Source of the DNA: an uncultured delta proteobacterium
Lineage (GTDB): Bacteria; Desulfobacterota; Binatia; Binatales; Binataceae
Reading direction: 5' to 3'
Assembly (NCBI GenBank): GCA_963842085.1
Contig: CAWJET010000001.1
Coordinates: forward strand, 736,001 to 800,000
DNA length: 64,000 nucleotides
A program made the position numbers and the translations under genes. This document shows positions 1-64,000 of the stretch, one piece after another; position 1 is the first letter of the stretch, and each line of letters starts with the position of its first letter. The notes below the pieces were generated by a model. It was not told where the DNA came from and did not search any database. It was given only the letters and a program-made list of their open reading frames with translations.

Positions 1-1080
1 GAGCAGAAGCTCCCGAACATCGGCTCCTTTAACCTGGAATCGCGGGATCCGGTCGATCGCATCGATCGCCAGGCTAAAGCGATCGGTCTGGTTTTGGATG
101 GCCAGCTCCAGAGGCGTGTTGATGTTCCCCTTTTCCTTATAACCGCGGACGTGGATGTTCTGCTGGCCAGGGCGGCGGTAGGTGAGTCGGTGAATGAGCC
201 AGGGATAGGAATGGAAATTGAAGACCACCGGCTTGTCCGGCGTGAAAAGAGCTTCGAACTCGCGATCGGTCAGTCCATGCGCGTGCTCGGTGCTGGGCAC
301 GAGCTTGAACAGATCGACCACGTTCACAAACCTGATTTTGATGTCCGGCAAGTGCTGTCGGAGCAGAGCTGTGGCAGCCAACGCCTCCATTGTTGGGACA
401 TCGCCGCAACTTGCCATTACCACGTCGGGTTCGGCGCCCTGATCGTTGCTGGCCCAGTTCCAGATGCCAACTCCCTTCGTGCAGTGCTCGATTGCCGCCT
501 CCATGTCCAGGTACTGGAGGTGCACCTGTTTGTCCGCGACGATGACGTTCACGTAGTTGACGCTTCGCAGGCAATGGTCCGCGACTGAGAGCAGGCAGTT
601 TGCGTCAGGTGGAAGGTAGATGCGGACAACACTTGGGCTCTTGTTGGCGACCACGTCGAGGAAGCCGGGATCCTGGTGGGTAAACCCGTTATGGTCTTGC
701 CGCCAAACCAGCGCCGTGATCAGCAAATTTAGTGATGACACGTCCGCGCGCCACGCCAGTTCGTTACACTTCTCCAGCCACTTGGCGTGCTGGTTGAACA
801 TCGAATCGACGACATGGATGAAGGGCTCGTAGCTATTGAGCAAGCCGTGTCGGCCGCTGAGGACATAACCCTCCAGCCATCCTTCGACGGTATGCTCGCT
901 CAGCATCTCCATCACGCGTCCATTGGGAGCGAGCTCGCCGCCGTCGGCGTCCTCCGGGAAGTACTCTCCCAGCCAAACTTTTTTGCCGACCTCGTAGATT
1001 GCCTCTAGACGGTTGGACTGCGTCTCGTCGGGTCCAAAGACCCGGAAGCGGTCCATATTCAGCCGCATGACTTCGCGGAG
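1..1080 (-). pseudogene. xfp: Phosphoketolase (XFP/XPK) 3' half; 5' half removed at the IS boundary; continues off the window edge
   Basis: Manual translation of the minus strand from 1080 gives [25 protein letters not shown]...[26 protein letters not shown]...[14 protein letters not shown], hallmark phosphoketolase motifs. Not in the ORF track because it runs off the edge. Confidence 0.9.
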
Positions 1081-1168
1081 TGTTCCCCGTCAGCACAAGT
1101 TGGACAATTCGAGGCGATTGAGGAAGAGAGGGTTTTTGGCTCATCTTTAACCGCGGAAGGAGCGGTAG

Positions 1169-1543
1169 ATGAGATCGAAAATCGATGCGCAGTCGGATGG
1201 GGCGGAAAAGGCGGTACGCGACATAAGGCGGGCGACCCGCCGGCACTTCTCGGCTGAGGACAAGGTCCGGATCGTGATCGCCGGCCTGCGCGGCGAGGAT
1301 AGCGTGGCCGAGTTGTGCCGCAAGGAAGGGATCAACCAGAACCTCTACTATCGCTGGTCCAAGGACTTCCTGGAGGCGGGCAAGAGGCGGCTGGCCGGCG
1401 ATACCGCGCGTGAAGCGACCAGCGATGAAGTCAAGGAGCTGCGGGCGGAGAGCCATCAGCTCAAGGAACTGCTGGCCGAACTGATGATGGAGAACCGCCT
1501 GCTCAAAAAAAGCGTGCTGGCGGATGGGGAGTCCGATATATGA
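1169..1543 (+). CDS. IS3-family transposase OrfA (HTH)
   Basis: RRHFSAEDKVRIV...ELCRKEGI...YYRWSK HTH; ends with ENRLLKK at the slippery site. Confidence 0.9.
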   Translation: MRSKIDAQSDGAEKAVRDIRRATRRHFSAEDKVRIVIAGLRGEDSVAELCRKEGINQNLYYRWSKDFLEAGKRRLAGDTAREATSDEVKELRAESHQLKELLAELMMENRLLKKSVLADGESDI

Positions 1544-2553
1544 GGTACGCGGCCGCCGAGAAGCTGGAGATCATCCGGCTGGTCGAGCAGTCGTCGCTGC
1601 CGGTGCGGCGCACCCTGGAGCAGATCGGCATCCCACGGTCCACCTTCTATTGCTGGTACGATCGCTATCGAACTCGCGATGATGAAGGGCTGGAGGATCG
1701 CACGCCGGCGCCGCGGCGGGTGTGGAACAAGCTCCCAGCTGCAGTTACTCAGGCCGTGCTCGAGCTTGCGCTCAAAGAACCGCAGCTATCGCCGCGGGAG
1801 TTGGCGGTCTCGTTCGTCGACCAGCAGCAGTACTTCGTCTCGGAAGCCTCAGTTTATCGGCTGCTGAAGGCGCACGACCTGATCACCAGCCCGGCCTTCA
1901 TCTTGATGAAGGCAGCCGACAGCTTCGCCCATCCAACCACCGCACCCAATCAACTCTGGCAGACCGACTTTACCTACCTGCGGGTGATCGGCTGGGGCTG
2001 GTTCTATCTGTCGACTGTCCTTGATGACTTCTCGCGCTATATCCTGGCCTGGAAGCTGTGTACCACCATGACTGCCACCGATGTCTCCGACACCCTCGCG
2101 ATGGCGCTGCGCAACTCCGGGTTGGAGCGCGTCCGCGTCCGGCACCGGCCGCGCCTGCTGAGCGACAACGGACCGTCGTACGTGTCGGCCCAGCTTGGCT
2201 CCTGGCTCGCGGAGCATGGCATGATGCATACCCGCGGCAAGCCCTATCACCCGATGACCCAGGGTAAGATCGAACGTTACCATCGTTCGATGAAGAACCA
2301 GATCCTGCTCGAGAACTACTACCTGCCCGGTCAGCTCGAAGCGCGCCTGGCCGAGTTCGTCGACTACTACAACTCGCGCCGCTACCACGAAAGTCTCAAC
2401 AACCTGACCCCGGCCGACGTCTACTTCGGCCGAGGTCCCGCGATTCTGTCACGGAGGAAAAATGCCAAACTGAAAACCATCGAAGCCAGACGCCGGCTGC
2501 ATCATTCGTTCGCAGCCAAAGGTTCAACTCAGATGGACCAGATCCTCTCTTAA
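1540..2553 (+). CDS. IS3-family transposase OrfB (DDE/rve core)
   Basis: WQTDFTY, LSDNG, GKIERYHRSMK DDE motifs; ATGA overlap with orfA. Confidence 0.92.
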   Translation: MRYAAAEKLEIIRLVEQSSLPVRRTLEQIGIPRSTFYCWYDRYRTRDDEGLEDRTPAPRRVWNKLPAAVTQAVLELALKEPQLSPRELAVSFVDQQQYFVSEASVYRLLKAHDLITSPAFILMKAADSFAHPTTAPNQLWQTDFTYLRVIGWGWFYLSTVLDDFSRYILAWKLCTTMTATDVSDTLAMALRNSGLERVRVRHRPRLLSDNGPSYVSAQLGSWLAEHGMMHTRGKPYHPMTQGKIERYHRSMKNQILLENYYLPGQLEARLAEFVDYYNSRRYHESLNNLTPADVYFGRGPAILSRRKNAKLKTIEARRRLHHSFAAKGSTQMDQILS

Positions 2554-2593
2554 TTCCTGTGCCAACTTGTCCAATAGGTTCTGACGACGTACA

Positions 2594-2965
2594 GCCGACG
2601 ACAAGATAAAGGCGCTGTTGGGCGACAAGGCTTGGACCGAAATCATTAAGCTCCGTGACGCATACACCAAGAGATACACACGACCCGGATTTGTAGCTAC
2701 GACCGACGTCTTGGATTTCACGTATCTTGGACAACTCGGGCAACTTATCCTGGCCAATGATGCTTGGGATATGTTCAAGCCGCTGTTTGTCGATAAACGC
2801 CAATTGCAAGAGATTCTAAGAGACATTACCCCTGTGCGTAGCGACTCGGCTGCTCATTTCCGCACCGTTCCGGAGCGAGAACTGACTCTCTGTAAGATCA
2901 GATGTTCGGATCTGTGCGGAATTTTAGAAAAGTTGCCTTTGGACCCGGAGGAAGAGCCCTCATAA
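2594..2965 (+). pseudogene. 5'-truncated gene; Swt1/HEPN-like C-terminal domain
   Basis: Frame is open from the first base after the IS. LDFTYLGQL...WDMFKPLF...PVRSDSAAHFR resembles Swt1-type HEPN (R-x5-H). Confidence 0.5.
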
Positions 2966-3114
2966 AGGAGGACATCGCGGATTCTCGGCAATCGGCGTGC
3001 GTAGCTTTCGAGCAATGCGAAAGCCCGTCATCTCCGCAACATCTCGAGAGAATTTATCAGTCATCTTTTGAGAAGTCTGCTCTACGCCGCGCGACGCCTG
3101 GCTTGAGCCCTCCT

Positions 3115-4116
3115 TCACGTTAGACCGTTTCGACCATCGCGCGGCGCGCGGTGTCCGTTCCCATTGGTTCGGCCGTTGGATTTGTGCCGAGCGTCGTAGC
3201 GCTCGAGCTTCCCGTACAGAGTACGCCGAGGGACTCCCAGCATTTCCGATGCGCGGGCCTTGTTTCCGTTAGCGAATTCGATGGTGCGGCGAATGTATTT
3301 CTGCTCGATCTCGTGGAGTGGCGATCCTAGAGAAACCGTGAAAGAAGTTTCCCGGTTCGTGGAGACTCTGATTTCCTCGGGAAGGTCGTCCACCGAGAGT
3401 CGCATCGAGTGCGCCATCAGCACGGCACTCTCGAATACGTTACGTAACTCGCGAACGTTTCCCGGCCATCGATAGGTTTTGAGGGCGCACAGACATTCTG
3501 GATCGATTCCGTCGACTTGCCTCTTAAAATCGTGGTTCGCTTGCTTGATGAAGTGATCAATGAGCGCAGGCAAATCGTCCAGCCGATCCCGAAGGGGCGG
3601 AAGGTGAATGGTGGTCGCAGATAAGCGATAGTAGAGGTCTTCGCGCAGCCATTCCTCGCCGATCGCCTGTTTCGGCGTCCGATTCGACGCTGCGAGAAAT
3701 CGAACATCAATCGGGATTTCACGCGTTCCGCCTACGGGCAGCACTCTGCGCTCCTCGATGACGCGGAGGAGCTTGGCCTGCGCCTCGCTACGCATCTCGC
3801 TGATTTCATCGAGGAAAAGGGTTCCGCCGTTCGCTCGCTCGACGAGTCCTGGGTGTCGCCGATCGGCTCCGGTGAAAGAGCCCTTCTGATGTCCGAACAG
3901 CTCGCTCTCGATCAGGGTCTCGATGATGGCGGCGCAATTGACAGGCACGAAAGGACCCGTTCGACCGGATCGCTCGTGGATGGCCTTGGCTGCTTCTTCT
4001 TTGCCGGTGCCGGTTTCACCAGTGATGAAAACGGAAACTCTTGCAGGAGCGACGCGCTCGATCGCTTCCATGATTCGGCGCATCGGAACTGACTGGCCAA
4101 TCATGACGAACCCCAA
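3115..4116 (-). CDS. Sigma54-dependent activator (bEBP AAA+ with Fis-type HTH), no N-terminal sensor domain
   Basis: GETGTGKE Walker A, ESELFGH, GSFTGA, LFLDEI, REDLYYRL, WPGNVREL, C-terminal GNKARASEMLGVPRRTLY. Confidence 0.93.
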   Translation of the reverse strand: MGFVMIGQSVPMRRIMEAIERVAPARVSVFITGETGTGKEEAAKAIHERSGRTGPFVPVNCAAIIETLIESELFGHQKGSFTGADRRHPGLVERANGGTLFLDEISEMRSEAQAKLLRVIEERRVLPVGGTREIPIDVRFLAASNRTPKQAIGEEWLREDLYYRLSATTIHLPPLRDRLDDLPALIDHFIKQANHDFKRQVDGIDPECLCALKTYRWPGNVRELRNVFESAVLMAHSMRLSVDDLPEEIRVSTNRETSFTVSLGSPLHEIEQKYIRRTIEFANGNKARASEMLGVPRRTLYGKLERYDARHKSNGRTNGNGHRAPRDGRNGLT

Positions 4117-4181
4117 CAGACCTGTGGATTCTTGACACCTCCTCCACCCCCGCAGCCGTTGACAAATAATTGATCTGGTCG

Positions 4182-4209
4182 TAATGAGTCAAGAGTTTTT
4201 TGATCATTA
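4182..4209. promoter_or_regulatory. Imperfect palindrome between the divergent bEBP and CGNR genes (candidate operator)
   Basis: TAATGA-G-TCAA-gagtttt-TTGA-TCATTA; TTGACA at 4159-4164. Confidence 0.45.
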
Positions 4210-4213
4210 AGAA

Positions 4214-4852
4214 ATGGTTCGCACGATTTTCGCATCAGCCTTTGCGAATCCGAGCAAACCTTTCAGGTTTGTTGGCCGCTATTCCTTTCTCGATTTCATA
4301 AACACCGAAGCCAACGAAACGGGTCGTCGCGTCAATTTGTTGACTGACGATCGGGATGTTGTGAATTGGCTCGCTTTAGCAAAGATGTTCGAGCGCAACA
4401 AACTGAAGTCGGCATTAGAACAATGGCAAGCGAGAAAAACAGGCGTGTGCATCTGGAAGGATGCGCTTGTGCTCCGTACGCTACTGCGTCGAATGGCCGA
4501 GGCGATTGTCGCGGACAAGCCGATTCCACGCGCCAGCATCGATGCGATCAACCTCTTGATCGCCAAGCCTTCGGGCGTCACGAAGGTAGTCAAGACTCCC
4601 TGGAAGTTCGAACGGCGATTCGAATTTGAACTGAATCAACCGAAACAACTTCTTGTGCCGCTCGCCCAGTCCGCCGCTGACTTGCTCTGCCGCGGAGATT
4701 TTTCGCGTCTAAAGCGTTGCGACAATTCGAACTGCGCCGCTTTCTTCTACGACACGAGCAAGAACCGGATGCGGCGATGGTGCAGCGGGGCTGAATGCGG
4801 AAACCGGATGAGGGTTGCGAAATTTTACGCCAGGAGTCGAAGCGACGATTGA
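4214..4852 (+). CDS. CGNR zinc finger / ABATE domain protein (putative regulator)
   Basis: LDFINT N-terminus; CDNSNC...FYDTSKNRMRRWCSGAECGNRMRV. Confidence 0.92.
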   Translation: MVRTIFASAFANPSKPFRFVGRYSFLDFINTEANETGRRVNLLTDDRDVVNWLALAKMFERNKLKSALEQWQARKTGVCIWKDALVLRTLLRRMAEAIVADKPIPRASIDAINLLIAKPSGVTKVVKTPWKFERRFEFELNQPKQLLVPLAQSAADLLCRGDFSRLKRCDNSNCAAFFYDTSKNRMRRWCSGAECGNRMRVAKFYARSRSDD

Positions 4853-4997
4853 AGGCGGACTACCGCTTCAGGTACGCGTCGCCATCCTGACAGTTTCGGA
4901 TTAAACTAACAGTTCGTCGCTCGCAGGTTGAGGTTCGCATAGCGCGTGCCTCGAGGGGACACGCTGACAGTGCATCGTTGAAGCAGGTAAATTCACC

Positions 4998-5801
4998 GTG
5001 AATGAGGAAAGAAGGATTTTGCGGGCTCAAACCTTCGACGACGTCGCGGATCTTTACGACCGAGCGCGTCGCGGCTATCCCGAGCAGCTCTTCGACGATC
5101 TTTTTGCGCTCGCCGAGATGTCGCCCCACGGGTCGCGAATTTTGGAGATCGGCTGCGGGACCGGTCAGGCGACGCGCCCCTTGGCGCGGCGCGGATGCCG
5201 CGTCATGTGCGTCGAGCCGGGGCCGAATCTCGCCCGAATCGCGCGCCGAAACATGGCGGAGTTTCCGCGCGTCACGGTCATCAACCAGCGCTTCGAGGAT
5301 TTCGATCCGGCCGGCGCGACGTTCGACATGGTCTTCGCCGCGACGGCGTGGCACTGGATCGACCCGCAGGTGCGATATTCAAAGGCGGCGAGCGTGCTGA
5401 AGCCCGGCGGAGTCCTTGCCTTCACGTGGGGTACTCACGCCTTTCCACCCAGCTTCGATCCGTTCTTCACCGAGATCCAGAAAGCTTACGACGCGATCGG
5501 CCAAAGCTGGCAGGGTGCATGGCCACCACCACCGCCTGAGCAGGTCCCGGACTTGAGCGAAGAGATCGAGCGCAGCGGCTACTTCGAAGACGTTCGAGTC
5601 GCACGCCACCTGTGGACCACCGATTTCACTGCCGAGGAGCATGTGGCGCTGATGAGTACCGCCTCCGATCATCGGCTCATGGAGCCGACGAAGCGCGAAT
5701 GGTTGTTCTCGGAGATGCGCCGCTTGCACAACGCCCGTCCTGACGGCATAGTGCGCAAGCACGAGCTGACGATCCTGCACGTCGCCCGCCGAAAGCCCTG
5801 A
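4998..5801 (+). CDS. Class I SAM-dependent methyltransferase
   Basis: FDDVADLYDRARRGYP, ILEIGCGTG, AWHWID. Confidence 0.88.
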   Translation: MNEERRILRAQTFDDVADLYDRARRGYPEQLFDDLFALAEMSPHGSRILEIGCGTGQATRPLARRGCRVMCVEPGPNLARIARRNMAEFPRVTVINQRFEDFDPAGATFDMVFAATAWHWIDPQVRYSKAASVLKPGGVLAFTWGTHAFPPSFDPFFTEIQKAYDAIGQSWQGAWPPPPPEQVPDLSEEIERSGYFEDVRVARHLWTTDFTAEEHVALMSTASDHRLMEPTKREWLFSEMRRLHNARPDGIVRKHELTILHVARRKP

Positions 5802-5845
5802 TTTGAAAAGATTTGTGGCTCGTCGAACCGGCCGTTACTGAGATG

Positions 5846-5879
5846 TGTGCAAAATCTGCACATGTGCAAAATCTGCACA
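5846..5879. repeat. Tandem duplicate of the 17-bp palindrome TGTGCAAAATCTGCACA (candidate bEBP enhancer)
   Basis: Two identical adjacent copies (5846-5862, 5863-5879), TGTGCA-N5-TGCACA. Confidence 0.75.
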
Positions 5880-5924
5880 TGTACGCCTTCAAAGGGGGCG
5901 GTGAACATCCACCTTCGAGATTCA

Positions 5925-5940
5925 TGGGACACTCCTTGCA
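5925..5940 (+). promoter_or_regulatory. Candidate sigma54 -24/-12 promoter (orphan)
   Basis: TGGGAC-ACTCC-TTGCA, one mismatch to TGGCAC-N5-TTGCA, about 62 bp after the first palindrome copy. Confidence 0.5.
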
Positions 5941-5999
5941 GACATTTGAAAGGGACTGCCCTGATCGAATCGGCCTATCAAGGCAGTCCCGTAGCCTCG

Positions 6000-6362
6000 C
6001 TATTCTTCCTGATGGCAAACGGCTTCTATGTTGTTGCCGTCGGGATCCTTCACGAAGCCGCCGTAGTAGTTGGCGGAATATTGGGGACGGAGACCGGGCT
6101 TGCCGTTGTCCTTGCCGCCGGCGGGCAGAGCGGCATCGTAGAACGCCTTCACGGCAGCGCGGTTCTTGGCCACGAATGCAACATGGACAGGTCCGGTCGG
6201 TTCGCCCTTGGCCAAACACAAGGCGGGCGCGTCCTTGGGGCCAAAGACCACTATTCCGTCCGCGTCGTACTGCACGCTGAAGCCAAGCGGCGCCAGCGCG
6301 GCGCTGTAGAAGCGCTTGCTCGAGTTGAGGTCCTTCACCTTAAGCATGATGTGATCAAACAT
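6000..6362 (-). CDS. VOC/glyoxalase family protein
   Basis: MFDHIMLKVKD...HVAFVA...GGKDNGKPGLRPQY...FVKDPDGNNIEAVCH. Confidence 0.9.
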   Translation of the reverse strand: MFDHIMLKVKDLNSSKRFYSAALAPLGFSVQYDADGIVVFGPKDAPALCLAKGEPTGPVHVAFVAKNRAAVKAFYDAALPAGGKDNGKPGLRPQYSANYYGGFVKDPDGNNIEAVCHQEE

Positions 6363-6442
6363 GACTCTCTCCTTCTCTGACTTTCGTTTCCCCTGACGGC
6401 CAATCCCGTCGATTCTCGGACTAATAGGCAGCCTGGCGCTCA

Positions 6443-7213
6443 TCAACCTTTTTTCCCAGTCACGATGAACATCACCCATGCAGCGAAGAAGCGACCCGCG
6501 TCGTTTCTTTCCTGAAGTTCAAGGAGCCAGGACCTCTTCTCGTCGGGGCTCACGATGCCTTCGTCTGCCGCATGCCCCGCGCCCAACGTAAGATCGAGCA
6601 GCCTGTCAGCAACTTGAAAGTCCTGCACCGTGATCGGAAGCGCTTCGACACGCACTTCTTGCAGGCCACGCTCCCGAAAAAGTACGGGGACCCGACGGCC
6701 AATCCATCCATTGCGAATTTTCCCGCAGACAAGATCAAGGATCTTGCGCGTAACCGCCTGGTCATTGGACTCGACGGCGACCAACCCCCAATCGCGGTCG
6801 ACAATCTGCACTGTTCCGCCCGGCTTAGTCACACGAACCATTTCCTCAAGTGCCACGCGCGGATCCGCAAGGTGTTGCAGGACTCGATCGGCTCGCGAAG
6901 CATCGAATGTGTCGCTGGAAAAACCAATGTGATGAGCTTCACAAACCACAAACTTCGGAAACGAAGAAACGTCTTTTGCCCGTCGCCGCGCCTCCGCGAT
7001 CATCTCCTCGCTGTAGTCGATACCCACTACTCGACCCCGAACTCCGACCAACCGCTTCAATTCGCATGCGTCCTGGCCAATGCCACAGCCCACTTCTAGA
7101 ACGACTGCTCCACGTTTCAGCCTCAGAGCGCGGTAGGAGCGCGCTTTCACGTCCTGGAAGTGAGCGCTCGCCATCTCCAGATACGATACCGCCGTATCCG
7201 CGTGCTCGCGCAT
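6443..7213 (-). CDS. SAM-dependent methyltransferase (UbiE-like)
   Basis: VLEVGCGIG, GIDYSEEM, DRVLQHL, VTKPGG; start uncertain. Confidence 0.85.
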   Translation of the reverse strand: MREHADTAVSYLEMASAHFQDVKARSYRALRLKRGAVVLEVGCGIGQDACELKRLVGVRGRVVGIDYSEEMIAEARRRAKDVSSFPKFVVCEAHHIGFSSDTFDASRADRVLQHLADPRVALEEMVRVTKPGGTVQIVDRDWGLVAVESNDQAVTRKILDLVCGKIRNGWIGRRVPVLFRERGLQEVRVEALPITVQDFQVADRLLDLTLGAGHAADEGIVSPDEKRSWLLELQERNDAGRFFAAWVMFIVTGKKG

Positions 7214-7444
7214 CCAGGTTGCCCAAAAAACATCCGGACAAATTGGTGCCGGTGTGTCAGTTTCCTTTCTTTCCACAAGTCCGCCTGCTGACCCCATCGA
7301 GTCCTACGAACTTAGTCGGCGAGCGAGCCGTGTAGCCGTTTCGACGACGCGACTGCCCGCACCTGGTCTTATGGGAGTGAGCCAACCCGATTCCCATCCG
7401 TAAATGACCGACGCTGCATTCCTCGTCAATCTGATCGAAGTCAT

Positions 7445-8002
7445 TTACTTCTGCGATGGATTCTCCAATTGCGGCCTGTTCCTCTGAGCCGCCCAGGCCA
7501 ATGCGAACGTTAATGCAAGTTTCGTCGTCCTTGTGAATACATCGACAGCCTCAAGGTAAGCTTCTTCGGGCACAAATTCGTCGGTGTCGCTTATCTTCAT
7601 AAGAATCTCGCGCGTCTCTACATTGGTAAGTGTCAGCGAGTTGAAGATGTGCTTCTCGGAAAGATGGATGAAGCCCGAGGTCTCCTTGTACACGGGATCA
7701 ATCCACGGTTCATGCGCGGAGAGGAGTTGTTTAAGATATGAGTCCGTGAGGCGCTTCCCGGAACGATCTTTCATCTGATCGATTCTCGTACCACCCAACA
7801 CCTGAATGGCGAAATCGTGCGGCTGGTCCACAAGCGTGGAAGCGAAGAAGCGGAGACAGTTGTCGAGTTGAAGCCGCACCAGCGGCGCGGCTGCGATCAG
7901 GTTCTTCTCGCGAACAAGGGTTAAAAACCCGGACGTCAAACGAAGCGACCGATTCAGGACGGCGAAGGCCAGAAAGTCGAGCGGGTAGATGACCTTTTGC
8001 AT
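7445..8002 (-). CDS. Hypothetical protein
   Basis: 185-aa ORF with helical composition and YKETSGFIH motif; family not certain. Confidence 0.6.
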   Translation of the reverse strand: MQKVIYPLDFLAFAVLNRSLRLTSGFLTLVREKNLIAAAPLVRLQLDNCLRFFASTLVDQPHDFAIQVLGGTRIDQMKDRSGKRLTDSYLKQLLSAHEPWIDPVYKETSGFIHLSEKHIFNSLTLTNVETREILMKISDTDEFVPEEAYLEAVDVFTRTTKLALTFALAWAAQRNRPQLENPSQK

Positions 8003-8104
8003 AATCTCTTTTCCGGTCTGGGCGTGATCGTCTTTGAGAACTTCCAGATTGTGAATGGCCTCAGCGAGTGTATCCTTTTAGCATCCCAGCGTTTCGCGAA
8101 GTCC

Positions 8105-9220
8105 TCAACGGCTTTGTGAGCGACCCCCGAGTCCCTGACCATAGCTCATCAAACTGCGGCCCCGATCCAACTCGGATGTCTGCCAGTTCTCCAAAGAGTC
8201 TGACAGCGTGTGCCTCTCCACAAGTTCTCTACTCAACGCAAAGGCATTCGCGATCCCTTTCGAGGTGCTCGAGGCCGTGTGGGGACGGATGACGAAGGAG
8301 GCATCCCCAGCCAGGATCGTCCGGTCAAACGCCAGCCGTGGACACGCGAGGTCCATAATCGCCTGCACAAAGGGCTCCTTTGTTGCCCTCAGCAGCGCTT
8401 TGAAAGCGGGCGGCAGAACCGATTCTGCGATGCTGCGCTGCTTGTGTTCCTGCTCGGGATGGAGTGCTCCGGGTGGAATGGCGTATGCCCGGCGGATCCC
8501 TTGGGCGTCAGTCAGCAAAGGTACTAACTCTTTTTCCGACGTGTTCCAGTACCAAACCCAATTGAGCCGCCGCCGCCCAGCTTCGGTGTTCCCCGATTCA
8601 CTCGGAATCAGATAGCAGAGGATGTGGCTGTCCGGCATTTGGAAGAATGTGAAATGATTGGCGAACACCTTCAAAATGTCTTCCGGAAGGTCAGCTTCAG
8701 GAACAACTCCGCGCCACGCAACATAGCCGGCATACTTGGGCTGAATCTCCGGCAAGAGTAACGCACGAACACCGGATCTGAAGCCGTCCGCACCAATTAA
8801 GAGATCGGCTGAGTCGTGAGTTCCGCCTTTGAAATACGAGGTGACTGACGATTCACCTTGCTCAAGATTCTGAAACTCATGGCCGAGATGATAGTTCTGC
8901 TCCGGGAAACTCTTCTTAAACCACGAGTAAAGGAGTCCCCAGGAGGTCATGAGTTGAGGCATCCGCTGAGATGAGACCACGGAGCCGTCTGCCGCCAGAT
9001 AGTGTCTGGTCGCCAGTCTGACGCCAACATCGCCGTCAGACTTCGCCCCGCAGAGACCAAGCATTTCAAGGGTCTCCGGTTGCATCACGATACCGGCGCC
9101 GCGATCGGAGAGTGTCTGCGAACTCCGTTCGAAGATGTTCACCTCCCAACCGATTCGACGGAGCAATATCCCTGCAGCCAGACCCGTGAGCGAGCCGCCA
9201 ATGACTGTCGCGCGCTTCAT
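8105..9220 (-). CDS. FAD-dependent monooxygenase (2,6-dihydroxypyridine hydroxylase-like)
   Basis: VIGGSLTGL, RGAGI, GADG, YAGYVAWRG, LNWVWY, GDASFVIRPHT. Confidence 0.88.
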   Translation of the reverse strand: MKRATVIGGSLTGLAAGILLRRIGWEVNIFERSSQTLSDRGAGIVMQPETLEMLGLCGAKSDGDVGVRLATRHYLAADGSVVSSQRMPQLMTSWGLLYSWFKKSFPEQNYHLGHEFQNLEQGESSVTSYFKGGTHDSADLLIGADGFRSGVRALLLPEIQPKYAGYVAWRGVVPEADLPEDILKVFANHFTFFQMPDSHILCYLIPSESGNTEAGRRRLNWVWYWNTSEKELVPLLTDAQGIRRAYAIPPGALHPEQEHKQRSIAESVLPPAFKALLRATKEPFVQAIMDLACPRLAFDRTILAGDASFVIRPHTASSTSKGIANAFALSRELVERHTLSDSLENWQTSELDRGRSLMSYGQGLGGRSQSR

Positions 9221-9233
9221 TCAATTCTGTCCG

Positions 9234-9941
9234 TCAAACTGCGCAGACGCCGTTTTCACAGTGACCGGTGGCACCCAGACCCCGCAGTATTGAGTCCGCG
9301 AGCAGCTTTTCTTTCTGAGCACCGTTGGCAACGACTTCCCCTTGAAACGAGATTTGAGGAACCCCCCGAATGCCGGCAGATGCGGCCATACGCTCCCCTG
9401 TTTTCACTTCGCTGACGAGCGCTGGGCTATCCAGATCTTCCACGCGCGAGATCGCAGTGACGCCGAACTCACGGGCTATGCCGAGCAGAGTGGCCGGATC
9501 ACCTACGTCTTCGCCGTTTAGGAAGTAGGCTTGGAAGAGCCGTTCTGCGTCTAGATTTTGTTTATGCACGCCGTCTTTCAAGGCCGCGGCGAGCAACACA
9601 TGCCCCCTGAAGGTGTTCGGTGTACGCTTCATCAGGTCATGGCGAAATCTGATTCCGACCTCCGCTCCCGCGGCGGACACCTGTGCATCGAGGCGTTGCG
9701 ACTGTTCCCAACTCCCGAACTTTGCTGAGCGGTACAATCGCCGGTCGAGGCCCTCGACAGGCATCTCGGGGTTGAGTTGGAACGGATGCCAACGGACCTC
9801 GAGCGTTTTGCCCAAGATAGACGACGCTCTCTCCAGACGACGCTTCGCCACGAAGCACCATGGACAAATCAAATCCGAAGTCACGTCGACGACCAGGCCG
9901 TCCGCGGGCGGCGCAATTCTATCTGTAAGATTCTCAGTCAT
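9234..9941 (-). CDS. DsbA-family (FrnE-like) oxidoreductase
   Basis: SDLICPWC, PFQLNP, GVP, C-terminal CENGVC. Confidence 0.9.
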   Translation of the reverse strand: MTENLTDRIAPPADGLVVDVTSDLICPWCFVAKRRLERASSILGKTLEVRWHPFQLNPEMPVEGLDRRLYRSAKFGSWEQSQRLDAQVSAAGAEVGIRFRHDLMKRTPNTFRGHVLLAAALKDGVHKQNLDAERLFQAYFLNGEDVGDPATLLGIAREFGVTAISRVEDLDSPALVSEVKTGERMAASAGIRGVPQISFQGEVVANGAQKEKLLADSILRGLGATGHCENGVCAV

Positions 9942-9980
9942 ATCTGAAGCTCCTACCTTCCCGGGTCAATCTAGCGACTA

Positions 9981-10016
9981 GGTAACCATTTGACTAGTAG
10001 GTACCGTTTGGTTACC
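9981..10016. promoter_or_regulatory. Inverted repeat between divergent FrnE-like and HxlR genes (candidate operator)
   Basis: GGTAACCA...TGGTTACC. Confidence 0.5.
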
Positions 10017-10024
10017 ATAGAGCA

Positions 10025-10393
10025 GTGAAAAAGGCGCCCGAATCAATCGATTCCGAACCCCTTTACGACCCGCAGTACCCAGCGCGACAGGTATTACGAG
10101 TCATTGCCGACACCTGGACGCCAATAGTTTTGTTCTGTCTCAAGCGGGGAACCCGACGTTTCAACGAACTCCAACGTTCCATCCCCGACATTTCCAGGAA
10201 GATGCTGACCCAAACCCTGCGAAAACTGGAACGCCGCGGACTTCTTGATCGCCTTGTTCACCCGGTAGTGCCTCCACACGTCGACTACACGCTGACACCA
10301 GTGGGCACGAAGTTCGCGGAGGCCGTAGCACTCATCTGCGAATGGGCGCAGAGAAATAAAGGCATTTTGAAACGAGTTAATTTCAATGATTGA
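10025..10393 (+). CDS. HxlR/DUF24 family transcriptional regulator
   Basis: RRFNELQRSIPDISRKMLTQTLRKLE...VPPHVDYTLT. Confidence 0.9.
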   Translation: MKKAPESIDSEPLYDPQYPARQVLRVIADTWTPIVLFCLKRGTRRFNELQRSIPDISRKMLTQTLRKLERRGLLDRLVHPVVPPHVDYTLTPVGTKFAEAVALICEWAQRNKGILKRVNFND

Positions 10394-10433
10394 GATAGAG
10401 GTTTAGAAACTTCAATTCGCAGGCTGAGCGCCA

Positions 10434-10500
10434 GGGCTCAGTGCGGAAACCGTATGAGGGTGGCGGCGTTTTACGCTCGGAGTCGAAGCGATGATTGAAG
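10434..10500 (+). pseudogene. Diverged remnant of a CGNR gene 3' end (repeat of 4788-4854)
   Basis: Encodes AQCGNRMRVAAFYARSRSDD*; 57/67 nt identical to 4788-4854 by manual alignment. Confidence 0.85.
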
Positions 10501-10537
10501 ATCGCAGTCCGTTGAAACACTCCGTTCACAAAGTGTG

Positions 10538-10554
10538 TGTGCCAAATCGGCACA
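10538..10554. promoter_or_regulatory. 17-bp palindrome TGTGCCAAATCGGCACA (candidate bEBP enhancer)
   Basis: TGTGCC-N5-GGCACA; 15/17 identical to the 5846 palindrome, with compensatory changes. Confidence 0.6.
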
Positions 10555-10614
10555 TAGCACACTTTCGGAAGGCGCAAAGATGACGCGAATCCTACAGTTC
10601 GTCGGATTTTTGTC

Positions 10615-10629
10615 TGGCATCCAACTTGC
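10615..10629 (+). promoter_or_regulatory. Sigma54 -24/-12 promoter upstream of xis-int
   Basis: TGGCAT-CCAAC-TTGC, about 70 bp upstream of ATG 10701. Confidence 0.7.
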
Positions 10630-10700
10630 GGTAGTGTTTTCCGCCAATTTCAGAACCTCTTCGACGGTAAAAACATAACCGAGCAACCCAGCAGGCGATC

Positions 10701-11003
10701 ATGAGCAGGCAAGCAGCAGAAGTTGGACTGCCAGAGAGCGAATATCTGACTGTCCCTGAGATCGCGAAAATTCTTCGACGCAATCGAAAGACCGTGTATG
10801 GCTGGATCGAATCTGGTGGGATTGGGGAAGTGGACGGTCTTTTCGTCGTGCAAGGACGTTACTTGATCCACTGGCCGACATTCCGATCCAGGCAGTTCAA
10901 ACCCCGCGTGAAACTGCGCGGTCAACTGCCGGAATACTCGGAGGAATCGCAAAATGGCATGGCTGGAAACGGACAGACACGGCCGCCTGAGAATCGGCTT
11001 TAA
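10701..11003 (+). CDS. Excisionase-like HTH protein
   Basis: YLTVPEIAKILRRNRKTVYGWIESG; overlaps the integrase start. Confidence 0.78.
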   Translation: MSRQAAEVGLPESEYLTVPEIAKILRRNRKTVYGWIESGGIGEVDGLFVVQGRYLIHWPTFRSRQFKPRVKLRGQLPEYSEESQNGMAGNGQTRPPENRL

Positions 11004-12222
11004 GTATTACGACGGCCTCAAATGTCGCGAGCCGCTCGGGGTGTCGGCAAACAAGCAGACCATCGCCGAGGCCAGGCGGCTTTGCGCGACGATACAGCTT
11101 GAGCTCAAGGCGAGAACTTTCGATTATGCCAAGCGATTTCCGGACAGCGACCGGATAAAGCAGCGCGGGATCGAGACGCCAGAGAAAATCCAACCGATCA
11201 GCGTCACTGAGCTCGCCGACAGTTGGCTGCTCAGCAAGCAAGGCGAGGTGAAGAAATCGACCCACGGCTACTACAAAGAAGTCGCGGGGATCTTCATTCA
11301 GCGCGACGCAATCGGGACGAAAACGGTCTCGGAATTACGTCAGGAAGACATCGATCGCTGGCGCGTACGGGTCGACGAGAAACAAACCAAGGGCAACGAA
11401 CCGCTGAGCACGCGGCGGAAGAACATGGCGTGGGATGTCCTGAATCAAATCCTGGAGTTCGCTCGCGTCCGGAAACTGCTCAACGAAGACCTCCTGCTCG
11501 GGATGAAGCCATTTAAGGATTCCGGCCAAGCAAACGACGACGATTCCGAACTCTCGGACGAGCCGGAAGATGCCGAAGTGATGCCGTATAACGCGGATCA
11601 GATTGAAGCGATCATCGCGGCGGCGGAGGGCTGGGAACGCGCTCTTGTAACGCTCTATTTCTTTACCGGAATCCGACGCGGCGAAGCGCTCGCTCTGACT
11701 TGGGACAGGGTCTACCTCGATCGTGACCGGGCACTGATCAACCGCAGCCTCAGCGTCCGATATGGCATCACGACGCCGAAGACGAAGAGCAGCCGGCGCA
11801 TGATCCAGTACGGTCCAAGGGTTCGCGCAGAGCTGTCGAAGCAAAGGGAAAGAGTCCAGCTACGCAGCAAGTACGTCTTCCCCAATGAGAGCGGCGCTGC
11901 GCCCAATGTACGCTGGGCGACTGACGTGGTCTGGCGCCGAATTCTCACGCGAGCTGAAGTTCCGCACAGACCAATCGGGCAGTGCCGTCACAGCTTCGCG
12001 GTCCTCGCGCTGAAGCAGCACAAACCGCTCAACTGGATTCAACGGCAGATGGGTCACCGCACGCTGCAAATGTTGTTGAAACATTACTGGCGCTGGATAC
12101 CGACCGACGATCTTTCTGCGGAAGAAATGTCTTCGTTGGAGAGCGCAGCGGCGCCGTTGGCCTCAAATCATGCCCACCCTGTGCCCACCCGGCCCGAAAC
12201 CGGGACCGAAGCGGGCTCGTAA
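10954..12222 (+). CDS. Tyrosine recombinase/integrase with N-terminal arm-binding domain
   Basis: TGIRRGEALALTW, PKTKSS, QCRHSFA, QMGH, catalytic Y in LKHYW; adjacent to a tRNA 3' end. Confidence 0.93.
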   Translation: MAWLETDRHGRLRIGFKYYDGLKCREPLGVSANKQTIAEARRLCATIQLELKARTFDYAKRFPDSDRIKQRGIETPEKIQPISVTELADSWLLSKQGEVKKSTHGYYKEVAGIFIQRDAIGTKTVSELRQEDIDRWRVRVDEKQTKGNEPLSTRRKNMAWDVLNQILEFARVRKLLNEDLLLGMKPFKDSGQANDDDSELSDEPEDAEVMPYNADQIEAIIAAAEGWERALVTLYFFTGIRRGEALALTWDRVYLDRDRALINRSLSVRYGITTPKTKSSRRMIQYGPRVRAELSKQRERVQLRSKYVFPNESGAAPNVRWATDVVWRRILTRAEVPHRPIGQCRHSFAVLALKQHKPLNWIQRQMGHRTLQMLLKHYWRWIPTDDLSAEEMSSLESAAAPLASNHAHPVPTRPETGTEAGS

Positions 12223-12257
12223 AACAATGATTCAGATCGGGAAAAACCCAATAAAAC

Positions 12258-12349
<92 letters not shown>

Positions 12350-12657
12350 GCTCAATAAAATCAAGTATCTATGCGGTATTCGCCTTAGGAGCAACCTCCC
12401 AAAGTGTCCCGGATTTTTCGAGCCGGTCGTCAGACTCATCGCCAACCTGTCCACCGAATCAGTCTCCACGTTCTTGAACTGGTACCATCTCGCTGGCCTG
12501 AACTGTTCGACGAATTCGGTTACGCGCTGGGCTAACGGAGTTTCGTCGCGGACCTTGCTTGACGTCGCGAATCGCATGGTGCTTTGCTCCTATCGAGGAA
12601 GAGGAGATCTGCATCGCCGCTCATCTGCAGTAGTCTGCTGAGCGAGAGAAAGGCGTC

Positions 12658-13458
12658 ATGGAACCAATCGCATACGTCGCGCGCCTGAACGAGTTCTATC
12701 GAAGTCAGGGATTTCCTGTGTACCAGTGGACGATCAATGAAAGCGCGCCGCTCACTCCGCTGAAAAAGTCGTTGGCTGGTTGCCGGGTGGCGATGCTCAC
12801 GTCGGGCGGAGTCTCGCGCAAGGATACGCCACCGTTCAATCCCCAGGCGCGCAACGATTTGAGACTCGACGCCGTCGACAAGGAAACCTCGCCCCAGTTC
12901 TTCGCCATCAACGACGACTACTACAATCACCGCGACGCGGACCGGGACATCAACTGCATTTTCCCGATCGAGCGACTCCGCGAGTTGCAATCCGAGGGCT
13001 TGATCGGTGAAGTCGGGCCGCATCATTACAGCGGCTTTATGGGGCGCATCTACACCCGCAGTGCGGTGGTGAACGAGGCCGCGCCGGCGCTGGCGCGGCG
13101 GCTGCGGGATGAGAGAATCGACGCGTTCGTCCTGGTGCCCGCTTGACCGCTCGATCACCAGACCGTTGGTCTGGTAGCGAGGGTGGTAGAGGAAGCAGGC
13201 ATCCCGACCGTTGTAGTCTCGACCGGCCGCGATCTGAGCGCCCAGGTTAGACCGCCGCGCACGGTTTTCGTCAATTTCCCGATGGGAAATCCGTTCGGCA
13301 AACCATTCGATAAAGGTCAGCAGCGCAAGATTCTGCTCGACGCGCTGCACGCACTTGAATCGGTGAAGACCGGCGGCGGAATTATTGATCTCCCATATGA
13401 GTGGGGCAAGGAATTCGCAATGAACCTGGGTTCCGGCTATCGCGCGAAGAGCGCGTAG
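12658..13458 (+). CDS. Selenoprotein, glycine/sarcosine/betaine/D-proline reductase B (GrdB/PrdB) family; Sec163 at TGA 13144-13146; 266 aa
   Basis: ORFs 12658..13146 and 13183..13458 are in frame. Readthrough gives FVLVPA-U-PLDHQTVGLVARVVEEAGIPTV. Family motifs VAMLTSGG and DADRDINCIFPIERL. Confidence 0.88.
13157..13175 (+). promoter_or_regulatory. SECIS-like hairpin
   Basis: ACCAGACC-GTT-GGTCTGGT perfect 8-bp stem; loop G follows 18 nt after the UGA. Confidence 0.7.
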
Positions 13459-13466
13459 GAGTTTTT

Positions 13467-13871
13467 GTGACGGTGAAGCTCAAGAAGACGCTCAGGCAAA
13501 TGCTGGCGGAAGCAAATGCGGAGATAGAGACGGTTAGTGCCGCGGACGCGATCAAGCTCAAAGGTGATTCGGACCTGGTATTCGTGGACATCCGGGATAT
13601 CCGCGAGCTTGAACGCGACGGCCGGATTCCAGGCGCGTTTCACGCACCGCGCGGGATGCTCGAATTCTGGGTCGATCCCGAGAGTCCGTACCACAAGGAG
13701 ATCTTCGCCTCGGGCAAAAAATTCATCTTCTTCTGAGCGGGCGGAGGCAGATCTGCGCTGGCAGCGCAGACCCTTCAGCGCATGGGACTCGCACCGGTCT
13801 GTCACATGGGCGGCGGCTTTACGGCATGGAAAGCGGCTGGCGGACCGGTGGAGGGTGGAAAAGTCTCGTGA
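13467..13871 (+). CDS. Selenocysteine-containing single-domain rhodanese; Sec at TGA 13734-13736
   Basis: AGGAG RBS then GTG. Readthrough gives KKFIFF-U-AGGGRSALAAQTLQRMGLAPVCHMGGGFTAWKAAGGPV, with TGA exactly at the catalytic Cys position. Confidence 0.88.
13752..13770 (+). promoter_or_regulatory. SECIS-like hairpin
   Basis: TCTGCGCT-GGC-AGCGCAGA perfect 8-bp stem; loop G follows 23 nt after the UGA. Confidence 0.65.
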
Positions 13872-13947
13872 TGGATAAGGGCTTCGCTTACTGTCTCTCG
13901 GGCTCGAATTCGAGAAAATACTGGTAGGTTGATTTGCGCGCCCGCTA

Positions 13948-14592
13948 TCATGCGCGGCGCGCGACGAGCGCGTAATGATATTTGAACAAGCGCTCGCCTT
14001 CGATCCGCAAACCCATACGCTCCATCCGATCACGCGCTTCGGCAGCGGTGTAAACATGATCCCTTGGAGGACCCACCGGCCGTTCGACGCCGGCGTTCCA
14101 GTCAACTACGAGCACGGTTCCGGCCGGCTTGAGCAGGGCAACCATCGCACGCAGCGCGTCATCGCCGAGCTCATGCAGGACGTTGAGCGCGAGCACGCGA
14201 TCGGCCGTTCCATTCAGCTTCTTAATTTCATCGGTATGAAGCGCTTTAAGATTTGAGAGCTTTTGTGCCGCAGGCTTCGCCCGCAACAGCTCGAGCATCT
14301 GCTGCTGTTCGTCGAGTGCAGTCACCTCCAGGTCGGGCCGCGATCGCGCGAGCTCGATCGCGTAGGTTCCGATGCCCGTGCCGAAATCCACGACACGGCT
14401 GCCGGTCGGCGCCGCCAGCATCTCGAAGATCTCATCGGGCGGCAGGTACCCGAAGCGAAATGGGTCGTCGAGCAGCGCCGCCCGGGCCGGGTCGAAGCGC
14501 TCGGGCTGACGGGCGCCATGCCGATCGTCATCGCCATGTGCGCCGTGGCGATGGCTGCCGTGATGGTGCGAGTCGTGCTGATTTTTTTCCAT
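13948..14592 (-). CDS. Class I SAM methyltransferase with His-rich N-terminus
   Basis: VVDFGTGIG, NVLHEL, VVDW...PVGPP; N-terminal HDSHHHGSHRHGAH. Confidence 0.85.
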   Translation of the reverse strand: MEKNQHDSHHHGSHRHGAHGDDDRHGARQPERFDPARAALLDDPFRFGYLPPDEIFEMLAAPTGSRVVDFGTGIGTYAIELARSRPDLEVTALDEQQQMLELLRAKPAAQKLSNLKALHTDEIKKLNGTADRVLALNVLHELGDDALRAMVALLKPAGTVLVVDWNAGVERPVGPPRDHVYTAAEARDRMERMGLRIEGERLFKYHYALVARRA

Positions 14593-14728
14593 GAGGAATC
14601 CCTCCATGCGGGCTGAGCGCAACTTGACGCGCGGCTTGATTTCATCGCGACTTCTCCCAACATCGGAGGCAGCACGCGTGGATGATGATTGCTGCCATCA
14701 GAATGCACCGATCGCCGCCACGCGTCGA

Positions 14729-15280
14729 TCAGATTGAGCCTCCATCTATTCGCTCAATGCGACCGCGGCGAACATGCCGCACCAGTGGCGGCGACGTTCT
14801 GCCCAGCCGTTGCAAAATTCTTGGCTCGCTAATTTTTTCGGCGCAGAAGCCGCGAACGTATTGAACCAGCGCCACGATCTGGTCGTAGCCCAACGTTCCG
14901 CCAAAGGCCGGCATTCCGGCCGGAAACCCCGCCGCCGCGGCGCCATCCTTGATAACCAGGAATATGGTCGCGTCGGACATCATCGACATCCAGCCACAAT
15001 CCGTAAAACTACGGAGATGAACTTGCAATTGCGGAGCCTCGGGGCCGTCGCCCTGACCCGAACGGCCGTGGCAGTGTGCACATTGGCTCTGGTAGAGGGT
15101 CTGCGCCGTGAGAGGATGCGCCGCATCAGGATTGAGATCGGCGGCTCTGGCGCCGGCGGTTAGGCTCAACAACGGAAGCGCCGCGACCAAGGTGCGGATG
15201 TACCCTGGTCTATGAGCTTTGGGCGGCGCTTTAGCTCGACCTGGTGCGAAGCTCAGTGTATTTGCAGCGTTCTCAGCCAC
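14729..15280 (-). CDS. Monoheme cytochrome c
   Basis: CAHCHG...GDGP, GMPAFG, signal-like segment; start uncertain. Confidence 0.8.
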   Translation of the reverse strand: MAENAANTLSFAPGRAKAPPKAHRPGYIRTLVAALPLLSLTAGARAADLNPDAAHPLTAQTLYQSQCAHCHGRSGQGDGPEAPQLQVHLRSFTDCGWMSMMSDATIFLVIKDGAAAAGFPAGMPAFGGTLGYDQIVALVQYVRGFCAEKISEPRILQRLGRTSPPLVRHVRRGRIERIDGGSI

Positions 15281-15921
15281 GCCACAAGATCTTCGAGTTG
15301 CTTACGATCGAGGACCCCGGAGAACGCAGGCATTGTGCGGCGACCGCGCATCACAATCTCTTGAAAGTCATTGAACCTATAGAGGATCGGCTGCTGAACG
15401 AGGTTCGGTCCTTGTTTACCGCGCGCGTCAGCTCCGTGGCATTCAGCGCAGGCGTTAGTGAAGACGCCCGCGCCGGCGCGTGCGTCTCCATGGAATCTGA
15501 CGGGGTCCGCCAGCGGCTCGACGGAATCCAACAGGGCAACGCTGGGCGATTCAGGCGCAGCCATCGGCACGGCTCCGAGCGGAAACTGGCTGGACAGATA
15601 ATCAGCCAGCGACTTTTCCTGATCGGCAGGGAGCGGTGCTCCCCAGTTCCGCATTTTTTTGACCTCTGCTTGCCACTGCTCGGGTGTCAGTCTCTGCTGG
15701 ATCATCATTCCCCGGTCATGGCAGATCTCGCAGTGATCTCGCATTTCAGCCGCTTCGGCCCGCTGCGCTGCGCTCCCGGCCGTTCCGGCCAGCACACGGG
15801 TCGAGAGCAGAAGCAACGCTGGGACTACGAGCCACATTCGCCGCGGAAGGCTCGCCCACTGGAATGAACGATGGTTCCCAGCTGCACGTTCTCGCATCGC
15901 GATTCGAATGAGCGCTGCCAT
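15253..15921 (-). CDS. Diheme cytochrome c (SorB-like partner of sulfite oxidase)
   Basis: CEICH and CAECH; QQRLTPEQWQAEVKKMRNWGA; ATG overlaps the upstream stop (TGATG). Confidence 0.82.
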   Translation of the reverse strand: MAALIRIAMRERAAGNHRSFQWASLPRRMWLVVPALLLLSTRVLAGTAGSAAQRAEAAEMRDHCEICHDRGMMIQQRLTPEQWQAEVKKMRNWGAPLPADQEKSLADYLSSQFPLGAVPMAAPESPSVALLDSVEPLADPVRFHGDARAGAGVFTNACAECHGADARGKQGPNLVQQPILYRFNDFQEIVMRGRRTMPAFSGVLDRKQLEDLVAWLRTLQIH

Positions 15922-17096
15922 CAGGCGATCCTGCAATGAACTCGATCGATGCCGTTCCACAAATAGCCGCCATGATTCCAAGGCGTCGTTTCCGGCTGCA
16001 CTCTGCCTGAGGAATCGGTGGCGCGCGCGGCGATTGTATACGCTCCTTGCGTCGCCGCTTTCCACCGATAACGCCACAGTTGCCATGCGCCCTCAGATTC
16101 CTTGCCCTCAAGTTCGGCGCGAGCCCACGAGCGGCCGCCATCCAGCGACACTTCGACGTTGACCACGTGTCCCATGCCGGTAAAAGCTACTCCCGAGACC
16201 AGGTTGTCGCCGGGCGGCATGACCGAACCTTCCAACGGCCTTGCAATCAACGATTTGACCGGGTTGATGGCGACCGGAACTTCAGGCGCGGGTGCGATGC
16301 CTTTTTGCGGAACTGGTTGCTGCGGCATCCTGTACGCAGTCTGCATGTAGAAGCCCTCGGCCTCATGCTCCTGAAAGTCGATTCGGCGCAACCATTTGTA
16401 CCAGTGATCGCCGGCCCAGCCCGGTACCACCATGCGGAGCGGGCCACCATGCAACATCGGCAGCGGCTCGCCGTTCATTTCGAAGGCAAGCAGCGTGCCC
16501 GGATCGAGTGCGCGCTCGATGGGAATGCTGCGGGTAAACGAAGGAGTTGTGGGCATGGGAGCGGAGTCATAGCCGCGCATCTGCATGTGACCGGCGCCGG
16601 GTTTGATGCCTATGCTCTTCACTACGTCGCGCAGGCGGACCCCTGTCCACAGAGCGTTGCCAACCGCGCCGCGCTGCCACTGGACGCCCGGCACTGACGG
16701 ATGAAAAAAGGCGCGCCCGTTGCCTGCGCATTGAAGCGTTGCCGGCAAGCGCACGATTTCGAACTTGCGCAGGTCCTCGAGGGTCAGGCTGCGAGAGCTA
16801 TCGACGAGGCCGCCAATCTCGAGTCTCCATTGTTCTTGAATGATAGCGGGTGGGCCAAAATGACTTCGCACGAAAAACACCGCATTGGGAGTAATCGAGG
16901 AAGCCAGATACTCGACCGGCGTCTCCAAGTCCTGCGGCCGGGAAAGCCGAACAATCAGTGAGTCGTGCTCATGCACCATTTCAGCAGCGCGACCGATTGC
17001 CGGCATGCCGCTCACCAACGCCAGAGCACCCACACTCCGCGAAAGATGCCTGAGAAATCGGCGTCGCGACCACAACTCAGTGGATAATCGGCTCAC
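15921..17096 (-). CDS. Sulfite oxidase family molybdoenzyme (SorA/SoxC-like), Tat-exported
   Basis: SRRRFL Tat motif, FFVRSH, LQCAGNGR, NGEPLPMLHGGPLR, KWL, ARATD, WNHGGYLWN. Confidence 0.92.
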   Translation of the reverse strand: MSRLSTELWSRRRFLRHLSRSVGALALVSGMPAIGRAAEMVHEHDSLIVRLSRPQDLETPVEYLASSITPNAVFFVRSHFGPPAIIQEQWRLEIGGLVDSSRSLTLEDLRKFEIVRLPATLQCAGNGRAFFHPSVPGVQWQRGAVGNALWTGVRLRDVVKSIGIKPGAGHMQMRGYDSAPMPTTPSFTRSIPIERALDPGTLLAFEMNGEPLPMLHGGPLRMVVPGWAGDHWYKWLRRIDFQEHEAEGFYMQTAYRMPQQPVPQKGIAPAPEVPVAINPVKSLIARPLEGSVMPPGDNLVSGVAFTGMGHVVNVEVSLDGGRSWARAELEGKESEGAWQLWRYRWKAATQGAYTIAARATDSSGRVQPETTPWNHGGYLWNGIDRVHCRIA

Positions 17097-17208
17097 TTCA
17101 CACCTCCGCCAATATAAAGGATATGTGGCAGGTTTTCATCGCGAATGATCAGGAGCCATGAGTGCCAATGGTCACAACCAACGACCTCGCGCACTGCTTC
17201 CGCTTCGG

Positions 17209-18255
17209 CTAACCAATCCATCCGAGCAGTATGGCGCCAAGCGTGGCGGTTCCCATCAGCAGCCAAAGAACGAAGCCCTGGATTAGGGGGCGCCGCCCAA
17301 CCATCTGAAGGGCGCTGCGGCTCAGCCCGGAGCCGATCAGAAACAAGGTGACCACCAACGAACGTTGCGCGCCGAGGAATATCGTGTGGCCAGCGGGTTT
17401 CAGCGCAGGTACCCATGTCACCAATGCTGCGGCGGCGATAAATCCCAGGATGAACCACGGCCGCCTGGCCTTGCCCGCAGGCGCGTCTGGGTTTCCGCGG
17501 TTCCAAACCATTCCGACGGCGAGGGTCACGGGCACTATCCAAAGCGCTCGGGTAAGTTTGATGGTGGTAGCGATCTCAAGCGCGCGTGCGCCGTATTGCA
17601 TCGCCGCTCCGACTACTGAGCTCGTATCGTGAATGGCAAGCGCGCTCCACACTCCAAACTGTGCCTGACTCAAACCGAAATAGTGCCCGATCCACGGAAA
17701 GATGAACAAGGCGACCGCGTTGAGGAAGAACACTGTCGCCAGCGCCACGGAAACCTCATGACTTTTGGCTCGGATCGCGGGAGCGACCGCCGCGATGGCG
17801 CTGCCGCCGCATATTGCCGTACCTACGGTTACCAGCAGCGAGGTGTCCCGTTCGGTCCGAATCAATCGGCCCAAAACCAGACCAAGGGTCATCGTGAGTG
17901 TGATGCCGATGACCGTGTAAAAGAAGCCATGGACACCGGCGTGCCCTACTTCAACGAGATTCATGCCGGCCCCCAGACCGATGACCGAGATTTGCAGCAA
18001 GGGAGTGATCAGCCGCGCGGTGGTAAAGGGATAACCATTGCCCAAAGTGAGGGCCACGCAGATGCCCAGCATCAGCGCGATGCCGGGCGAGACGAACGGC
18101 AACAGCGTCGCGCATGCCGCGATTGGAAACGCGATGCGGGCAGCGACCGTCGCGGGATTGGCGCGGCTGAACTCATGGCGCCAGCCAGCCGGCGCCGCTG
18201 GGACGAAATCCTCCTTCGGTTTCGTGGCCTCCGACGTGCGCATCGCGCCGGTCAT
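17209..18255 (-). CDS. YeiH/UPF0324 family putative sulfate exporter
   Basis: GTAICGGSAIAA, AIHDTSSVVGA, KLTRALWI; ATGA-coupled to arsR. Confidence 0.9.
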   Translation of the reverse strand: MTGAMRTSEATKPKEDFVPAAPAGWRHEFSRANPATVAARIAFPIAACATLLPFVSPGIALMLGICVALTLGNGYPFTTARLITPLLQISVIGLGAGMNLVEVGHAGVHGFFYTVIGITLTMTLGLVLGRLIRTERDTSLLVTVGTAICGGSAIAAVAPAIRAKSHEVSVALATVFFLNAVALFIFPWIGHYFGLSQAQFGVWSALAIHDTSSVVGAAMQYGARALEIATTIKLTRALWIVPVTLAVGMVWNRGNPDAPAGKARRPWFILGFIAAAALVTWVPALKPAGHTIFLGAQRSLVVTLFLIGSGLSRSALQMVGRRPLIQGFVLWLLMGTATLGAILLGWIG

Positions 18256-18620
18256 GCTCGCACGCGAGCGGGGAGCGCTCCGACCTGCGCTTCGAGCCGG
18301 TCGCGCAGTCTCGCGCAGACCATTTCGCACAACTCGAAGACCATTTCGTCGGCGATCGAATAGAAGGCGCTGTTGCCTTCGGGTCTTCGTCTCACCAGTC
18401 CGGAATCCTGCAGAATCCGCAGGTGCTTGCTGACGTTGGGCTGCGTCGAGCCGACGCTTTGGGCGAGCGCGGAAACCGAGCGCTCGCCCTGCTCGAGTTC
18501 GTGCAGGATGCGCAGGCGCAGCGGTTCGCCCATCGCCCTGAAGCGTGCTGCCACCATCTCCAGCGCTTGCGGGGTCAAGGCGCGCCGCGACTTTGGCCTG
18601 AAGCCGTTTCTTGCCTTCAT
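18252..18620 (-). CDS. ArsR/SmtB family regulator with C-terminal CxxxC
   Basis: EPLRLRIL...QPNVSKHL...EGNSAFY...LCEMVC. Confidence 0.9.
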   Translation of the reverse strand: MKARNGFRPKSRRALTPQALEMVAARFRAMGEPLRLRILHELEQGERSVSALAQSVGSTQPNVSKHLRILQDSGLVRRRPEGNSAFYSIADEMVFELCEMVCARLRDRLEAQVGALPARVRA

Positions 18621-18699
18621 GAGTAAATAGTTATATATCGACCTGGTCTCGAGTCAAACGCGGCGCCGCCGGTTTCATTCCGGCGCAAGGAAAAGCCCC

Positions 18700-19737
18700 A
18701 TGTTCTTTCGAGAATTGAACCGTGGAAAGTGCAAAACCTACATGCTCGGATGCGAGCGCACGCGGCGCGCCGCGGTGGTGGACCCGCTCAAAGAAAACAC
18801 CGCACGCTACATCGCGATCGCCGCGTATCGTGGCTTCCGGCTGGATTATGCGATCGACACGCACACCCACGCCGACCATCGCAGCGGCACCTGGGACCTC
18901 GCCGGATTAACCGACGCGAAGGTCGTAATGGATCGCCACGCCCCCGCGCCTAACGTCGACGTCCACGTTTCAAACAGCGATGTTCTCGAGGTCGGCGACC
19001 TGCGCGTGAAGTTCATGTTCACGCCCGGGCACACGCCCGACGGAATCAGCCTCTACGTCGACGGGCACGTGCTGACCGGCGACACCTTGTTGATTGGCGG
19101 CACCGGGCGAGCGGACTTTCCCGGTGGCGACGCCGGAAAACAATACGACGCGATCACCGGCCTGCTGTTCAAACTGCCGGACGACACGCTCGTGTTTCCC
19201 GCGCACGACTATCGCGGTAATCGGTGCTCGACGATCGGAAAGGAGAAAGCCACTAATCCGCGGGTTGCCGGGCATACACGCGACGAATACATCAGCATCA
19301 TGAATAATCTCGGCCTGCCGCTGCCCGACAAGATTCAGGAGGCACTGCAGGCCAATCAAACCGCGATCGAAGACGACTCCCTCAAATTCCCCGATGTCGC
19401 GCAGCTGAGCAGCGTTCATCAGGCAAGCGTTCCCGAATTGCGGGACCGCCTCGCCGGCGGGAACCCGCCGATCGTGCTCGACGTACGCGAACCAGACGAA
19501 TACCACGATGAACTTGGGCACATTCCGGGCAGTAGATCGATCCCGCTGAGAGCTTTGCCGAGTGAAGCGGGCAAACTCGAGAACCTGAAACACAGCGACA
19601 TCGTAGTCGTGTGCCGCGCCGGCGTACGCAGCAGCACCGCCGCCGCGATCCTCACCGCACTCGGTTTCGAACACGTGACCAACCTCAAGGGCGGGATGCT
19701 CGAATGGAACGAGGCCGGCCTGCCGGTGGAGCGCTAA
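18700..19737 (+). CDS. Persulfide dioxygenase (ETHE1-like MBL)-rhodanese fusion
   Basis: THTHADH, TPGHT, TGDTLLIGGTGRADF, PAHDY; C-terminal DVREP...VCRAGVRS...GGMLEW. Confidence 0.92.
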   Translation: MFFRELNRGKCKTYMLGCERTRRAAVVDPLKENTARYIAIAAYRGFRLDYAIDTHTHADHRSGTWDLAGLTDAKVVMDRHAPAPNVDVHVSNSDVLEVGDLRVKFMFTPGHTPDGISLYVDGHVLTGDTLLIGGTGRADFPGGDAGKQYDAITGLLFKLPDDTLVFPAHDYRGNRCSTIGKEKATNPRVAGHTRDEYISIMNNLGLPLPDKIQEALQANQTAIEDDSLKFPDVAQLSSVHQASVPELRDRLAGGNPPIVLDVREPDEYHDELGHIPGSRSIPLRALPSEAGKLENLKHSDIVVVCRAGVRSSTAAAILTALGFEHVTNLKGGMLEWNEAGLPVER

Positions 19738-19744
19738 TCGCGCC

Positions 19745-19843
19745 ATGCACGATTTCACGCCGGTCGCATCGCTCATCGGCGGTATTCTGATCTGCTTAAC
19801 CGGGGGGACGCTGCGGTCCGCGTCGGACGCGCTGGTCACGTGA
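19745..19843 (+). pseudogene. Remnant N-terminus of a YeeE/YedE sulfur transporter
   Basis: MHDFTPVASLIGGILICLT resembles the YeeE/YedE start (FTPxxxLxGGxLIG), then stops after 32 aa. Confidence 0.6.
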
Positions 19844-20082
19844 TTAAAGACTGAGAAGCATCGTGGTGGCTGATACTTCGGGTTCGAACCTCGAATGCGC
19901 TTCGTCATTCAGCCGCGAATTCGCGCGTTCGTAACAATCGAATCATCATGTCGTAACCGACGCTGGCTAGTTTTCCGCCGGCATGAAGCCTGTACTGGGC
20001 TTTTGTACGCAGGTCCAGAGCGAACACGGGTTTCGTAAGTGCTCTTGGAGCAGCAGTCGATTCCGGGGAGTACCCAGGGAGG

Positions 20083-21813
20083 GTGATGATGAGACGAACG
20101 ATCGGAATAATTGCGCTGTCGATGCTTGGTGCGGCGTTGATGCTCTGCGCCGTCGCGATCACACCGATGCCGGCGTGGAGCCAGGACGGGCGCGCGCTCA
20201 TGCTGTACACCGATCCCGCCAGCGGCCAGGTGTTCACCAAGCGATGCAAACATTGCGTCAGGCTCGGCGAATACGTCCCTGCCGGATCGACCGAAGAGAT
20301 CGAGCGCAAGGTCGAGGCGAAGACTCAGCAGCAACTCGAGCAGGAACGCGCTGCGATGCAGTCCGACATGGCGCAAAGGGCGGCCCAGCAGCAGCAGTGG
20401 AACGCCGAGATGGCCAAGCAGGTCTCCGAGATCCAGCCGTTCGCACAGGAGTTCGGCGATCGCTGGTACAAGAAGATCTCGCTCGGCACGCTGATCTACG
20501 GCGATTATGGCTACTTCAGCCACACCGGATTCGGCCCGCAGTTCCTGACTCAGCAGAACTGGCCCGGTCCCGGCAACAACAGCTTCAACTCGTTCAATAT
20601 CACGCGCGCATACATTGATTTCAAATTCACGCCTGTGGACGACATCTCAGCACGCGTGACGCCCAACATTTACGCGGCGGTTAACACCGGGACCACCTGC
20701 ACGACGTCCTCGACGTCAACGTCAACCGGCGGAATAAAAACTACTACGAAGACTACATGCACCGCGAGCAGCGGCGACAAGGTCGGTGCCAACAGCGCAT
20801 ACGGCCAGAGCCAGGATCAAGACCTCTCCTACCGCTTGAAGTACGCGTATATCGACTACAATACCTTCTTCAAAAAGGTTTTGAAGTTCGAACCGATGAG
20901 CGACGACAAGTTCACCTTCGGCCAGCAGCAGAATCCGCTGGTGGACTGGGAGGAGAACCTGTGGGGCTTCCGCTACACCGCCTTGACGCCGTGGAACTAT
21001 CTGAGCTTGAGTTCGTCGCAGGTCGGCGTTTCGATGAAGGGGCCGATCAAAGTTAACGAGACGCAGTACGCCGATTACGATTTCGGCGTGTTCGACGATG
21101 CCAGCTTCCACGCTATCGAGCAGAGCGCTTGGAAGCAGGTTATGGGTCGCGTAACGATTAATCCTTTAGGCGCCCACTCACGCTACGATAGCCTTGGTCT
21201 GACCGGCTTCTACGACTACGGCTACTCGAACAAATGCACGCCCGACGTGAGTTCTATTCCAGGAAGCAACACCACATGCGGGCATATGGCGCGCGCATCG
21301 GCGCTCGTGCACTACACCGCCGAGAGCTGGGGCGTTATCGGCGAGTGGGATTACGGCCACAATGCGTTCAGCAGCGGCAACCTCTTTTCGGGCAGCGGGC
21401 CTTCCGACGCGGTCGGTATCACCAGTTCCGGCCCCAGCAGTTTTACGGCCTGGAACAAGATGGTCGGCAATATTCTCAACAACGGTCAGGCGATACAGAT
21501 GGGCGCGGATTTGCTCGGCCACTGGGACATCCCGCACACCCCGTTCACCCTCTTCGGCCTGGTCGAGTGGTTCCAGCCCAACACGCGTATCGATAAAGAC
21601 CCGCTCGACTTCACCCGCTACGATTTGGGAGTGCAGTGGCTGATTAACAAATATTTCCGGGTGGCGTTCGATTCACAGGCCGAGCAGTACTATCACAGTC
21701 AGTTCACGTACCCGGCAACGGCGGTGCCGGGCCAGGCGAAGACGCCCGCGGTGCCGTACGCGGTGCCGCGCGATACGCACGCATTCTTCCTGAACCTGGA
21801 ATTCAGGTACTAG
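20083..21813 (+). CDS. Outer membrane porin-like beta-barrel protein
   Basis: Signal peptide, coiled coil, FNITRAYI, RLKYAY, terminal FLNLEFRY. Confidence 0.7.
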   Translation: MMMRRTIGIIALSMLGAALMLCAVAITPMPAWSQDGRALMLYTDPASGQVFTKRCKHCVRLGEYVPAGSTEEIERKVEAKTQQQLEQERAAMQSDMAQRAAQQQQWNAEMAKQVSEIQPFAQEFGDRWYKKISLGTLIYGDYGYFSHTGFGPQFLTQQNWPGPGNNSFNSFNITRAYIDFKFTPVDDISARVTPNIYAAVNTGTTCTTSSTSTSTGGIKTTTKTTCTASSGDKVGANSAYGQSQDQDLSYRLKYAYIDYNTFFKKVLKFEPMSDDKFTFGQQQNPLVDWEENLWGFRYTALTPWNYLSLSSSQVGVSMKGPIKVNETQYADYDFGVFDDASFHAIEQSAWKQVMGRVTINPLGAHSRYDSLGLTGFYDYGYSNKCTPDVSSIPGSNTTCGHMARASALVHYTAESWGVIGEWDYGHNAFSSGNLFSGSGPSDAVGITSSGPSSFTAWNKMVGNILNNGQAIQMGADLLGHWDIPHTPFTLFGLVEWFQPNTRIDKDPLDFTRYDLGVQWLINKYFRVAFDSQAEQYYHSQFTYPATAVPGQAKTPAVPYAVPRDTHAFFLNLEFRY

Positions 21814-21828
21814 TTACGAATCGGGAAA

Positions 21829-21861
21829 GCCGGCGCGAGCAGAGAAAATGCTCGCGCCGGC
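21829..21861 (+). terminator. Intrinsic terminator-like hairpin
   Basis: gccggcgcgagc-agagaaaat-gctcgcgccggc followed by tcgtgtttt. Confidence 0.7.
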
Positions 21862-21930
21862 TCGTGTTTTGGGCCTCGCCTCATACATTCTTGTGACTTA
21901 GAGGACCGGCAGCTATCCTTTACAATCGAA

Positions 21931-22305
21931 GTGCTGGGAAATTTTCTGAAATCCAGTCGGGGCGCGATCGCCGCATCTCTCCGCGTGGCCGCGTGCATCG
22001 TAAGCGTGGCGATGCTGCTTTCGTTTCCGATCACGAGGGCTCATAGCTTTGGCCAGCACTTCGGCACCACCGAGATACGCCACAATATCGTACGCCACAC
22101 CTTCGTCGCCGGGCCCGAGGCCGGAGGCGTGGAGAAGATTGCGCACGTCGATGCGCAGCCTGCGATTCCGGTGCCGTTGACCATCGAGAATGTCGCGAAG
22201 TGCTTGTTCCTCCGGACGATAGTTTCGGACGTTCCTACCTTCCGTATTCTGCAACATCTCAAGCTCGGGCCTTCGCGCTCGGGCGCGTCCGACCCACTGC
22301 TCTAA
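21931..22305 (+). CDS. Hypothetical small exported protein upstream of RND operon
   Basis: Hydrophobic N-terminal segment, 124 aa, co-oriented with the efflux genes. Confidence 0.5.
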   Translation: MLGNFLKSSRGAIAASLRVAACIVSVAMLLSFPITRAHSFGQHFGTTEIRHNIVRHTFVAGPEAGGVEKIAHVDAQPAIPVPLTIENVAKCLFLRTIVSDVPTFRILQHLKLGPSRSGASDPLL

Positions 22306-22422
22306 GCTCTAGATTCGGCGATCGAGCTCCTGTCGCAGGGTACGTTTGCGTACACGCGGCGGGATAGATCCGGAAACGTTGCTGGAGTTCGCTTCAGCCC
22401 TGGTCGCACGAGGTCAATTACA

Positions 22423-25400
22423 GTGCCTGGTTTCTCATTGCGCAACCCGCATTCCGTAATCGTGGGCGCGCTGCTGACGATCATTCTGGGCGTCGCGGCA
22501 TTTCTGAGCATGCCCGTCGACGTCTTCCCCAAGCTCGACATCCCGGTCGCGGTGGTCGCCACGTTCTATCCGGGGATGCCGCCGCTCGACATCGAGGCGG
22601 ACATCACGACCCGCTTCGAGCGGTTCTTCACGCTCGGCAGCGACATCGAACACATGGAATCGCGCTCACTGCCGGGAGTCAGCATCATCAAGGTCTTCTT
22701 CCAGCCAGGCGTAGATTTGAGCGCCGCGACAGCTTCGCTGGGCAACCTCGCGATGGCCGATTTGCGCCATTTGCCGCCGGGCACGCTGCCGCCGCTCATC
22801 CTGAAATCCGGCGCATCATCGTTGCCCGTCACGCTGGTGACCGTCTCAGGCGCGGGATTCAGCGAGGCGCAACTCCGCGACCAGGCGCAGTACAACATCC
22901 GCAACTGGATTGCGACCGTGCGCGGCACCTCGGTTCCTCCGCCGTTCGGCGGCAAGTACCGGCAGATCATGGCGTACGTCAATCGCGACGCCCTGCAGGC
23001 GCGCGGGCTCACCCTGATGGACGTCGTCCATTCACTAAACGACGCCAACCTCATCATTCCGGCGGGTGACGCGAAGATCGGCTCGACTGACTACTTCGTT
23101 TACAGTAACAGCATGATCGAGAACTCAGCCGACATTAACCAGGTGCCGGTGAAGGTCGGGGCCGGTGAAGCTCCCGTATTCGTGGGCGACGTTGGACACG
23201 CCGAGGACGCGGCACAGATTCAGCAGAACATCGTGCGCATCAACGGACAGCGCTCGGTGTACATCCCGGTCATGAAGCAGGGCCACGCCAACACGATCGC
23301 GGTGGTCGATGGCGTCGACCGGGTGATCACACGAATCGCCGGTCTGCCGGCCGGGATGAAAGTCAAAGCGATCTTCGGGCAGGACGCATACGTGCGCGCG
23401 GCGATCGAGAGCCTCGAGCACGAAGCGGCCTCGGGCGCGGTCCTTGCCTCGCTGATGATCCTGATTTTCCTCGGCAGCTTCCGCTCGACGGTTGCGATTT
23501 TCCTGTCGATCCCGCTTTCGATTCTGGCCGGCGCGTTCGGCCTGCGCATGAGCGGCGCGAGCATCAACGTGATGACGCTGGGCGGCTTCGCGCTCGCAAT
23601 CGGCCGCTTGGTGGACGACTCGACGGTCGTGCTCGAAAACATCAACCGCCATCTGGCCGAGGGCAAGACTCCGGTCGACGCCGCCCGCGACGGCGCCAAC
23701 GAAGTAGCGCTGGCGGTGCTCGCCTCGACGATCACGACCATCATCGTGTTCTCGCCGGTGATGTTTCTGTTCGGCGTAGCCAAGTCGCTGTTCAGCGCGC
23801 TGTCGCTGGCGGTGGTTCTATCGATGCTGGCGTCGTACGTGGTCGCGATGACGGTGATCCCGGTTTATTGCGCGCATTTCCTGACCGCGGAGGCGGGTCG
23901 AGAGGCGGAGGAAGGCGCAGGTCGCGGTTTTATGGCCGCGTTCATCCGCAGTTACGACCGCTTCGCCGAGCGTTACGAGCGCCTGCTCGATCGGGTGCTC
24001 AATCACAAAGGTGCGGTGGTGGGGGCTGCGTCGATTCTGTTCCTCGCGAGCCTCGCCGCGTTTCCTCTGCTCGGGACAGAACTGTTTCCCAGGACCGACG
24101 CCGGCCAATTTGTCATCCAGTTCCGCGCGCCGCTGGGAACGCGGATCGAGCTCACCGAGCAACTGGCCGAACGCCTGGAAAACACGATTCGCGCAGTGAT
24201 ACCGCCGGCTGAACTCTCGACGGTGGTTTCCAATCTCGGATTGGCGACGGGATTTTCGTCGATCTACTCGTCCAACGCGGCGAGCGATTCGGGGTTCGTG
24301 ATGGTGGCGCTCAAGCCCGACCATCGCGTCTCGACCTGGGACTACGTGGCCAGGCTCAAACAGATATTGCCCGCGCGCATCCCGGAAATTCGCACATTCT
24401 TTTCGTCCGGAAGCATCATCGACTCGGTGCTTAATTTCGGGCTCGCGGCGCCGATCGACATACAGGTTAGCGGGCAACACTACGCCCAGCTCTTCGACCT
24501 GTCGCGCAAAGTCGATGCGCGCGTGAAGGGCTTGCCGCAGGTCGCCGGGACATTCATCCCCGAGGAATCCAACTATCCCACCCTCAGGATCAACGTTGAC
24601 CGGGTGAAGGCCGCGCGCCTCGGCCTCAGCCAGCGCGACGTCGTCACCAACGTCATCACCGCGCTCACCTCCAATCAAATGATCGCACCGTCGATCTGGA
24701 TCGATCCGAAGACGGGCAACGACTACTTCCTGACCGCGCAGTACGCCGAAGATAATATCAATTCCATCGACACGCTGCGCGACATCCCGGTGCGAAGCAG
24801 CGACGGCGACCACTCCCGCGCCGACGCGCTGATGCTGCGCAACGTCGCCACCATAACCCGCGAGCGGCATCCCGCCGAAGCGGACCATTACAACATTCAA
24901 CGCGTCGTCGACGTGCTGGTTGCGCCAAGGACCGATGACATGGGTGGCACGCTGACGGCGGTCCAGAGGGCGCTGTCCCATCTCGACCTGCCGCCGGGAA
25001 CCGCCATTGCCTACCGCGGCTCGGTTGAGGCGATGCAGCAATCATTCGCGAGCTTCGGTTACGGACTCGCAATGGCGGTGGTGCTGCTCTACCTCGTGAT
25101 GGTGGCGCAGTTCCGCTCGTTCCTCGACCCGTTCATCATAATGTTCGCCGTTCCGATGGGGCTGATCGGCGTCGTGTGGACGCTTTACCTCACCGGCACG
25201 ACGCTCAACATCGAATCGTTCATGGGGATCATCGCGATGGTTGGGATCGTGGTATCCAACGCGATCCTGCTGGTGGACTTCGCCAACCGGCGCTTCCGCG
25301 GCGGGCAGGAACTGCGCCTGGCAATCGTCGAGTCGGCGAAAATCCGGATGCGCCCGATTCTGATGACGACGCTGGCCACGGTGGTGGGCCTGATGCCGAT

Positions 25401-25551
25401 GGCGCTCAAGCTGGGTGCCGGCTCGGAAGCCTCCGCCCCGCTCGCGCGCGCGGCCGCGGGCGGACTGGCAGTCTCCACGCTGCTGACGCTGTTCCTGGTT
25501 CCCGCGCTCTACGAAATATTCTACGGTCGGCAGCAGCAGGTATCCCGATGA
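22423..25551 (+). CDS. RND efflux permease
   Basis: 1042 aa; PVDVFP, GRLVDDSTVVLENI, RMRPILMT. Confidence 0.95.
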   Translation: MPGFSLRNPHSVIVGALLTIILGVAAFLSMPVDVFPKLDIPVAVVATFYPGMPPLDIEADITTRFERFFTLGSDIEHMESRSLPGVSIIKVFFQPGVDLSAATASLGNLAMADLRHLPPGTLPPLILKSGASSLPVTLVTVSGAGFSEAQLRDQAQYNIRNWIATVRGTSVPPPFGGKYRQIMAYVNRDALQARGLTLMDVVHSLNDANLIIPAGDAKIGSTDYFVYSNSMIENSADINQVPVKVGAGEAPVFVGDVGHAEDAAQIQQNIVRINGQRSVYIPVMKQGHANTIAVVDGVDRVITRIAGLPAGMKVKAIFGQDAYVRAAIESLEHEAASGAVLASLMILIFLGSFRSTVAIFLSIPLSILAGAFGLRMSGASINVMTLGGFALAIGRLVDDSTVVLENINRHLAEGKTPVDAARDGANEVALAVLASTITTIIVFSPVMFLFGVAKSLFSALSLAVVLSMLASYVVAMTVIPVYCAHFLTAEAGREAEEGAGRGFMAAFIRSYDRFAERYERLLDRVLNHKGAVVGAASILFLASLAAFPLLGTELFPRTDAGQFVIQFRAPLGTRIELTEQLAERLENTIRAVIPPAELSTVVSNLGLATGFSSIYSSNAASDSGFVMVALKPDHRVSTWDYVARLKQILPARIPEIRTFFSSGSIIDSVLNFGLAAPIDIQVSGQHYAQLFDLSRKVDARVKGLPQVAGTFIPEESNYPTLRINVDRVKAARLGLSQRDVVTNVITALTSNQMIAPSIWIDPKTGNDYFLTAQYAEDNINSIDTLRDIPVRSSDGDHSRADALMLRNVATITRERHPAEADHYNIQRVVDVLVAPRTDDMGGTLTAVQRALSHLDLPPGTAIAYRGSVEAMQQSFASFGYGLAMAVVLLYLVMVAQFRSFLDPFIIMFAVPMGLIGVVWTLYLTGTTLNIESFMGIIAMVGIVVSNAILLVDFANRRFRGGQELRLAIVESAKIRMRPILMTTLATVVGLMPMALKLGAGSEASAPLARAAAGGLAVSTLLTLFLVPALYEIFYGRQQQVSR

Positions 25552-26690
25552 AGATGATTCCGGGCCGCATACTGGCGGCGGTTCTGATAGCAGGGGCGGT
25601 AACTGGATGCTCGCGTGCGCATAACGATGCGACGCCCGATTTGCGACGCACGGTAGTAGTAGTTCAGCCGCAGCGCGGCGATATTACCCGCTCGATCACG
25701 TTGCCCGGAGATTTGGTCGGTTTTTATCAATCGACCCTCTACGCAAAGGTCACTGGCTATTTGAAGAGTATCTCGGTCGATAAGGGCGACTGGGTAAAGA
25801 AGGGGCAGGCGCTCGCCCAAATCGAGGTTCCCGAACTCCAGCAGAAACTCGCGCGCGCCAAGGCCGATATGGAAGTCCAGCACCTCACCTATCAGCGGCT
25901 CGCGCAGGTCTGGAAGAGCGATCCGCGGCTGGTCGCGCGCCAGGACGTCGATATTGCGCAGGGCAAGTACCTCGAAGCGAAAGCGGATGTGGACGAGCTC
26001 GAGGCGATGGTCTCGTACACTGAAATCATCGCGCCGTTCGACGGTGTCATCACCGGCCGTTTCGTCGATCCGGGCGCGCTGATCAAGGCCGGCGGAGAGC
26101 AGACCACCTCCACTCCTGAGCAGGGCTCCGCGCATCCCAGCAACGGCTCGTCGCCGGTTGTGAGTCTCGCGCTGATCGACACGATGCGCACCTATGTGTA
26201 CGTGCCGCAGGACGGGGTCGCAGCGATCAGGCGCGGCATGCCCGCCAGGCTGACGCTGCAGGATCTGCCGGGACGCACGTTCGAGGGCACTGTCGCGCGC
26301 TACGCCAACTCGCTCGACCTGGGAACGCGCACCATGCTCACTGAGATCGATCTGAAGAACCCCCGGCATGAGCTCTACCCCGGGATGTACGCGAACGTCA
26401 CGCTCGAACTCGAGCGGCATCGCGACGCGCTCAAGCTGCCCGAGTCGGCCATCGGCGATTCGTCCGACGGAAAATACGTAATGATCGCGCAAGACGGGAA
26501 GCTGCGGAAACAGGACATAACCGTCGGCATCAACACCGGCAAAAAGGTCGAGATAATCAGCGGTCTCAGCGGCGGAGAAGCGGTAGTGGCTACTCTCGAT
26601 CCTTCGATAGTTCCGGACGAAGTAGTCAATGTCGTACAGCAGAAACCCCAGACCGATGAACGATCGAACATCGTTGCAGAAACCCACTGA
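25548..26690 (+). CDS. RND periplasmic adaptor (MFP)
   Basis: Lipobox VTGC, AKVTGY, VDKGDWVKKGQ, APFDGVIT, PGMYA. Confidence 0.93.
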   Translation: MKMIPGRILAAVLIAGAVTGCSRAHNDATPDLRRTVVVVQPQRGDITRSITLPGDLVGFYQSTLYAKVTGYLKSISVDKGDWVKKGQALAQIEVPELQQKLARAKADMEVQHLTYQRLAQVWKSDPRLVARQDVDIAQGKYLEAKADVDELEAMVSYTEIIAPFDGVITGRFVDPGALIKAGGEQTTSTPEQGSAHPSNGSSPVVSLALIDTMRTYVYVPQDGVAAIRRGMPARLTLQDLPGRTFEGTVARYANSLDLGTRTMLTEIDLKNPRHELYPGMYANVTLELERHRDALKLPESAIGDSSDGKYVMIAQDGKLRKQDITVGINTGKKVEIISGLSGGEAVVATLDPSIVPDEVVNVVQQKPQTDERSNIVAETH

Positions 26691-26706
26691 GTATCGGAGC
26701 AATAGT

Positions 26707-28104
26707 ATGTGGAAATCGATTATCCGGTCTGCAGTTGTGTTCGCAGGCTGCCTACTGACTATAGCCACTCCGCGTTTCGCCGAAGCGCTCGAAACCTTGC
26801 AACCCGGCGAGAAACTCACACTCGAGCGCGCAATCGAGCTGACGCTGCACAACCATCCGCGCGGACTCGAGATGAAATCCGAGGCTGCTGCCGCGGGCGA
26901 GCGCGTGGGAGAGGCGCGCGCAGCGCTGCTTCCGCAGCTGTACGGCGGCGCCGAATACCTGCGCTCCACGGACAATCCGATTGGAAACACCACCTATCTC
27001 AATCCGGGGTTCATTCCGCGCATCACCGGCACGCTGCACGGTGCACCGACGAATGCGGCGCAAAGCTTTTCGACCTCGACCACCGACAACTATCTTGGAG
27101 GAGTAGCGGTGCAGCAGTACCTATTCGACTTCGGACGCGTTCGCGGCCGAATCGAGCAGCGCGACGAAGAGGCACACGCGGCCCGGTTTCAGTCGCAGGC
27201 AACGGAAATCGATCTCATATTCGAGGCGGCTCAACGCTACTTCGCGTTGTTGGCGGCCGGGCAAAAGGTAAAGGTCTATCAGAAGGCGATCGAGCAGCGC
27301 TCCGAGCAGCTCCATGCCGCGCAGGTCAAAGCCAGCGCCAACCTCACTCCCCAGATCGATGTACTCACGGCGCAGGCCGCACTGACGCGTGCGCAAACAG
27401 ATCTGCTGGAGGCCTCCGACCAGCAGGACATCGCCAGGGTGGCGCTCAACAACACGATGGCGATAAGCCGCAACGCACCGAACTACGAGCTGGCCGACGT
27501 GCTCACGTACAAGCCGGTTTCAGGAAACCTCGAATCATACTTCACTTCCGCAATCGCTCTGCGTCCGGACCTGCGCGCGCTCGAAGCCGAAGCGCGGGCG
27601 GCTGGTGCGCAAATCGAGCAGGCGCGCAGCGATTACTTTCCCTCGGTCGGAGCAACGGCCGGATACAGCGCGATGGGCACGGGCCTGCCGGCCGCGAATA
27701 ACTTCAACGCGGGAATAGTTGTGATCTGGCCGATCTTCAATGGCTTCGCGACGCAACATCAGGTCGAGGAAGCAAAGGCCACCCAGAACGCCATCCGCTA
27801 CTCGATCGAAGACCTGGAGCTGCGCGTCTGGCTCGACGTAAAGAGCTCGTACCTCGAGCTGCAGACCGCGGTGCAGCGAATCCATCAGGCAGAAGCAACG
27901 CTGGCCGCGTCTTCGGGGCAGCTCGAACTGGCCGACAAGCGCTACAATGCGGGTCTCGGCAATATCATCGAGCTCACCGACGCCGAGCGCTTTTATATCC
28001 AGGACGATGCGGCCTACGTCGACGCGCTGTACGCATACTCGGTGGCAAAAGCGACCCTCGATCGTGTTACCGGCGCGTCGCTCCAGGAGGTTCCCGACAA
28101 ATGA
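26707..28104 (+). CDS. TolC family outer membrane protein
   Basis: LTLERAI...HNHP, LFDFG, PIFNGF, RYNAG. Confidence 0.92.
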   Translation: MWKSIIRSAVVFAGCLLTIATPRFAEALETLQPGEKLTLERAIELTLHNHPRGLEMKSEAAAAGERVGEARAALLPQLYGGAEYLRSTDNPIGNTTYLNPGFIPRITGTLHGAPTNAAQSFSTSTTDNYLGGVAVQQYLFDFGRVRGRIEQRDEEAHAARFQSQATEIDLIFEAAQRYFALLAAGQKVKVYQKAIEQRSEQLHAAQVKASANLTPQIDVLTAQAALTRAQTDLLEASDQQDIARVALNNTMAISRNAPNYELADVLTYKPVSGNLESYFTSAIALRPDLRALEAEARAAGAQIEQARSDYFPSVGATAGYSAMGTGLPAANNFNAGIVVIWPIFNGFATQHQVEEAKATQNAIRYSIEDLELRVWLDVKSSYLELQTAVQRIHQAEATLAASSGQLELADKRYNAGLGNIIELTDAERFYIQDDAAYVDALYAYSVAKATLDRVTGASLQEVPDK

Positions 28105-28310
28105 TTACTGAGCTGATTTTGAGATGACGTTCCGTAGCAAAGAAGATCTATTGCGGCCTTTTATGATCTGGTGTTGCGCGACACTCGGCCACCTTTGCGC
28201 GCGAGTGTGAAAGACGCGGCGGTTCAACATCGATCGCTGGCGTGGAAGTCAATTGAAGAGTTGCACGTGAGCATGGCGCCGAAGTAAAGCAACAGACGGA
28301 GCCGCGCCAG

Positions 28311-29018
28311 ATGACAGAAAATTTCCTGGTCGAGAAGGACGGTCCGATCACGACGATCACCTTCAATCGGCCCGAGCGCCGCAATTGCCTCGACGAAAAC
28401 GTTATCCTTGACTTCGAGCGCCATCTGCATGCCGTCCGCGATGATCGCGAATGCGGCGTGCTCATCGTCACCGGCACAGGCACCGCCTTCTGCGCCGGCG
28501 CGGACAATGCGATGTTCAGGTCTCCGCCCGGCGCCGCCGTCGATCCCGCCGAGCGTCGCCGCCGCATGGGCGAGTTCGGCAAACGATGGCCGCGACTGAT
28601 AGGCCGTGCGTTCGACGTGCTCGCCCATCTCGATCAGATCACGGTTGGCGCAATCAACGGCTACGCGGTCGGCGGCGGATGGTCATTCGCGCTCGCATTT
28701 GATTTTGCGATCGCCGTCGAGGGTGCGGAGTTCTGGGTACCGGAAGTGGATCTCGACGTCCCGTATCGCGGCGCTCCCGCCAGCGTGCTCGCCGCCCGGC
28801 TCGGACCGTGGCGTGCGAAGGAAGCGATCCTGATGTGCCGCCATTACAAGGCCGAGGAATTGCTCGCTATGGGCGCGCTCAACCGCGTCGTCACACGCGA
28901 CGCACTGATGCCGGCCGCGCGGGAGCTCGCGAAAACGATGGCGGCGAAATCGCGCGACGCGCTCGCCGCCTCGAAGCGCGACATCAACGCCGTGTTCTTC
29001 GGCCCGCGCGCGTTCTAG
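28311..29018 (+). CDS. Enoyl-CoA hydratase/isomerase family
   Basis: NRPERRN, AFCAGAD, AINGYAVGGG, PEV. Confidence 0.9.
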   Translation: MTENFLVEKDGPITTITFNRPERRNCLDENVILDFERHLHAVRDDRECGVLIVTGTGTAFCAGADNAMFRSPPGAAVDPAERRRRMGEFGKRWPRLIGRAFDVLAHLDQITVGAINGYAVGGGWSFALAFDFAIAVEGAEFWVPEVDLDVPYRGAPASVLAARLGPWRAKEAILMCRHYKAEELLAMGALNRVVTRDALMPAARELAKTMAAKSRDALAASKRDINAVFFGPRAF

Positions 29019-29021
29019 AGA

Positions 29022-29666
29022 TCAGTAATCGCGCAGCATCCGCATGAAGCCGGGTGCCTCGAGCGCCGCCTCAAAGTCGCGATAGCGCTTCTCTTCGGTG
29101 ACGCTGAATCCCGCTTTTTCGTACGCGCGTTGCGCCGCGACGTTGCCGATTAGAAGGGTAAGTTGCGCGATGCGATGGCCGCGCGCGCGGCCGATATCCA
29201 GAATCTCGGCCATCAGCGAATCGGCCAAGCCTCGGCGGCGGAACTCAGGCATCGTCGCGACCGACTCGACTACCCATGCGCCCTCGAGCGCGTCGAACGT
29301 GCATTGCCATACCGGAGCGGTTCGTTCGGCCGACGCTTTCTCGTCCGCCCGAGTCCAGCCTTTCTGCCGTTGGACGCTTTTCATCGCCTCCGCCAGCAGT
29401 TGCCATCCACCCGCGCGCGGGTCGAAGCCGCACAGCGCCGCGGCTGGACAGCCATCATGCTCGGCAACGATGAAACTCGAGTAGTGGCATAGCGACACGG
29501 GCTCCGTGAGCGCGAGCCGCCGCAAGTAGTCAAGGCAGTCGTTCTCGGAACCGCCGGCAATCAGGTCCCACACTCCCCGGCGCAGATGTCCCCGCGACGC
29601 GAGCATCATCACTCGCGCGAGGAACTCTGCGTCATCCGCCCTGCCGCGACGAACTTTTGCACTCAT
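29022..29666 (-). CDS. GNAT acetyltransferase
   Basis: VATMPEFRRRGLA, NVAAQRAYEKAGF. Confidence 0.88.
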   Translation of the reverse strand: MSAKVRRGRADDAEFLARVMMLASRGHLRRGVWDLIAGGSENDCLDYLRRLALTEPVSLCHYSSFIVAEHDGCPAAALCGFDPRAGGWQLLAEAMKSVQRQKGWTRADEKASAERTAPVWQCTFDALEGAWVVESVATMPEFRRRGLADSLMAEILDIGRARGHRIAQLTLLIGNVAAQRAYEKAGFSVTEEKRYRDFEAALEAPGFMRMLRDY

Positions 29667-29826
29667 TGCTCCGATGGCATCGCGCGCCACTCGCGATTCT
29701 AGGATTTCATCCAGTCGCGCGCCAACGTCGCACCCCTGCATACCGTTCCGCGCGTTCCTTGTTTGAGGCACGCTTATCGGCTAAGTCCAAATCACCCAGA
29801 CGTATTCTCGCAGTGAGGAAATTCAG

Positions 29827-30852
29827 ATGGCAGAGTTGAAGAATCGGCAATGGCTGCTGGCGGCGCGTCCGACTGGAATGATCAAGGAGAGTGATTTCCG
29901 ATGGAACGAAACGATCGTCCCCGCGCTGAACGATGGCCAGGTCCTGGTGCGCAACCTCGCCTTCTCATTCGATCCCACGCAGCGCGGCTGGATGTCGAGG
30001 GACACCTACATGCCGGCGATTCCGCTCGGCCAGACGATGAAGGCAGGCACAGTGGGTCAGGTGGTCGATTCCCTGCGTCCCGGATTTGCCAAGGGCGATC
30101 TGGTGCAGGGGCTCTTCGGATGGGAGGACTACACGGTCAACGGCGGCGAGGGCTTGTTGGGACTGCAGAAGCTGCCGCGCGGCACCGACCCTATCCTGGC
30201 GCTGTCGCTGCTCGGAACGACCGGCCTCACGGCCTACTTCGGCACGCTCGCGGTCGGCCAGGCAAAGGCCGGCGACACGTTCGTAGTCTCGGGCGCAGCG
30301 GGCGCAACCGGTTCCGTGTCCGGGATGATAGCCAAGATCAAGGGATGCCGCGTAGTTGGTATCGCCGGAGGACTCCAGAAGTGCGAATGGCTATTGAAAG
30401 AGGCAGGCTTCGACGCCGCGATTGACTATAAGAATGAGAATGTAGGTCAGGCGCTGACTAGGCACTGCCCCAAGGGCATTGACGTGTATTTCGACAACGT
30501 CGGCGGCGAGATCCTCGATCACGCGCTCGCGCGACTGGCCAACGGCGCGCGCGTCGTGCTGTGCGGCGCAATTTCGCAGTACAACGACCTCGGCACGAAA
30601 CTGCCGACCGGCCCGCGCAACTATTTCAACCTGATAATGCGCGGCGCGCGAATGGAAGGCTTCCTGGTGTTCCAATTCGCCAAGCGCTACCCCGAAGCGA
30701 TAGCCGAGATGTCGAAGTGGTACGCGGAAGGCAAGCTCAAGAACCAGGTCGATCTGCAGCACGGACTCGAGAACGCGCCAAAGACGATCATCCGCCTCTT
30801 CACCGGCGCAAACTTCGGCAAGCAGTTGCTGAAGCTTGCCGACCCGCAGTAG
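29827..30852 (+). CDS. NADP-dependent oxidoreductase (CurA/PTGR-like MDR)
   Basis: DPTQRGWM, GLTAYFG, VSGAAGATGS, YFDNVGG, GANFGKQL. Confidence 0.92.
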   Translation: MAELKNRQWLLAARPTGMIKESDFRWNETIVPALNDGQVLVRNLAFSFDPTQRGWMSRDTYMPAIPLGQTMKAGTVGQVVDSLRPGFAKGDLVQGLFGWEDYTVNGGEGLLGLQKLPRGTDPILALSLLGTTGLTAYFGTLAVGQAKAGDTFVVSGAAGATGSVSGMIAKIKGCRVVGIAGGLQKCEWLLKEAGFDAAIDYKNENVGQALTRHCPKGIDVYFDNVGGEILDHALARLANGARVVLCGAISQYNDLGTKLPTGPRNYFNLIMRGARMEGFLVFQFAKRYPEAIAEMSKWYAEGKLKNQVDLQHGLENAPKTIIRLFTGANFGKQLLKLADPQ

Positions 30853-30909
30853 TGAGCGAGTGTCGAATGTTGTTCCGGAACGCGCATGCTTCCATAGCCA
30901 CCCTTCGTA

Positions 30910-32181
30910 CTATCTCAGAAACGCGTGGAATTCGTTAGGCACTTTTATTTCCGACGTTTTCCGTCTGCCGTTGACTGCGTTATAGGAAACCAGCCGTTTG
31001 TCTTCGACGAGCAGAATCTCTTGGTCGTTGACCCAGCCCACCAGCCCGGCGTGCGGAATGGTGGCTGTTCGCTTGGGAGAATCGTCCAGTCTTAAGACTT
31101 CGACAGTGGGCAGTTGTGCGAGCGACCGCTTGATTCGAGAAAGCTGCTCGGCGTTGACCTCGCCTGAGTCCGAAAGACGAAGCTCGGCGCCGGGTTCGCT
31201 CGTAGCGGTCACTGTCAAGGCAGCCAGAGTAGAGTCAGGAGACAGTTTGGCATTGGCAGTGAAGAAGCTGACGTCGTAATCGCGATTGTGGTACTGCTGG
31301 AACTCGTCAAACAGGAGCAGCGTCTTCCCGTTCTTCGTCAGCAACGTTTGGTCGTCGCTCTCGTTAACCCAGCCGCAGCAGCCGCTGTCGGGAATAGCCT
31401 CGATCAACGCGATTCCGCGGCCGTCCGATGAGGAATCCAGAACTCGCTGCACTGCGCGAGGAAGTGCGGTTTCGGACCAACCGCCGGCGGAGGTGCGATA
31501 TAGGAAGCTTGCCTGATATCGAGGTTGAATCTGTCCCGGTATCCAGTTGGTGACGATGAAGTGATCGTCGAAACCACTATCTGGAAGCCAGTAGCTGGCT
31601 TCGGGGCAAGTCTCCGAGCAAACGGCGGTTTCGCACTTGCAGGGCGGAAAAGTGTTAGTTGCGATGTCTTCCCTGTGTTGCTCCGACAAGTCTGTTTGCC
31701 ACGCGCGGAAGATTGTCTGGGTCGAGATATCCTGCGCCAGGTCCGGTGTCTGCAAAGTCCTGCGGAGGTTTTCAAACCAGAAAAGATGGGCGCCATCCGC
31801 CGCGAGAAAACATCGGGGTATCGCCGACGAGACGAGCACATTTACTCCGTTCCGGGCATGGCTATTGACAATTGGGCGGTTCAGAAACTTCGCCGATGAC
31901 CCGTCCCAGAACCACACCTTGGGCGCGGACAACTCGTGAACGAAGCCGTCGGGTTCTCGAACAGTGGTCTGCAGAAACAGCATCTGCCCTTTACCGTTTA
32001 TCTGCAGATCCTGGGGAGACTGAAAACTGTCAGCCGGGACTTGGTGTGAACTCTTGCGCACAAATGTGCTCGGGTCGTACTCCACAATCGCATCGGGCTC
32101 CTGCAATACCCAAAGCCTTTTGGCGGGTTGCGGATTGGCCAACAAGCTCACGCACAGAAGGGAAAGCACCAGCTTTGTCAT
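30910..32181 (-). CDS. Hypothetical secreted Cys-containing protein
   Basis: Signal peptide MTKLVLSLLCVSLLA; CKCETAVCSETC and GCCGW. The longer track start at 32769 overlaps phyH and is unlikely. Confidence 0.65.
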   Translation of the reverse strand: MTKLVLSLLCVSLLANPQPAKRLWVLQEPDAIVEYDPSTFVRKSSHQVPADSFQSPQDLQINGKGQMLFLQTTVREPDGFVHELSAPKVWFWDGSSAKFLNRPIVNSHARNGVNVLVSSAIPRCFLAADGAHLFWFENLRRTLQTPDLAQDISTQTIFRAWQTDLSEQHREDIATNTFPPCKCETAVCSETCPEASYWLPDSGFDDHFIVTNWIPGQIQPRYQASFLYRTSAGGWSETALPRAVQRVLDSSSDGRGIALIEAIPDSGCCGWVNESDDQTLLTKNGKTLLLFDEFQQYHNRDYDVSFFTANAKLSPDSTLAALTVTATSEPGAELRLSDSGEVNAEQLSRIKRSLAQLPTVEVLRLDDSPKRTATIPHAGLVGWVNDQEILLVEDKRLVSYNAVNGRRKTSEIKVPNEFHAFLR

Positions 32182-32243
32182 TGTCTGGAAAGAGTGCTGT
32201 CGTGCTGTCTTCTGGACCCCGAATGCCCCTTTTGGACTCTCGC

Positions 32244-33131
32244 TTACTTTTGGCTCGATCCTTGCGCCTGAGTAGTCAGGAAGCTGGTTGATTCCTGGGT
32301 CTCCAGCACTGGGCGGAAGCCGGTGCGGGCCAGATCGGGCCGCACTACCTCGATCGGATCTCGCGTATCGTCCACATAGCCGAGTGCGTATGCGCCCAGC
32401 CTGTAGCCCATCAGTCTCAGCAGGTCGACCGGGAGTGTGCGCGCGATCTCGAGCGGTACTGACAGATACTGGTTCTCTTCCTGGCGCAGCCACGACACAT
32501 TGTAAGTGATGTTGATTCCGGTGCGGATTTCTTTGGAGCGGTTCGCGCCGCCGCCGTGGTAGATGCTGCCGGTGTAAAACAGCACCGACCCTTTGGTCAT
32601 CTCGGCCGGCTCGGTGTCGGCTTCGGTGAATCGGAGGCGATCGTCGAAACGATTGCTGCCGGGAATGACGCGGGTCGCGCCGTTTTCCGCGGTGAAGTCG
32701 GTCATCGCCCAGATTGTATTGCACTGGACTTCGTAGCCGCGCGGGAACGGGAAGAAATCGAACGCCCACTGGTCGCGATGTATCGTCTGGGCCGGTTCGC
32801 CGGGACCGATCGCGATTATCTGCGTGAGATGCAACTGAAAGCTAGTCGCATGACTCAGCAGTTTGCCGACCGCGCCGAGCACCGTAGGATTCATCACGAG
32901 CTCGCGGCACTTTGGCGAACGCGCGATCAGTCCGCCGGTTCTGCGCGTGCGGCGGCCGCTGAAATCGTCGGGGCCAAACGGCGTGGCGTCAGTGAAGGGA
33001 CGCAGCTCTTGCGCAACTTCGTCCATGACTTCGGGGCGCACGACTCGATCGACGACGACGCATCCGTCCTCGCCCAGGGCGGCGCAGATCTCATCAGCCG
33101 AAGCCGAGGCCGGCAGATGTTTGATGCTCAT
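32244..33131 (-). CDS. Phytanoyl-CoA dioxygenase (PhyH) family
   Basis: QTIHRD, DFTAENGATRVIPGS, HGGGAN, LRQEENQ. Confidence 0.92.
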   Translation of the reverse strand: MSIKHLPASASADEICAALGEDGCVVVDRVVRPEVMDEVAQELRPFTDATPFGPDDFSGRRTRRTGGLIARSPKCRELVMNPTVLGAVGKLLSHATSFQLHLTQIIAIGPGEPAQTIHRDQWAFDFFPFPRGYEVQCNTIWAMTDFTAENGATRVIPGSNRFDDRLRFTEADTEPAEMTKGSVLFYTGSIYHGGGANRSKEIRTGINITYNVSWLRQEENQYLSVPLEIARTLPVDLLRLMGYRLGAYALGYVDDTRDPIEVVRPDLARTGFRPVLETQESTSFLTTQAQGSSQK

Positions 33132-33180
33132 GAATTTTGCTCCACTGGAAATTCTACCAACCAACACCCATTGAATGCGA

Positions 33181-34035
33181 TCAGTCGTCGCGGCGCGGGC
33201 CGGCCTGCATGAAGGCGATCGCGACTCCGTCGAGCGGCTCGACGATTCGCGCGATCTGCCCGCCCTGAATCGCGAGCTTGGGCTCGGTCGCCTGCAGGCC
33301 ATTCGCGCGCGCCGTCGCGACTGCGCGGGCGACGTCCGAGCACATCAGCGCAAGGCCCCAACATCCGGGACGTCCGCGCGCCGGTCCCACGACTTCGAGC
33401 ACGGTCTGCTCGAGCTTGAAGAACGCCTGTCGCGCCCCGTTGCCAACTTCACGGATTCGCTTGCAGGGGACGCCGAGCGCCTCGTTGGCGGCGATCGCGT
33501 CGTCCAGCACCGGAGTCATCACGACGATGTGCTCGAGATACTCGACGCTGTTCGCGTTGGCGCCGCAAAGCTGTGCGAGCGACTGGCGGCGCGACTCGAT
33601 GTCGAGATTGACCGGAGCGGATGCAGTAACGACGCCCGGCAGTCCCGAAGAAAGCATCGCAGCTTTGATGGAGGGTTCCGACAACCCCGGCAGCAGAATC
33701 GATTCGCGCTCATCCGCGGCGGACGCACCCTTCGCACCCCAGACCCATCCGATGATGCCGCCGGCACCGCCATTCTCCATGGCTTCGCGCAAAGACGCAG
33801 CCAAGGGCGACCTGGATTCGGCAGAATGGATCGCGCAGAGATCTATTTCCACCGCGCCTGCTGCCAGCCGAGCGAAACGGACACCGTCGCCGTCGAAATC
33901 CTCGGGCGCGATGGCGAACCCGGCGCGTCGCCAGTTTTGGAGCGACGCAGGCAACTCGCGCACGGCGATGATGACTCTTTCGACGCAAAGTATGCCCACT
34001 TTCTGTAACCTTTCGCCGAGGGTATCGTCACACAC
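33181..34035 (-). CDS. VOC/glyoxalase-like protein
   Basis: EHIVVMTPVLD, RQAFFKL, LEVVG; start uncertain. Confidence 0.7.
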   Translation of the reverse strand: MCDDTLGERLQKVGILCVERVIIAVRELPASLQNWRRAGFAIAPEDFDGDGVRFARLAAGAVEIDLCAIHSAESRSPLAASLREAMENGGAGGIIGWVWGAKGASAADERESILLPGLSEPSIKAAMLSSGLPGVVTASAPVNLDIESRRQSLAQLCGANANSVEYLEHIVVMTPVLDDAIAANEALGVPCKRIREVGNGARQAFFKLEQTVLEVVGPARGRPGCWGLALMCSDVARAVATARANGLQATEPKLAIQGGQIARIVEPLDGVAIAFMQAGPRRDD

Positions 34036-34194
34036 TCCCGGATGCCAGAAGCCGAATTACGCTTGGCTATACGTGCAAGGCGCTTTATTTGTGTCATCCT
34101 AGCCGCGATAATCGACGTTCAAACGTCTATACTCATGTCGTAACAGGCTGTAGTATTCTATGACCATTATGAAGCGGCTGAAAAGGGGAACTCG

Positions 34195-35475
34195 ATGACG
34201 ATCTCGTGGGAGGCGTTTCAGCAGGAGGCGCTTGACTGCTTGCGCGCGCTGGTCAGATTCGACACCACCAACCCGCCCGGCAACGAACGAATCGCCGCCG
34301 ATTACATGGCCGACGCGCTGGGCGCTCACGGCATCGAATCCGTAATCCGAGAAGGCGCTCCGACGCGGGCCAACCTGGTCGCGCGCTATGTGGGCACGGA
34401 TTCATCGGCGGGCGCGCTGCTGCTCTCGTCGCATACCGACGTAGTTCCGGTCGAGCGGTCGGGATGGACGCGCGAGCCGTTCAGCGGCGAGATCGCCGAA
34501 GGCTGCTTATGGGGTCGCGGCTCGATCGACATGAAATCGAAATGCGCGATGGACCTCGTGATGATGACCGCGATGAAGCGGGCGGGGGCGAAGCCGAATC
34601 GCGACGTGATACTGGCGGCAGTCGCGGACGAAGAGGCCGGCTCGGATTTTGGCGCGAAATTTCTGGTCGAGCGGCATCCCGAGCTGGTCCGCGCGGGCTA
34701 CGTGTTGAACGAAGTCGGCGGCTTCACCGTTCATCTCAAGAACAAGCGCTTCTACCCGATCCAGGTGGCGGAGAAGGGTTTCGTCACGATCAAGATGAAG
34801 GTCACCGCGATGCCGGGGCATGGATCGATGCCGCGCACCGACACTGCGATCTCCAGAATTTCTGAGTTGATCACCAGGATCGTGCGGACGCCGATGCGCA
34901 AGAACGTCTCACCCTTCATGCGCAAGACGCTGGAGGAGATGGGCGTGCCGGTCGAATCGCCCGGACCGCTATTTGCGCCGATGCTCTCCAACACCGTCTC
35001 GCCGACGATTCTGCGCGCCGGCTACAAGGACAACGTGATTCCCGGTGAGGCGACGATCGTGCTGGACGGGCGCACGCTGCCCGGCGAGGATCCCGAGAGC
35101 ATCATGGCCGAACTGCGCCAGATCGTCGGTCCCGAGCCGACCTTCGAGTTGCTCAAGACCGCGCCGCCGGCCGAGACCAGTCCCGACACGCCGTTGTTCG
35201 AGTTGATCAAGCAGACCGTCGAGGCGGCCGACCCCGGCGCGCGCGCGATTCCCTGGATGATCCCCGGCGCGACCGACAGCAAGTTCTATTCAAAGCTCGG
35301 CGCCGCGTGTTACGGATTCTCGCCGGTCAAGCTCGAACCGCACATGCCGTTCGGCTCGCTCTATCACGGCAACGACGAGCGCTTGCCGGTCGAGGGATTT
35401 TACTGGGGATTGAAGGTTTACGCCGAAGTGGTGCTGAAATTCCTCGGCATCAGGTTCGACGAAGTATTCGGATGA
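34195..35475 (+). CDS. M20/M25/M40 family metallopeptidase
   Basis: DTTNPPGNE, SHTDVVP, GRGSIDMK, ADEEAG, GATD, HGNDER. Confidence 0.93.
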   Translation: MTISWEAFQQEALDCLRALVRFDTTNPPGNERIAADYMADALGAHGIESVIREGAPTRANLVARYVGTDSSAGALLLSSHTDVVPVERSGWTREPFSGEIAEGCLWGRGSIDMKSKCAMDLVMMTAMKRAGAKPNRDVILAAVADEEAGSDFGAKFLVERHPELVRAGYVLNEVGGFTVHLKNKRFYPIQVAEKGFVTIKMKVTAMPGHGSMPRTDTAISRISELITRIVRTPMRKNVSPFMRKTLEEMGVPVESPGPLFAPMLSNTVSPTILRAGYKDNVIPGEATIVLDGRTLPGEDPESIMAELRQIVGPEPTFELLKTAPPAETSPDTPLFELIKQTVEAADPGARAIPWMIPGATDSKFYSKLGAACYGFSPVKLEPHMPFGSLYHGNDERLPVEGFYWGLKVYAEVVLKFLGIRFDEVFG

Positions 35476-37080
35476 TCAGTTGGCGGCGCTGGTTTTGAGC
35501 GTTCCGGTCTGCGGCGTAAAGGTCATCAGCAGGCGCGGCGGCCCCTCGAGCGGCACCACGGCAAAATGCGCGACCGGTTGCATGCTCAAAGTGACGGTCG
35601 TTCCCGCCGAGCTGCTTGAAACGTTGCAATCCTTGAAGATCGACTTGTCGAACACGAGATGAGTCTGCAGACCGGGGTCGGGGGTCACGTCCTTGAGCAC
35701 GACCGTCGCGGTCGAGCCGTCGGAATTGCTCTCAAGGTTTTTGTCGAAGCGGACGGGGCCGCTGAGCTCGAGAATCACCGACAGCGGCGGATCGTTCGAT
35801 GACAGCCTGATCGTCTTGAGCGTCGCCGGGCCAGCCGTGGGCGGCTCGCTCAGGGACAACGGCGCAGCCGCATCCGCGCCCGCATTCATCTGATGCAGCG
35901 TCGGTTCCGGCGCAGACACCTGCGCTTCGGTGCCGGAATTCATCTGATGCAGCGCCGGCTCCGGTGCAGACGCCGGCGCTTCCGCAGGCGCCGCGGCGGC
36001 CAGATCGGTCATCGCACGCGCCTGCGCGTCAGCGGCGCCCGCGATGCTGCCGGTGGGCTTGGGCAATATCGGAGCGGGCGCACGCATCATATCAGGCCCG
36101 CCGGGCTTTCGGCTGGGCAGATCGGGCTGCGACGGATCGGGCGCGTGCGACGCCGCCGATGCGTCGAGGATCGGCAGTCCGTCGGGTCCATACGCCGACG
36201 AGCCGGCGGCGGACGCCACCTCGGTACCGCGCAGGTCGGAGCGCTGGCGCACTACTACTTTGTCCGCGTTCGAATCATTCGGATTTCCGCCGTAGCCGGT
36301 TTCCGCGAGCACCAGTGGAAGCGGATCTTCCTCGGTGTCGATCGGCTGGTGGAGCCTGGCCAGCTCGGTTTTGGCTCTTTTCGCGTAGATGGTGGTCGGA
36401 AAATGCTTTTCGACGGCGGCGAACGCCTGAGCTGCCGAGTAGCGCTTGCCTTCCTTCTCCAGCGAGACTCCGAGCTCGAACAAGGCGTCAGGGGCGACGG
36501 GAGTCTCGGGATATTTCTGCAGCAATTCGGCGAAGCGCGACTCCGCCGCGCGAAAGTTCGCGCGCTTGTAATAATAGTTGCCGACGATCATCTGGTTGCG
36601 TGCGAGCATCTCGCGGCATACCAGGATCTTGTCGTGCGCCAGCTCGGCGAAGTCGCCTTCCGGAAAGCGCTGTTCCAATTCCTGAAAGCGCTTGAGCGCC
36701 GCCTCGGTCTTGCCCTGGTCCTGGTCCTCGCGCCCCATCTGATCGTAGTAGCTCAGCCCGATGTAGTAGCTAACGAGCTCGAGGTTTTCGCTGGTCGGAT
36801 GCATCCGCTCAAAGTCGTCGAGCGCGCCGATCGCTTCGGCGTAGTCCTTTTGCTGGTAGTAGGCGAGGCCGATCTTCATCTCGGCGTCTTCGGCGTAGGG
36901 GCTGAACGGGTACTTGTCGATCACCAGCTGATAATTTTCGATGGCGGCCTTGTACTCTTTGGTCGCAAAATCAAGTTGACCTTGCGCGTAGTAGTCTTCG
37001 CCGGTGGGCTTCTGGCGCAGACTGCAGGCAGCCGCAGGCAGCAACGCAAAAGCCACCGCTATCAACAGCAAGCGTTTCAT
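35476..37080 (-). CDS. bamD: Outer membrane assembly lipoprotein BamD with long C-terminal extension
   Basis: Lipobox AAAC; YPFSPYAEDAEM, FERMHPTS, DQDQGKT, IVGNYYYKR TPR pattern. Confidence 0.85.
   Translation of the reverse strand: MKRLLLIAVAFALLPAAACSLRQKPTGEDYYAQGQLDFATKEYKAAIENYQLVIDKYPFSPYAEDAEMKIGLAYYQQKDYAEAIGALDDFERMHPTSENLELVSYYIGLSYYDQMGREDQDQGKTEAALKRFQELEQRFPEGDFAELAHDKILVCREMLARNQMIVGNYYYKRANFRAAESRFAELLQKYPETPVAPDALFELGVSLEKEGKRYSAAQAFAAVEKHFPTTIYAKRAKTELARLHQPIDTEEDPLPLVLAETGYGGNPNDSNADKVVVRQRSDLRGTEVASAAGSSAYGPDGLPILDASAASHAPDPSQPDLPSRKPGGPDMMRAPAPILPKPTGSIAGAADAQARAMTDLAAAAPAEAPASAPEPALHQMNSGTEAQVSAPEPTLHQMNAGADAAAPLSLSEPPTAGPATLKTIRLSSNDPPLSVILELSGPVRFDKNLESNSDGSTATVVLKDVTPDPGLQTHLVFDKSIFKDCNVSSSSAGTTVTLSMQPVAHFAVVPLEGPPRLLMTFTPQTGTLKTSAAN
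35884..35982. repeat. Imperfect 54-bp-period duplication within the bamD linker
   Basis: attcatctgatgcagcg at 35884 and 35938; encodes SAPEP(A/T)LHQMN twice. Confidence 0.75.
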
Positions 37081-37173
37081 CGAAGAGTCGCGAAAAGGTT
37101 AAACAACGCTGTCGGGCATTGCAATCCGCGCGCGATCCCCGGATTCGGGGCATAGCGGCAATAAGCGGCGGAT

Positions 37174-37827
37174 TCAGGGATTTTTGGACTCGCGCGGCCT
37201 GCGGAATGAGGCCGAAAAAACCGCCTTGCCCGCCGCGACGTACTTGCGTGCGAACCCGGTCCGCTCCGCACCGGGCGCGGCCTCGACTGCGCGGACGAAC
37301 CCCGCGGTCTCCAGCATCGGGAAAATCTCGGCCGCATAATTGCGCACGTCGGTCGCGACGTAGGCGGTCGCCCCGGGCTCGACGGTGCGAAACAGGCTCG
37401 CGGCGAGCGTCGGCGTGAACAGCCGATGTTTGATGTGCCGCTCCTTGGGCCACGGGTCCGGATAGTAGATGTGGTACGCGCTGACACTCGCGTCCGGCAG
37501 CATCAGGTTGACCAGGGTGCGCGCGTCCATCCGCACGACGCGGAGATTGTCGAGTCCCGCGCGGCCGCATCGCACGGCCAGCACGCGCGTAATCGTCGCG
37601 GAGAGTTCGACCGCGATAAAGTCGCGCGCGGGAAACTCGGCTGCGCGCTCGATAATGAATTCGCCCTTGCCCGCGCCGATCTCGATTTCGATGGGCGCGC
37701 GGCGGCCGAACATCGCCTGCGGATCGATCGTGAAAACGCCGTCGTCGGGCGTGAACAGCACGCGCTCGCCAATTTCGCGCGCCTTGGGATTTCCCCAGAT
37801 TCGCGCCGCTTTTCGAAGTCTCGCCAT
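37174..37827 (-). CDS. trmB: tRNA (guanine-N7)-methyltransferase
   Basis: EIGAGKG, YPDPWPKERHIKHRL, ATD. Confidence 0.9.
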   Translation of the reverse strand: MARLRKAARIWGNPKAREIGERVLFTPDDGVFTIDPQAMFGRRAPIEIEIGAGKGEFIIERAAEFPARDFIAVELSATITRVLAVRCGRAGLDNLRVVRMDARTLVNLMLPDASVSAYHIYYPDPWPKERHIKHRLFTPTLAASLFRTVEPGATAYVATDVRNYAAEIFPMLETAGFVRAVEAAPGAERTGFARKYVAAGKAVFSASFRRPRESKNP

Positions 37828-37943
37828 GAATCCATGACGATACCGCTCGCCACCGTATCCTCGCTACAGTCGGAGCCGCGCACACCTAACCCCTAACCTC
37901 TTCTCCAAATGGAAACGGGACCGGAGAGGAAAAAAGACCTTAC

Positions 37944-39389
37944 TCAATCGGGGCGCTTGAGAAACGCGCGCACGCGATCGATTAGCGGCTTCAGGTCGGT
38001 GTTGTCGACCAGCGCACTCGCCATCCTGACCGGATCGCCGAAAAAGAATCGCTCATAAAGAACTTGCCGGCCGCCGAAGGCGCTGCACGCAACGTCCCAC
38101 GCGAGCCGATAAAGCGCGACCCGGTCTTTTGCGGGCGCGTCCGCCGCACCGAAGTAGCGCTCGATATCCGGCAGCTCGGCGGGATTTGCAAAGTCGCTTG
38201 ACGATGGTGTCGCCATCAGCGAGCTCGAGCTGTTGAGCTGGATAATCTCGACCAGGCCCGGATACAGCCGCGGAAAGAGATTCCGCGCGGTGTCGAGCGG
38301 CGCTCGCGCCGGCGTAAACACGCCCCACTTGTCGGGCGCGGCGTCAGCTTCGGCAGCGCGCAGGCACGCGCGCATCGTCTCGGTGGTCATGATCATCTCG
38401 GCCAGCCGCTCGCGTACGTGCTGCAACGGCATCGCGTCGCTGGCCTCGGCGATTCGCGCCGCCAGCCCGAGCAGGAACTCGCTCTTCGCGACATTTTTCA
38501 CGACCACCTGGTGCATCATGTGCACGACCGCGCCGGTGCCCGCATACAGCGCGTTGCATCGCGCGACGTCGCCGCACAAAAACACGCGCTCCCACGGGAC
38601 CAGCACGTTGTCGAACACGACCACCGCATCCATTTCGTCAAAGCGCGACGCGAGCGGGTGGTCGAAGCGCGAACGGCCCACGTCGTAAGTGTCGCGGCAC
38701 AGGAACTTGAGGCCCTTGGCGTTGCAGTGGATGGCGAACGACAGCGCGAATGGTTCCGCCGCCGGCTCGGCCTTCAGCACCGTCGAGGGAAACACGAGCA
38801 GCTCCTCCGAGAGCGGCGCCAGCGTCGCCAGCATTCGGCAGCCGCTCACGACAATGCCGTCCTTGGTCTTCTCGACGAGCTTGAGCGCGAGGTCCGCGTC
38901 GGTATGTCCGGCCCAGCCCGCGGCGCGGCTCGCGCGCGGATTGACGAGGGTATGCGTCGCGCACCAATCGTGATGGCGCGCCTGGATATAGTAGTTCCAG
39001 ATGTTGTCGCCGTGGCGCGGATCGCTCTCGGCGAAAAAGTCGCGCGCTGCCGCCATCGCCGCGAGACTCACGTTGAGGTAATCCGGCGTGCGCCCGAGCA
39101 TCCCGCAGCTGAAGTCGGCCCACGTCTTCATCATGCGCGTGCGCTTGCGCAGGTCGTCGGCGCTTTTGGGGATGATGAACGACATCCCCGCGCGACCGCC
39201 GTCGTCAGTGCGAAACGTCATCGTCTCCGGATGCTCCATCTGCATGTCGTAGAGCGACGCGACCGAGCGCGCGCAATTCGCAAACGCGGGATGAGCGGTG
39301 ACGTCGCCGGCGCGCGCGCCGCCGATCCAGATCTCGGCGCCGAGCTTTTTCAACGACGACAGGTAATTGTTGCCCGAGCGCGCGCCCAT
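37944..39389 (-). CDS. hpaB: 4-hydroxyphenylacetate 3-monooxygenase, oxygenase component
   Basis: GRTPDYLN, LATL, HPLASRFDEMDA, RQVLYERFFFGDP. Confidence 0.9.
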   Translation of the reverse strand: MGARSGNNYLSSLKKLGAEIWIGGARAGDVTAHPAFANCARSVASLYDMQMEHPETMTFRTDDGGRAGMSFIIPKSADDLRKRTRMMKTWADFSCGMLGRTPDYLNVSLAAMAAARDFFAESDPRHGDNIWNYYIQARHHDWCATHTLVNPRASRAAGWAGHTDADLALKLVEKTKDGIVVSGCRMLATLAPLSEELLVFPSTVLKAEPAAEPFALSFAIHCNAKGLKFLCRDTYDVGRSRFDHPLASRFDEMDAVVVFDNVLVPWERVFLCGDVARCNALYAGTGAVVHMMHQVVVKNVAKSEFLLGLAARIAEASDAMPLQHVRERLAEMIMTTETMRACLRAAEADAAPDKWGVFTPARAPLDTARNLFPRLYPGLVEIIQLNSSSSLMATPSSSDFANPAELPDIERYFGAADAPAKDRVALYRLAWDVACSAFGGRQVLYERFFFGDPVRMASALVDNTDLKPLIDRVRAFLKRPD

Positions 39390-39390
39390 T

Positions 39391-40335
39391 TCAGATGACC
39401 TCGTTGAGCAGCGGCAGGCGCTTGCGGATTCGTTCAGCGGCGTCGGCCGGCGCCATGTACGGCGGCCGCGCCGGGCCCATCTCGATTCCGGTCGCGACCG
39501 AGGCGGTGACCTTGGTGGTGCCGAGATGGCCAAGCGTTTCCTCGCCGCCGCGCGGGAAGCATCGATTCAGCCGGCGCTGAATTTCCTCGGCGCGCCGGTA
39601 ATCGCCCGCCTGGTACGCCTTGAGCAGGGCGACCGCGGCGGGCACCGCGAAAATATTGATGAAGCCGCCGGCCGCGCCGAGCATCAGCCCCGCCAGCATC
39701 GCGCGAAACGTATTATAGATGTCCGCGCGGCCGCCGACTTCGTCGTACAGCGCCTCGAGATGCTGCAAATCGGTCAGCACTTCCTTGAACGCCACGACGC
39801 CGGGAATCGTCGCCAGCTTGCCGGCAAACTTCGGCGTGATGTTGAACTTGCTGAGCGCGGGGTTGTGGTAGATGACGACGGGCAGGTCGCCCGCGTCGGT
39901 AATCATGCGGTAGTGTCGCTCGACTTCGGCTTCGCCGCATCGCCAGTAGTACGGCGGGATCACCTGTTGTGCGTCGTAACCCATGCGCGCCGCGATTTTC
40001 GCGTAGCGCAGAGTTTCGAGGGTAGTCGCGCCCGAGGTCATCGCAACCGCGGCGAGGCCGGCCCGTTTGCGGGTCTCTTCGATCACGATTTCGAACACGC
40101 GCGTGCGCTCGGCTTCATCCATATGCAGAAATTCGCCGATGCTCGGCGCGGCGACGACGCCATGCGCGCCCGCGGCAATCGCCCACTGAACTTCGCGCCG
40201 CAGCGCATCTTCGTTGAGCTGGCAGTCGTTTTCGTTGTGAAACGGCGTCACCAGCATCGCCAAAACTCCATGTGCAAGTTTCAAACGCGCACCTCCGGCT
40301 TGAGTCGCGCTAGGCTGCCTCGCGCTCGGCTCCAT
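39391..40335 (-). CDS. DapA/DHDPS-family aldolase
   Basis: LVTPF, IGEF, PPYY, IYHNP, Schiff-base K in AFKE. Confidence 0.82.
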   Translation of the reverse strand: MEPSARQPSATQAGGARLKLAHGVLAMLVTPFHNENDCQLNEDALRREVQWAIAAGAHGVVAAPSIGEFLHMDEAERTRVFEIVIEETRKRAGLAAVAMTSGATTLETLRYAKIAARMGYDAQQVIPPYYWRCGEAEVERHYRMITDAGDLPVVIYHNPALSKFNITPKFAGKLATIPGVVAFKEVLTDLQHLEALYDEVGGRADIYNTFRAMLAGLMLGAAGGFINIFAVPAAVALLKAYQAGDYRRAEEIQRRLNRCFPRGGEETLGHLGTTKVTASVATGIEMGPARPPYMAPADAAERIRKRLPLLNEVI

Positions 40336-41206
40336 TGAAAGACGATTGAAAGAAAAAGATCGCCTGGCCGGTTCCGATCGCGGCTTCGTATTTTCCAAAC
40401 TGCTCGCCGCGCCAGGTCCATGCGTCGCCACCCATCGCACCCGCCATCGTGATGTAATGCGAGAAGCGGCCCTCGGGCGAGCAGTGTGCGCGGTAGTCGT
40501 CGGCAGCGGCGAGGACGGCGTCATGCCGCCCGGCCTTGAACCATTCCATGATTCGTTCGTCGTACAGGCGATTGGCGGTTGACGCGATGTCGTCGGGCGA
40601 CGCCGATGCGCGGTCGAGTATTCGGTCGTAATCCCAGAACTTGTGCGACACCCCGCCCGACGCCACGATCACGACCCGCCGATTCGATTTCCAGATAGCT
40701 TGTCCGATGGCTGCGCCGTACGCCAAATCGTTTTTGACCGACGCGGTTTGACACACGCTCACCGGGAGCACACGGCGGCGCGCCTCGTGATTGAAGTAGT
40801 GCATGACGTTGAGCGTTGGATAGTGTATCGGCAAGTTGGTATGCGCCGATGCAATCGCGCGAATCCCGCGCTCCCGTGCCTCTTTCTCGACTCCGCGCGC
40901 AAGCTCGGGGTCGCCCCGATAATCATAGTCCAGGTCATGCAGCATCGCCGGCAGCTCTTCCGATGTATACACACCCGACAGGCGCTCGTGAGCATTGAGC
41001 AAGTACTCCAAAGTAGAAAACCAGTGAGTATCGATTAGCAAGAAGGTATCGAAGTCGAGATGGCGCAGTCGCTCGCGCTCGAGCTTCGGCATCGCGTCGT
41101 AAAAAGTCGTGACGCTGCGCCCCATGTATGCGCGGCGCGCCATCGGATCGGCAATCATCAGCCGCGGAACGTGCGTGGTGAACACGGTCGCGACTACCTT
41201 ACCCAT
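40310..41206 (-). CDS. hpaD: Homoprotocatechuate 2,3-dioxygenase-like (LigB class)
   Basis: THVP, DTHW, GVYTSEELP, YRGDPELA, ASGGVSHKFW. Confidence 0.8.
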   Translation of the reverse strand: MGKVVATVFTTHVPRLMIADPMARRAYMGRSVTTFYDAMPKLERERLRHLDFDTFLLIDTHWFSTLEYLLNAHERLSGVYTSEELPAMLHDLDYDYRGDPELARGVEKEARERGIRAIASAHTNLPIHYPTLNVMHYFNHEARRRVLPVSVCQTASVKNDLAYGAAIGQAIWKSNRRVVIVASGGVSHKFWDYDRILDRASASPDDIASTANRLYDERIMEWFKAGRHDAVLAAADDYRAHCSPEGRFSHYITMAGAMGGDAWTWRGEQFGKYEAAIGTGQAIFFFQSSFNGAEREAA

Positions 41207-42674
41207 CGTGCTCCTCCTCGCCATAGGCGACGCACACGAGTTTCGGCTCGGTCCAGAACTCCATGCTGAAGCGGCCGCCCTGCCGACCGAGCCCGCTCAT
41301 CTTGGCGCCTCCAAACGGGACGCGCAGATCGCGCAGGAAAAAACTGTTGACCCATACCATCCCGGTCCTGATCTCTTCCGCGACCCGCAGCGCGCGATCT
41401 ACGTTCGACGTCCACACATAAGCGGCCAGGCCGAAGCGCGTCGCGTTCGCGCTCGCGATAGCCTGCGCCTCGTCGTCAAATCGTTCGACCGTCAGCACCG
41501 GCCCGAAAATTTCCTCGGACACGGCGCGCGACTGTGCATCGACGCCGTCGAGGATCGTGGGCAAATAGTAAAATCCGCGCGCGGGTTCGGCGGGAGTCTC
41601 ACCGCCAGCGAGCAGTTTCGCGCCGTTTGCGACCGCGTCGGCCACGAAGGAATGAACCCGCTCGCGATGCGCGCCGGAAATCAGCGGGCCGTAGTCGGTG
41701 GCGTAGTTCAACGGGTCGCCAATCTTGAGCCGCGGAATCTCCGCGGCCAGCAGTTCGAGAAAATCCGCGGCGACTCGCCGGTCAACCAGCAATCGCGAGC
41801 CCGCCACACACGATTGCCCCTGGCTGCGATAGATGGACCGCGCGACGCCCGCCGCGGTCCGCTTCAGATTCGCGTCGGCGAAGACCAGGTTTGGCGACTT
41901 GCCGCCAAGTTCGAGCGTGACGCGCTTGAGCGATTCCGCCGCGGCCGCCATCACGCGCCGCCCGGTCGCAACGCCGCCAGTGAACGCGATCGCGTCCACA
42001 CCCGGATGCGCGACGAGCGACGCGCCCGCGTCGCCGAGGCCCGGCACGATATTCAGCACGCCCGGAGGCAGGCCCGCCTCGTTCGCGATCTCGCCGAGCG
42101 CGATCGAAGTCAGCGGCGCGAGTTCCGACGGCTTGAGCACGCACGCATTTCCAGCCGCCAGGCACGGCCCCAGGTTCCACGTCGCGAGCATCAGCGGCGA
42201 GTTCCACGGAATGACGATCGCGCCGACGCCGACTGGTGGCCGCTGCGTGACGCTCAGCAGTTTCAGATCGCGGCCGAGAAATTTTGCGTCGCTGTCCGCA
42301 GCCTCATGGGTCCAGGTCTGCGCGGCGGCGGCAAAAAAACGGAGGTTGCGCGCCGCCCGCGCGACATCGTGATTGACGCACTCCGAGACCGGCTTGCCGA
42401 CGTCGCGCGCCTCGAGCATTCCCAGCTCGCGCGCTCGGCGTTCGAGCCCGCCCGCCAGCTTGCCCAGCACGGCCGCTCGCGCGTAGGCGCTCATCCGCGG
42501 CCACGGCCCGTGATCCGCGGCTTCACGCGCCGCATCGACTGCACGATTCACGTCGTCGGCGCCGGCGCTCGCCACGCTCGCCAGTTCGCGCTCGGTGGCC
42601 GGCTCGACGTCGGCAAAGCGCGCGGACCTGGCTGCATCGACGAAGCGTCCGGCGATGAACAATCTAGTTTCCAT
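41199..42674 (-). CDS. hpaE: Hydroxymuconate semialdehyde-type aldehyde dehydrogenase
   Basis: PWNSPL, KPSE, LELGGKSP, GQSCVAGSR, EIFGPV, RDLRVPFGG. Confidence 0.8.
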   Translation of the reverse strand: METRLFIAGRFVDAARSARFADVEPATERELASVASAGADDVNRAVDAAREAADHGPWPRMSAYARAAVLGKLAGGLERRARELGMLEARDVGKPVSECVNHDVARAARNLRFFAAAAQTWTHEAADSDAKFLGRDLKLLSVTQRPPVGVGAIVIPWNSPLMLATWNLGPCLAAGNACVLKPSELAPLTSIALGEIANEAGLPPGVLNIVPGLGDAGASLVAHPGVDAIAFTGGVATGRRVMAAAAESLKRVTLELGGKSPNLVFADANLKRTAAGVARSIYRSQGQSCVAGSRLLVDRRVAADFLELLAAEIPRLKIGDPLNYATDYGPLISGAHRERVHSFVADAVANGAKLLAGGETPAEPARGFYYLPTILDGVDAQSRAVSEEIFGPVLTVERFDDEAQAIASANATRFGLAAYVWTSNVDRALRVAEEIRTGMVWVNSFFLRDLRVPFGGAKMSGLGRQGGRFSMEFWTEPKLVCVAYGEEEHDG

Positions 42675-42823
42675 TTCGCTGTCAGATGAAGTTTCGCCGA
42701 TTCGCTGAAACATAGCAAAACCGCGCGCCTGTGGTATCTCCGCCGCAGCCACTCTCAGCGCGACACTCTTCCTTGACGCCTGATCGTAACGGCCCTAACC
42801 TGACACACAGGCCGACAGTAAAC

Positions 42824-43477
42824 GTGGCTGCATTACCCACCATCATTCCGATCTTCCCGCTGCCGAACCTCGTCTTGTTTCCGGGGTTGAGCGTGCCGCT
42901 GCATATTTTCGAGGCGCGCTATCGTGAGATGATCGCCGACATCGCCGACACGCATGGGATGATTGGGATGGCGCTGCTCAAAGGCGACTGGCAAGCCGAC
43001 TACCACGCGTTCCCCGATATTTTCGAGGTCGGATGCGCAGGGAAAATCGGCGGTCTGGTCCAACTTGCTGACGGGCGCTACAACCTGGTCCTCGAGGGCA
43101 TCGGCGAGTTTCGCATCGCGCGCGAAATTCGCGATCGTTCGTATCGGCAGGCGCAGGTGAATTGGTGTCCGGTTCCTCCCGACACGCTCGATTGCGACGC
43201 CGAAACGATGGACGCGTTGCGCGAGATGCTCTTCAGCTACCTGGGCGAGGGCGCGCACGAGGCGTGGCATACGATCGTCGAGCAGCCCGGCCTGCGCGGC
43301 GCCGCGCTGATAAATTTCCTGTGCTTTCATCTCGACGTCACGCCGCTCGAAAAGCAGACGCTGCTCGAGGCGCTCGGGGATCGCGTCGATTGCCTGCTCG
43401 ACGTGCTGACCTTCAAGCTCGAGGAGCGCAAGCACGGCCCCGCAGGCACCAGCGGCGGCCCCGACACCGTCCAGTAA
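42824..43477 (+). CDS. LON peptidase substrate-binding domain protein
   Basis: IPIFPLPNLVLFPG...PLHIFEARY, DGRYNLVL, EKQTLLE. Confidence 0.88.
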   Translation: MAALPTIIPIFPLPNLVLFPGLSVPLHIFEARYREMIADIADTHGMIGMALLKGDWQADYHAFPDIFEVGCAGKIGGLVQLADGRYNLVLEGIGEFRIAREIRDRSYRQAQVNWCPVPPDTLDCDAETMDALREMLFSYLGEGAHEAWHTIVEQPGLRGAALINFLCFHLDVTPLEKQTLLEALGDRVDCLLDVLTFKLEERKHGPAGTSGGPDTVQ

Positions 43478-43750
43478 CCGTATTCGCGCTTAGCGCCCTG
43501 ATATCTCGGCGGGATGCGCATCCCGCTTATGGCACCCACGCGACACATTGCGGACGGTTTGTGGCCGAATGGTAACGCATGTCGCAAATGAGTCAGCTTA
43601 TGCGCGAGCACGGCACAATTCGCATAATGCGGAACTATTTGCGAAAAGACGGCTGGCATCGGGAATTTCTCAGTAAATGACGACCCGACTTACGGTTCAT
43701 GATGCCTTAACATGCTAGCTAATTCATATTAGGGCAGTTGCCGACAAATT

Positions 43751-43765
43751 CGGCATGATCATTGC
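43751..43765 (+). promoter_or_regulatory. Candidate sigma54 promoter
   Basis: CGGCAT-GATCA-TTGC about 82 bp upstream of ATG 43848, within a long intergenic region. Confidence 0.6.
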
Positions 43766-43847
43766 GTACAATTAGGTCGAACGACGAAAAGTCCGATCAC
43801 CTGACCCGAAATTCGGCGCAGGTACGGTCGGCCGAGGACAAAGTACG

Positions 43848-44288
43848 ATGGAATGGGAAAATAGCGCTCTCGGAAATCTCTTCGTGCCAGACGTTCTGAC
43901 GCCCGAGCAGTTTTACGACAGCCGGCGCGACGACAGCACTATCCGACCCGTCAAGAAGCTGATGATGGCTATTCTGGAGGACGCCCTTCGATGCTTCCAG
44001 AATAACGCTGACGCCAAGGGCGGACCACGCAAGCGTCTGTTCAGCGAGGCCGAGCAGTGGCTAATCGGAGAAGGCGGAGAGGGTCCGTTCTCGTTCGCGA
44101 CGGTCTGCGAAACGCTCGGAATCGAACCGCAATTTCTGCGGAAGGGTCTGCGCGACTGGCGCAATCAGCAGCTTGCAGGCGTCTCGACGAGGCGCTTGGC
44201 GCGGCGATCGCCGGTGGTCCGCAGCGGCCGGATTAGTGCGCCTGCGCGGCGCGATGCAAAACGCACGGCTACGGCCCAAGCCCGCTAG
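43848..44288 (+). CDS. Hypothetical protein, putative DNA-binding regulator
   Basis: GAGG RBS; LMMAILEDA...EAEQW...FSFATVCETLGIEP...LR, basic tail. Confidence 0.7.
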   Translation: MEWENSALGNLFVPDVLTPEQFYDSRRDDSTIRPVKKLMMAILEDALRCFQNNADAKGGPRKRLFSEAEQWLIGEGGEGPFSFATVCETLGIEPQFLRKGLRDWRNQQLAGVSTRRLARRSPVVRSGRISAPARRDAKRTATAQAR

Positions 44289-44339
44289 CAGGCTTGCGCC
44301 GGCGCGATTGGCGTCGGCCTGAAATTCTGCACAACAGAA

Positions 44340-44377
44340 AGGCGGCGCGGCATCCGAAACCAGATGCCGCGCCGCCT
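44340..44377. terminator. Hairpin between convergent genes
   Basis: aggcggcgcggcatc...gatgccgcgccgcct 15-bp stem. Confidence 0.7.
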
Positions 44378-44445
44378 GAATTTTTCACGCAGCGGACGCG
44401 ATCAACTCCGCGCCATGCGCGCGAGCGAGACCGCCGTCAGATGTA

Positions 44446-44823
44446 CTATTGCTTGGCTGGGGCCGGAGCACCGCCGGCAGGAGCAGCGGTTTTCGCCGCC
44501 ATGGTTCCCGGAGGCGGAGGAGGCACGTAGCCCTTGGGCTGCGCCTGAACCCATTGCTCGCAAGCGGGAATGTCCTCTTCCTGGACCGATTCCTGCTGCA
44601 TAATCTGGGCATCCGACCATCCGTGCGTCTTTTCCCAATGCACGCCGGGACACTTGACGGCCAGGTTAAAGTTTCTGGCAGTCGACGATACCGCTTCCGT
44701 GGGGGGCGCTGCCGCCGCCGCACCGCCTCCCGAAGTGGTGCCGCCGCTGCCACTTTGACTCGCGCAACCGGCGACCAACAACGCCAGCCCGGCAGCCAGC
44801 GCTAATCCGATCTTCCGTTTCAT
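44446..44823 (-). CDS. Hypothetical lipoprotein
   Basis: MKRKIGLALAAGLALLVAGC lipobox; AAGGAGG RBS. Confidence 0.75.
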   Translation of the reverse strand: MKRKIGLALAAGLALLVAGCASQSGSGGTTSGGGAAAAAPPTEAVSSTARNFNLAVKCPGVHWEKTHGWSDAQIMQQESVQEEDIPACEQWVQAQPKGYVPPPPPGTMAAKTAAPAGGAPAPAKQ

Positions 44824-44941
44824 GGCATCCTCCTTCAATCTAGGGACCCCTCCGCTAACTTGGCAACATGGTTAACCGCCGCTCGTTTGAGCAGGGCCAA
44901 AATACACCGTCTGGAAAAATTAGCAAACCCCCGTAATTCGC

Positions 44942-45937
44942 TCATAACGCCTGGAACACGGTCCGTTCACCGCGCTCCGACCGGCGCGCCCGGCCTTCAA
45001 AACAGGCAAATTCCAGGTGCGCGAGGGTTTCGAAGGTGGCTGCCATCACGTGGAATATCGGCCGCTCCTCACCGCCAAATACTTGCTGGGCGATTTCGAA
45101 CGCCGTCTGCGGCGCTTTGCGCGTCAGATCGAGCATTTCCGCCTCTCGATACCGGTGATGCTCTATCAATTGATTGGCGCGATGGCGATGGTCGTGATAA
45201 ACGCCGCCGTGTGCCGGCAAAACCAGCTCAACGTCGAACTTCTGGACCTTTAGCTGCGAATTGAGAAAGTCGCCGAGCGGGTTGGTTCCGTCCGCGTCCG
45301 GATAAATCCCCACGTGTGGCGTAATCTTGGGCAGCAGGTGATCGCCGACGATCATCACCTTCTCTTTGCGCAGGTAAATTACGTTGTGCCCCGGTGAATG
45401 GCCCGGCGTCCAGATCACTTCGAGCTCGCGGTCGCCGATTTTGATTACGTCGTGATCATCGATGTACCTGTCGGGTTTCGTCACCGGGCCGTACATCGAC
45501 GTGCCCATCCACGCCGGGCGCATCCCGGTCGGCGAAAATTGTTCGATCGGAAATCCGTGCCGCGCGAAAAACGCACGCGACTCGGGCCGGTCGTTAGGAG
45601 CCATCTTTCCAAACTCGATCATCCTGCCCGCGCGCTCGGCTTCCAGGCGATGAATGTGCGTCGTGGCATGACTGCGGCGGCGAATCTCGCCCGACGCGCC
45701 GAAGTGATCGATATGGTGATGCGTGGCGACGAGTGCATCGAGAGCTTCTATCTCGATGCCCACTTCCTTGAACGCTTCCTCGAGTGCCGCGATGCTTTCC
45801 GGCGAGTTCATCCCCGTGTCCACCAGCGCCCACGCACCGTGACAGTCGAGCAAATAAACGTTGATGATTGTCGGCCGCATCGGCAGCGGCAGAAAGATCT
45901 CGTAGATACCCGGATGAACCTCAACTATTTTCGCCAT
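44942..45937 (-). CDS. MBL-fold metallo-hydrolase
   Basis: VDTG, THHHIDH, TPGHSPGH, GDHLLPKITP, PAHG. Confidence 0.9.
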   Translation of the reverse strand: MAKIVEVHPGIYEIFLPLPMRPTIINVYLLDCHGAWALVDTGMNSPESIAALEEAFKEVGIEIEALDALVATHHHIDHFGASGEIRRRSHATTHIHRLEAERAGRMIEFGKMAPNDRPESRAFFARHGFPIEQFSPTGMRPAWMGTSMYGPVTKPDRYIDDHDVIKIGDRELEVIWTPGHSPGHNVIYLRKEKVMIVGDHLLPKITPHVGIYPDADGTNPLGDFLNSQLKVQKFDVELVLPAHGGVYHDHRHRANQLIEHHRYREAEMLDLTRKAPQTAFEIAQQVFGGEERPIFHVMAATFETLAHLEFACFEGRARRSERGERTVFQAL

Positions 45938-46015
45938 CGACTACTCTCAGTGGCAGGTTTCGCATGACCGGTAAGTCCTTGCGCTCCGCCGCCCTCCACA
46001 TCCACGCGCATTTAC

Positions 46016-46228
46016 TCACTCGTGCAGCTCGTCCTTCACCTGGAAGGTCACTTTCACTCTAACCCTCCATCGCACGACCTTATTGGCTTCGACGAGTGCG
46101 GCGATATCCTCGACGTGAGCCGTGTGGATGCCGTCGATCGTGACGCCTGCGCGCGAAATTGCCAATTGCACGGCTTCTTCAACCGAGTTGGCCGAGATGC
46201 CCGTGAGCTCGATCGTTTTTTCAACCAT
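46016..46228 (-). CDS. Dodecin family protein
   Basis: KTIELTGIS..SVEEAVQLAI...WRVRVKVTF. Confidence 0.8.
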   Translation of the reverse strand: MVEKTIELTGISANSVEEAVQLAISRAGVTIDGIHTAHVEDIAALVEANKVVRWRVRVKVTFQVKDELHE

Positions 46229-46418
46229 GGCGCTTAGCCGCTCCTGCGGGGTTTTCGCGCGCGATTGTTTGACGCTTCCACTCGCTCGGCGCTACGCTCG
46301 CCCCTGCGTAGTGGTTACAGCACCGCGAGATTGGAAACAAGCCGACATCGCGCGAGCCGGCTGTCCGGCAATCTTAACGGAAGCGCGTGATTGGTCAGCC
46401 CGTCGGGAGAGTCTGTAG

Positions 46419-47489
46419 TTGTCAGTCAAAATCGAGTCGCCCGCGGGCGAAGAAGCGCTCGCTGAGTTCGTTCTGTTTCAACACCGGGTTTACGAATACC
46501 GCAGTGCGCGATGGGCCGCGATGGTCGCGGTGCAACTGCCAATCCTGATGGGTGAGGGACCGTTCGCCGCCGGCCGCAACATCCGGCCGTTCGCGGCCCG
46601 CGTCGACGGCAACATCGTTGCGCGCGCCGTCGCGATTATCGACGGCCATTATCAACGCCATTGGAACGAACCGCTCGCGCATATCGTGATGTTCGAGGCG
46701 ATGCCCGGTACGCGCGACGCCGTCAATCAGATGATGGACGCGGCGTCGGCGTGGATGAAGGCCAACGGTGCGACGGCGGCGCGAGCCGGCTACGGCTTGC
46801 TCGAGTTTCCGTTCGTGATCGACGACTACGAAACCCTGCCGCCCGACATCGCGCGCCAGAATCCCGCCTACTATCACGCCTTGCTCAAGGACGCGGGCTT
46901 CGAAACCGAGCGCGGATGGGTCGACTACAAGATTGAGGTGACACCGGAGCTGGTCGCGCGCTACGAAAGTGCGCTCGAAGCAAGCCGCCGCGCCGGTTTT
47001 CAAGTCGTCGCGTTGAAGGACTTGCCCGCCCCGCGCCGCATCCGCGATTTCGAATACACCTGGAATACCGCCTTCGCGCGTCATTGGGGTGCGACTCCCT
47101 TCACCACCGACGAGCTCACATTCCTGTTCGACTTCTTCGCGATGTCCGGCGCGCTCGACACCTCGGTGCTCGCGTATCGCGACGGACAGCCGGTCGGCGC
47201 GCTGATGGCTACGCCGCCGAATCCCGACGGGGCAATCCTCAAACCCGGTCGCAAGCTCGCCGATAACGAGAAACTGAACTTTCTCGGCATCGGCGTGCTC
47301 GAAGCGGCGCGCGGCCGCGGCGTGAACCTCGCGATGGCCGCGTATTCCTACCTGCACCTGATCCGCCAAGGCTCGAAGTATCTGAGTTATACGCTCGTGC
47401 TCGACGACAACTGGCCGTCGCGCCGCACCGCAGAAAAACTCGGCGCCAAAGTCTGCGCAAATTACGTAACTTACCGCCGCGCCTGGTAA
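46419..47489 (+). CDS. GNAT-fold hypothetical protein
   Basis: NPAYYHALL..AGF, HWG, IGVLEAARGRGV, LDDNWPS. Confidence 0.7.
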   Translation: MSVKIESPAGEEALAEFVLFQHRVYEYRSARWAAMVAVQLPILMGEGPFAAGRNIRPFAARVDGNIVARAVAIIDGHYQRHWNEPLAHIVMFEAMPGTRDAVNQMMDAASAWMKANGATAARAGYGLLEFPFVIDDYETLPPDIARQNPAYYHALLKDAGFETERGWVDYKIEVTPELVARYESALEASRRAGFQVVALKDLPAPRRIRDFEYTWNTAFARHWGATPFTTDELTFLFDFFAMSGALDTSVLAYRDGQPVGALMATPPNPDGAILKPGRKLADNEKLNFLGIGVLEAARGRGVNLAMAAYSYLHLIRQGSKYLSYTLVLDDNWPSRRTAEKLGAKVCANYVTYRRAW

Positions 47490-47495
47490 GCGATC

Positions 47496-48110
47496 TTACA
47501 GTCCCGGCAGCTTCGGGGTTTCCTTCCATGCGCGGCGTGCTCGAATAGCCTCGAGATAAGAGCGCACATTTGGAAAATCTCCGAAGTCGAAGCCGGCTCG
47601 ATCCAGAACGTTGAGGACTGGACCGTAGTCGCAATCGACCAGCGAGAAATCCGCGCCGAGCATCCACTTGCGATCGGCGAGGTGTCGATCGAGTATTCCA
47701 ATCGGATCGGGCAGCGCCTTCTCGCCGCGCGTGATTGCAGCTTCGTCAGGAGTGCCGCCAGTCAATTTGACGGCGATTCGATTGAATACCAGGTCGGTCG
47801 CGGGTGGCGAAACAGCGCTCGTAAGAAAGAAGAGCCACCGGAGTGCGTCCGCGCGACCTGCTGGAGAGGTCGGCCAAAGCTTGCCGGTTTTCTCGCCGAG
47901 ATATGCGAGGATCGCGTGAGACTCCCAAAGCTTAAGGTCCCCGTCGACCAGCACAGGAACCCGACCGCATGGATTCAACGCCAGGAATTCGGGCGAGCGT
48001 TGTTCGCGTTTGGTGAGATCAACCGCGACGGTCTCGCAGTCGAGACCAAGCTCATTGAGCGCGAAGCGAATCTTCTGCGGATTGGGTGAAGGAAAATAGT
48101 AGAGCTTCAT
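47496..48110 (-). CDS. Glutathione S-transferase family
   Basis: SPNPQK, LNPCGRVPVL, ESHAILAYL, FSLVD. Confidence 0.92.
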   Translation of the reverse strand: MKLYYFPSPNPQKIRFALNELGLDCETVAVDLTKREQRSPEFLALNPCGRVPVLVDGDLKLWESHAILAYLGEKTGKLWPTSPAGRADALRWLFFLTSAVSPPATDLVFNRIAVKLTGGTPDEAAITRGEKALPDPIGILDRHLADRKWMLGADFSLVDCDYGPVLNVLDRAGFDFGDFPNVRSYLEAIRARRAWKETPKLPGL

Positions 48111-48127
48111 AACGTTCCTCCTTGCAG

Positions 48128-48550
48128 TCAGGCAGTCGGCACGAATGCCCGTTTGTAATGGCCGAGTACCGTGTCCCATCCGGAGTCGTAATTCTTGCGC
48201 GCGTCGCTGGTCTGCGCGCTCTGCTCCCATCCGCTATGCTCGAGCTCAATGCGCGTTCCGCCGGCCTCGGCGACGAACCTGATTTCTACTTGGGTGACGA
48301 TCTCCCAGCTCGGCGCGCGCCAGGTGAAAGCCACCCGCGATGCGGGCTGATAGGCGGTCACGCGTCCGATCTCATACTCAGTGCCGTCGGCGCGCCTTTC
48401 GAAGAAGCGCCCCCCGACCTGCCGTTCGAGAAACAGCTTGCTGTCCTTGCCGCCGAAGCCTCCCGGCCACCATTCGCTCATTTCCTCGCAGAACACCTTG
48501 AATGAAGTCTCCGGCAGCTGTCCGACCCAAATGACCTTGCGAATGGTCAT
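48128..48550 (-). CDS. SRPBCC/AHSA1 domain protein
   Basis: EWWP, GGRFFE, RVAFTW, GTRIELEHSGW, GWDTVL. Confidence 0.88.
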   Translation of the reverse strand: MTIRKVIWVGQLPETSFKVFCEEMSEWWPGGFGGKDSKLFLERQVGGRFFERRADGTEYEIGRVTAYQPASRVAFTWRAPSWEIVTQVEIRFVAEAGGTRIELEHSGWEQSAQTSDARKNYDSGWDTVLGHYKRAFVPTA

Positions 48551-48867
48551 CGCTTTCCCTCCGCATAACGTTTGAAGGCATCGAGCGTGACGTCCCAGAA
48601 TCCAGCCACCGCCTCGAGCTGATCGAGCATCTCTTGCATCGCTCTGCCTCCTGAGGGTGCCAGCTCGTAGATTCGTTTGCGCCCGTTTCTTCTCGCCTTT
48701 ATCAGACCAGCTTTGGTGAGCAGCCGAGTGTGTTTGCAGATCGCGGGGCGGCTCATCGCAAATCCGCCGGCCAGTTCACCGGCACGACGCGGCGCGTCCG
48801 CCAGCCGACGCAGGATCTCTCTGCGCGTCGGATCCCCCAGCGCAGCGATGGTTTTGTCCAAAGCCAT
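48547..48867 (-). CDS. ArsR family regulator
   Basis: ALGDPTRREIL, SRPAICKHTRLL, FWDVTLD. Confidence 0.9.
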   Translation of the reverse strand: MALDKTIAALGDPTRREILRRLADAPRRAGELAGGFAMSRPAICKHTRLLTKAGLIKARRNGRKRIYELAPSGGRAMQEMLDQLEAVAGFWDVTLDAFKRYAEGKR

Positions 48868-48878
48868 TGGGATTATCT

Positions 48879-48894
48879 GTAACCTAATGGTTAC
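48879..48894. promoter_or_regulatory. Palindromic ArsR operator candidate
   Basis: GTAACC-taat-GGTTAC just upstream of the arsR start. Confidence 0.6.
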
Positions 48895-49017
48895 GTATTG
48901 TCAACGGCCGATCAGGGCCGTTGAATCTCGGTTGCCCAGACGACCCGCGATGCTGTAAGAACGAAAACAGTAGCGCAACAGTTGGCCAACCTTGTCCTCG
49001 TAGGAGGGATCTTTTCG

Positions 49018-50751
49018 ATGGCCGATTTCGATCTTCACATCAAAGGTGGAACCGTCGTTGACGGATCCCGCGTGCCGCGATACCGCGCCGACATCTGGAT
49101 CAAGGACGGCAAGATCGCACAGATCGGCGGTCGCGCCCCCGGCTTCGCGAAAAAAACCATCGACGCAGGCGGCCTGATCGTCGCTCCGGGCTTCGTCGAT
49201 TTGCATACTCACTACGACGCGCAGATTCGATGGGATCCTTACTGCACCATCTCGGGATGGCATGGCGTCACCTCGTTGGTGCTCGGCAACTGCGGTTTCG
49301 GCTTCGTGCCGGTCAAGCCGGAATTTCGCGAGCGCTCGATGCTCACGATGACGCGCACCGAGGCGATTCCCTACGAGTCTATGAAGGCGGGGATGAAGTG
49401 GGATTGGGAAACGATCCCGCAGTACCTCGACTCGCTTGATCGCACCGCCAAGGGCGTCAATGTCATCCAGTACTTGCCGACCTCGTCGATAATGACCTAC
49501 GTGATGGGGCTCGAGGCGGCCAAGACGCGGCCCGCGACGGAAGACGAACGCGCAGAGATGCGCCGCATCTTCGCCGAAGGAATGGACGCCGGCCTGGGCG
49601 GCTTCTCGGTGCAACGGCTGGGACCCGATTCAACGCAGGCCGACTTCGATGGCTCGCCGATGGTTACCGACACGATGTGCGACGAGGATATCCTGAACCT
49701 CGCGCGGGTTCTGCGCGAGCGCGACGAGGGCTTCATCGAGATCACGCAGGCGACCGGGAACATCAAGGACGACCTCGCGTTCCTCGAACGGCTCGCCGCC
49801 GAGGCCAATCGTCCAATCCTGCACAACGTGATCGCGCCTGCCCGCCGCGATCCCAAGGTTCATCAGCGCAGCATGGCGTGGCTCAGGCGATGCCGCGACA
49901 AGGGTCTGCCGATCTTCGGTCAGGCGTTCACGCTCCGCACCGGCTTCGCGTTCACGCTCGAGCATTGGAACCTCTACGACGCGAGCCCCGCGTGGCGCTC
50001 CGTCACCACCGGCACCAACGCCGAAAAAATCTCCAAGATGAAGGATCCGGCGCTGCGCGAGGCGATCAAGCGCGAGCACGACGAGGCCAATCGCAAGCTC
50101 GAAGCCATCCAGGCCGGTGTCGGTGGTCCGATTCGTCATCTGATCGTGACTTGGGGCGGCGACAATCCCGCGCTCGAGAAGTACGTCGGCAAATCGCTCG
50201 GCCAAATCTCGACCGAAGAAAACAAGCACGAGATCGACGTGATGCTCGATCTGTCGATCGCCGGCGACCTCAAGGTCGAATTCCTCGGTCCTAACCGCGG
50301 TTTCAACCCGGAATACTACGCCGAGATGATCAACGACTCGCCCTACACGATTCCCGGCGTGTCGGACGGCGGCGCGCACACCAAGTTCTTCACCGGCGGC
50401 GCCTACACGACCGACTTCCTCGGCTGGCTGGTGCGCGACGAACAACGCATCACGCTCGAGGAAGCGCACTACCGGCTCTCGGCCCTGCCCGCGCATGCAG
50501 CCGGCTTCCGCGACCGCGGCGTCCTGCGCGAGGGGCTGGCGGCCGACGTCGTCGTTTACGATCTCAATCGGCTCGGCGTCGAGCCCGATTGGGTCGGCGA
50601 TATTGCGCACGACTTTCCCGGCGGCGAATGGCGTCGCGTGCAGCACGCGCGCGGCTACCGCGCGATCATCGTCAACGGCGAGATGACCTGGGACGACGGG
50701 CAATGCACCGGCGCGACACCCGGCAGGCTGCTGCGCGGCGGGCGCGGCTAA
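49018..50751 (+). CDS. N-acyl-D-amino-acid deacylase family amidohydrolase
   Basis: PGFVDLHTHYDAQ, HGVTS..LGNCGFG, SDGGAH, DFPGG. Confidence 0.9.
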   Translation: MADFDLHIKGGTVVDGSRVPRYRADIWIKDGKIAQIGGRAPGFAKKTIDAGGLIVAPGFVDLHTHYDAQIRWDPYCTISGWHGVTSLVLGNCGFGFVPVKPEFRERSMLTMTRTEAIPYESMKAGMKWDWETIPQYLDSLDRTAKGVNVIQYLPTSSIMTYVMGLEAAKTRPATEDERAEMRRIFAEGMDAGLGGFSVQRLGPDSTQADFDGSPMVTDTMCDEDILNLARVLRERDEGFIEITQATGNIKDDLAFLERLAAEANRPILHNVIAPARRDPKVHQRSMAWLRRCRDKGLPIFGQAFTLRTGFAFTLEHWNLYDASPAWRSVTTGTNAEKISKMKDPALREAIKREHDEANRKLEAIQAGVGGPIRHLIVTWGGDNPALEKYVGKSLGQISTEENKHEIDVMLDLSIAGDLKVEFLGPNRGFNPEYYAEMINDSPYTIPGVSDGGAHTKFFTGGAYTTDFLGWLVRDEQRITLEEAHYRLSALPAHAAGFRDRGVLREGLAADVVVYDLNRLGVEPDWVGDIAHDFPGGEWRRVQHARGYRAIIVNGEMTWDDGQCTGATPGRLLRGGRG

Positions 50752-50762
50752 CGGCACCGCCG

Positions 50763-51440
50763 ATGGCCGTACAAATCTACAGCATGACGTCGGTGGCCGA
50801 CGCGCTCGCGACGGCAGACGCAGGAGCCGATCTGATAGGCCTGGTCATCGCCGAGCCCGGCGTCGTTCCCGAAGCAATCGGCGCCGGCCTGGCCCGCGAA
50901 ATTCTCGGCGCGATCCGCCCGCGCTCGCGCGGTGTGGCACTGTCGCTCTCCGACGATCGCGACGAGATTTGCGCGATGGTTGACGCCGTCCGCCCCGACG
51001 TCCTGCACGTGGTCGCGCGCGAGATCGAGCCCGAAGACTGCGCCTGGATTCGCAAACGCGTAGCGCCCGTCATGCTCCTGCGCGCGATTGCCGTGCGCGC
51101 CGGCGAAACCCTGACCGAGGCCGACGCGCATCAGGACTGCGTCGATTACCTGATGCTCGATTCAGGCGCCAAAGGCCGGCCGTTTGCCGGCGCCACCGGC
51201 GAGACTCACGATTGGTCAATCAGCCGCACCGTGGTCGAGCGCTCGCGCATCCCGGTGATCCTCGCCGGCGGGCTCTCCGCCGACAACGTCGCCGACGCGA
51301 TCGCCACCGTCAGGCCGTGGGGCGTCGACTCGTTCACGCACACCGACCTTCCGGGCCATCGCGGGAAAAAGGATCCGGCGCGCGTGCGCGCATTCGTCGC
51401 CGCCGCCAAGCGCGCGTTCGCGGAAAATCTGAAAGGCTAA
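50763..51440 (+). CDS. trpF: Phosphoribosylanthranilate isomerase family (TrpF-like)
   Basis: GADLIG, LMLDS, GATGETHDW, ILAGGLSADNV, PWGVDS, KKDP. Confidence 0.75.
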   Translation: MAVQIYSMTSVADALATADAGADLIGLVIAEPGVVPEAIGAGLAREILGAIRPRSRGVALSLSDDRDEICAMVDAVRPDVLHVVAREIEPEDCAWIRKRVAPVMLLRAIAVRAGETLTEADAHQDCVDYLMLDSGAKGRPFAGATGETHDWSISRTVVERSRIPVILAGGLSADNVADAIATVRPWGVDSFTHTDLPGHRGKKDPARVRAFVAAAKRAFAENLKG

Positions 51441-52912
51441 CGAGCGGCGTTGCGCGCGAGCAGCGCGGCGGCCTCCTTTTCGACGCGCGTGCCCTTGAAA
51501 AAATTCGGGTTCGCGTCGCCCCAGAAGCGTACCGGGTTGACGAACATGAAATCGCGGAAGTCGTCCTCCGTGATCAGCTCGTGCTCGACCAGCTCGTACG
51601 CCTCCGGCACGACGTCCTTCATGTCCGGCACGTCGAAATGCCCGATGTCCGAGCCGAACAGCACGTTGAGCTTCGCGCCGTACGGATTCGCCTTGCGATT
51701 GAACGCGTATGCATTGGTCGGATCGTCGGCTTCGCAGCCGAAATAAAAATTATCGACGAACAAATCGCGGATGTCTTCCGCTCGCTTGATCTTGCAAGCG
51801 GCAAAATCGTCGAGCTCGCGAATTCCGCCGGTCGCGCGGCTTTGATCGGGTTCGAGAATCGTCTCGACGCTGCCCGCCTTCTGCTCGATTTTGCCCGCGA
51901 CCCACTTTCCGCCATACTCGAGGATCAGTTGCGTCAGCATCTCACGATTCAGGTTGGCGGGGTTCGTATCTTCGAGCGCTTCGCGATTGCGCTTCTTCCA
52001 ATGACCGATCAAATCGCAGTAAAGCCCGCAAGCCCATCCGACTCCGCCTTCGAGGAACCCCATCTTGAGTTGCGGAAACCGGCGCGTCACGCCCCCTAAG
52101 AAAATCGCCTTGCATACCGCTTCGCTCGCCGCGGCGAAATGCCCGATGTGGTTGTAAACGAAATTGGTCGGCGAATTGCGCAATCCAACGCCGCGTGAAC
52201 CGGAATGAAATGTCGGCGAGATTCCCAACTCGACGCATTTCGCCCACACCGGATCGTAGTTGTACTCGCTGTCGAGCCCGAGCATGTCGAACCACGTCGC
52301 GAATCGCGCCGCGTCGGGCGTCTTCGCGGCCACCGCCGGTATCTGGCGGCGCACCATGCTCGCCATCATCACGACCTTCAGCCCGAGTTCCTTCACCACG
52401 TACTCGAGTTCCGCACACGCCTCCTCGGGAGTATGCATCGGGATCACCGCGGCGGGCGTAATGCAGTCGGAAAATTCTCAGAAAAATTCCGCGATGAACC
52501 GGTTGAACGCGCGGCACGTCGTGCGCCGCGTTTCGTCGTCGGGATGGAACGGCACACCCAGCCCTGCGGTCGGATACAACACGGTGAAATCCATGCCGAA
52601 TTCGTCGAGCCTTTCGTAGAGCAGCCGCGGCAAAATCTCGGTCGCGCGATCGCGAGTGTTCTTCGTCGGCAGCGCCCAGAATGCTTCCTGCGCGCGGCGC
52701 TTGAGCTTGCGTTCTTCCTCCGAGGCCGTCAGTTGCTTCGACACCCGGCCGTTGAACGCGCGAAATCCCTCGACGGCGCGGCTGCCGCCGAATTTTTTCA
52801 ACTGCTCGACGATGATCGGCCCGAACTCCAGCCAATGCCCGTCGGCGTCGATCACCGGATGCTTGAGACTCGCGCGAATCCGCTGCGCCTCTGACTTGCT
52901 CCCGCTGGACAT
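51437..52912 (-). pseudogene. Amidohydrolase_2 family gene interrupted by in-frame TGA at 52478-52480
   Basis: IDADGH N-terminus; ...FIAEFF*EFSDCITPAAVIPMHTP continues in frame to FGSDIGHFD. Confidence 0.75.
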
Positions 52913-53106
52913 CGCTGCGCCTCCAATTTTATTTCCGAAGCTTAGTATCGAAGCCGCGCCGCCGCCAAGCGCTACTCGGCAGCGCCGCCGCAGTTTGCGC
53001 GCTGCACCAAAGCCTCTAGGCTCACACGCGCCGACAGTCTAAAATTCATTCCTTTCCAGAAAGCACAAAGGTCCGTTCCACCCGGCGCGATTTCCCGGGA
53101 GGCAAA

Positions 53107-54271
53107 GTGATCCCGCTTCGCTACAACTTGCGCAGCCTGATGGTTCGCCGCGCTACCGCCGCGATGACGGCGTCGGTCATCGCGCTGGTCGTGATGCTGC
53201 TGTTCATCTTGTCGGGCTTCGTCGCCGGCCTGCGCGCGACCGTGATGCAAAACGCGCTCCCCGACAACTGGATCGTGCTCAGCCGCGGCACCACCGACGA
53301 GGGCGGCAGCTTCATTTCGCACGAGCAATACGAGATCATCAAAAGCCGCCCGCAAATCGCGACGACTGCCGACGGCCAGGCGCTCGTCTCGCCCGAGGTG
53401 ATCACCGGCTTCAATCCCGTGCCCGACGCGCCCCCTTCGCGCGCGATATTCACGCTGCTTCGCGGCGTCTATCCAATCGCCTACCAGGTCCATCGCGCGA
53501 TGCGCTTGCAGAGCGGGCGCTGGCCAAAATCGCGGCACGCCCGAGATGGTCGTCGGCTGTAAGCTGGCCGCGCGTTTTCCCAATCTCGCGGTTGGGAGCG
53601 ATTTCAAATTCGGACCGCGGGTCTTCAAAATTGTCGGTATTTTTTCCGATCGGGACAGCGCGCGCGAGTCCGAAGTGCTGACCGACCTCGGTATTCTGAC
53701 CCAGGATATCCACGTCGCTAACGGCTTCCAGGTGCTTCACGTCGTGCTCAAGCCGGGCACGCAAGACGACTTCGCCAAGTCGCTGACCACCGATTCGCGG
53801 CTCAAGGTCGATACGATGTCGGAGCAGGAGTTTTACGCGAAGCAAACCGGGTTCGTCGATCAGCTGCGCGCGCTCGGCCTGATCGTTGCTCTCGTTCTCG
53901 CCATCGGCTCAATGTTCGGCGCGATGAACACGATGTATTCCGCGGTTGCGCGCCGCACCGGCGAAATCGGCGTGCTGCGAGTGCTGGGCTTCAGCCGCTT
54001 CAACGTGCTCGCCAGTTTCGTAATCGAGAGCGTCGTGCTCGCGCTCGCCGGCGGCGTGCTCGGCGAGATCCTCGGCGTGCTGGTCGCGTATTCGACCGGA
54101 CTCAGCAGCCAACTGATGAACGTCGGCGAGTTCATCTTCAGGTTTCGGCTGACGCTGGGCGCGTTCGTGTCGGGGATGATCGCCGCAATTCTGATCGGAG
54201 CGCTCGGCGGATTCCTGCCCGCATGGCGCGCCTCGCGCATCGGAATAATCGAATCGCTGCGCTCGGTCTGA
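53107..54271 (+). pseudogene. ABC (MacB/FtsX-type) permease with a frameshift near 53526-53529
   Basis: Removing one A from ccaaaat joins GRWP-NRGTPEMVVG; C-terminal GAMNTMYSAVARRTGEIGVLRVLGF. Confidence 0.75.
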
Positions 54272-54282
54272 ATGGGAGCATC

Positions 54283-55443
54283 ATGTTCAACTGGATAAAA
54301 TTGATCGAGCGCAACATGCGCCGGAATTTGCGCCGCACCATCCTGACTATTCTCACCATCGCGCTGGCCACTTTCATCTACACCGTGCTCGTGTCGGTGC
54401 CGGCCTCGATGGATCGCGTCGTCAAGGACGCCTCGGGCACGCTCCGCCTCATCATCAACAACAAAACCGCGCCGTGGGAGGATCTGCCGGCGCGCTACTG
54501 CGACGACATCAACAAGATGCCCGGCGTCGCCGCGTGCGTGGCGATCACCGGATGGCCCGCGACGTGGCGCGACGTCAGCGATCCGGTGTTCGCCGTCGGC
54601 GCCGGGCCGGAAATAGCCGACGTGTATCCCGACTACGCGCTGACCGGCCAACAGCGCGAGGCGGCCGCGAAAGACAAGCGCGCCGCCGTCGTCGGCGAAA
54701 TTCTAATTCGCAAATACGGCTGGAAGATTGGCGAGACCGTCACGCTACGCAGTACCGACGCCGACCACATGGAAATGACCTTCATCATCGTCGGTCAGAT
54801 GAAGTCCAAGCGCTATCCCAACATCTTTCTCATTCGCCGCGACTACATGATGGCGACGCGCAAAGCGCACGGGCTGCCCGACGAGGACATCGCCTGGAAC
54901 ATCATCGTGCGCGCCACCAGCGCCGACGCGATGGCCACACTCGCCAAACAGATCGACGAGCACTTCGCCAATTCTGACGCCGAAACACGCACCATGACCG
55001 AAAGCGACGCGCTCTCTTCCGGCCTCTCCGCCATCGGCAACATCCGCGCGATCGTCTTCGCGCTATGCCTCGTAGTCTTGCTGACGGTCCTGCTCATAGC
55101 AGCCAACTCGACTGTCATGATGGTGCGCGAGCAAATCAGCGACGTTGCCGTGATGCGGGCGCTAGGCTTCGGTCGCGGCGCCGTCGCGTTCCTGCTGTTC
55201 GGCGAATGCGCCGCGATAGGACTCCTGGGTGGAATCATCGGCGCCCTCCCCGCACTCTGGATGTTCTCCGGCGGCATCACCTTAGGCGCCGCGCTAGGCG
55301 GCAACGGCGCCCTATGGGTAACCCCCGCTCAAACCCTGAACGCAATAATAGCCGCCCTGGCCGTAAGCATAGTAAGCGGCATAGTCCCAATAGTAGAAGC
55401 AGTCCGCCTTCCGCCCGCGCTGGCCTTTCGCAAAGTAGTTTAG
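54283..55443 (+). CDS. ABC (MacB/FtsX-type) permease
   Basis: RNLRRTILT, ANSTVMMVREQ..DVAVMRALGF. Confidence 0.88.
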   Translation: MFNWIKLIERNMRRNLRRTILTILTIALATFIYTVLVSVPASMDRVVKDASGTLRLIINNKTAPWEDLPARYCDDINKMPGVAACVAITGWPATWRDVSDPVFAVGAGPEIADVYPDYALTGQQREAAAKDKRAAVVGEILIRKYGWKIGETVTLRSTDADHMEMTFIIVGQMKSKRYPNIFLIRRDYMMATRKAHGLPDEDIAWNIIVRATSADAMATLAKQIDEHFANSDAETRTMTESDALSSGLSAIGNIRAIVFALCLVVLLTVLLIAANSTVMMVREQISDVAVMRALGFGRGAVAFLLFGECAAIGLLGGIIGALPALWMFSGGITLGAALGGNGALWVTPAQTLNAIIAALAVSIVSGIVPIVEAVRLPPALAFRKVV

Positions 55444-55462
55444 AATCGATACGGTAAGTCCG

Positions 55463-56119
55463 ATGACGCCAGACGCGCGATACATACTCATCTTCGTGGT
55501 GGTGGGAGTTCAGGTCGGTTTGACTGTTCTCGGCATGGGCGGGCTTGCGTTCTTTTACGCACACACGGCGCTGATAGCGCTCGCGATCGTGGGCGGCGTG
55601 ATGCTGGTCGCGTCGCTGTTCACCGAAGGAAATCTGAGCTCGGGTGAGCGCGAGGATCGTGGCAACCGCTGGGTACTTGCAGCGTTTGGAGTGATCCTGC
55701 TGCTCATCTCCTATCTTCCGGCCTACACGGATCGGATGGACTTTCTGACGATCGACGGCGAAACCGTTCGATGGATTGGCGTGGTGCTTTTCACCGTCGG
55801 CTGCACGCTGCGCTTGTGGCCGGTGTTCGTGCTCGGCCGGCGGTTCAGCGGGCTGGTCGCGATACAGCAGGGCCACACGCTGGTGACGAATGGGATCTAT
55901 GGCGTTATTCGCAATCCCAGCTACCTGGGATTGCTACTCAGCGTGCTGGGATTCGTGCTGGCCTTTCGTTCACTGGTCGGCGTTCTGATAGCAGCCATTC
56001 TGGTACCACCGCTGGTGGCGCGCATACACGCGGAAGAGGCTATGCTGCGCTCGCAGTTCGGCGCGGAATTCGACACTTACTGCGCGCGCACCTACCGCCT
56101 GATCCCCGGCGTATACTAA
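55463..56119 (+). CDS. Isoprenylcysteine carboxyl methyltransferase family
   Basis: HTLVTNGIYGVIRNPSYLG, RIHAEE, YRLIPGVY. Confidence 0.9.
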   Translation: MTPDARYILIFVVVGVQVGLTVLGMGGLAFFYAHTALIALAIVGGVMLVASLFTEGNLSSGEREDRGNRWVLAAFGVILLLISYLPAYTDRMDFLTIDGETVRWIGVVLFTVGCTLRLWPVFVLGRRFSGLVAIQQGHTLVTNGIYGVIRNPSYLGLLLSVLGFVLAFRSLVGVLIAAILVPPLVARIHAEEAMLRSQFGAEFDTYCARTYRLIPGVY

Positions 56120-56994
56120 ATCGTGTCGGACACGCCGGGGATGAACAGCGGTTCCATCGCGTACCGCTCGACGTCGGCCTCCATCTCCGCGCGCGCCGGC
56201 GCGGTGGCTTTCGCGCTCGCCGCATCCAGGATATCGCGCAGGAGCGTCGCGTCGCTCGACGTATTCAGGAACAGCCCCGGCCGGCTCAGCACGAAATGCA
56301 CGCCGCGGCGGATCGCGTCGCGGTCGCGCAGCGGCTCGTACCAGCTGAATTTTGGGCCGTCGCCATTTTGCCAGCGCCGCCGCGCCACCGACTTGATCGT
56401 CTGCGTCGCGACACCGCGCTCGCGGCAGACTTTAAGCAGCGCCTCGACGTCTTCTGCATACGACCTGATATCCAGCATGGTGAAGTTGTACGGAAACAGC
56501 ACCGAGTCGAATGCGAAGCGCTCCAGGCTGCGGCGATGCATCGCGGCTATCTGCGAACCGTGACCCGTGACTCCGATGAACCGCACCAGTCCCTGGGTCC
56601 GCGCTTCGACCAACGCTTCCAGCGCGCCGCCCCCTCCCAGCGCCGTCGTCCATTCATTCTCAGCCGCCAGGTTGTGCATCTGGATCAGGTCCACCTGATC
56701 GACGCGCAGCCGTTCGAGCGAGCGATGGAGACTGTCGCGCGCGCCTTGATACGTGCGGTCGCCAGTCTTGGTGGCGAGAAAAAACCGCTTGCGATGCTCC
56801 CGCATCCACGGTCCGATCCGCAATTCCGAGTCGCCGTACGACGCCGCCGTATCTATATGATTGATGCCGTATTCGAGCAGCACTTCGAGCACCGCGTCGG
56901 CCTTGTCCTGCTTCATTCCGCCCAGTGCGGCGGCGCCGAAAATAGCGCGCGTGCTCTGATGCCCGGTTTTACCGAATGGACTCGTCTCGATCAC
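56116..56994 (-). CDS. Aldo/keto reductase
   Basis: HIDTAASYGDSE, FLATK, SLERL, FIGVTGH. Confidence 0.9.
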   Translation of the reverse strand: MIETSPFGKTGHQSTRAIFGAAALGGMKQDKADAVLEVLLEYGINHIDTAASYGDSELRIGPWMREHRKRFFLATKTGDRTYQGARDSLHRSLERLRVDQVDLIQMHNLAAENEWTTALGGGGALEALVEARTQGLVRFIGVTGHGSQIAAMHRRSLERFAFDSVLFPYNFTMLDIRSYAEDVEALLKVCRERGVATQTIKSVARRRWQNGDGPKFSWYEPLRDRDAIRRGVHFVLSRPGLFLNTSSDATLLRDILDAASAKATAPARAEMEADVERYAMEPLFIPGVSDTI

Positions 56995-57138
56995 GACGTC
57001 ACCTCGCGTGTTTCTGTGAGCCCAATCTTACCCCGTCGCCGAACATTATTCACGAACGGATAATCGACGCGTAATCTCGCAAAACTCTTGCGCTTGCTCT
57101 ATGTACATGGAGAAATCGATCGTGAGGAACAAAATTAG

Positions 57139-57702
57139 ATGGGGCCAACAGGCAAAGCGATTTTTCTGACCAAGGGCGTCGGCAGGCATCGCGAGAAGCT
57201 CACCTCCTTCGAGCTCGCGCTGCGCGATGCGCGCATCGCCGAGTTCAATCTCGTTCGCGTCAGCTCAATCTTTCCTCCCGGCTGCAAGGTCGTTTCAATC
57301 CAGGACGGGCTGAAGAGCCTGACCCCCGGACAGATTGTTTATACCGTCATGTACGACAACTCGACCGACGAACCGCATCGCCTGATCGCCACCTCGGTCG
57401 GCCTCGCGATTCCCGCCGACAAGGATCAGTACGGCTACCTGTCTGAGCACAAGAGCTTCGGGCAGACCGACGAGAAGGCCGGCGACTACGCCGAGGATCT
57501 CGCCGCCACGATGCTCGCGACGGCGCTCGGGGTGGACTTCGACCCCAACGTCAGCTACGACGAACGCAAGGACGTGTGGAAGCTATCGGATAAAATTGTG
57601 CAGACGCGAAACATCACGCAATCCGCCATCGGCGATCGCGACGGCCTGTGGACCACCGTCGTCACCGCCGCGGTATTCGTAAATCTGCCGACGGATAAAT
57701 AG
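57139..57702 (+). CDS. pdaD: Pyruvoyl-dependent arginine decarboxylase
   Basis: [22 protein letters not shown] (Ser-Ser cleavage site), [16 protein letters not shown]. Confidence 0.9.
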
Positions 57703-57707
57703 CGACG

Positions 57708-58160
57708 ATGGATATCAACGACCTCGAAAAGCGTATCGCGGTTCTCGAAGACATCGAGGCAATCAAGAAACTCAAAGCCCGCTACTGCGCGATCTGCGAC
57801 GACAATCACGATCCGGCGAAAATCACCGCGCTGTTTGCGCCCGACGGCGTCTGGGAGGGCGCCGGCGTCGGGCGACATCAGAGGCACGATGCGATCCGCA
57901 AACTGTTCCAGGGCTTCCAGGAACGAATCAGCTTCTCGCAGCATAACGTCATGAATCCGATCATCGATGTCCACGGCGAGCGCGCCACCGGCATCTGGTA
58001 CTTCATCGGCCCGTTCACCATGCGCAGCGGAAATCGCGCGATGTGGCTGGGCGCGCGCTACGAAGACGACTACGTTAAGCTCGACGGCGAATGGAAGTTC
58101 ATGCACCTGCGCGCAATCGGCCGGATGTCGGCGCCGTACGAAAAAGGCTGGGCCAAGTAA
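57708..58160 (+). CDS. SnoaL/NTF2-like protein
   Basis: LEDIEAIKKLKARY, NPIIDV, YEDDYVKLDGEWKF. Confidence 0.88.
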   Translation: MDINDLEKRIAVLEDIEAIKKLKARYCAICDDNHDPAKITALFAPDGVWEGAGVGRHQRHDAIRKLFQGFQERISFSQHNVMNPIIDVHGERATGIWYFIGPFTMRSGNRAMWLGARYEDDYVKLDGEWKFMHLRAIGRMSAPYEKGWAK

Positions 58161-58164
58161 GTTC

Positions 58165-59031
58165 CTATTTCGAGCTGAACAGCTCGAGCCGCGAACCAAC
58201 CACTTTCTTCACCGCCTCGACCGCCGGCCCCAGGATCTTGTACGGCGCCACCTCGTTTGCCTCCGCCGCCAGCCCCGCTTCGACTCCCCGTCGCCATGCC
58301 AGCCGCAGTTCCGTGTTGACGTGGACGATGGTCATGCCGGCCCTGATCGCGCGCTTGAAGTCGTCGTCGTTGGTGCCCGACCCGCCGTGCAGCGTCATGA
58401 AGATTTTCGCCGCCGCCTTTATCTCGGCGATCCGCTCGATGTTCAGCCGCTTCTGGACGTTGCCGTGGACCATGCTCGCGAGCATTCCGTGCATGTTGCC
58501 GACGGCCGGCGCCAGCACGTCGACTTTGGTGGCGCCGACGAATTGTTTCGCCTCGTCAGGAGTCGTCAGGACTCCGACACCCTCCGGGACCTTGTCGATC
58601 ACGGCCGACGACGCGCCGATCCAGCCGATTTCGCCCTCGACAAGAATTGCAGGGTTGATCGATTTGATCGCCTCGATCGCTTTCTTCGTCTGCGCGATGT
58701 TTTCCTCGAGCGGGAGCGCCGAGCCGTCGAAGATGATTTCGTCGAAGCCGGCTTTCGCCGCGGCCTCGGCTTTGGCGATCGAGTGCGTGTGGTCGGCATT
58801 CAGAAAAATCGGATAGTCGTACTCGTCGCGAACCGCCTTCACCAGCGCCGCGGCCTGACGGACGCCGGTGAATTCGCGCTCGCCCTCGGACACGCCGACC
58901 ATCACCGGCAACTTCCTGTCGCGCGCGGCGGCGACGATCGCGTTGAACGAGACCAGTTCCGAAAAATTGAAATGACCGACGGCGACCTTGTCCGCCTCCG
59001 CCCCCTTCAACACTTCTCGCAGCGATGTCAT
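58165..59031 (-). CDS. fba: Class II fructose-bisphosphate aldolase
   Basis: GHFN, NADH, FDGS, VEGEIG, GNMHG, LHGGSG, VNTELR. Confidence 0.9.
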   Translation of the reverse strand: MTSLREVLKGAEADKVAVGHFNFSELVSFNAIVAAARDRKLPVMVGVSEGEREFTGVRQAAALVKAVRDEYDYPIFLNADHTHSIAKAEAAAKAGFDEIIFDGSALPLEENIAQTKKAIEAIKSINPAILVEGEIGWIGASSAVIDKVPEGVGVLTTPDEAKQFVGATKVDVLAPAVGNMHGMLASMVHGNVQKRLNIERIAEIKAAAKIFMTLHGGSGTNDDDFKRAIRAGMTIVHVNTELRLAWRRGVEAGLAAEANEVAPYKILGPAVEAVKKVVGSRLELFSSK

Positions 59032-59033
59032 GT

Positions 59034-60569
59034 TCAGGTTTCTCTCCATTTGCGGCCGTCGCGTTGGAGCAACTCGTCCGCTGTGCGCGGCCCCCACGAC
59101 CCGGCTGCATAGTCGGGGAAGTCGTTGGCTGGACTGGCTTTCCATGCGGCCAGGATCGGATCGACCACGCGCCATCCGGCGTCCACGGTGTCGGCGCGCT
59201 GGAACAGAGTAGGGTCGCCGATCATGCAATCCAGCAGCAGCGTCTCGTAGCCGATGCTCGGCGCCGCGCCGAAGTAGTCGGCGTATTTGAAATTCATATC
59301 GACGCCGCCCAGCCTGACCACCGGTCCGGGAATCTTGGCGCTGAAGCTTAGCGAGATGCCCTCGTTCGGCTGAATGTGCAACACCAACTCATTCTGCTCG
59401 AGGCGCCTGACGCCAGTCTGCCGGAAGAGCAACGCCGGCGGCGCCTTGAACTTGATCGCGATTTCCGTAACGCGCTTCGCCATCCGCTTTCCCGTGCGCA
59501 GGTAGAAGGGCACGCCGGCCCACCGCCAGTTGTCGATCGCGAGCTTCATCGCCACGTAACTCTCGGTACCGGACTTGGGATCGACCTGCGGCTCCAAGCG
59601 ATAGCCCGCTACTTGCTTGCCGTCCAGGGTGCCGGGTCCATACTGGCCCCGCACCGCCCATTTTGGAACGTCGTCCGGATTGAGCGGGCGGATTGCGCGC
59701 AGCACCTTGGTCTTCTCGTCGCGCACCGGCTCGGAGTCGAACGAATTGGGCGGTTCCATCGCGGTCAGCGAGACCAGCGCCAGGATGTGATTCGGCACCA
59801 TGTCGCGCAGCGCGCCGGTCGACTCATAAAACGCGCCGCGATGCTCGACGCCGACGGTCTCCGCCACCGTGATTTGCACGTGGTCGATATAACTGTTGTT
59901 CCACAGCGGTTCGAAGATGCCGTTGCCGAAGCGAAACGCCATGATGTTTTGAACGGTTTCTTTGCCGAGATAGTGATCGATTCGAAAGGTCTGATCCTCG
60001 CGGATGCATGCGCCGATCTCGCGATTGAGCGCATTCGCCGATTCCAAATCGTGGCCGAACGGCTTCTCAACGATCACTCTTCGCCAATGCCCGTCGGTTT
60101 CTTTGGTGAGTCCCGCCCTCGCCAGTTGCTTGACGATCTCGCCGAAAAAACTCGGCGATACCGCGGTGTAGAACAGGTAATTTCCCGGCGTCCCATGCGT
60201 CCTGTCTGCCGACTCGAGCTCCGACTTGAGGCTCGTGTAGGTCGCCGGATCCTTGAAGTCGCCCGACATGTAGGAGATGCGCTGGTCGAACCATTTCCAT
60301 AGCTCGGACCTGACCGTGGTTGTCGCGAACTGTTTGATCTCGTCGCCGAGCTGCTTGCGGAAATCTTCGGAGCTCATCTTCACGTTGCTGACGCCGACGA
60401 TGGCGAACCTGTCCGGCAGCAGTTTGTTGGCGAGCAGATTATACAGCGAAGGCATCAATAGCCGCTTGGTCAAGTCGCCGGTCGCGCCGAAGATGACGAA
60501 CACGCATGGATCGCCGGAATGCACGCGAACAGCTTTGTTGGCTGCGTTCTTTGGCGCTGAGGTCGCCAT
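59034..60569 (-). CDS. zwf: Glucose-6-phosphate dehydrogenase
   Basis: [33 protein letters not shown]. Confidence 0.96.
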
Positions 60570-60581
60570 CGGAACTACCTG

Positions 60582-61601
60582 CTAGGCTTTCTTCTCCACG
60601 TGTCCGCCGAATTCGTAGCGCATCGCCGACAGCAGCTTGTCGGCGAAGTCAGCCGCACCGCGCGAGCCGAAGCGCTCGTAGAGCGCGGCGGTGAGCACGT
60701 GCGCCGGGACGCCCTCGTCAATCGCCGCGTCGATCGTCCAGCGGCCTTCGCCCGAGTCCGATACGCGCCCCGCAAATTTCTTCAACTCCGGATCGCCCAG
60801 GAGAGCGTCGGCGGTCAGGTCCAGCAGCCACGACGCGATCACGCTGCCGCGCCGCCATACCTCGGCGATGTCGGTTAGATTGAAGTCGTACTGGTACAGT
60901 TTTGGATTGCGCAGCGGCGTGGTCTCCGCGTCGACCGCGTGGGTCTGTTTGCCGACGTTGGCGTTTTTCAGAATGTTCATCCCCTCCGCATACGCCGCCA
61001 TGATTCCGTACTCGATCCCGTTGTGAACCATTTTCACGAAGTGGCCCGCGCCGTTCGGTCCGCAATGCAGATAGCCGTGCTCGGCGGTGCTGCCCTTCAC
61101 CTTCTCGCGGCCGGGAGTGCGCGGCGCGGAATCGATCGGTGGCGCGAGCGTCGCAAAAATCGAGTCGAGATGCTTGACGACTTGCGGCTCGCCGCCGATC
61201 ATCTGGCAAAATCCACGCTCGAGTCCGAAAACGCCGCCGCTGGTCCCCGAATCGACGTAGTGAATCCCCTTCGACGCGAGGGACTCGGCGCGGCGGATGT
61301 CGTCGATGTAATACGAGTTGCCGCCGTCAACGATGATGTCGCCGCGCTGGAACCGGCTCGATAGGTCGGCGACCGTCTGCTCGACAACGGCCGCCGGCAC
61401 CATCATCCATGCCACTCGCGGCAGTTTGAGCTTGGCGGCAAAGTCGTCGAGACTCGACGCACCGATGACGCCCTTCTCCTTGGCCAATTCCTGGACCGCG
61501 GCGGCGCTCACGTCAAACACGACGCATTCGTGACCGGCATGGATCAGGCGCCGCACCATATTCGCACCCATTCGGCCGAGGCCGACCATTCCCATTTGCA
61601 T
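60582..61601 (-). CDS. gnd: Decarboxylating 6-phosphogluconate dehydrogenase (short type)
   Basis: GLGRMG, DGGNS, GHFVKMVHNGIEYG, DSGEGRW, FGGHVE. Confidence 0.95.
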   Translation of the reverse strand: MQMGMVGLGRMGANMVRRLIHAGHECVVFDVSAAAVQELAKEKGVIGASSLDDFAAKLKLPRVAWMMVPAAVVEQTVADLSSRFQRGDIIVDGGNSYYIDDIRRAESLASKGIHYVDSGTSGGVFGLERGFCQMIGGEPQVVKHLDSIFATLAPPIDSAPRTPGREKVKGSTAEHGYLHCGPNGAGHFVKMVHNGIEYGIMAAYAEGMNILKNANVGKQTHAVDAETTPLRNPKLYQYDFNLTDIAEVWRRGSVIASWLLDLTADALLGDPELKKFAGRVSDSGEGRWTIDAAIDEGVPAHVLTAALYERFGSRGAADFADKLLSAMRYEFGGHVEKKA

Positions 61602-61730
61602 TTTGTTTAGCTCCTTGTCGAAGCGGATCTGTATTGAAACAGTATATCGCATCGCGGATGTTATGACTTCCGCACTCAAATGGTAATCGTGTGATAGGTT
61701 TCATGTAACCGACCAGGAGGAACGCTCACT

Positions 61731-62666
61731 ATGCCCGACAAGAAACCGTGGACCGCTGATGACATACCGGATCTTTCCGGCAAGACGATCGTTGTGACCG
61801 GCGGCAACAGCGGCATCGGCTATGAAGCCGCGCTGGCGTTCGCGCGCAAGCGGGCCGACGTCACCCTGGCCTGCCGCGACCTGGGCAAGGCTCGCACGGC
61901 AGCTGCTCAGATCACCGCGTCAGCGCCGGGAGCCAAGGTCGCGGTGATGGAGCTTGATCTCTCGAACCTCGCGTCGGTGCGCGGCTTCGCCGACGCCTTC
62001 CATTTGGAGCATCCCGCGCTGCATGTGCTGTGCAACAACGCCGGCGTCATGGCGATTCCGTATCGGCAAACTGCCGACGGCTTCGAGATGCAGTTCGGCA
62101 CCAATCACCTCGGGCATTTCGCGCTGACCGGCCTGCTGCTCGATCGATTGCTGGCCACCGATGGTGCGCGAGTGGTCAACGTGAGCAGCGGCGCGCATCG
62201 CATGGGCACAATTCGTTTCGACGATCTGCAATGGCACAACGGCTACCGCAAGTGGATGGCTTACGGGCAGAGCAAACTCGCCAACCTGCTGTTCACCCTT
62301 GAGTTACAGCGCAAAGTGGATGCAGCCGGCAAGAAATTGTTATGTGTCGCATGCCATCCCGGATATGCGGCGACCAATCTGCAAGCCGCGGGACCCCGGA
62401 TGTCCGGATCGTCGATGCTCGAATCTATCTTCTCAGTCGCCAACAGCCTGCTGGCGCAAAGCGCTGCGATGGGCGCGCTGCCGACCGAGTACGCGGCCGT
62501 CGCGCCCGATGTCCATGGCGGAGACTACATCGGTCCTGACGGAATCGCCGAGCTGTGGGGGAATCCCGTCAAGGTCAGTTGCAGTGCTGCTGCGCAGGAC
62601 GCCGCGGTCGCCGCCCGGCTCTGGCAAGTGTCAGAGCAACTCACCAGCGTGCACTACGCATTCTGA
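61731..62666 (+). CDS. Short-chain dehydrogenase/reductase
   Basis: TGGNSGIG, NNAG, QFGTNHLGHF, YGQSK. Confidence 0.92.
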   Translation: MPDKKPWTADDIPDLSGKTIVVTGGNSGIGYEAALAFARKRADVTLACRDLGKARTAAAQITASAPGAKVAVMELDLSNLASVRGFADAFHLEHPALHVLCNNAGVMAIPYRQTADGFEMQFGTNHLGHFALTGLLLDRLLATDGARVVNVSSGAHRMGTIRFDDLQWHNGYRKWMAYGQSKLANLLFTLELQRKVDAAGKKLLCVACHPGYAATNLQAAGPRMSGSSMLESIFSVANSLLAQSAAMGALPTEYAAVAPDVHGGDYIGPDGIAELWGNPVKVSCSAAAQDAAVAARLWQVSEQLTSVHYAF

Positions 62667-62690
62667 GCAGGTGACCCGCGCCGACTCGAC

Positions 62691-63575
62691 CTAAGACGTG
62701 CGGGCGATCACGAACTTCCCGATCTTGTCGATCGCCTGCTGTCCTTCGGGCAGCAACTTCGCAAACACGTGCCAGACGTGAGGCATCTCGTCCCAGACCT
62801 CGAGTTCGACTTGCACGCCGGCTGCTTTTGCGCGCGCGGCGACCCGCGTCGCGTCATCGAGCAGGATTTCCGCGTCGCCGACGTGGATTAAAATCGGCGG
62901 CAGACCGCGAAAATCCGCGTGCAGCGGCGATATCAGCGGATGCTTCGGATCGTGCGCGCCGTAGTACTGCTTCGCCGACTGCGCGAGATTGTCCTGCGTC
63001 ACCATCACGTCTTTGGTGGCTCTGGTACGCACCGACTCTCCCGTGCCTTCCAGGTCCGTCCAGGGCGAAATCGGAACGGCGCCAGCCGGTATCGGCAGCC
63101 CCGCGTCGCGAATCGCCACCAACGCCGCCAGCGTGAGTCCGCCGCCCGCGGAATCGCCGGCAATGACAATCCTGTCCGGCTTGTAGCCTTGCGCGAGCAG
63201 CCAGCGGTACGCGGCGAGCGCGTCATCGACCGCGGCGGGAAACGGATGCTCAGGCGCGAGCCGGTAGTCTATCGCCAGCGCCCGCGCATTGGAGGCTCGC
63301 GCGATTCTCGAAATCATTGCGCGATGCGTATTGATCGAGCCGAGCACGTAGCCGCCGCCGTGCAGGTACAGAATCACTCGATCGGCCGTCGCGCCGGGCG
63401 CCGCGATCCATTCGGCGTTGACGCCGCCCGCATTGACCTTCTCGCAAATCACGTCGGCCGGGACACGCTCGCTGATTTTCTCCATCCCGGAGCGCCGCTG
63501 CTCGAGCGACGCATTCGGATTCTGCGGCTGCGACTTGATTCGCTCGACTACCTTGCCCAGTTGTTCGCTCGCCAT
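62691..63575 (-). CDS. Alpha/beta hydrolase (HSL-type esterase)
   Basis: HGGGY, YRLAPEH, GDSAGG, HVW. Confidence 0.93.
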   Translation of the reverse strand: MASEQLGKVVERIKSQPQNPNASLEQRRSGMEKISERVPADVICEKVNAGGVNAEWIAAPGATADRVILYLHGGGYVLGSINTHRAMISRIARASNARALAIDYRLAPEHPFPAAVDDALAAYRWLLAQGYKPDRIVIAGDSAGGGLTLAALVAIRDAGLPIPAGAVPISPWTDLEGTGESVRTRATKDVMVTQDNLAQSAKQYYGAHDPKHPLISPLHADFRGLPPILIHVGDAEILLDDATRVAARAKAAGVQVELEVWDEMPHVWHVFAKLLPEGQQAIDKIGKFVIARTS

Positions 63576-63786
63576 TTTCCCTCCGTATCCATGCAATGGG
63601 TTACTGCGAGGGCTATATCACGAAATAGCGGGGAATTGTCTGCGCGCGGAGTTCTTGCAGTCGCTCGAACCGATTGCGCGGTTTGCCGACCGCAACCCAA
63701 AAAAGCGGAAGGGCCCGCTGTGCGGGTCGCACAACAGGCCCACCACCTACACGTTGAGATTTCGCACCGCGTCGATGCAGCAAGAA

Positions 63787-64000
63787 TTACGGAGGGGTGA
63801 CGAATATGCAGCCCGAATCGTTCAGCGGAAGGTCGAACGTTCCGTTCGCAGTAAAATCAGTCTTCTGGCAATGAGTGAAATCGTAGGTCCCGACGATATC
63901 GTCGTCGCTGCCAAAGGTGCCGATAATTTTCACCCTGCACTTGCCGCCGGCTTTGCCTTTCACGCTAAATCCGGTCGCACTCGCCTTTCCCTTGAAAGTG
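63787..64000 (-). CDS. Partial hypothetical protein (3' end)
   Basis: Open frame from the window edge: TFKGKASATGFSVKG...GCIFVTPP*. Confidence 0.5.
   Translation of the reverse strand, partial: TFKGKASATGFSVKGKAGGKCRVKIIGTFGSDDDIVGTYDFTHCQKTDFTANGTFDLPLNDSGCIFVTPP

Follow-up and report, generated by a model that had tools for sequence, protein, structure and literature searches.

A selenocysteine-encoding rhodanese gene beside a persulfide and sulfite oxidation cluster in a strain-variable block of a Binataceae genome

Gene content and borders of the block

Within the window, the whole stretch of 64,000 nucleotides of a soil bacterium analysed here, positions 12658-19843 belong to a block that varies between strains, spans some 7.4 kb (roughly 12530-19917) and has three modules. 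Domain and open reading frame evidence confirmed every gene that the first-pass annotation had listed there, in the convergent and divergent arrangement that it had described.

The leftmost gene (12658-13458, plus strand) encodes a stand-alone PrdB/GrdB-like selenoprotein of 266 residues, with an in-frame TGA at 13144 that places Sec163 within the motif P-A-U-P-L-D-H-Q-T. The protein matched PF07355 (GRDB) with 34.5 bits, above the cut-off of 22, and TIGR04483 (PrdB) over residues 29-250 with 148 bits (E = 3e-43), below the cut-off of 300; it is also homologous to the C-terminal half of GrdB. Its 810 database relatives are annotated automatically as PrdB or selenoprotein B. The Pfam score, the Sec/Cys column and the SECIS hairpin described below place it in the stand-alone PrdB-like selenoprotein group. 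The second gene (13467-13871, plus strand) has a GTG start behind AGGAG and encodes a single-domain rhodanese of 134 residues. Its TGA at 13734 lies in the catalytic loop U-A-G-G-G-R, so that Sec90 is the catalytic residue of a U-x4-R loop. Sulfurtransferase-type rhodaneses have a catalytic loop of six residues. The window protein has such a six-residue Cys/Sec-x4-Arg loop together with a match to PF00581 (66.2 bits, cut-off 22.2), and scored below the cut-offs of NF041203 (rhodanese-related (seleno)protein; 35.4 bits against 115) and TsoB NF045694 (19.2 bits against 805). Convergent to this Sec pair is a gene for a class I SAM methyltransferase of 224 residues with a His-rich N-terminus (13948-14622, minus strand), nearest to the ArsM/UbiE/CpaM branch and under every cut-off.

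The sulfur cluster that follows (module B, 14729-19795) is of a known kind, consisting of an ArsR regulator, a PDO-rhodanese fusion, YeiH, a Tat-exported SorA and c-type cytochromes. On the minus strand, an ArsR/SmtB-family regulator (18252-18620; NF033788, 88.2 bits, cut-off 55) has its sole cysteines, C98 and C102, in the last helix, and scored below the cut-offs of BigR NF040642 (47.2 bits against 155) and TsoR (49 bits). It is followed by a membrane protein of the YeiH family, a putative exporter of sulfate or sulfite (17209-18330; PF03601, 175 bits; TIGR00698, 100 bits, below the cut-off of 232.6), and by the catalytic subunit of a SorA-type sulfite dehydrogenase (15921-17096), predicted to be Tat-exported on its SRRRFLR motif. 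The latter contains both expected Pfam domains (Oxidored_molyb, 194 bits; Mo-co_dimer, 55 bits) and scored 305 bits against NF052245 (SorA), below the equivalog cut-off of 600. Two c-type cytochrome genes complete this strand. The first (15253-16086) encodes a diheme protein with two CxxCH motifs, SorB-like in its first haem domain (NF052246, 43.8 bits, below the cut-off of 93), the true start of which probably lies near 15837, where the sequence resembles a signal peptide; the second (14729-15280) encodes a monoheme protein with one CxxCH motif and Cytochrome_CBB3 and Cytochrom_C domains. The divergent PDO-rhodanese fusion (18700-19737, plus strand) has the metallo-beta-lactamase fold with HxHxDH, Lactamase_B and Rhodanese domains, and the loop C-R-A-G-V-R in its C-terminal rhodanese; it matched Blh NF040641 in the dioxygenase part only (101 bits, below the cut-off of 625). 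The YeeE/YedE remnant reported behind it is real, though tiny: about 17 codons of the N-terminal part of a half-size PF04143 gene (19745-19795, plus strand) match locus L019, in which intact PF04143 and DUF6691 genes follow PDO, and DNA homology to L019 stops at 19795.

The left edge of the strain-variable stretch is a tRNA-Ser(GCT) gene found with ARAGORN (12258-12349, minus strand), on the other side of which lies an integrase gene (10954-12222; Phage_integrase and Arm-DNA-bind_2 domains). A genome of the same genus (G100) matched window positions 8104-12351 at 93%, after which homology stopped. The left border of the block is marked by a 60-nt element (12477-12536) kept in same-genus genomes, with matches of 84-93% in G040, G058 and G084; contigs of run X5 had loose ends at 12482 and 12527. 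A 40-nt element (19918-19957), likewise kept in the genus (93-98% in G022, G040 and G100), marks the right border, where contig loose ends were found at 19917 and 19957. Five same-genus genomes kept the flanks at 84-93% and lacked the Sec pair; none of the five held the block as a unit, and only scattered pieces of it (PDO, YeiH-ArsR, methyltransferase) matched elsewhere in them. Neither an att-like direct repeat nor a GC shift marking a recent island was found at the block. Contigs from four other soil runs of two studies covered the stretch with 0-1 differences and bridged the junctions between the pair and the methyltransferase, the methyltransferase and YeiH, SorA and PDO, and PDO and the next gene. 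The gene layout is therefore not an assembly artefact.

Selenocysteine decoding

The genome encodes both SelB (367.5 bits, cut-off 242; elsewhere on contig C1) and tRNA-Sec (70.9 bits, gathering score 47), the machinery expected for a bacterial selenoprotein gene; the block itself holds no selD, selA or selB. Cysteine homologues align at both UGA positions. In the PrdB-like family the aligned column held U at 70 of 81 loci and C at the other 11, and the motif U/C-P-L-D was present at all 81. A SECIS-type hairpin follows the UGA of the PrdB-like gene (UGA 13144-13146; hairpin 13146-13187, plus strand), with a fold energy of -23.1 kcal/mol (z = -2.3); its inner 8-bp stem begins 13 nt past the UGA and has a G-U-N loop. 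All seven core pairs were intact in 65/70 Sec forms as against 1/11 Cys forms, and the GUN loop was present in 70/70 and 1/11 respectively. The rhodanese UGA (13734-13736) is followed by a second SECIS-type hairpin (13752-13770, plus strand), an 8-bp stem capped by a GGC loop, which on the single sequence was seen only as a centroid structure. It was identical in all 12 Sec forms examined and kept in one of 11 Cys forms. Both forms encode R-S-A-L-A-A-Q at this site, yet the hairpin is mostly lost in the Cys forms. Both TGAs were also unchanged in the contigs of the second study (P2). Because of the selB and tRNA-Sec genes, the Sec-specific hairpins and the reproduction of the TGAs in other soil runs, the two genes with an in-frame TGA are genuine selenoprotein genes, as had been claimed.

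Neighbours of the two selenoprotein families

Gene neighbourhoods were counted in two censuses. For the PrdB-like gene we used 80 species-level loci for cluster adjacency and 81 loci for motif and methyltransferase counts; for the rhodanese, 103 loci in 91 groups at 97% nucleotide identity, with assessable lineages as denominators and with related genomes that are not independent. The first-pass annotation had named, as a check of its reading, recurrent linkage of PrdB-like genes with rhodanese, PDO or SorA genes. Recurrence was found for the rhodanese, a Sec form of which followed the PrdB-like gene in tandem at 10/80 loci. It was not found for PDO or SorA: a sulfur cluster lay near the PrdB-like gene at a single locus (1/80; L019, where it is inverted relative to the window) and was absent from the vicinity of the other 79. 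In ten other genomes with an orthologue, PDO was either on a different contig or at a distance above 1.6 Mb; this placement of the PDO orthologue is seen in the genomes behind L017, L018, L021 and L022.

The rhodanese family has a Sec form in 30 lineage groups and a Cys form in 36, the Sec forms being one clade nested among the Cys forms. The two forms differed in their neighbours. A PrdB-like gene lay directly upstream in 16/26 Sec-form groups and 2/30 Cys-form groups, a methyltransferase gene within 2.5 kb in 10/25 and 0/31, and a PDO cluster (PDO-YedE-ArsR(-YeiH)) within 7 kb in 5/21 and 0/28; the remaining 16 of the 21 Sec-form lineages had no PDO cluster nearby. The claim that the Sec pair is joined to the sulfur cluster is thus supported only in part, through the Sec-rhodanese, and fails for the PrdB-like gene. 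Linkage in relatives did not extend to the five same-genus genomes, which lack the pair; it was seen instead in four other lineages (L019, L118, L126 and L132) that, like the window, have a Sec-rhodanese beside a PDO cluster. No PrdB-like gene was found in the 8 kb upstream of the Sec-rhodanese in L132, or in the readable upstream 607 and 379 nt in L118 and L126. The four lineages are only 71-84% identical in DNA and have a common gene order: Sec-rhodanese, convergent YedE2, YedE1 and PDO, then divergent ArsR. Relative to these, the window cluster is inverted, and the YedE genes that in those lineages adjoin the rhodanese are cut to 17 codons. The five PDO-adjacent rows fall in four sub-branches of one supported 20-row clade, and the adjacency may therefore have been inherited once.

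The Sec pair and the sulfur cluster of the window are convergent, and are therefore not co-transcribed. The ArsR/PDO promoter region has no word of at least 8 nt in common with the sequence preceding the PrdB-like gene. Among genomes of the class, PDO orthologues were present in 48/151 and the rhodanese family in 17/151; PDO therefore does not need this rhodanese.

Across the family, the recurring neighbour of the PrdB-like gene is a methyltransferase. A methyltransferase gene lay within 1.6 kb at 37/81 loci, whereas the figure for random intervals of the window's own genome was 4.15%; methyltransferase density fell from 0.166 per kb near the PrdB-like gene to 0.013 per kb at distances over 5 kb, an enrichment that may be inflated as the HMMs were built from neighbours of PrdB-like genes. 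Four methyltransferase families adjoin PrdB-like genes, across many phylum- or class-level labels, and the link is also seen for Cys-form PrdB-like genes (7/11). Orthologues of the window methyltransferase, which had been grouped with the sulfur operon, adjoin either the pair or the Sec-rhodanese at L042 (80% identity), L110 (420 bits) and L113 (260 bits). This gene goes with the Sec genes rather than the SorA operon.

Possible roles and relation to known systems

The difference in neighbour counts between Sec-form and Cys-form rhodaneses points to the Sec-rhodanese as the link to the sulfur cluster, for which the PrdB-like protein would not be required. We give this reading, in which the Sec-rhodanese connects the three modules and couples module A, the selenoprotein cassette, to module B, a probability of about 0.42. 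Module B would be an ordinary reactive-sulfur detoxification route under an ArsR-family repressor, in which the PDO-rhodanese fusion would convert low-molecular-weight persulfide to sulfite, YeiH would carry the oxyanion out of the cytoplasm, and Tat-exported SorA would oxidise sulfite to sulfate in the periplasm, with the diheme and monoheme cytochromes c as electron acceptors. From the genes and their neighbourhoods we infer that the rhodanese of the two-gene module A corresponds, with selenium, to the free ('dissociated') rhodanese often encoded with PDO operons. A sulfane-sulfur connection is plausible for it because of the tandem arrangement at 10/80 loci and the PDO adjacency of Sec forms: Sec90 could bind sulfane sulfur in a Se-S adduct and transfer it to a thiol, giving persulfide for PDO and holding down the level of sulfane sulfur. 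The PrdB-like selenoprotein (Sec163) and the SAM methyltransferase may constitute a second branch that travels with the Sec-rhodanese and is dispensable for the rhodanese-PDO link, most likely reduction of a sulfur or selenium compound by the Sec nucleophile, with methylation after or before.

Alternatively, the block could be a chance mosaic, in which two unrelated accessory modules, the Sec cassette plus methyltransferase and the sulfur cluster, came to lie in a variable region beside tRNA-Ser and the integrase, and their adjacency has no function. Consistent with this, the closest relative, L017 (88.6% nucleotide identity), is homologous over window positions 12611-13877 only, the pair at L119 lies directly before an orf576 homologue and has no sulfur cluster, and both the pair and the rhodanese occur in diverse contexts; the single PrdB-like locus with a cluster in 80, the block missing between kept flanks in five same-genus genomes, the convergent orientation and the lack of a shared operator word fit as well. 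However, PDO is single-copy and by chance should fall within 7 kb of a given locus in well under 1% of cases, whereas the adjacency is found in five divergent Sec-rhodanese lineages and in none of the 28 Cys-form lineages, survives the inversion of the window relative to L019, and is accompanied by no att-like repeat or GC shift of a recent island. We therefore regard a chance mosaic as somewhat unlikely.

It is quite improbable that the block instead serves selenium handling, with YedE-type import, a perselenide on the Sec-rhodanese, reduction by the PrdB-like protein and methylation of the excess, the nearby sulfur enzymes reflecting only the chemical similarity of sulfur and selenium. Comparative genomics has led to the proposal that YedE transports selenium (PMC5322559), and YedE-family genes adjoin the Sec-rhodanese in four lineages, but these are half-size PF04143 and DUF6691 genes within the PDO operon, truncated in the window, and differ from the ten-helix YedE described in that source. 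Among NCBIfam models, those nearest to the neighbouring methyltransferases describe ArsM-type metalloid methyltransferases and methyltransferase selenoproteins, and the window enzyme has a His-rich N-terminus; however, all of these matches are below cut-off, none of the selenium-specific family models attained its cut-off, Cys-form PrdB-like genes show the methyltransferase link as well, and the block contains none of selD, selA and selB. That the PrdB-like gene has nothing to do with sulfur and encodes a true Stickland-type subunit of D-proline, glycine or betaine reductase is very improbable indeed. Its homology to PrdB and to the C-terminal half of GrdB and the automatic annotation of its relatives as 'D-proline reductase PrdB' would suggest such a role, but its PrdB score is far below cut-off, its U-P-L-D motif differs from the U-x-x-C that Table 2 of PMC2398784 gives for PrdB, and its carriers are mostly labelled as aerobic-type soil and marine lineages. 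Moreover, neither PrdA (TIGR04480) nor GrdA (PF04723) was matched in genome G000, rated 100% complete, although control genomes gave no match either.

Free rhodanese domains are described as widespread in sqr-pdo operons, and one raised PDO activity several-fold (Ran et al. 2022, PMC9163753). The window is similar in having a small stand-alone rhodanese gene beside PDO, and its PDO with a fused rhodanese is one of the three types given in that source. It differs in that the catalytic residue is selenocysteine, the rhodanese gene is convergent to the PDO operon and not inside it, the block has no SQR gene, and the Sec-rhodanese gene usually runs in the same direction as a PrdB-like selenoprotein gene. 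The two selenoprotein families have been catalogued before, and their neighbour associations appear to be new leads. Rhodanese-like selenoproteins of forms 1-5 share PF00581 with Sec in the catalytic loop (PMC13188914); by motif alone U-A-G-G fits the 'UxxG' forms 2 and 4, while the models of forms 3 (NF041203) and 5 (TsoB) fail. In the grdA-grdB and prdB-prdC operons of the same source a B-type selenoprotein gene likewise adjoins a second, small one, but here the small partner is a rhodanese and not GrdA or PrdC, and the section on selenoprotein operons lists no PrdB-like and rhodanese operon. The stand-alone 'proline reductase PrdB' group of ocean metagenomes (PF07355, about 266 residues, Sec/Cys pair) is described as abundant in non-fermenting bacteria, with function given as unknown (PMC1088965, PMC2398784). 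The tables there give its motif as UxxC, as against U/C-P-L-D at all 81 loci here, and links to a Sec-rhodanese or a methyltransferase were not found in the passages on this group in the two papers.

Module B resembles SorAB/SorT (NF052245, NF052247) in its molybdopterin and dimerisation domains, Tat signal and c-type cytochrome gene directly downstream, but its SorA (305 and 248 bits) is below the cut-offs of 600 and 570, and the cytochrome partner is diheme and followed by an extra monoheme cytochrome. The cst operon of Staphylococcus aureus is comparable, with a PDO-rhodanese fusion, a regulator and sulfur-oxyanion or YeeE-type membrane proteins. The bigR operon of Xylella and Agrobacterium (BigR, Blh; PMC5823870) also has an ArsR-type regulator and a PDO-rhodanese fusion in divergent orientation, accompanied by sulfur-oxyanion membrane proteins or YeeE-type channels. 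In contrast to these two operons, the window regulator, with its two cysteines, fails the BigR model and the fusion fails the Blh model, and the cluster adds a SorA-type sulfite dehydrogenase with two cytochromes.

Gene content and selenocysteine decoding

Open reading frame lists, translations and family scans bore out the gene list of the first-pass annotation. The PrdB/GrdB-like gene (12658-13458, forward strand, 266 codons) contains one in-frame TGA, at 13144. A rhodanese gene of 134 codons (13467-13871, forward strand) starts 8 bases after it and has an in-frame TGA at 13734; the encoded residue replaces the catalytic cysteine, giving the loop U-A-G-G-G-R. A tRNA-Ser(GCT) gene and an integrase gene lie just upstream of this pair. 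Convergent with the pair, on the reverse strand, are genes for a class I SAM methyltransferase, a monoheme cytochrome c (one CxxCH motif), a diheme cytochrome c (two CxxCH motifs), a SorA-type molybdoenzyme with a twin-arginine signal, YeiH and an ArsR-family regulator. The gene for a persulfide dioxygenase (PDO) fused to rhodanese is divergent from the regulator, and the YeeE remnant reported beside it is indeed present, as about 17 codons of a half-size YeeE/YedE gene left after PDO-rhodanese. The layout was reproduced, with every module junction bridged, in contigs of four other soil runs from two studies, and both TGAs were unchanged in contigs of the second study. A scan for promoters and terminators gave counts at or below the shuffled expectation.

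Both in-frame TGAs encode selenocysteine (Sec). The window's genome contains selB (367.5 bits, cut-off 242) and tRNA-Sec (70.9 bits, gathering score 47). Across 81 loci, the Sec position of the PrdB-like gene is TGA in 70 and TGC or TGT in 11. An 8-bp hairpin with a G-U-N loop begins 13 nt after the UGA of the PrdB-like gene; all seven core pairs are preserved in 65 of the 70 Sec forms but in only one of the 11 Cys forms, and the GUN loop is present in 70/70 and 1/11 respectively. Because the loop is kept in the Sec forms, these read ...HQTV, and the Cys forms mostly ...HQTA. In the rhodanese, the same 8-bp hairpin was found 18 nt past the UGA in all 12 Sec forms examined. It is kept in one of 11 Cys forms, though the peptide encoded there is the same in Sec and Cys forms.

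The sulfur cluster belongs to a known type and is best read as specifying an ordinary route from persulfide to sulfate. General family models were matched by the PDO-rhodanese fusion, the ArsR-type regulator, YeiH, the SorA-type enzyme and the cytochromes, and the cluster proteins did not reach the curated equivalog cut-offs for Blh, BigR, SorA, SorB and YeiH. C98 and C102 are the sole cysteines of the ArsR-family regulator. In the class sample of 151 genomes, 48 have a PDO orthologue.

Neighbours of the PrdB-like gene

One genome per species was scanned, which yielded 136 PrdB-like relatives; 80 loci were kept. The expectation that the PrdB-like gene would be recurrently linked to rhodanese, PDO and SorA genes held for rhodanese and failed for the other two. 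A tandem Sec-rhodanese directly follows the PrdB-like gene in 10 of the 80 loci, and four more have a different Cys-rhodanese at a distance of up to about 1 kb. SorA, YeiH, ArsR, diheme cytochrome and PDO genes were found nearby in a single locus, L019, in which the entire sulfur cluster is inverted relative to the window. In the closest relative (L017, 88.6% nucleotide identity), homology is limited to window positions 12611-13877. In whole-genome searches, the distance to the PDO orthologue exceeded 1.6 Mb for L017 and L022, and that orthologue was on another contig for L018 and L021 and for the six class-sample genomes that have a PrdB-like orthologue; SorA orthologues were not found by such searches in two of five genomes. 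Another sampled genome has a SorA-like gene (40% identity) located 12.5 kb from the pair; it was not counted as linkage, because no other cluster gene accompanies it. Genes for enoyl-CoA hydratase, acyl-CoA dehydrogenase, AMP-ligase and SDR proteins, present within 6 kb in 7-13 of 81 loci, were judged to be genomic background. A PrdB-like Sec paralogue of 35-40% identity and the PDO orthologue are 28-50 kb apart in 12 genomes of one genus (g16; for example, G091:C1:2297403 and 2325845) and in one genome of another family (G092). Inherited regional synteny is a more probable cause of this proximity than an operon.

The window's methyltransferase belongs with the selenoprotein genes. Its orthologues flank the pair in two other loci (L042 and L110) and a lone Sec-rhodanese in a third (L113). 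When neighbours of the PrdB-like family were clustered without bias, the top non-self clusters were methyltransferases of four families. With profiles built from these clusters, 37 of 81 PrdB-like loci had a methyltransferase no more than 1.6 kb away, and 25 had one within 300 bp; the profiles matched 4.15% of 20,000 intervals drawn at random from the window's own genome. Methyltransferase density was 0.166 per kb near the PrdB-like gene, compared with 0.013 at distances above 5 kb in those loci and 0.012 genome-wide, an enrichment whose size may be overstated because the profiles were built from proximal genes. The link is present in 7 of 11 Cys-form loci. The window's methyltransferase (13948-14622, reverse strand) has a His-rich N-terminus, with about 10 His in residues 16-35, which hints at metal or metalloid binding. 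Another methyltransferase gene in the window (6446-7297, reverse strand) belongs to the family whose members, in other Binatia-like loci, immediately precede the PrdB-like gene (profile E = 1.9e-88). It lies 5.4 kb from the PrdB-like gene, beyond the integrase and tRNA genes, and the segment 6390-8103 is absent from one same-genus genome (G100).

The predicted structure of the PrdB-like protein was confident (pLDDT 94.1), and fold searches provided no functional lead. Foldseek against the PDB returned nothing at E <= 0.001, the matches from a wide VIA search were all generic Rossmann-like ones (best Z 8.7, LacI-type and SDR chains), and a sequence search of solved structures gave 0 matches. 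Sec paralogues of the gene occur in 69 of the 151 sampled class genomes, with up to five per genome. The window's genome itself has a second such gene outside the window (G000:C1:1776204-1776929, 44% identity, one in-frame TGA), within 15 kb of which no methyltransferase match was found.

Neighbours of the Sec-rhodanese

A census centred on the rhodanese comprised 11 tandem loci (window included), 12 class-genome loci and 80 metagenome loci, 103 in all, forming 91 groups at 97% nucleotide identity. Thirty groups are Sec-form and 36 Cys-form; the other 25, whose loop motif differs, were assigned to neither form and do not enter the Sec/Cys counts. Because many of the metagenome contigs are short, each denominator is limited to loci with sufficiently long flanks, and related genomes are not independent. 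A PrdB-like gene was directly upstream in 16 of 26 assessable Sec-form groups and 2 of 30 Cys-form groups, the two Cys-form rhodaneses in question being nested within the Sec clade of the tree. A methyltransferase lay within 2.5 kb in 10/25 and 0/31 groups respectively, and a PDO cluster within 7 kb in 5/21 and 0/28.

The PDO-positive loci other than the window (L019, L118, L126 and L132) have DNA identities of 71-84% and a common gene order, in which Sec-rhodanese is followed by convergent YedE2, YedE1 and PDO, and then by divergent ArsR. No PrdB-like gene was found in the 8 kb upstream of the Sec-rhodanese in L132, or in the readable 607 and 379 nt upstream in L118 and L126 respectively. In the rhodanese tree, Sec forms make up one clade nested among Cys forms. 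The five PDO-positive rows fall in four sub-branches of one supported 20-row clade; this distribution may reflect an old adjacency that was lost many times, not repeated gains. In another locus, a 49-residue C-terminal PrdB-like remnant directly upstream of the Sec-rhodanese (L121:4910-5056) suggests that the tandem can decay, leaving the rhodanese alone. In two genomes of one genus, genes for a two-domain rhodanese and a 325-aa metallo-beta-lactamase-fold protein flank the Sec-rhodanese, together with a CMD/AhpD-like gene (L042:7756-9780 and L099:6860-8755). The two-domain rhodanese resembles 3-mercaptopyruvate sulfurtransferase (167 bits, below cut-off), and the metallo-beta-lactamase-fold protein was ruled out as a close PDO homologue, having no phmmer or NCBIfam match.

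Interpretation and the variable block

The best-supported reading is that the Sec-rhodanese, as a selenium version of the free rhodanese found alongside PDO operons (PMC9163753), is the element linking the modules, with the PrdB-like enzyme and methyltransferase forming a separate conserved pairing. If the rhodanese link is true, this would be an instance of selenium taking the place of sulfur in the carrier step of sulfide detoxification; otherwise, the locus amounts to an annotation fix for two TGA-shortened genes beside an ordinary sulfur cluster.

A rival explanation is a chance mosaic in a variable region. The block of about 7.4 kb (roughly 12530-19917) does vary between strains. The PrdB-like orthologue and the rhodanese are both absent from the five same-genus genomes, where the middle of the block is represented only by scattered pieces at other places; one of these genomes has the left flank up to the tRNA at 93%, and another has the right flank from about 20074 at 84%. 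Contigs of the soil runs have loose ends at 12482/12527 and 19917/19957. The block shows no att-like direct repeat or GC shift, no tRNA or mobile-element gene adjoins it in L019, and the selenium rhodanese, not its Cys sisters, recurs beside PDO clusters. A true Stickland reductase is another rival; the PrdB-like protein was rejected as a proline or glycine reductase on its sub-cut-off score (148 bits, cut-off 300), its motif (U-P-L-D, not U-x-x-C) and the lack of any PrdA or GrdA match in the window's genome, although control genomes gave none either. A further rival is a selenium-handling system.

A fuller scheme, which we consider unlikely (probability about 0.17), combines the PrdB-like protein, the SAM methyltransferase and, in Binatia-like soil bacteria, the selenium rhodanese in a three-part pathway. 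The Sec nucleophile would reductively cleave a compound of sulfur or selenium; methylation might activate this substrate by creating an onium leaving group, for which betaine reductase is a precedent. The rhodanese Sec would accept the chalcogen, and the product would be handed to the PDO and sulfite dehydrogenase route. Such a pathway would open a new, selenium-dependent way into sulfur oxidation and give a first function to the PrdB-like family, whose stand-alone members are among the commonest proteins in ocean selenoprotein surveys and frequent in soil genomes. The leads here are the methyltransferase as a recurring PrdB-like neighbour across many lineages, the selenium rhodanese as operon partner of the PrdB-like gene in one soil clade, and the recurrence of this rhodanese, in contrast to its cysteine relatives, next to PDO clusters. 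Both selenoprotein families are already catalogued (PMC1088965, PMC2398784, PMC13188914), the PrdB-like one in 2005 and among the most abundant selenoproteins of ocean metagenomes; an operon of a PrdB-like gene with a rhodanese gene is absent from the operon section of the 2026 review (PMC13188914). Literature searches on marine PrdB selenocysteine proteins found no PrdB-like/methyltransferase link, and those on Binatia and selenocysteine found nothing on selenoproteins in Binatia.

Two short elements (12477-12536 and 19918-19957; 60 and 40 nt), 84-98% conserved in same-genus genomes, coincide exactly with the two borders of the variable block, where metagenome contigs break. They may mark sites of recombination or the ends of conserved genes. 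Further left, a 67-nt direct repeat (85% identity) occurs at 4788-4854 and 10434-10500, 5.6 kb apart, with a 17-nt palindromic word near each copy (5846-5879, in tandem, and 10538-10554); these look like duplicated regulatory regions upstream of integrase. To the right, 20083-21813 (forward strand) encodes a protein of 576 aa that starts with a signal-peptide-like stretch, matches nothing in Pfam or NCBIfam and is conserved in same-genus genomes. A homologue of this protein directly follows the Sec pair in a metagenome locus (L119).
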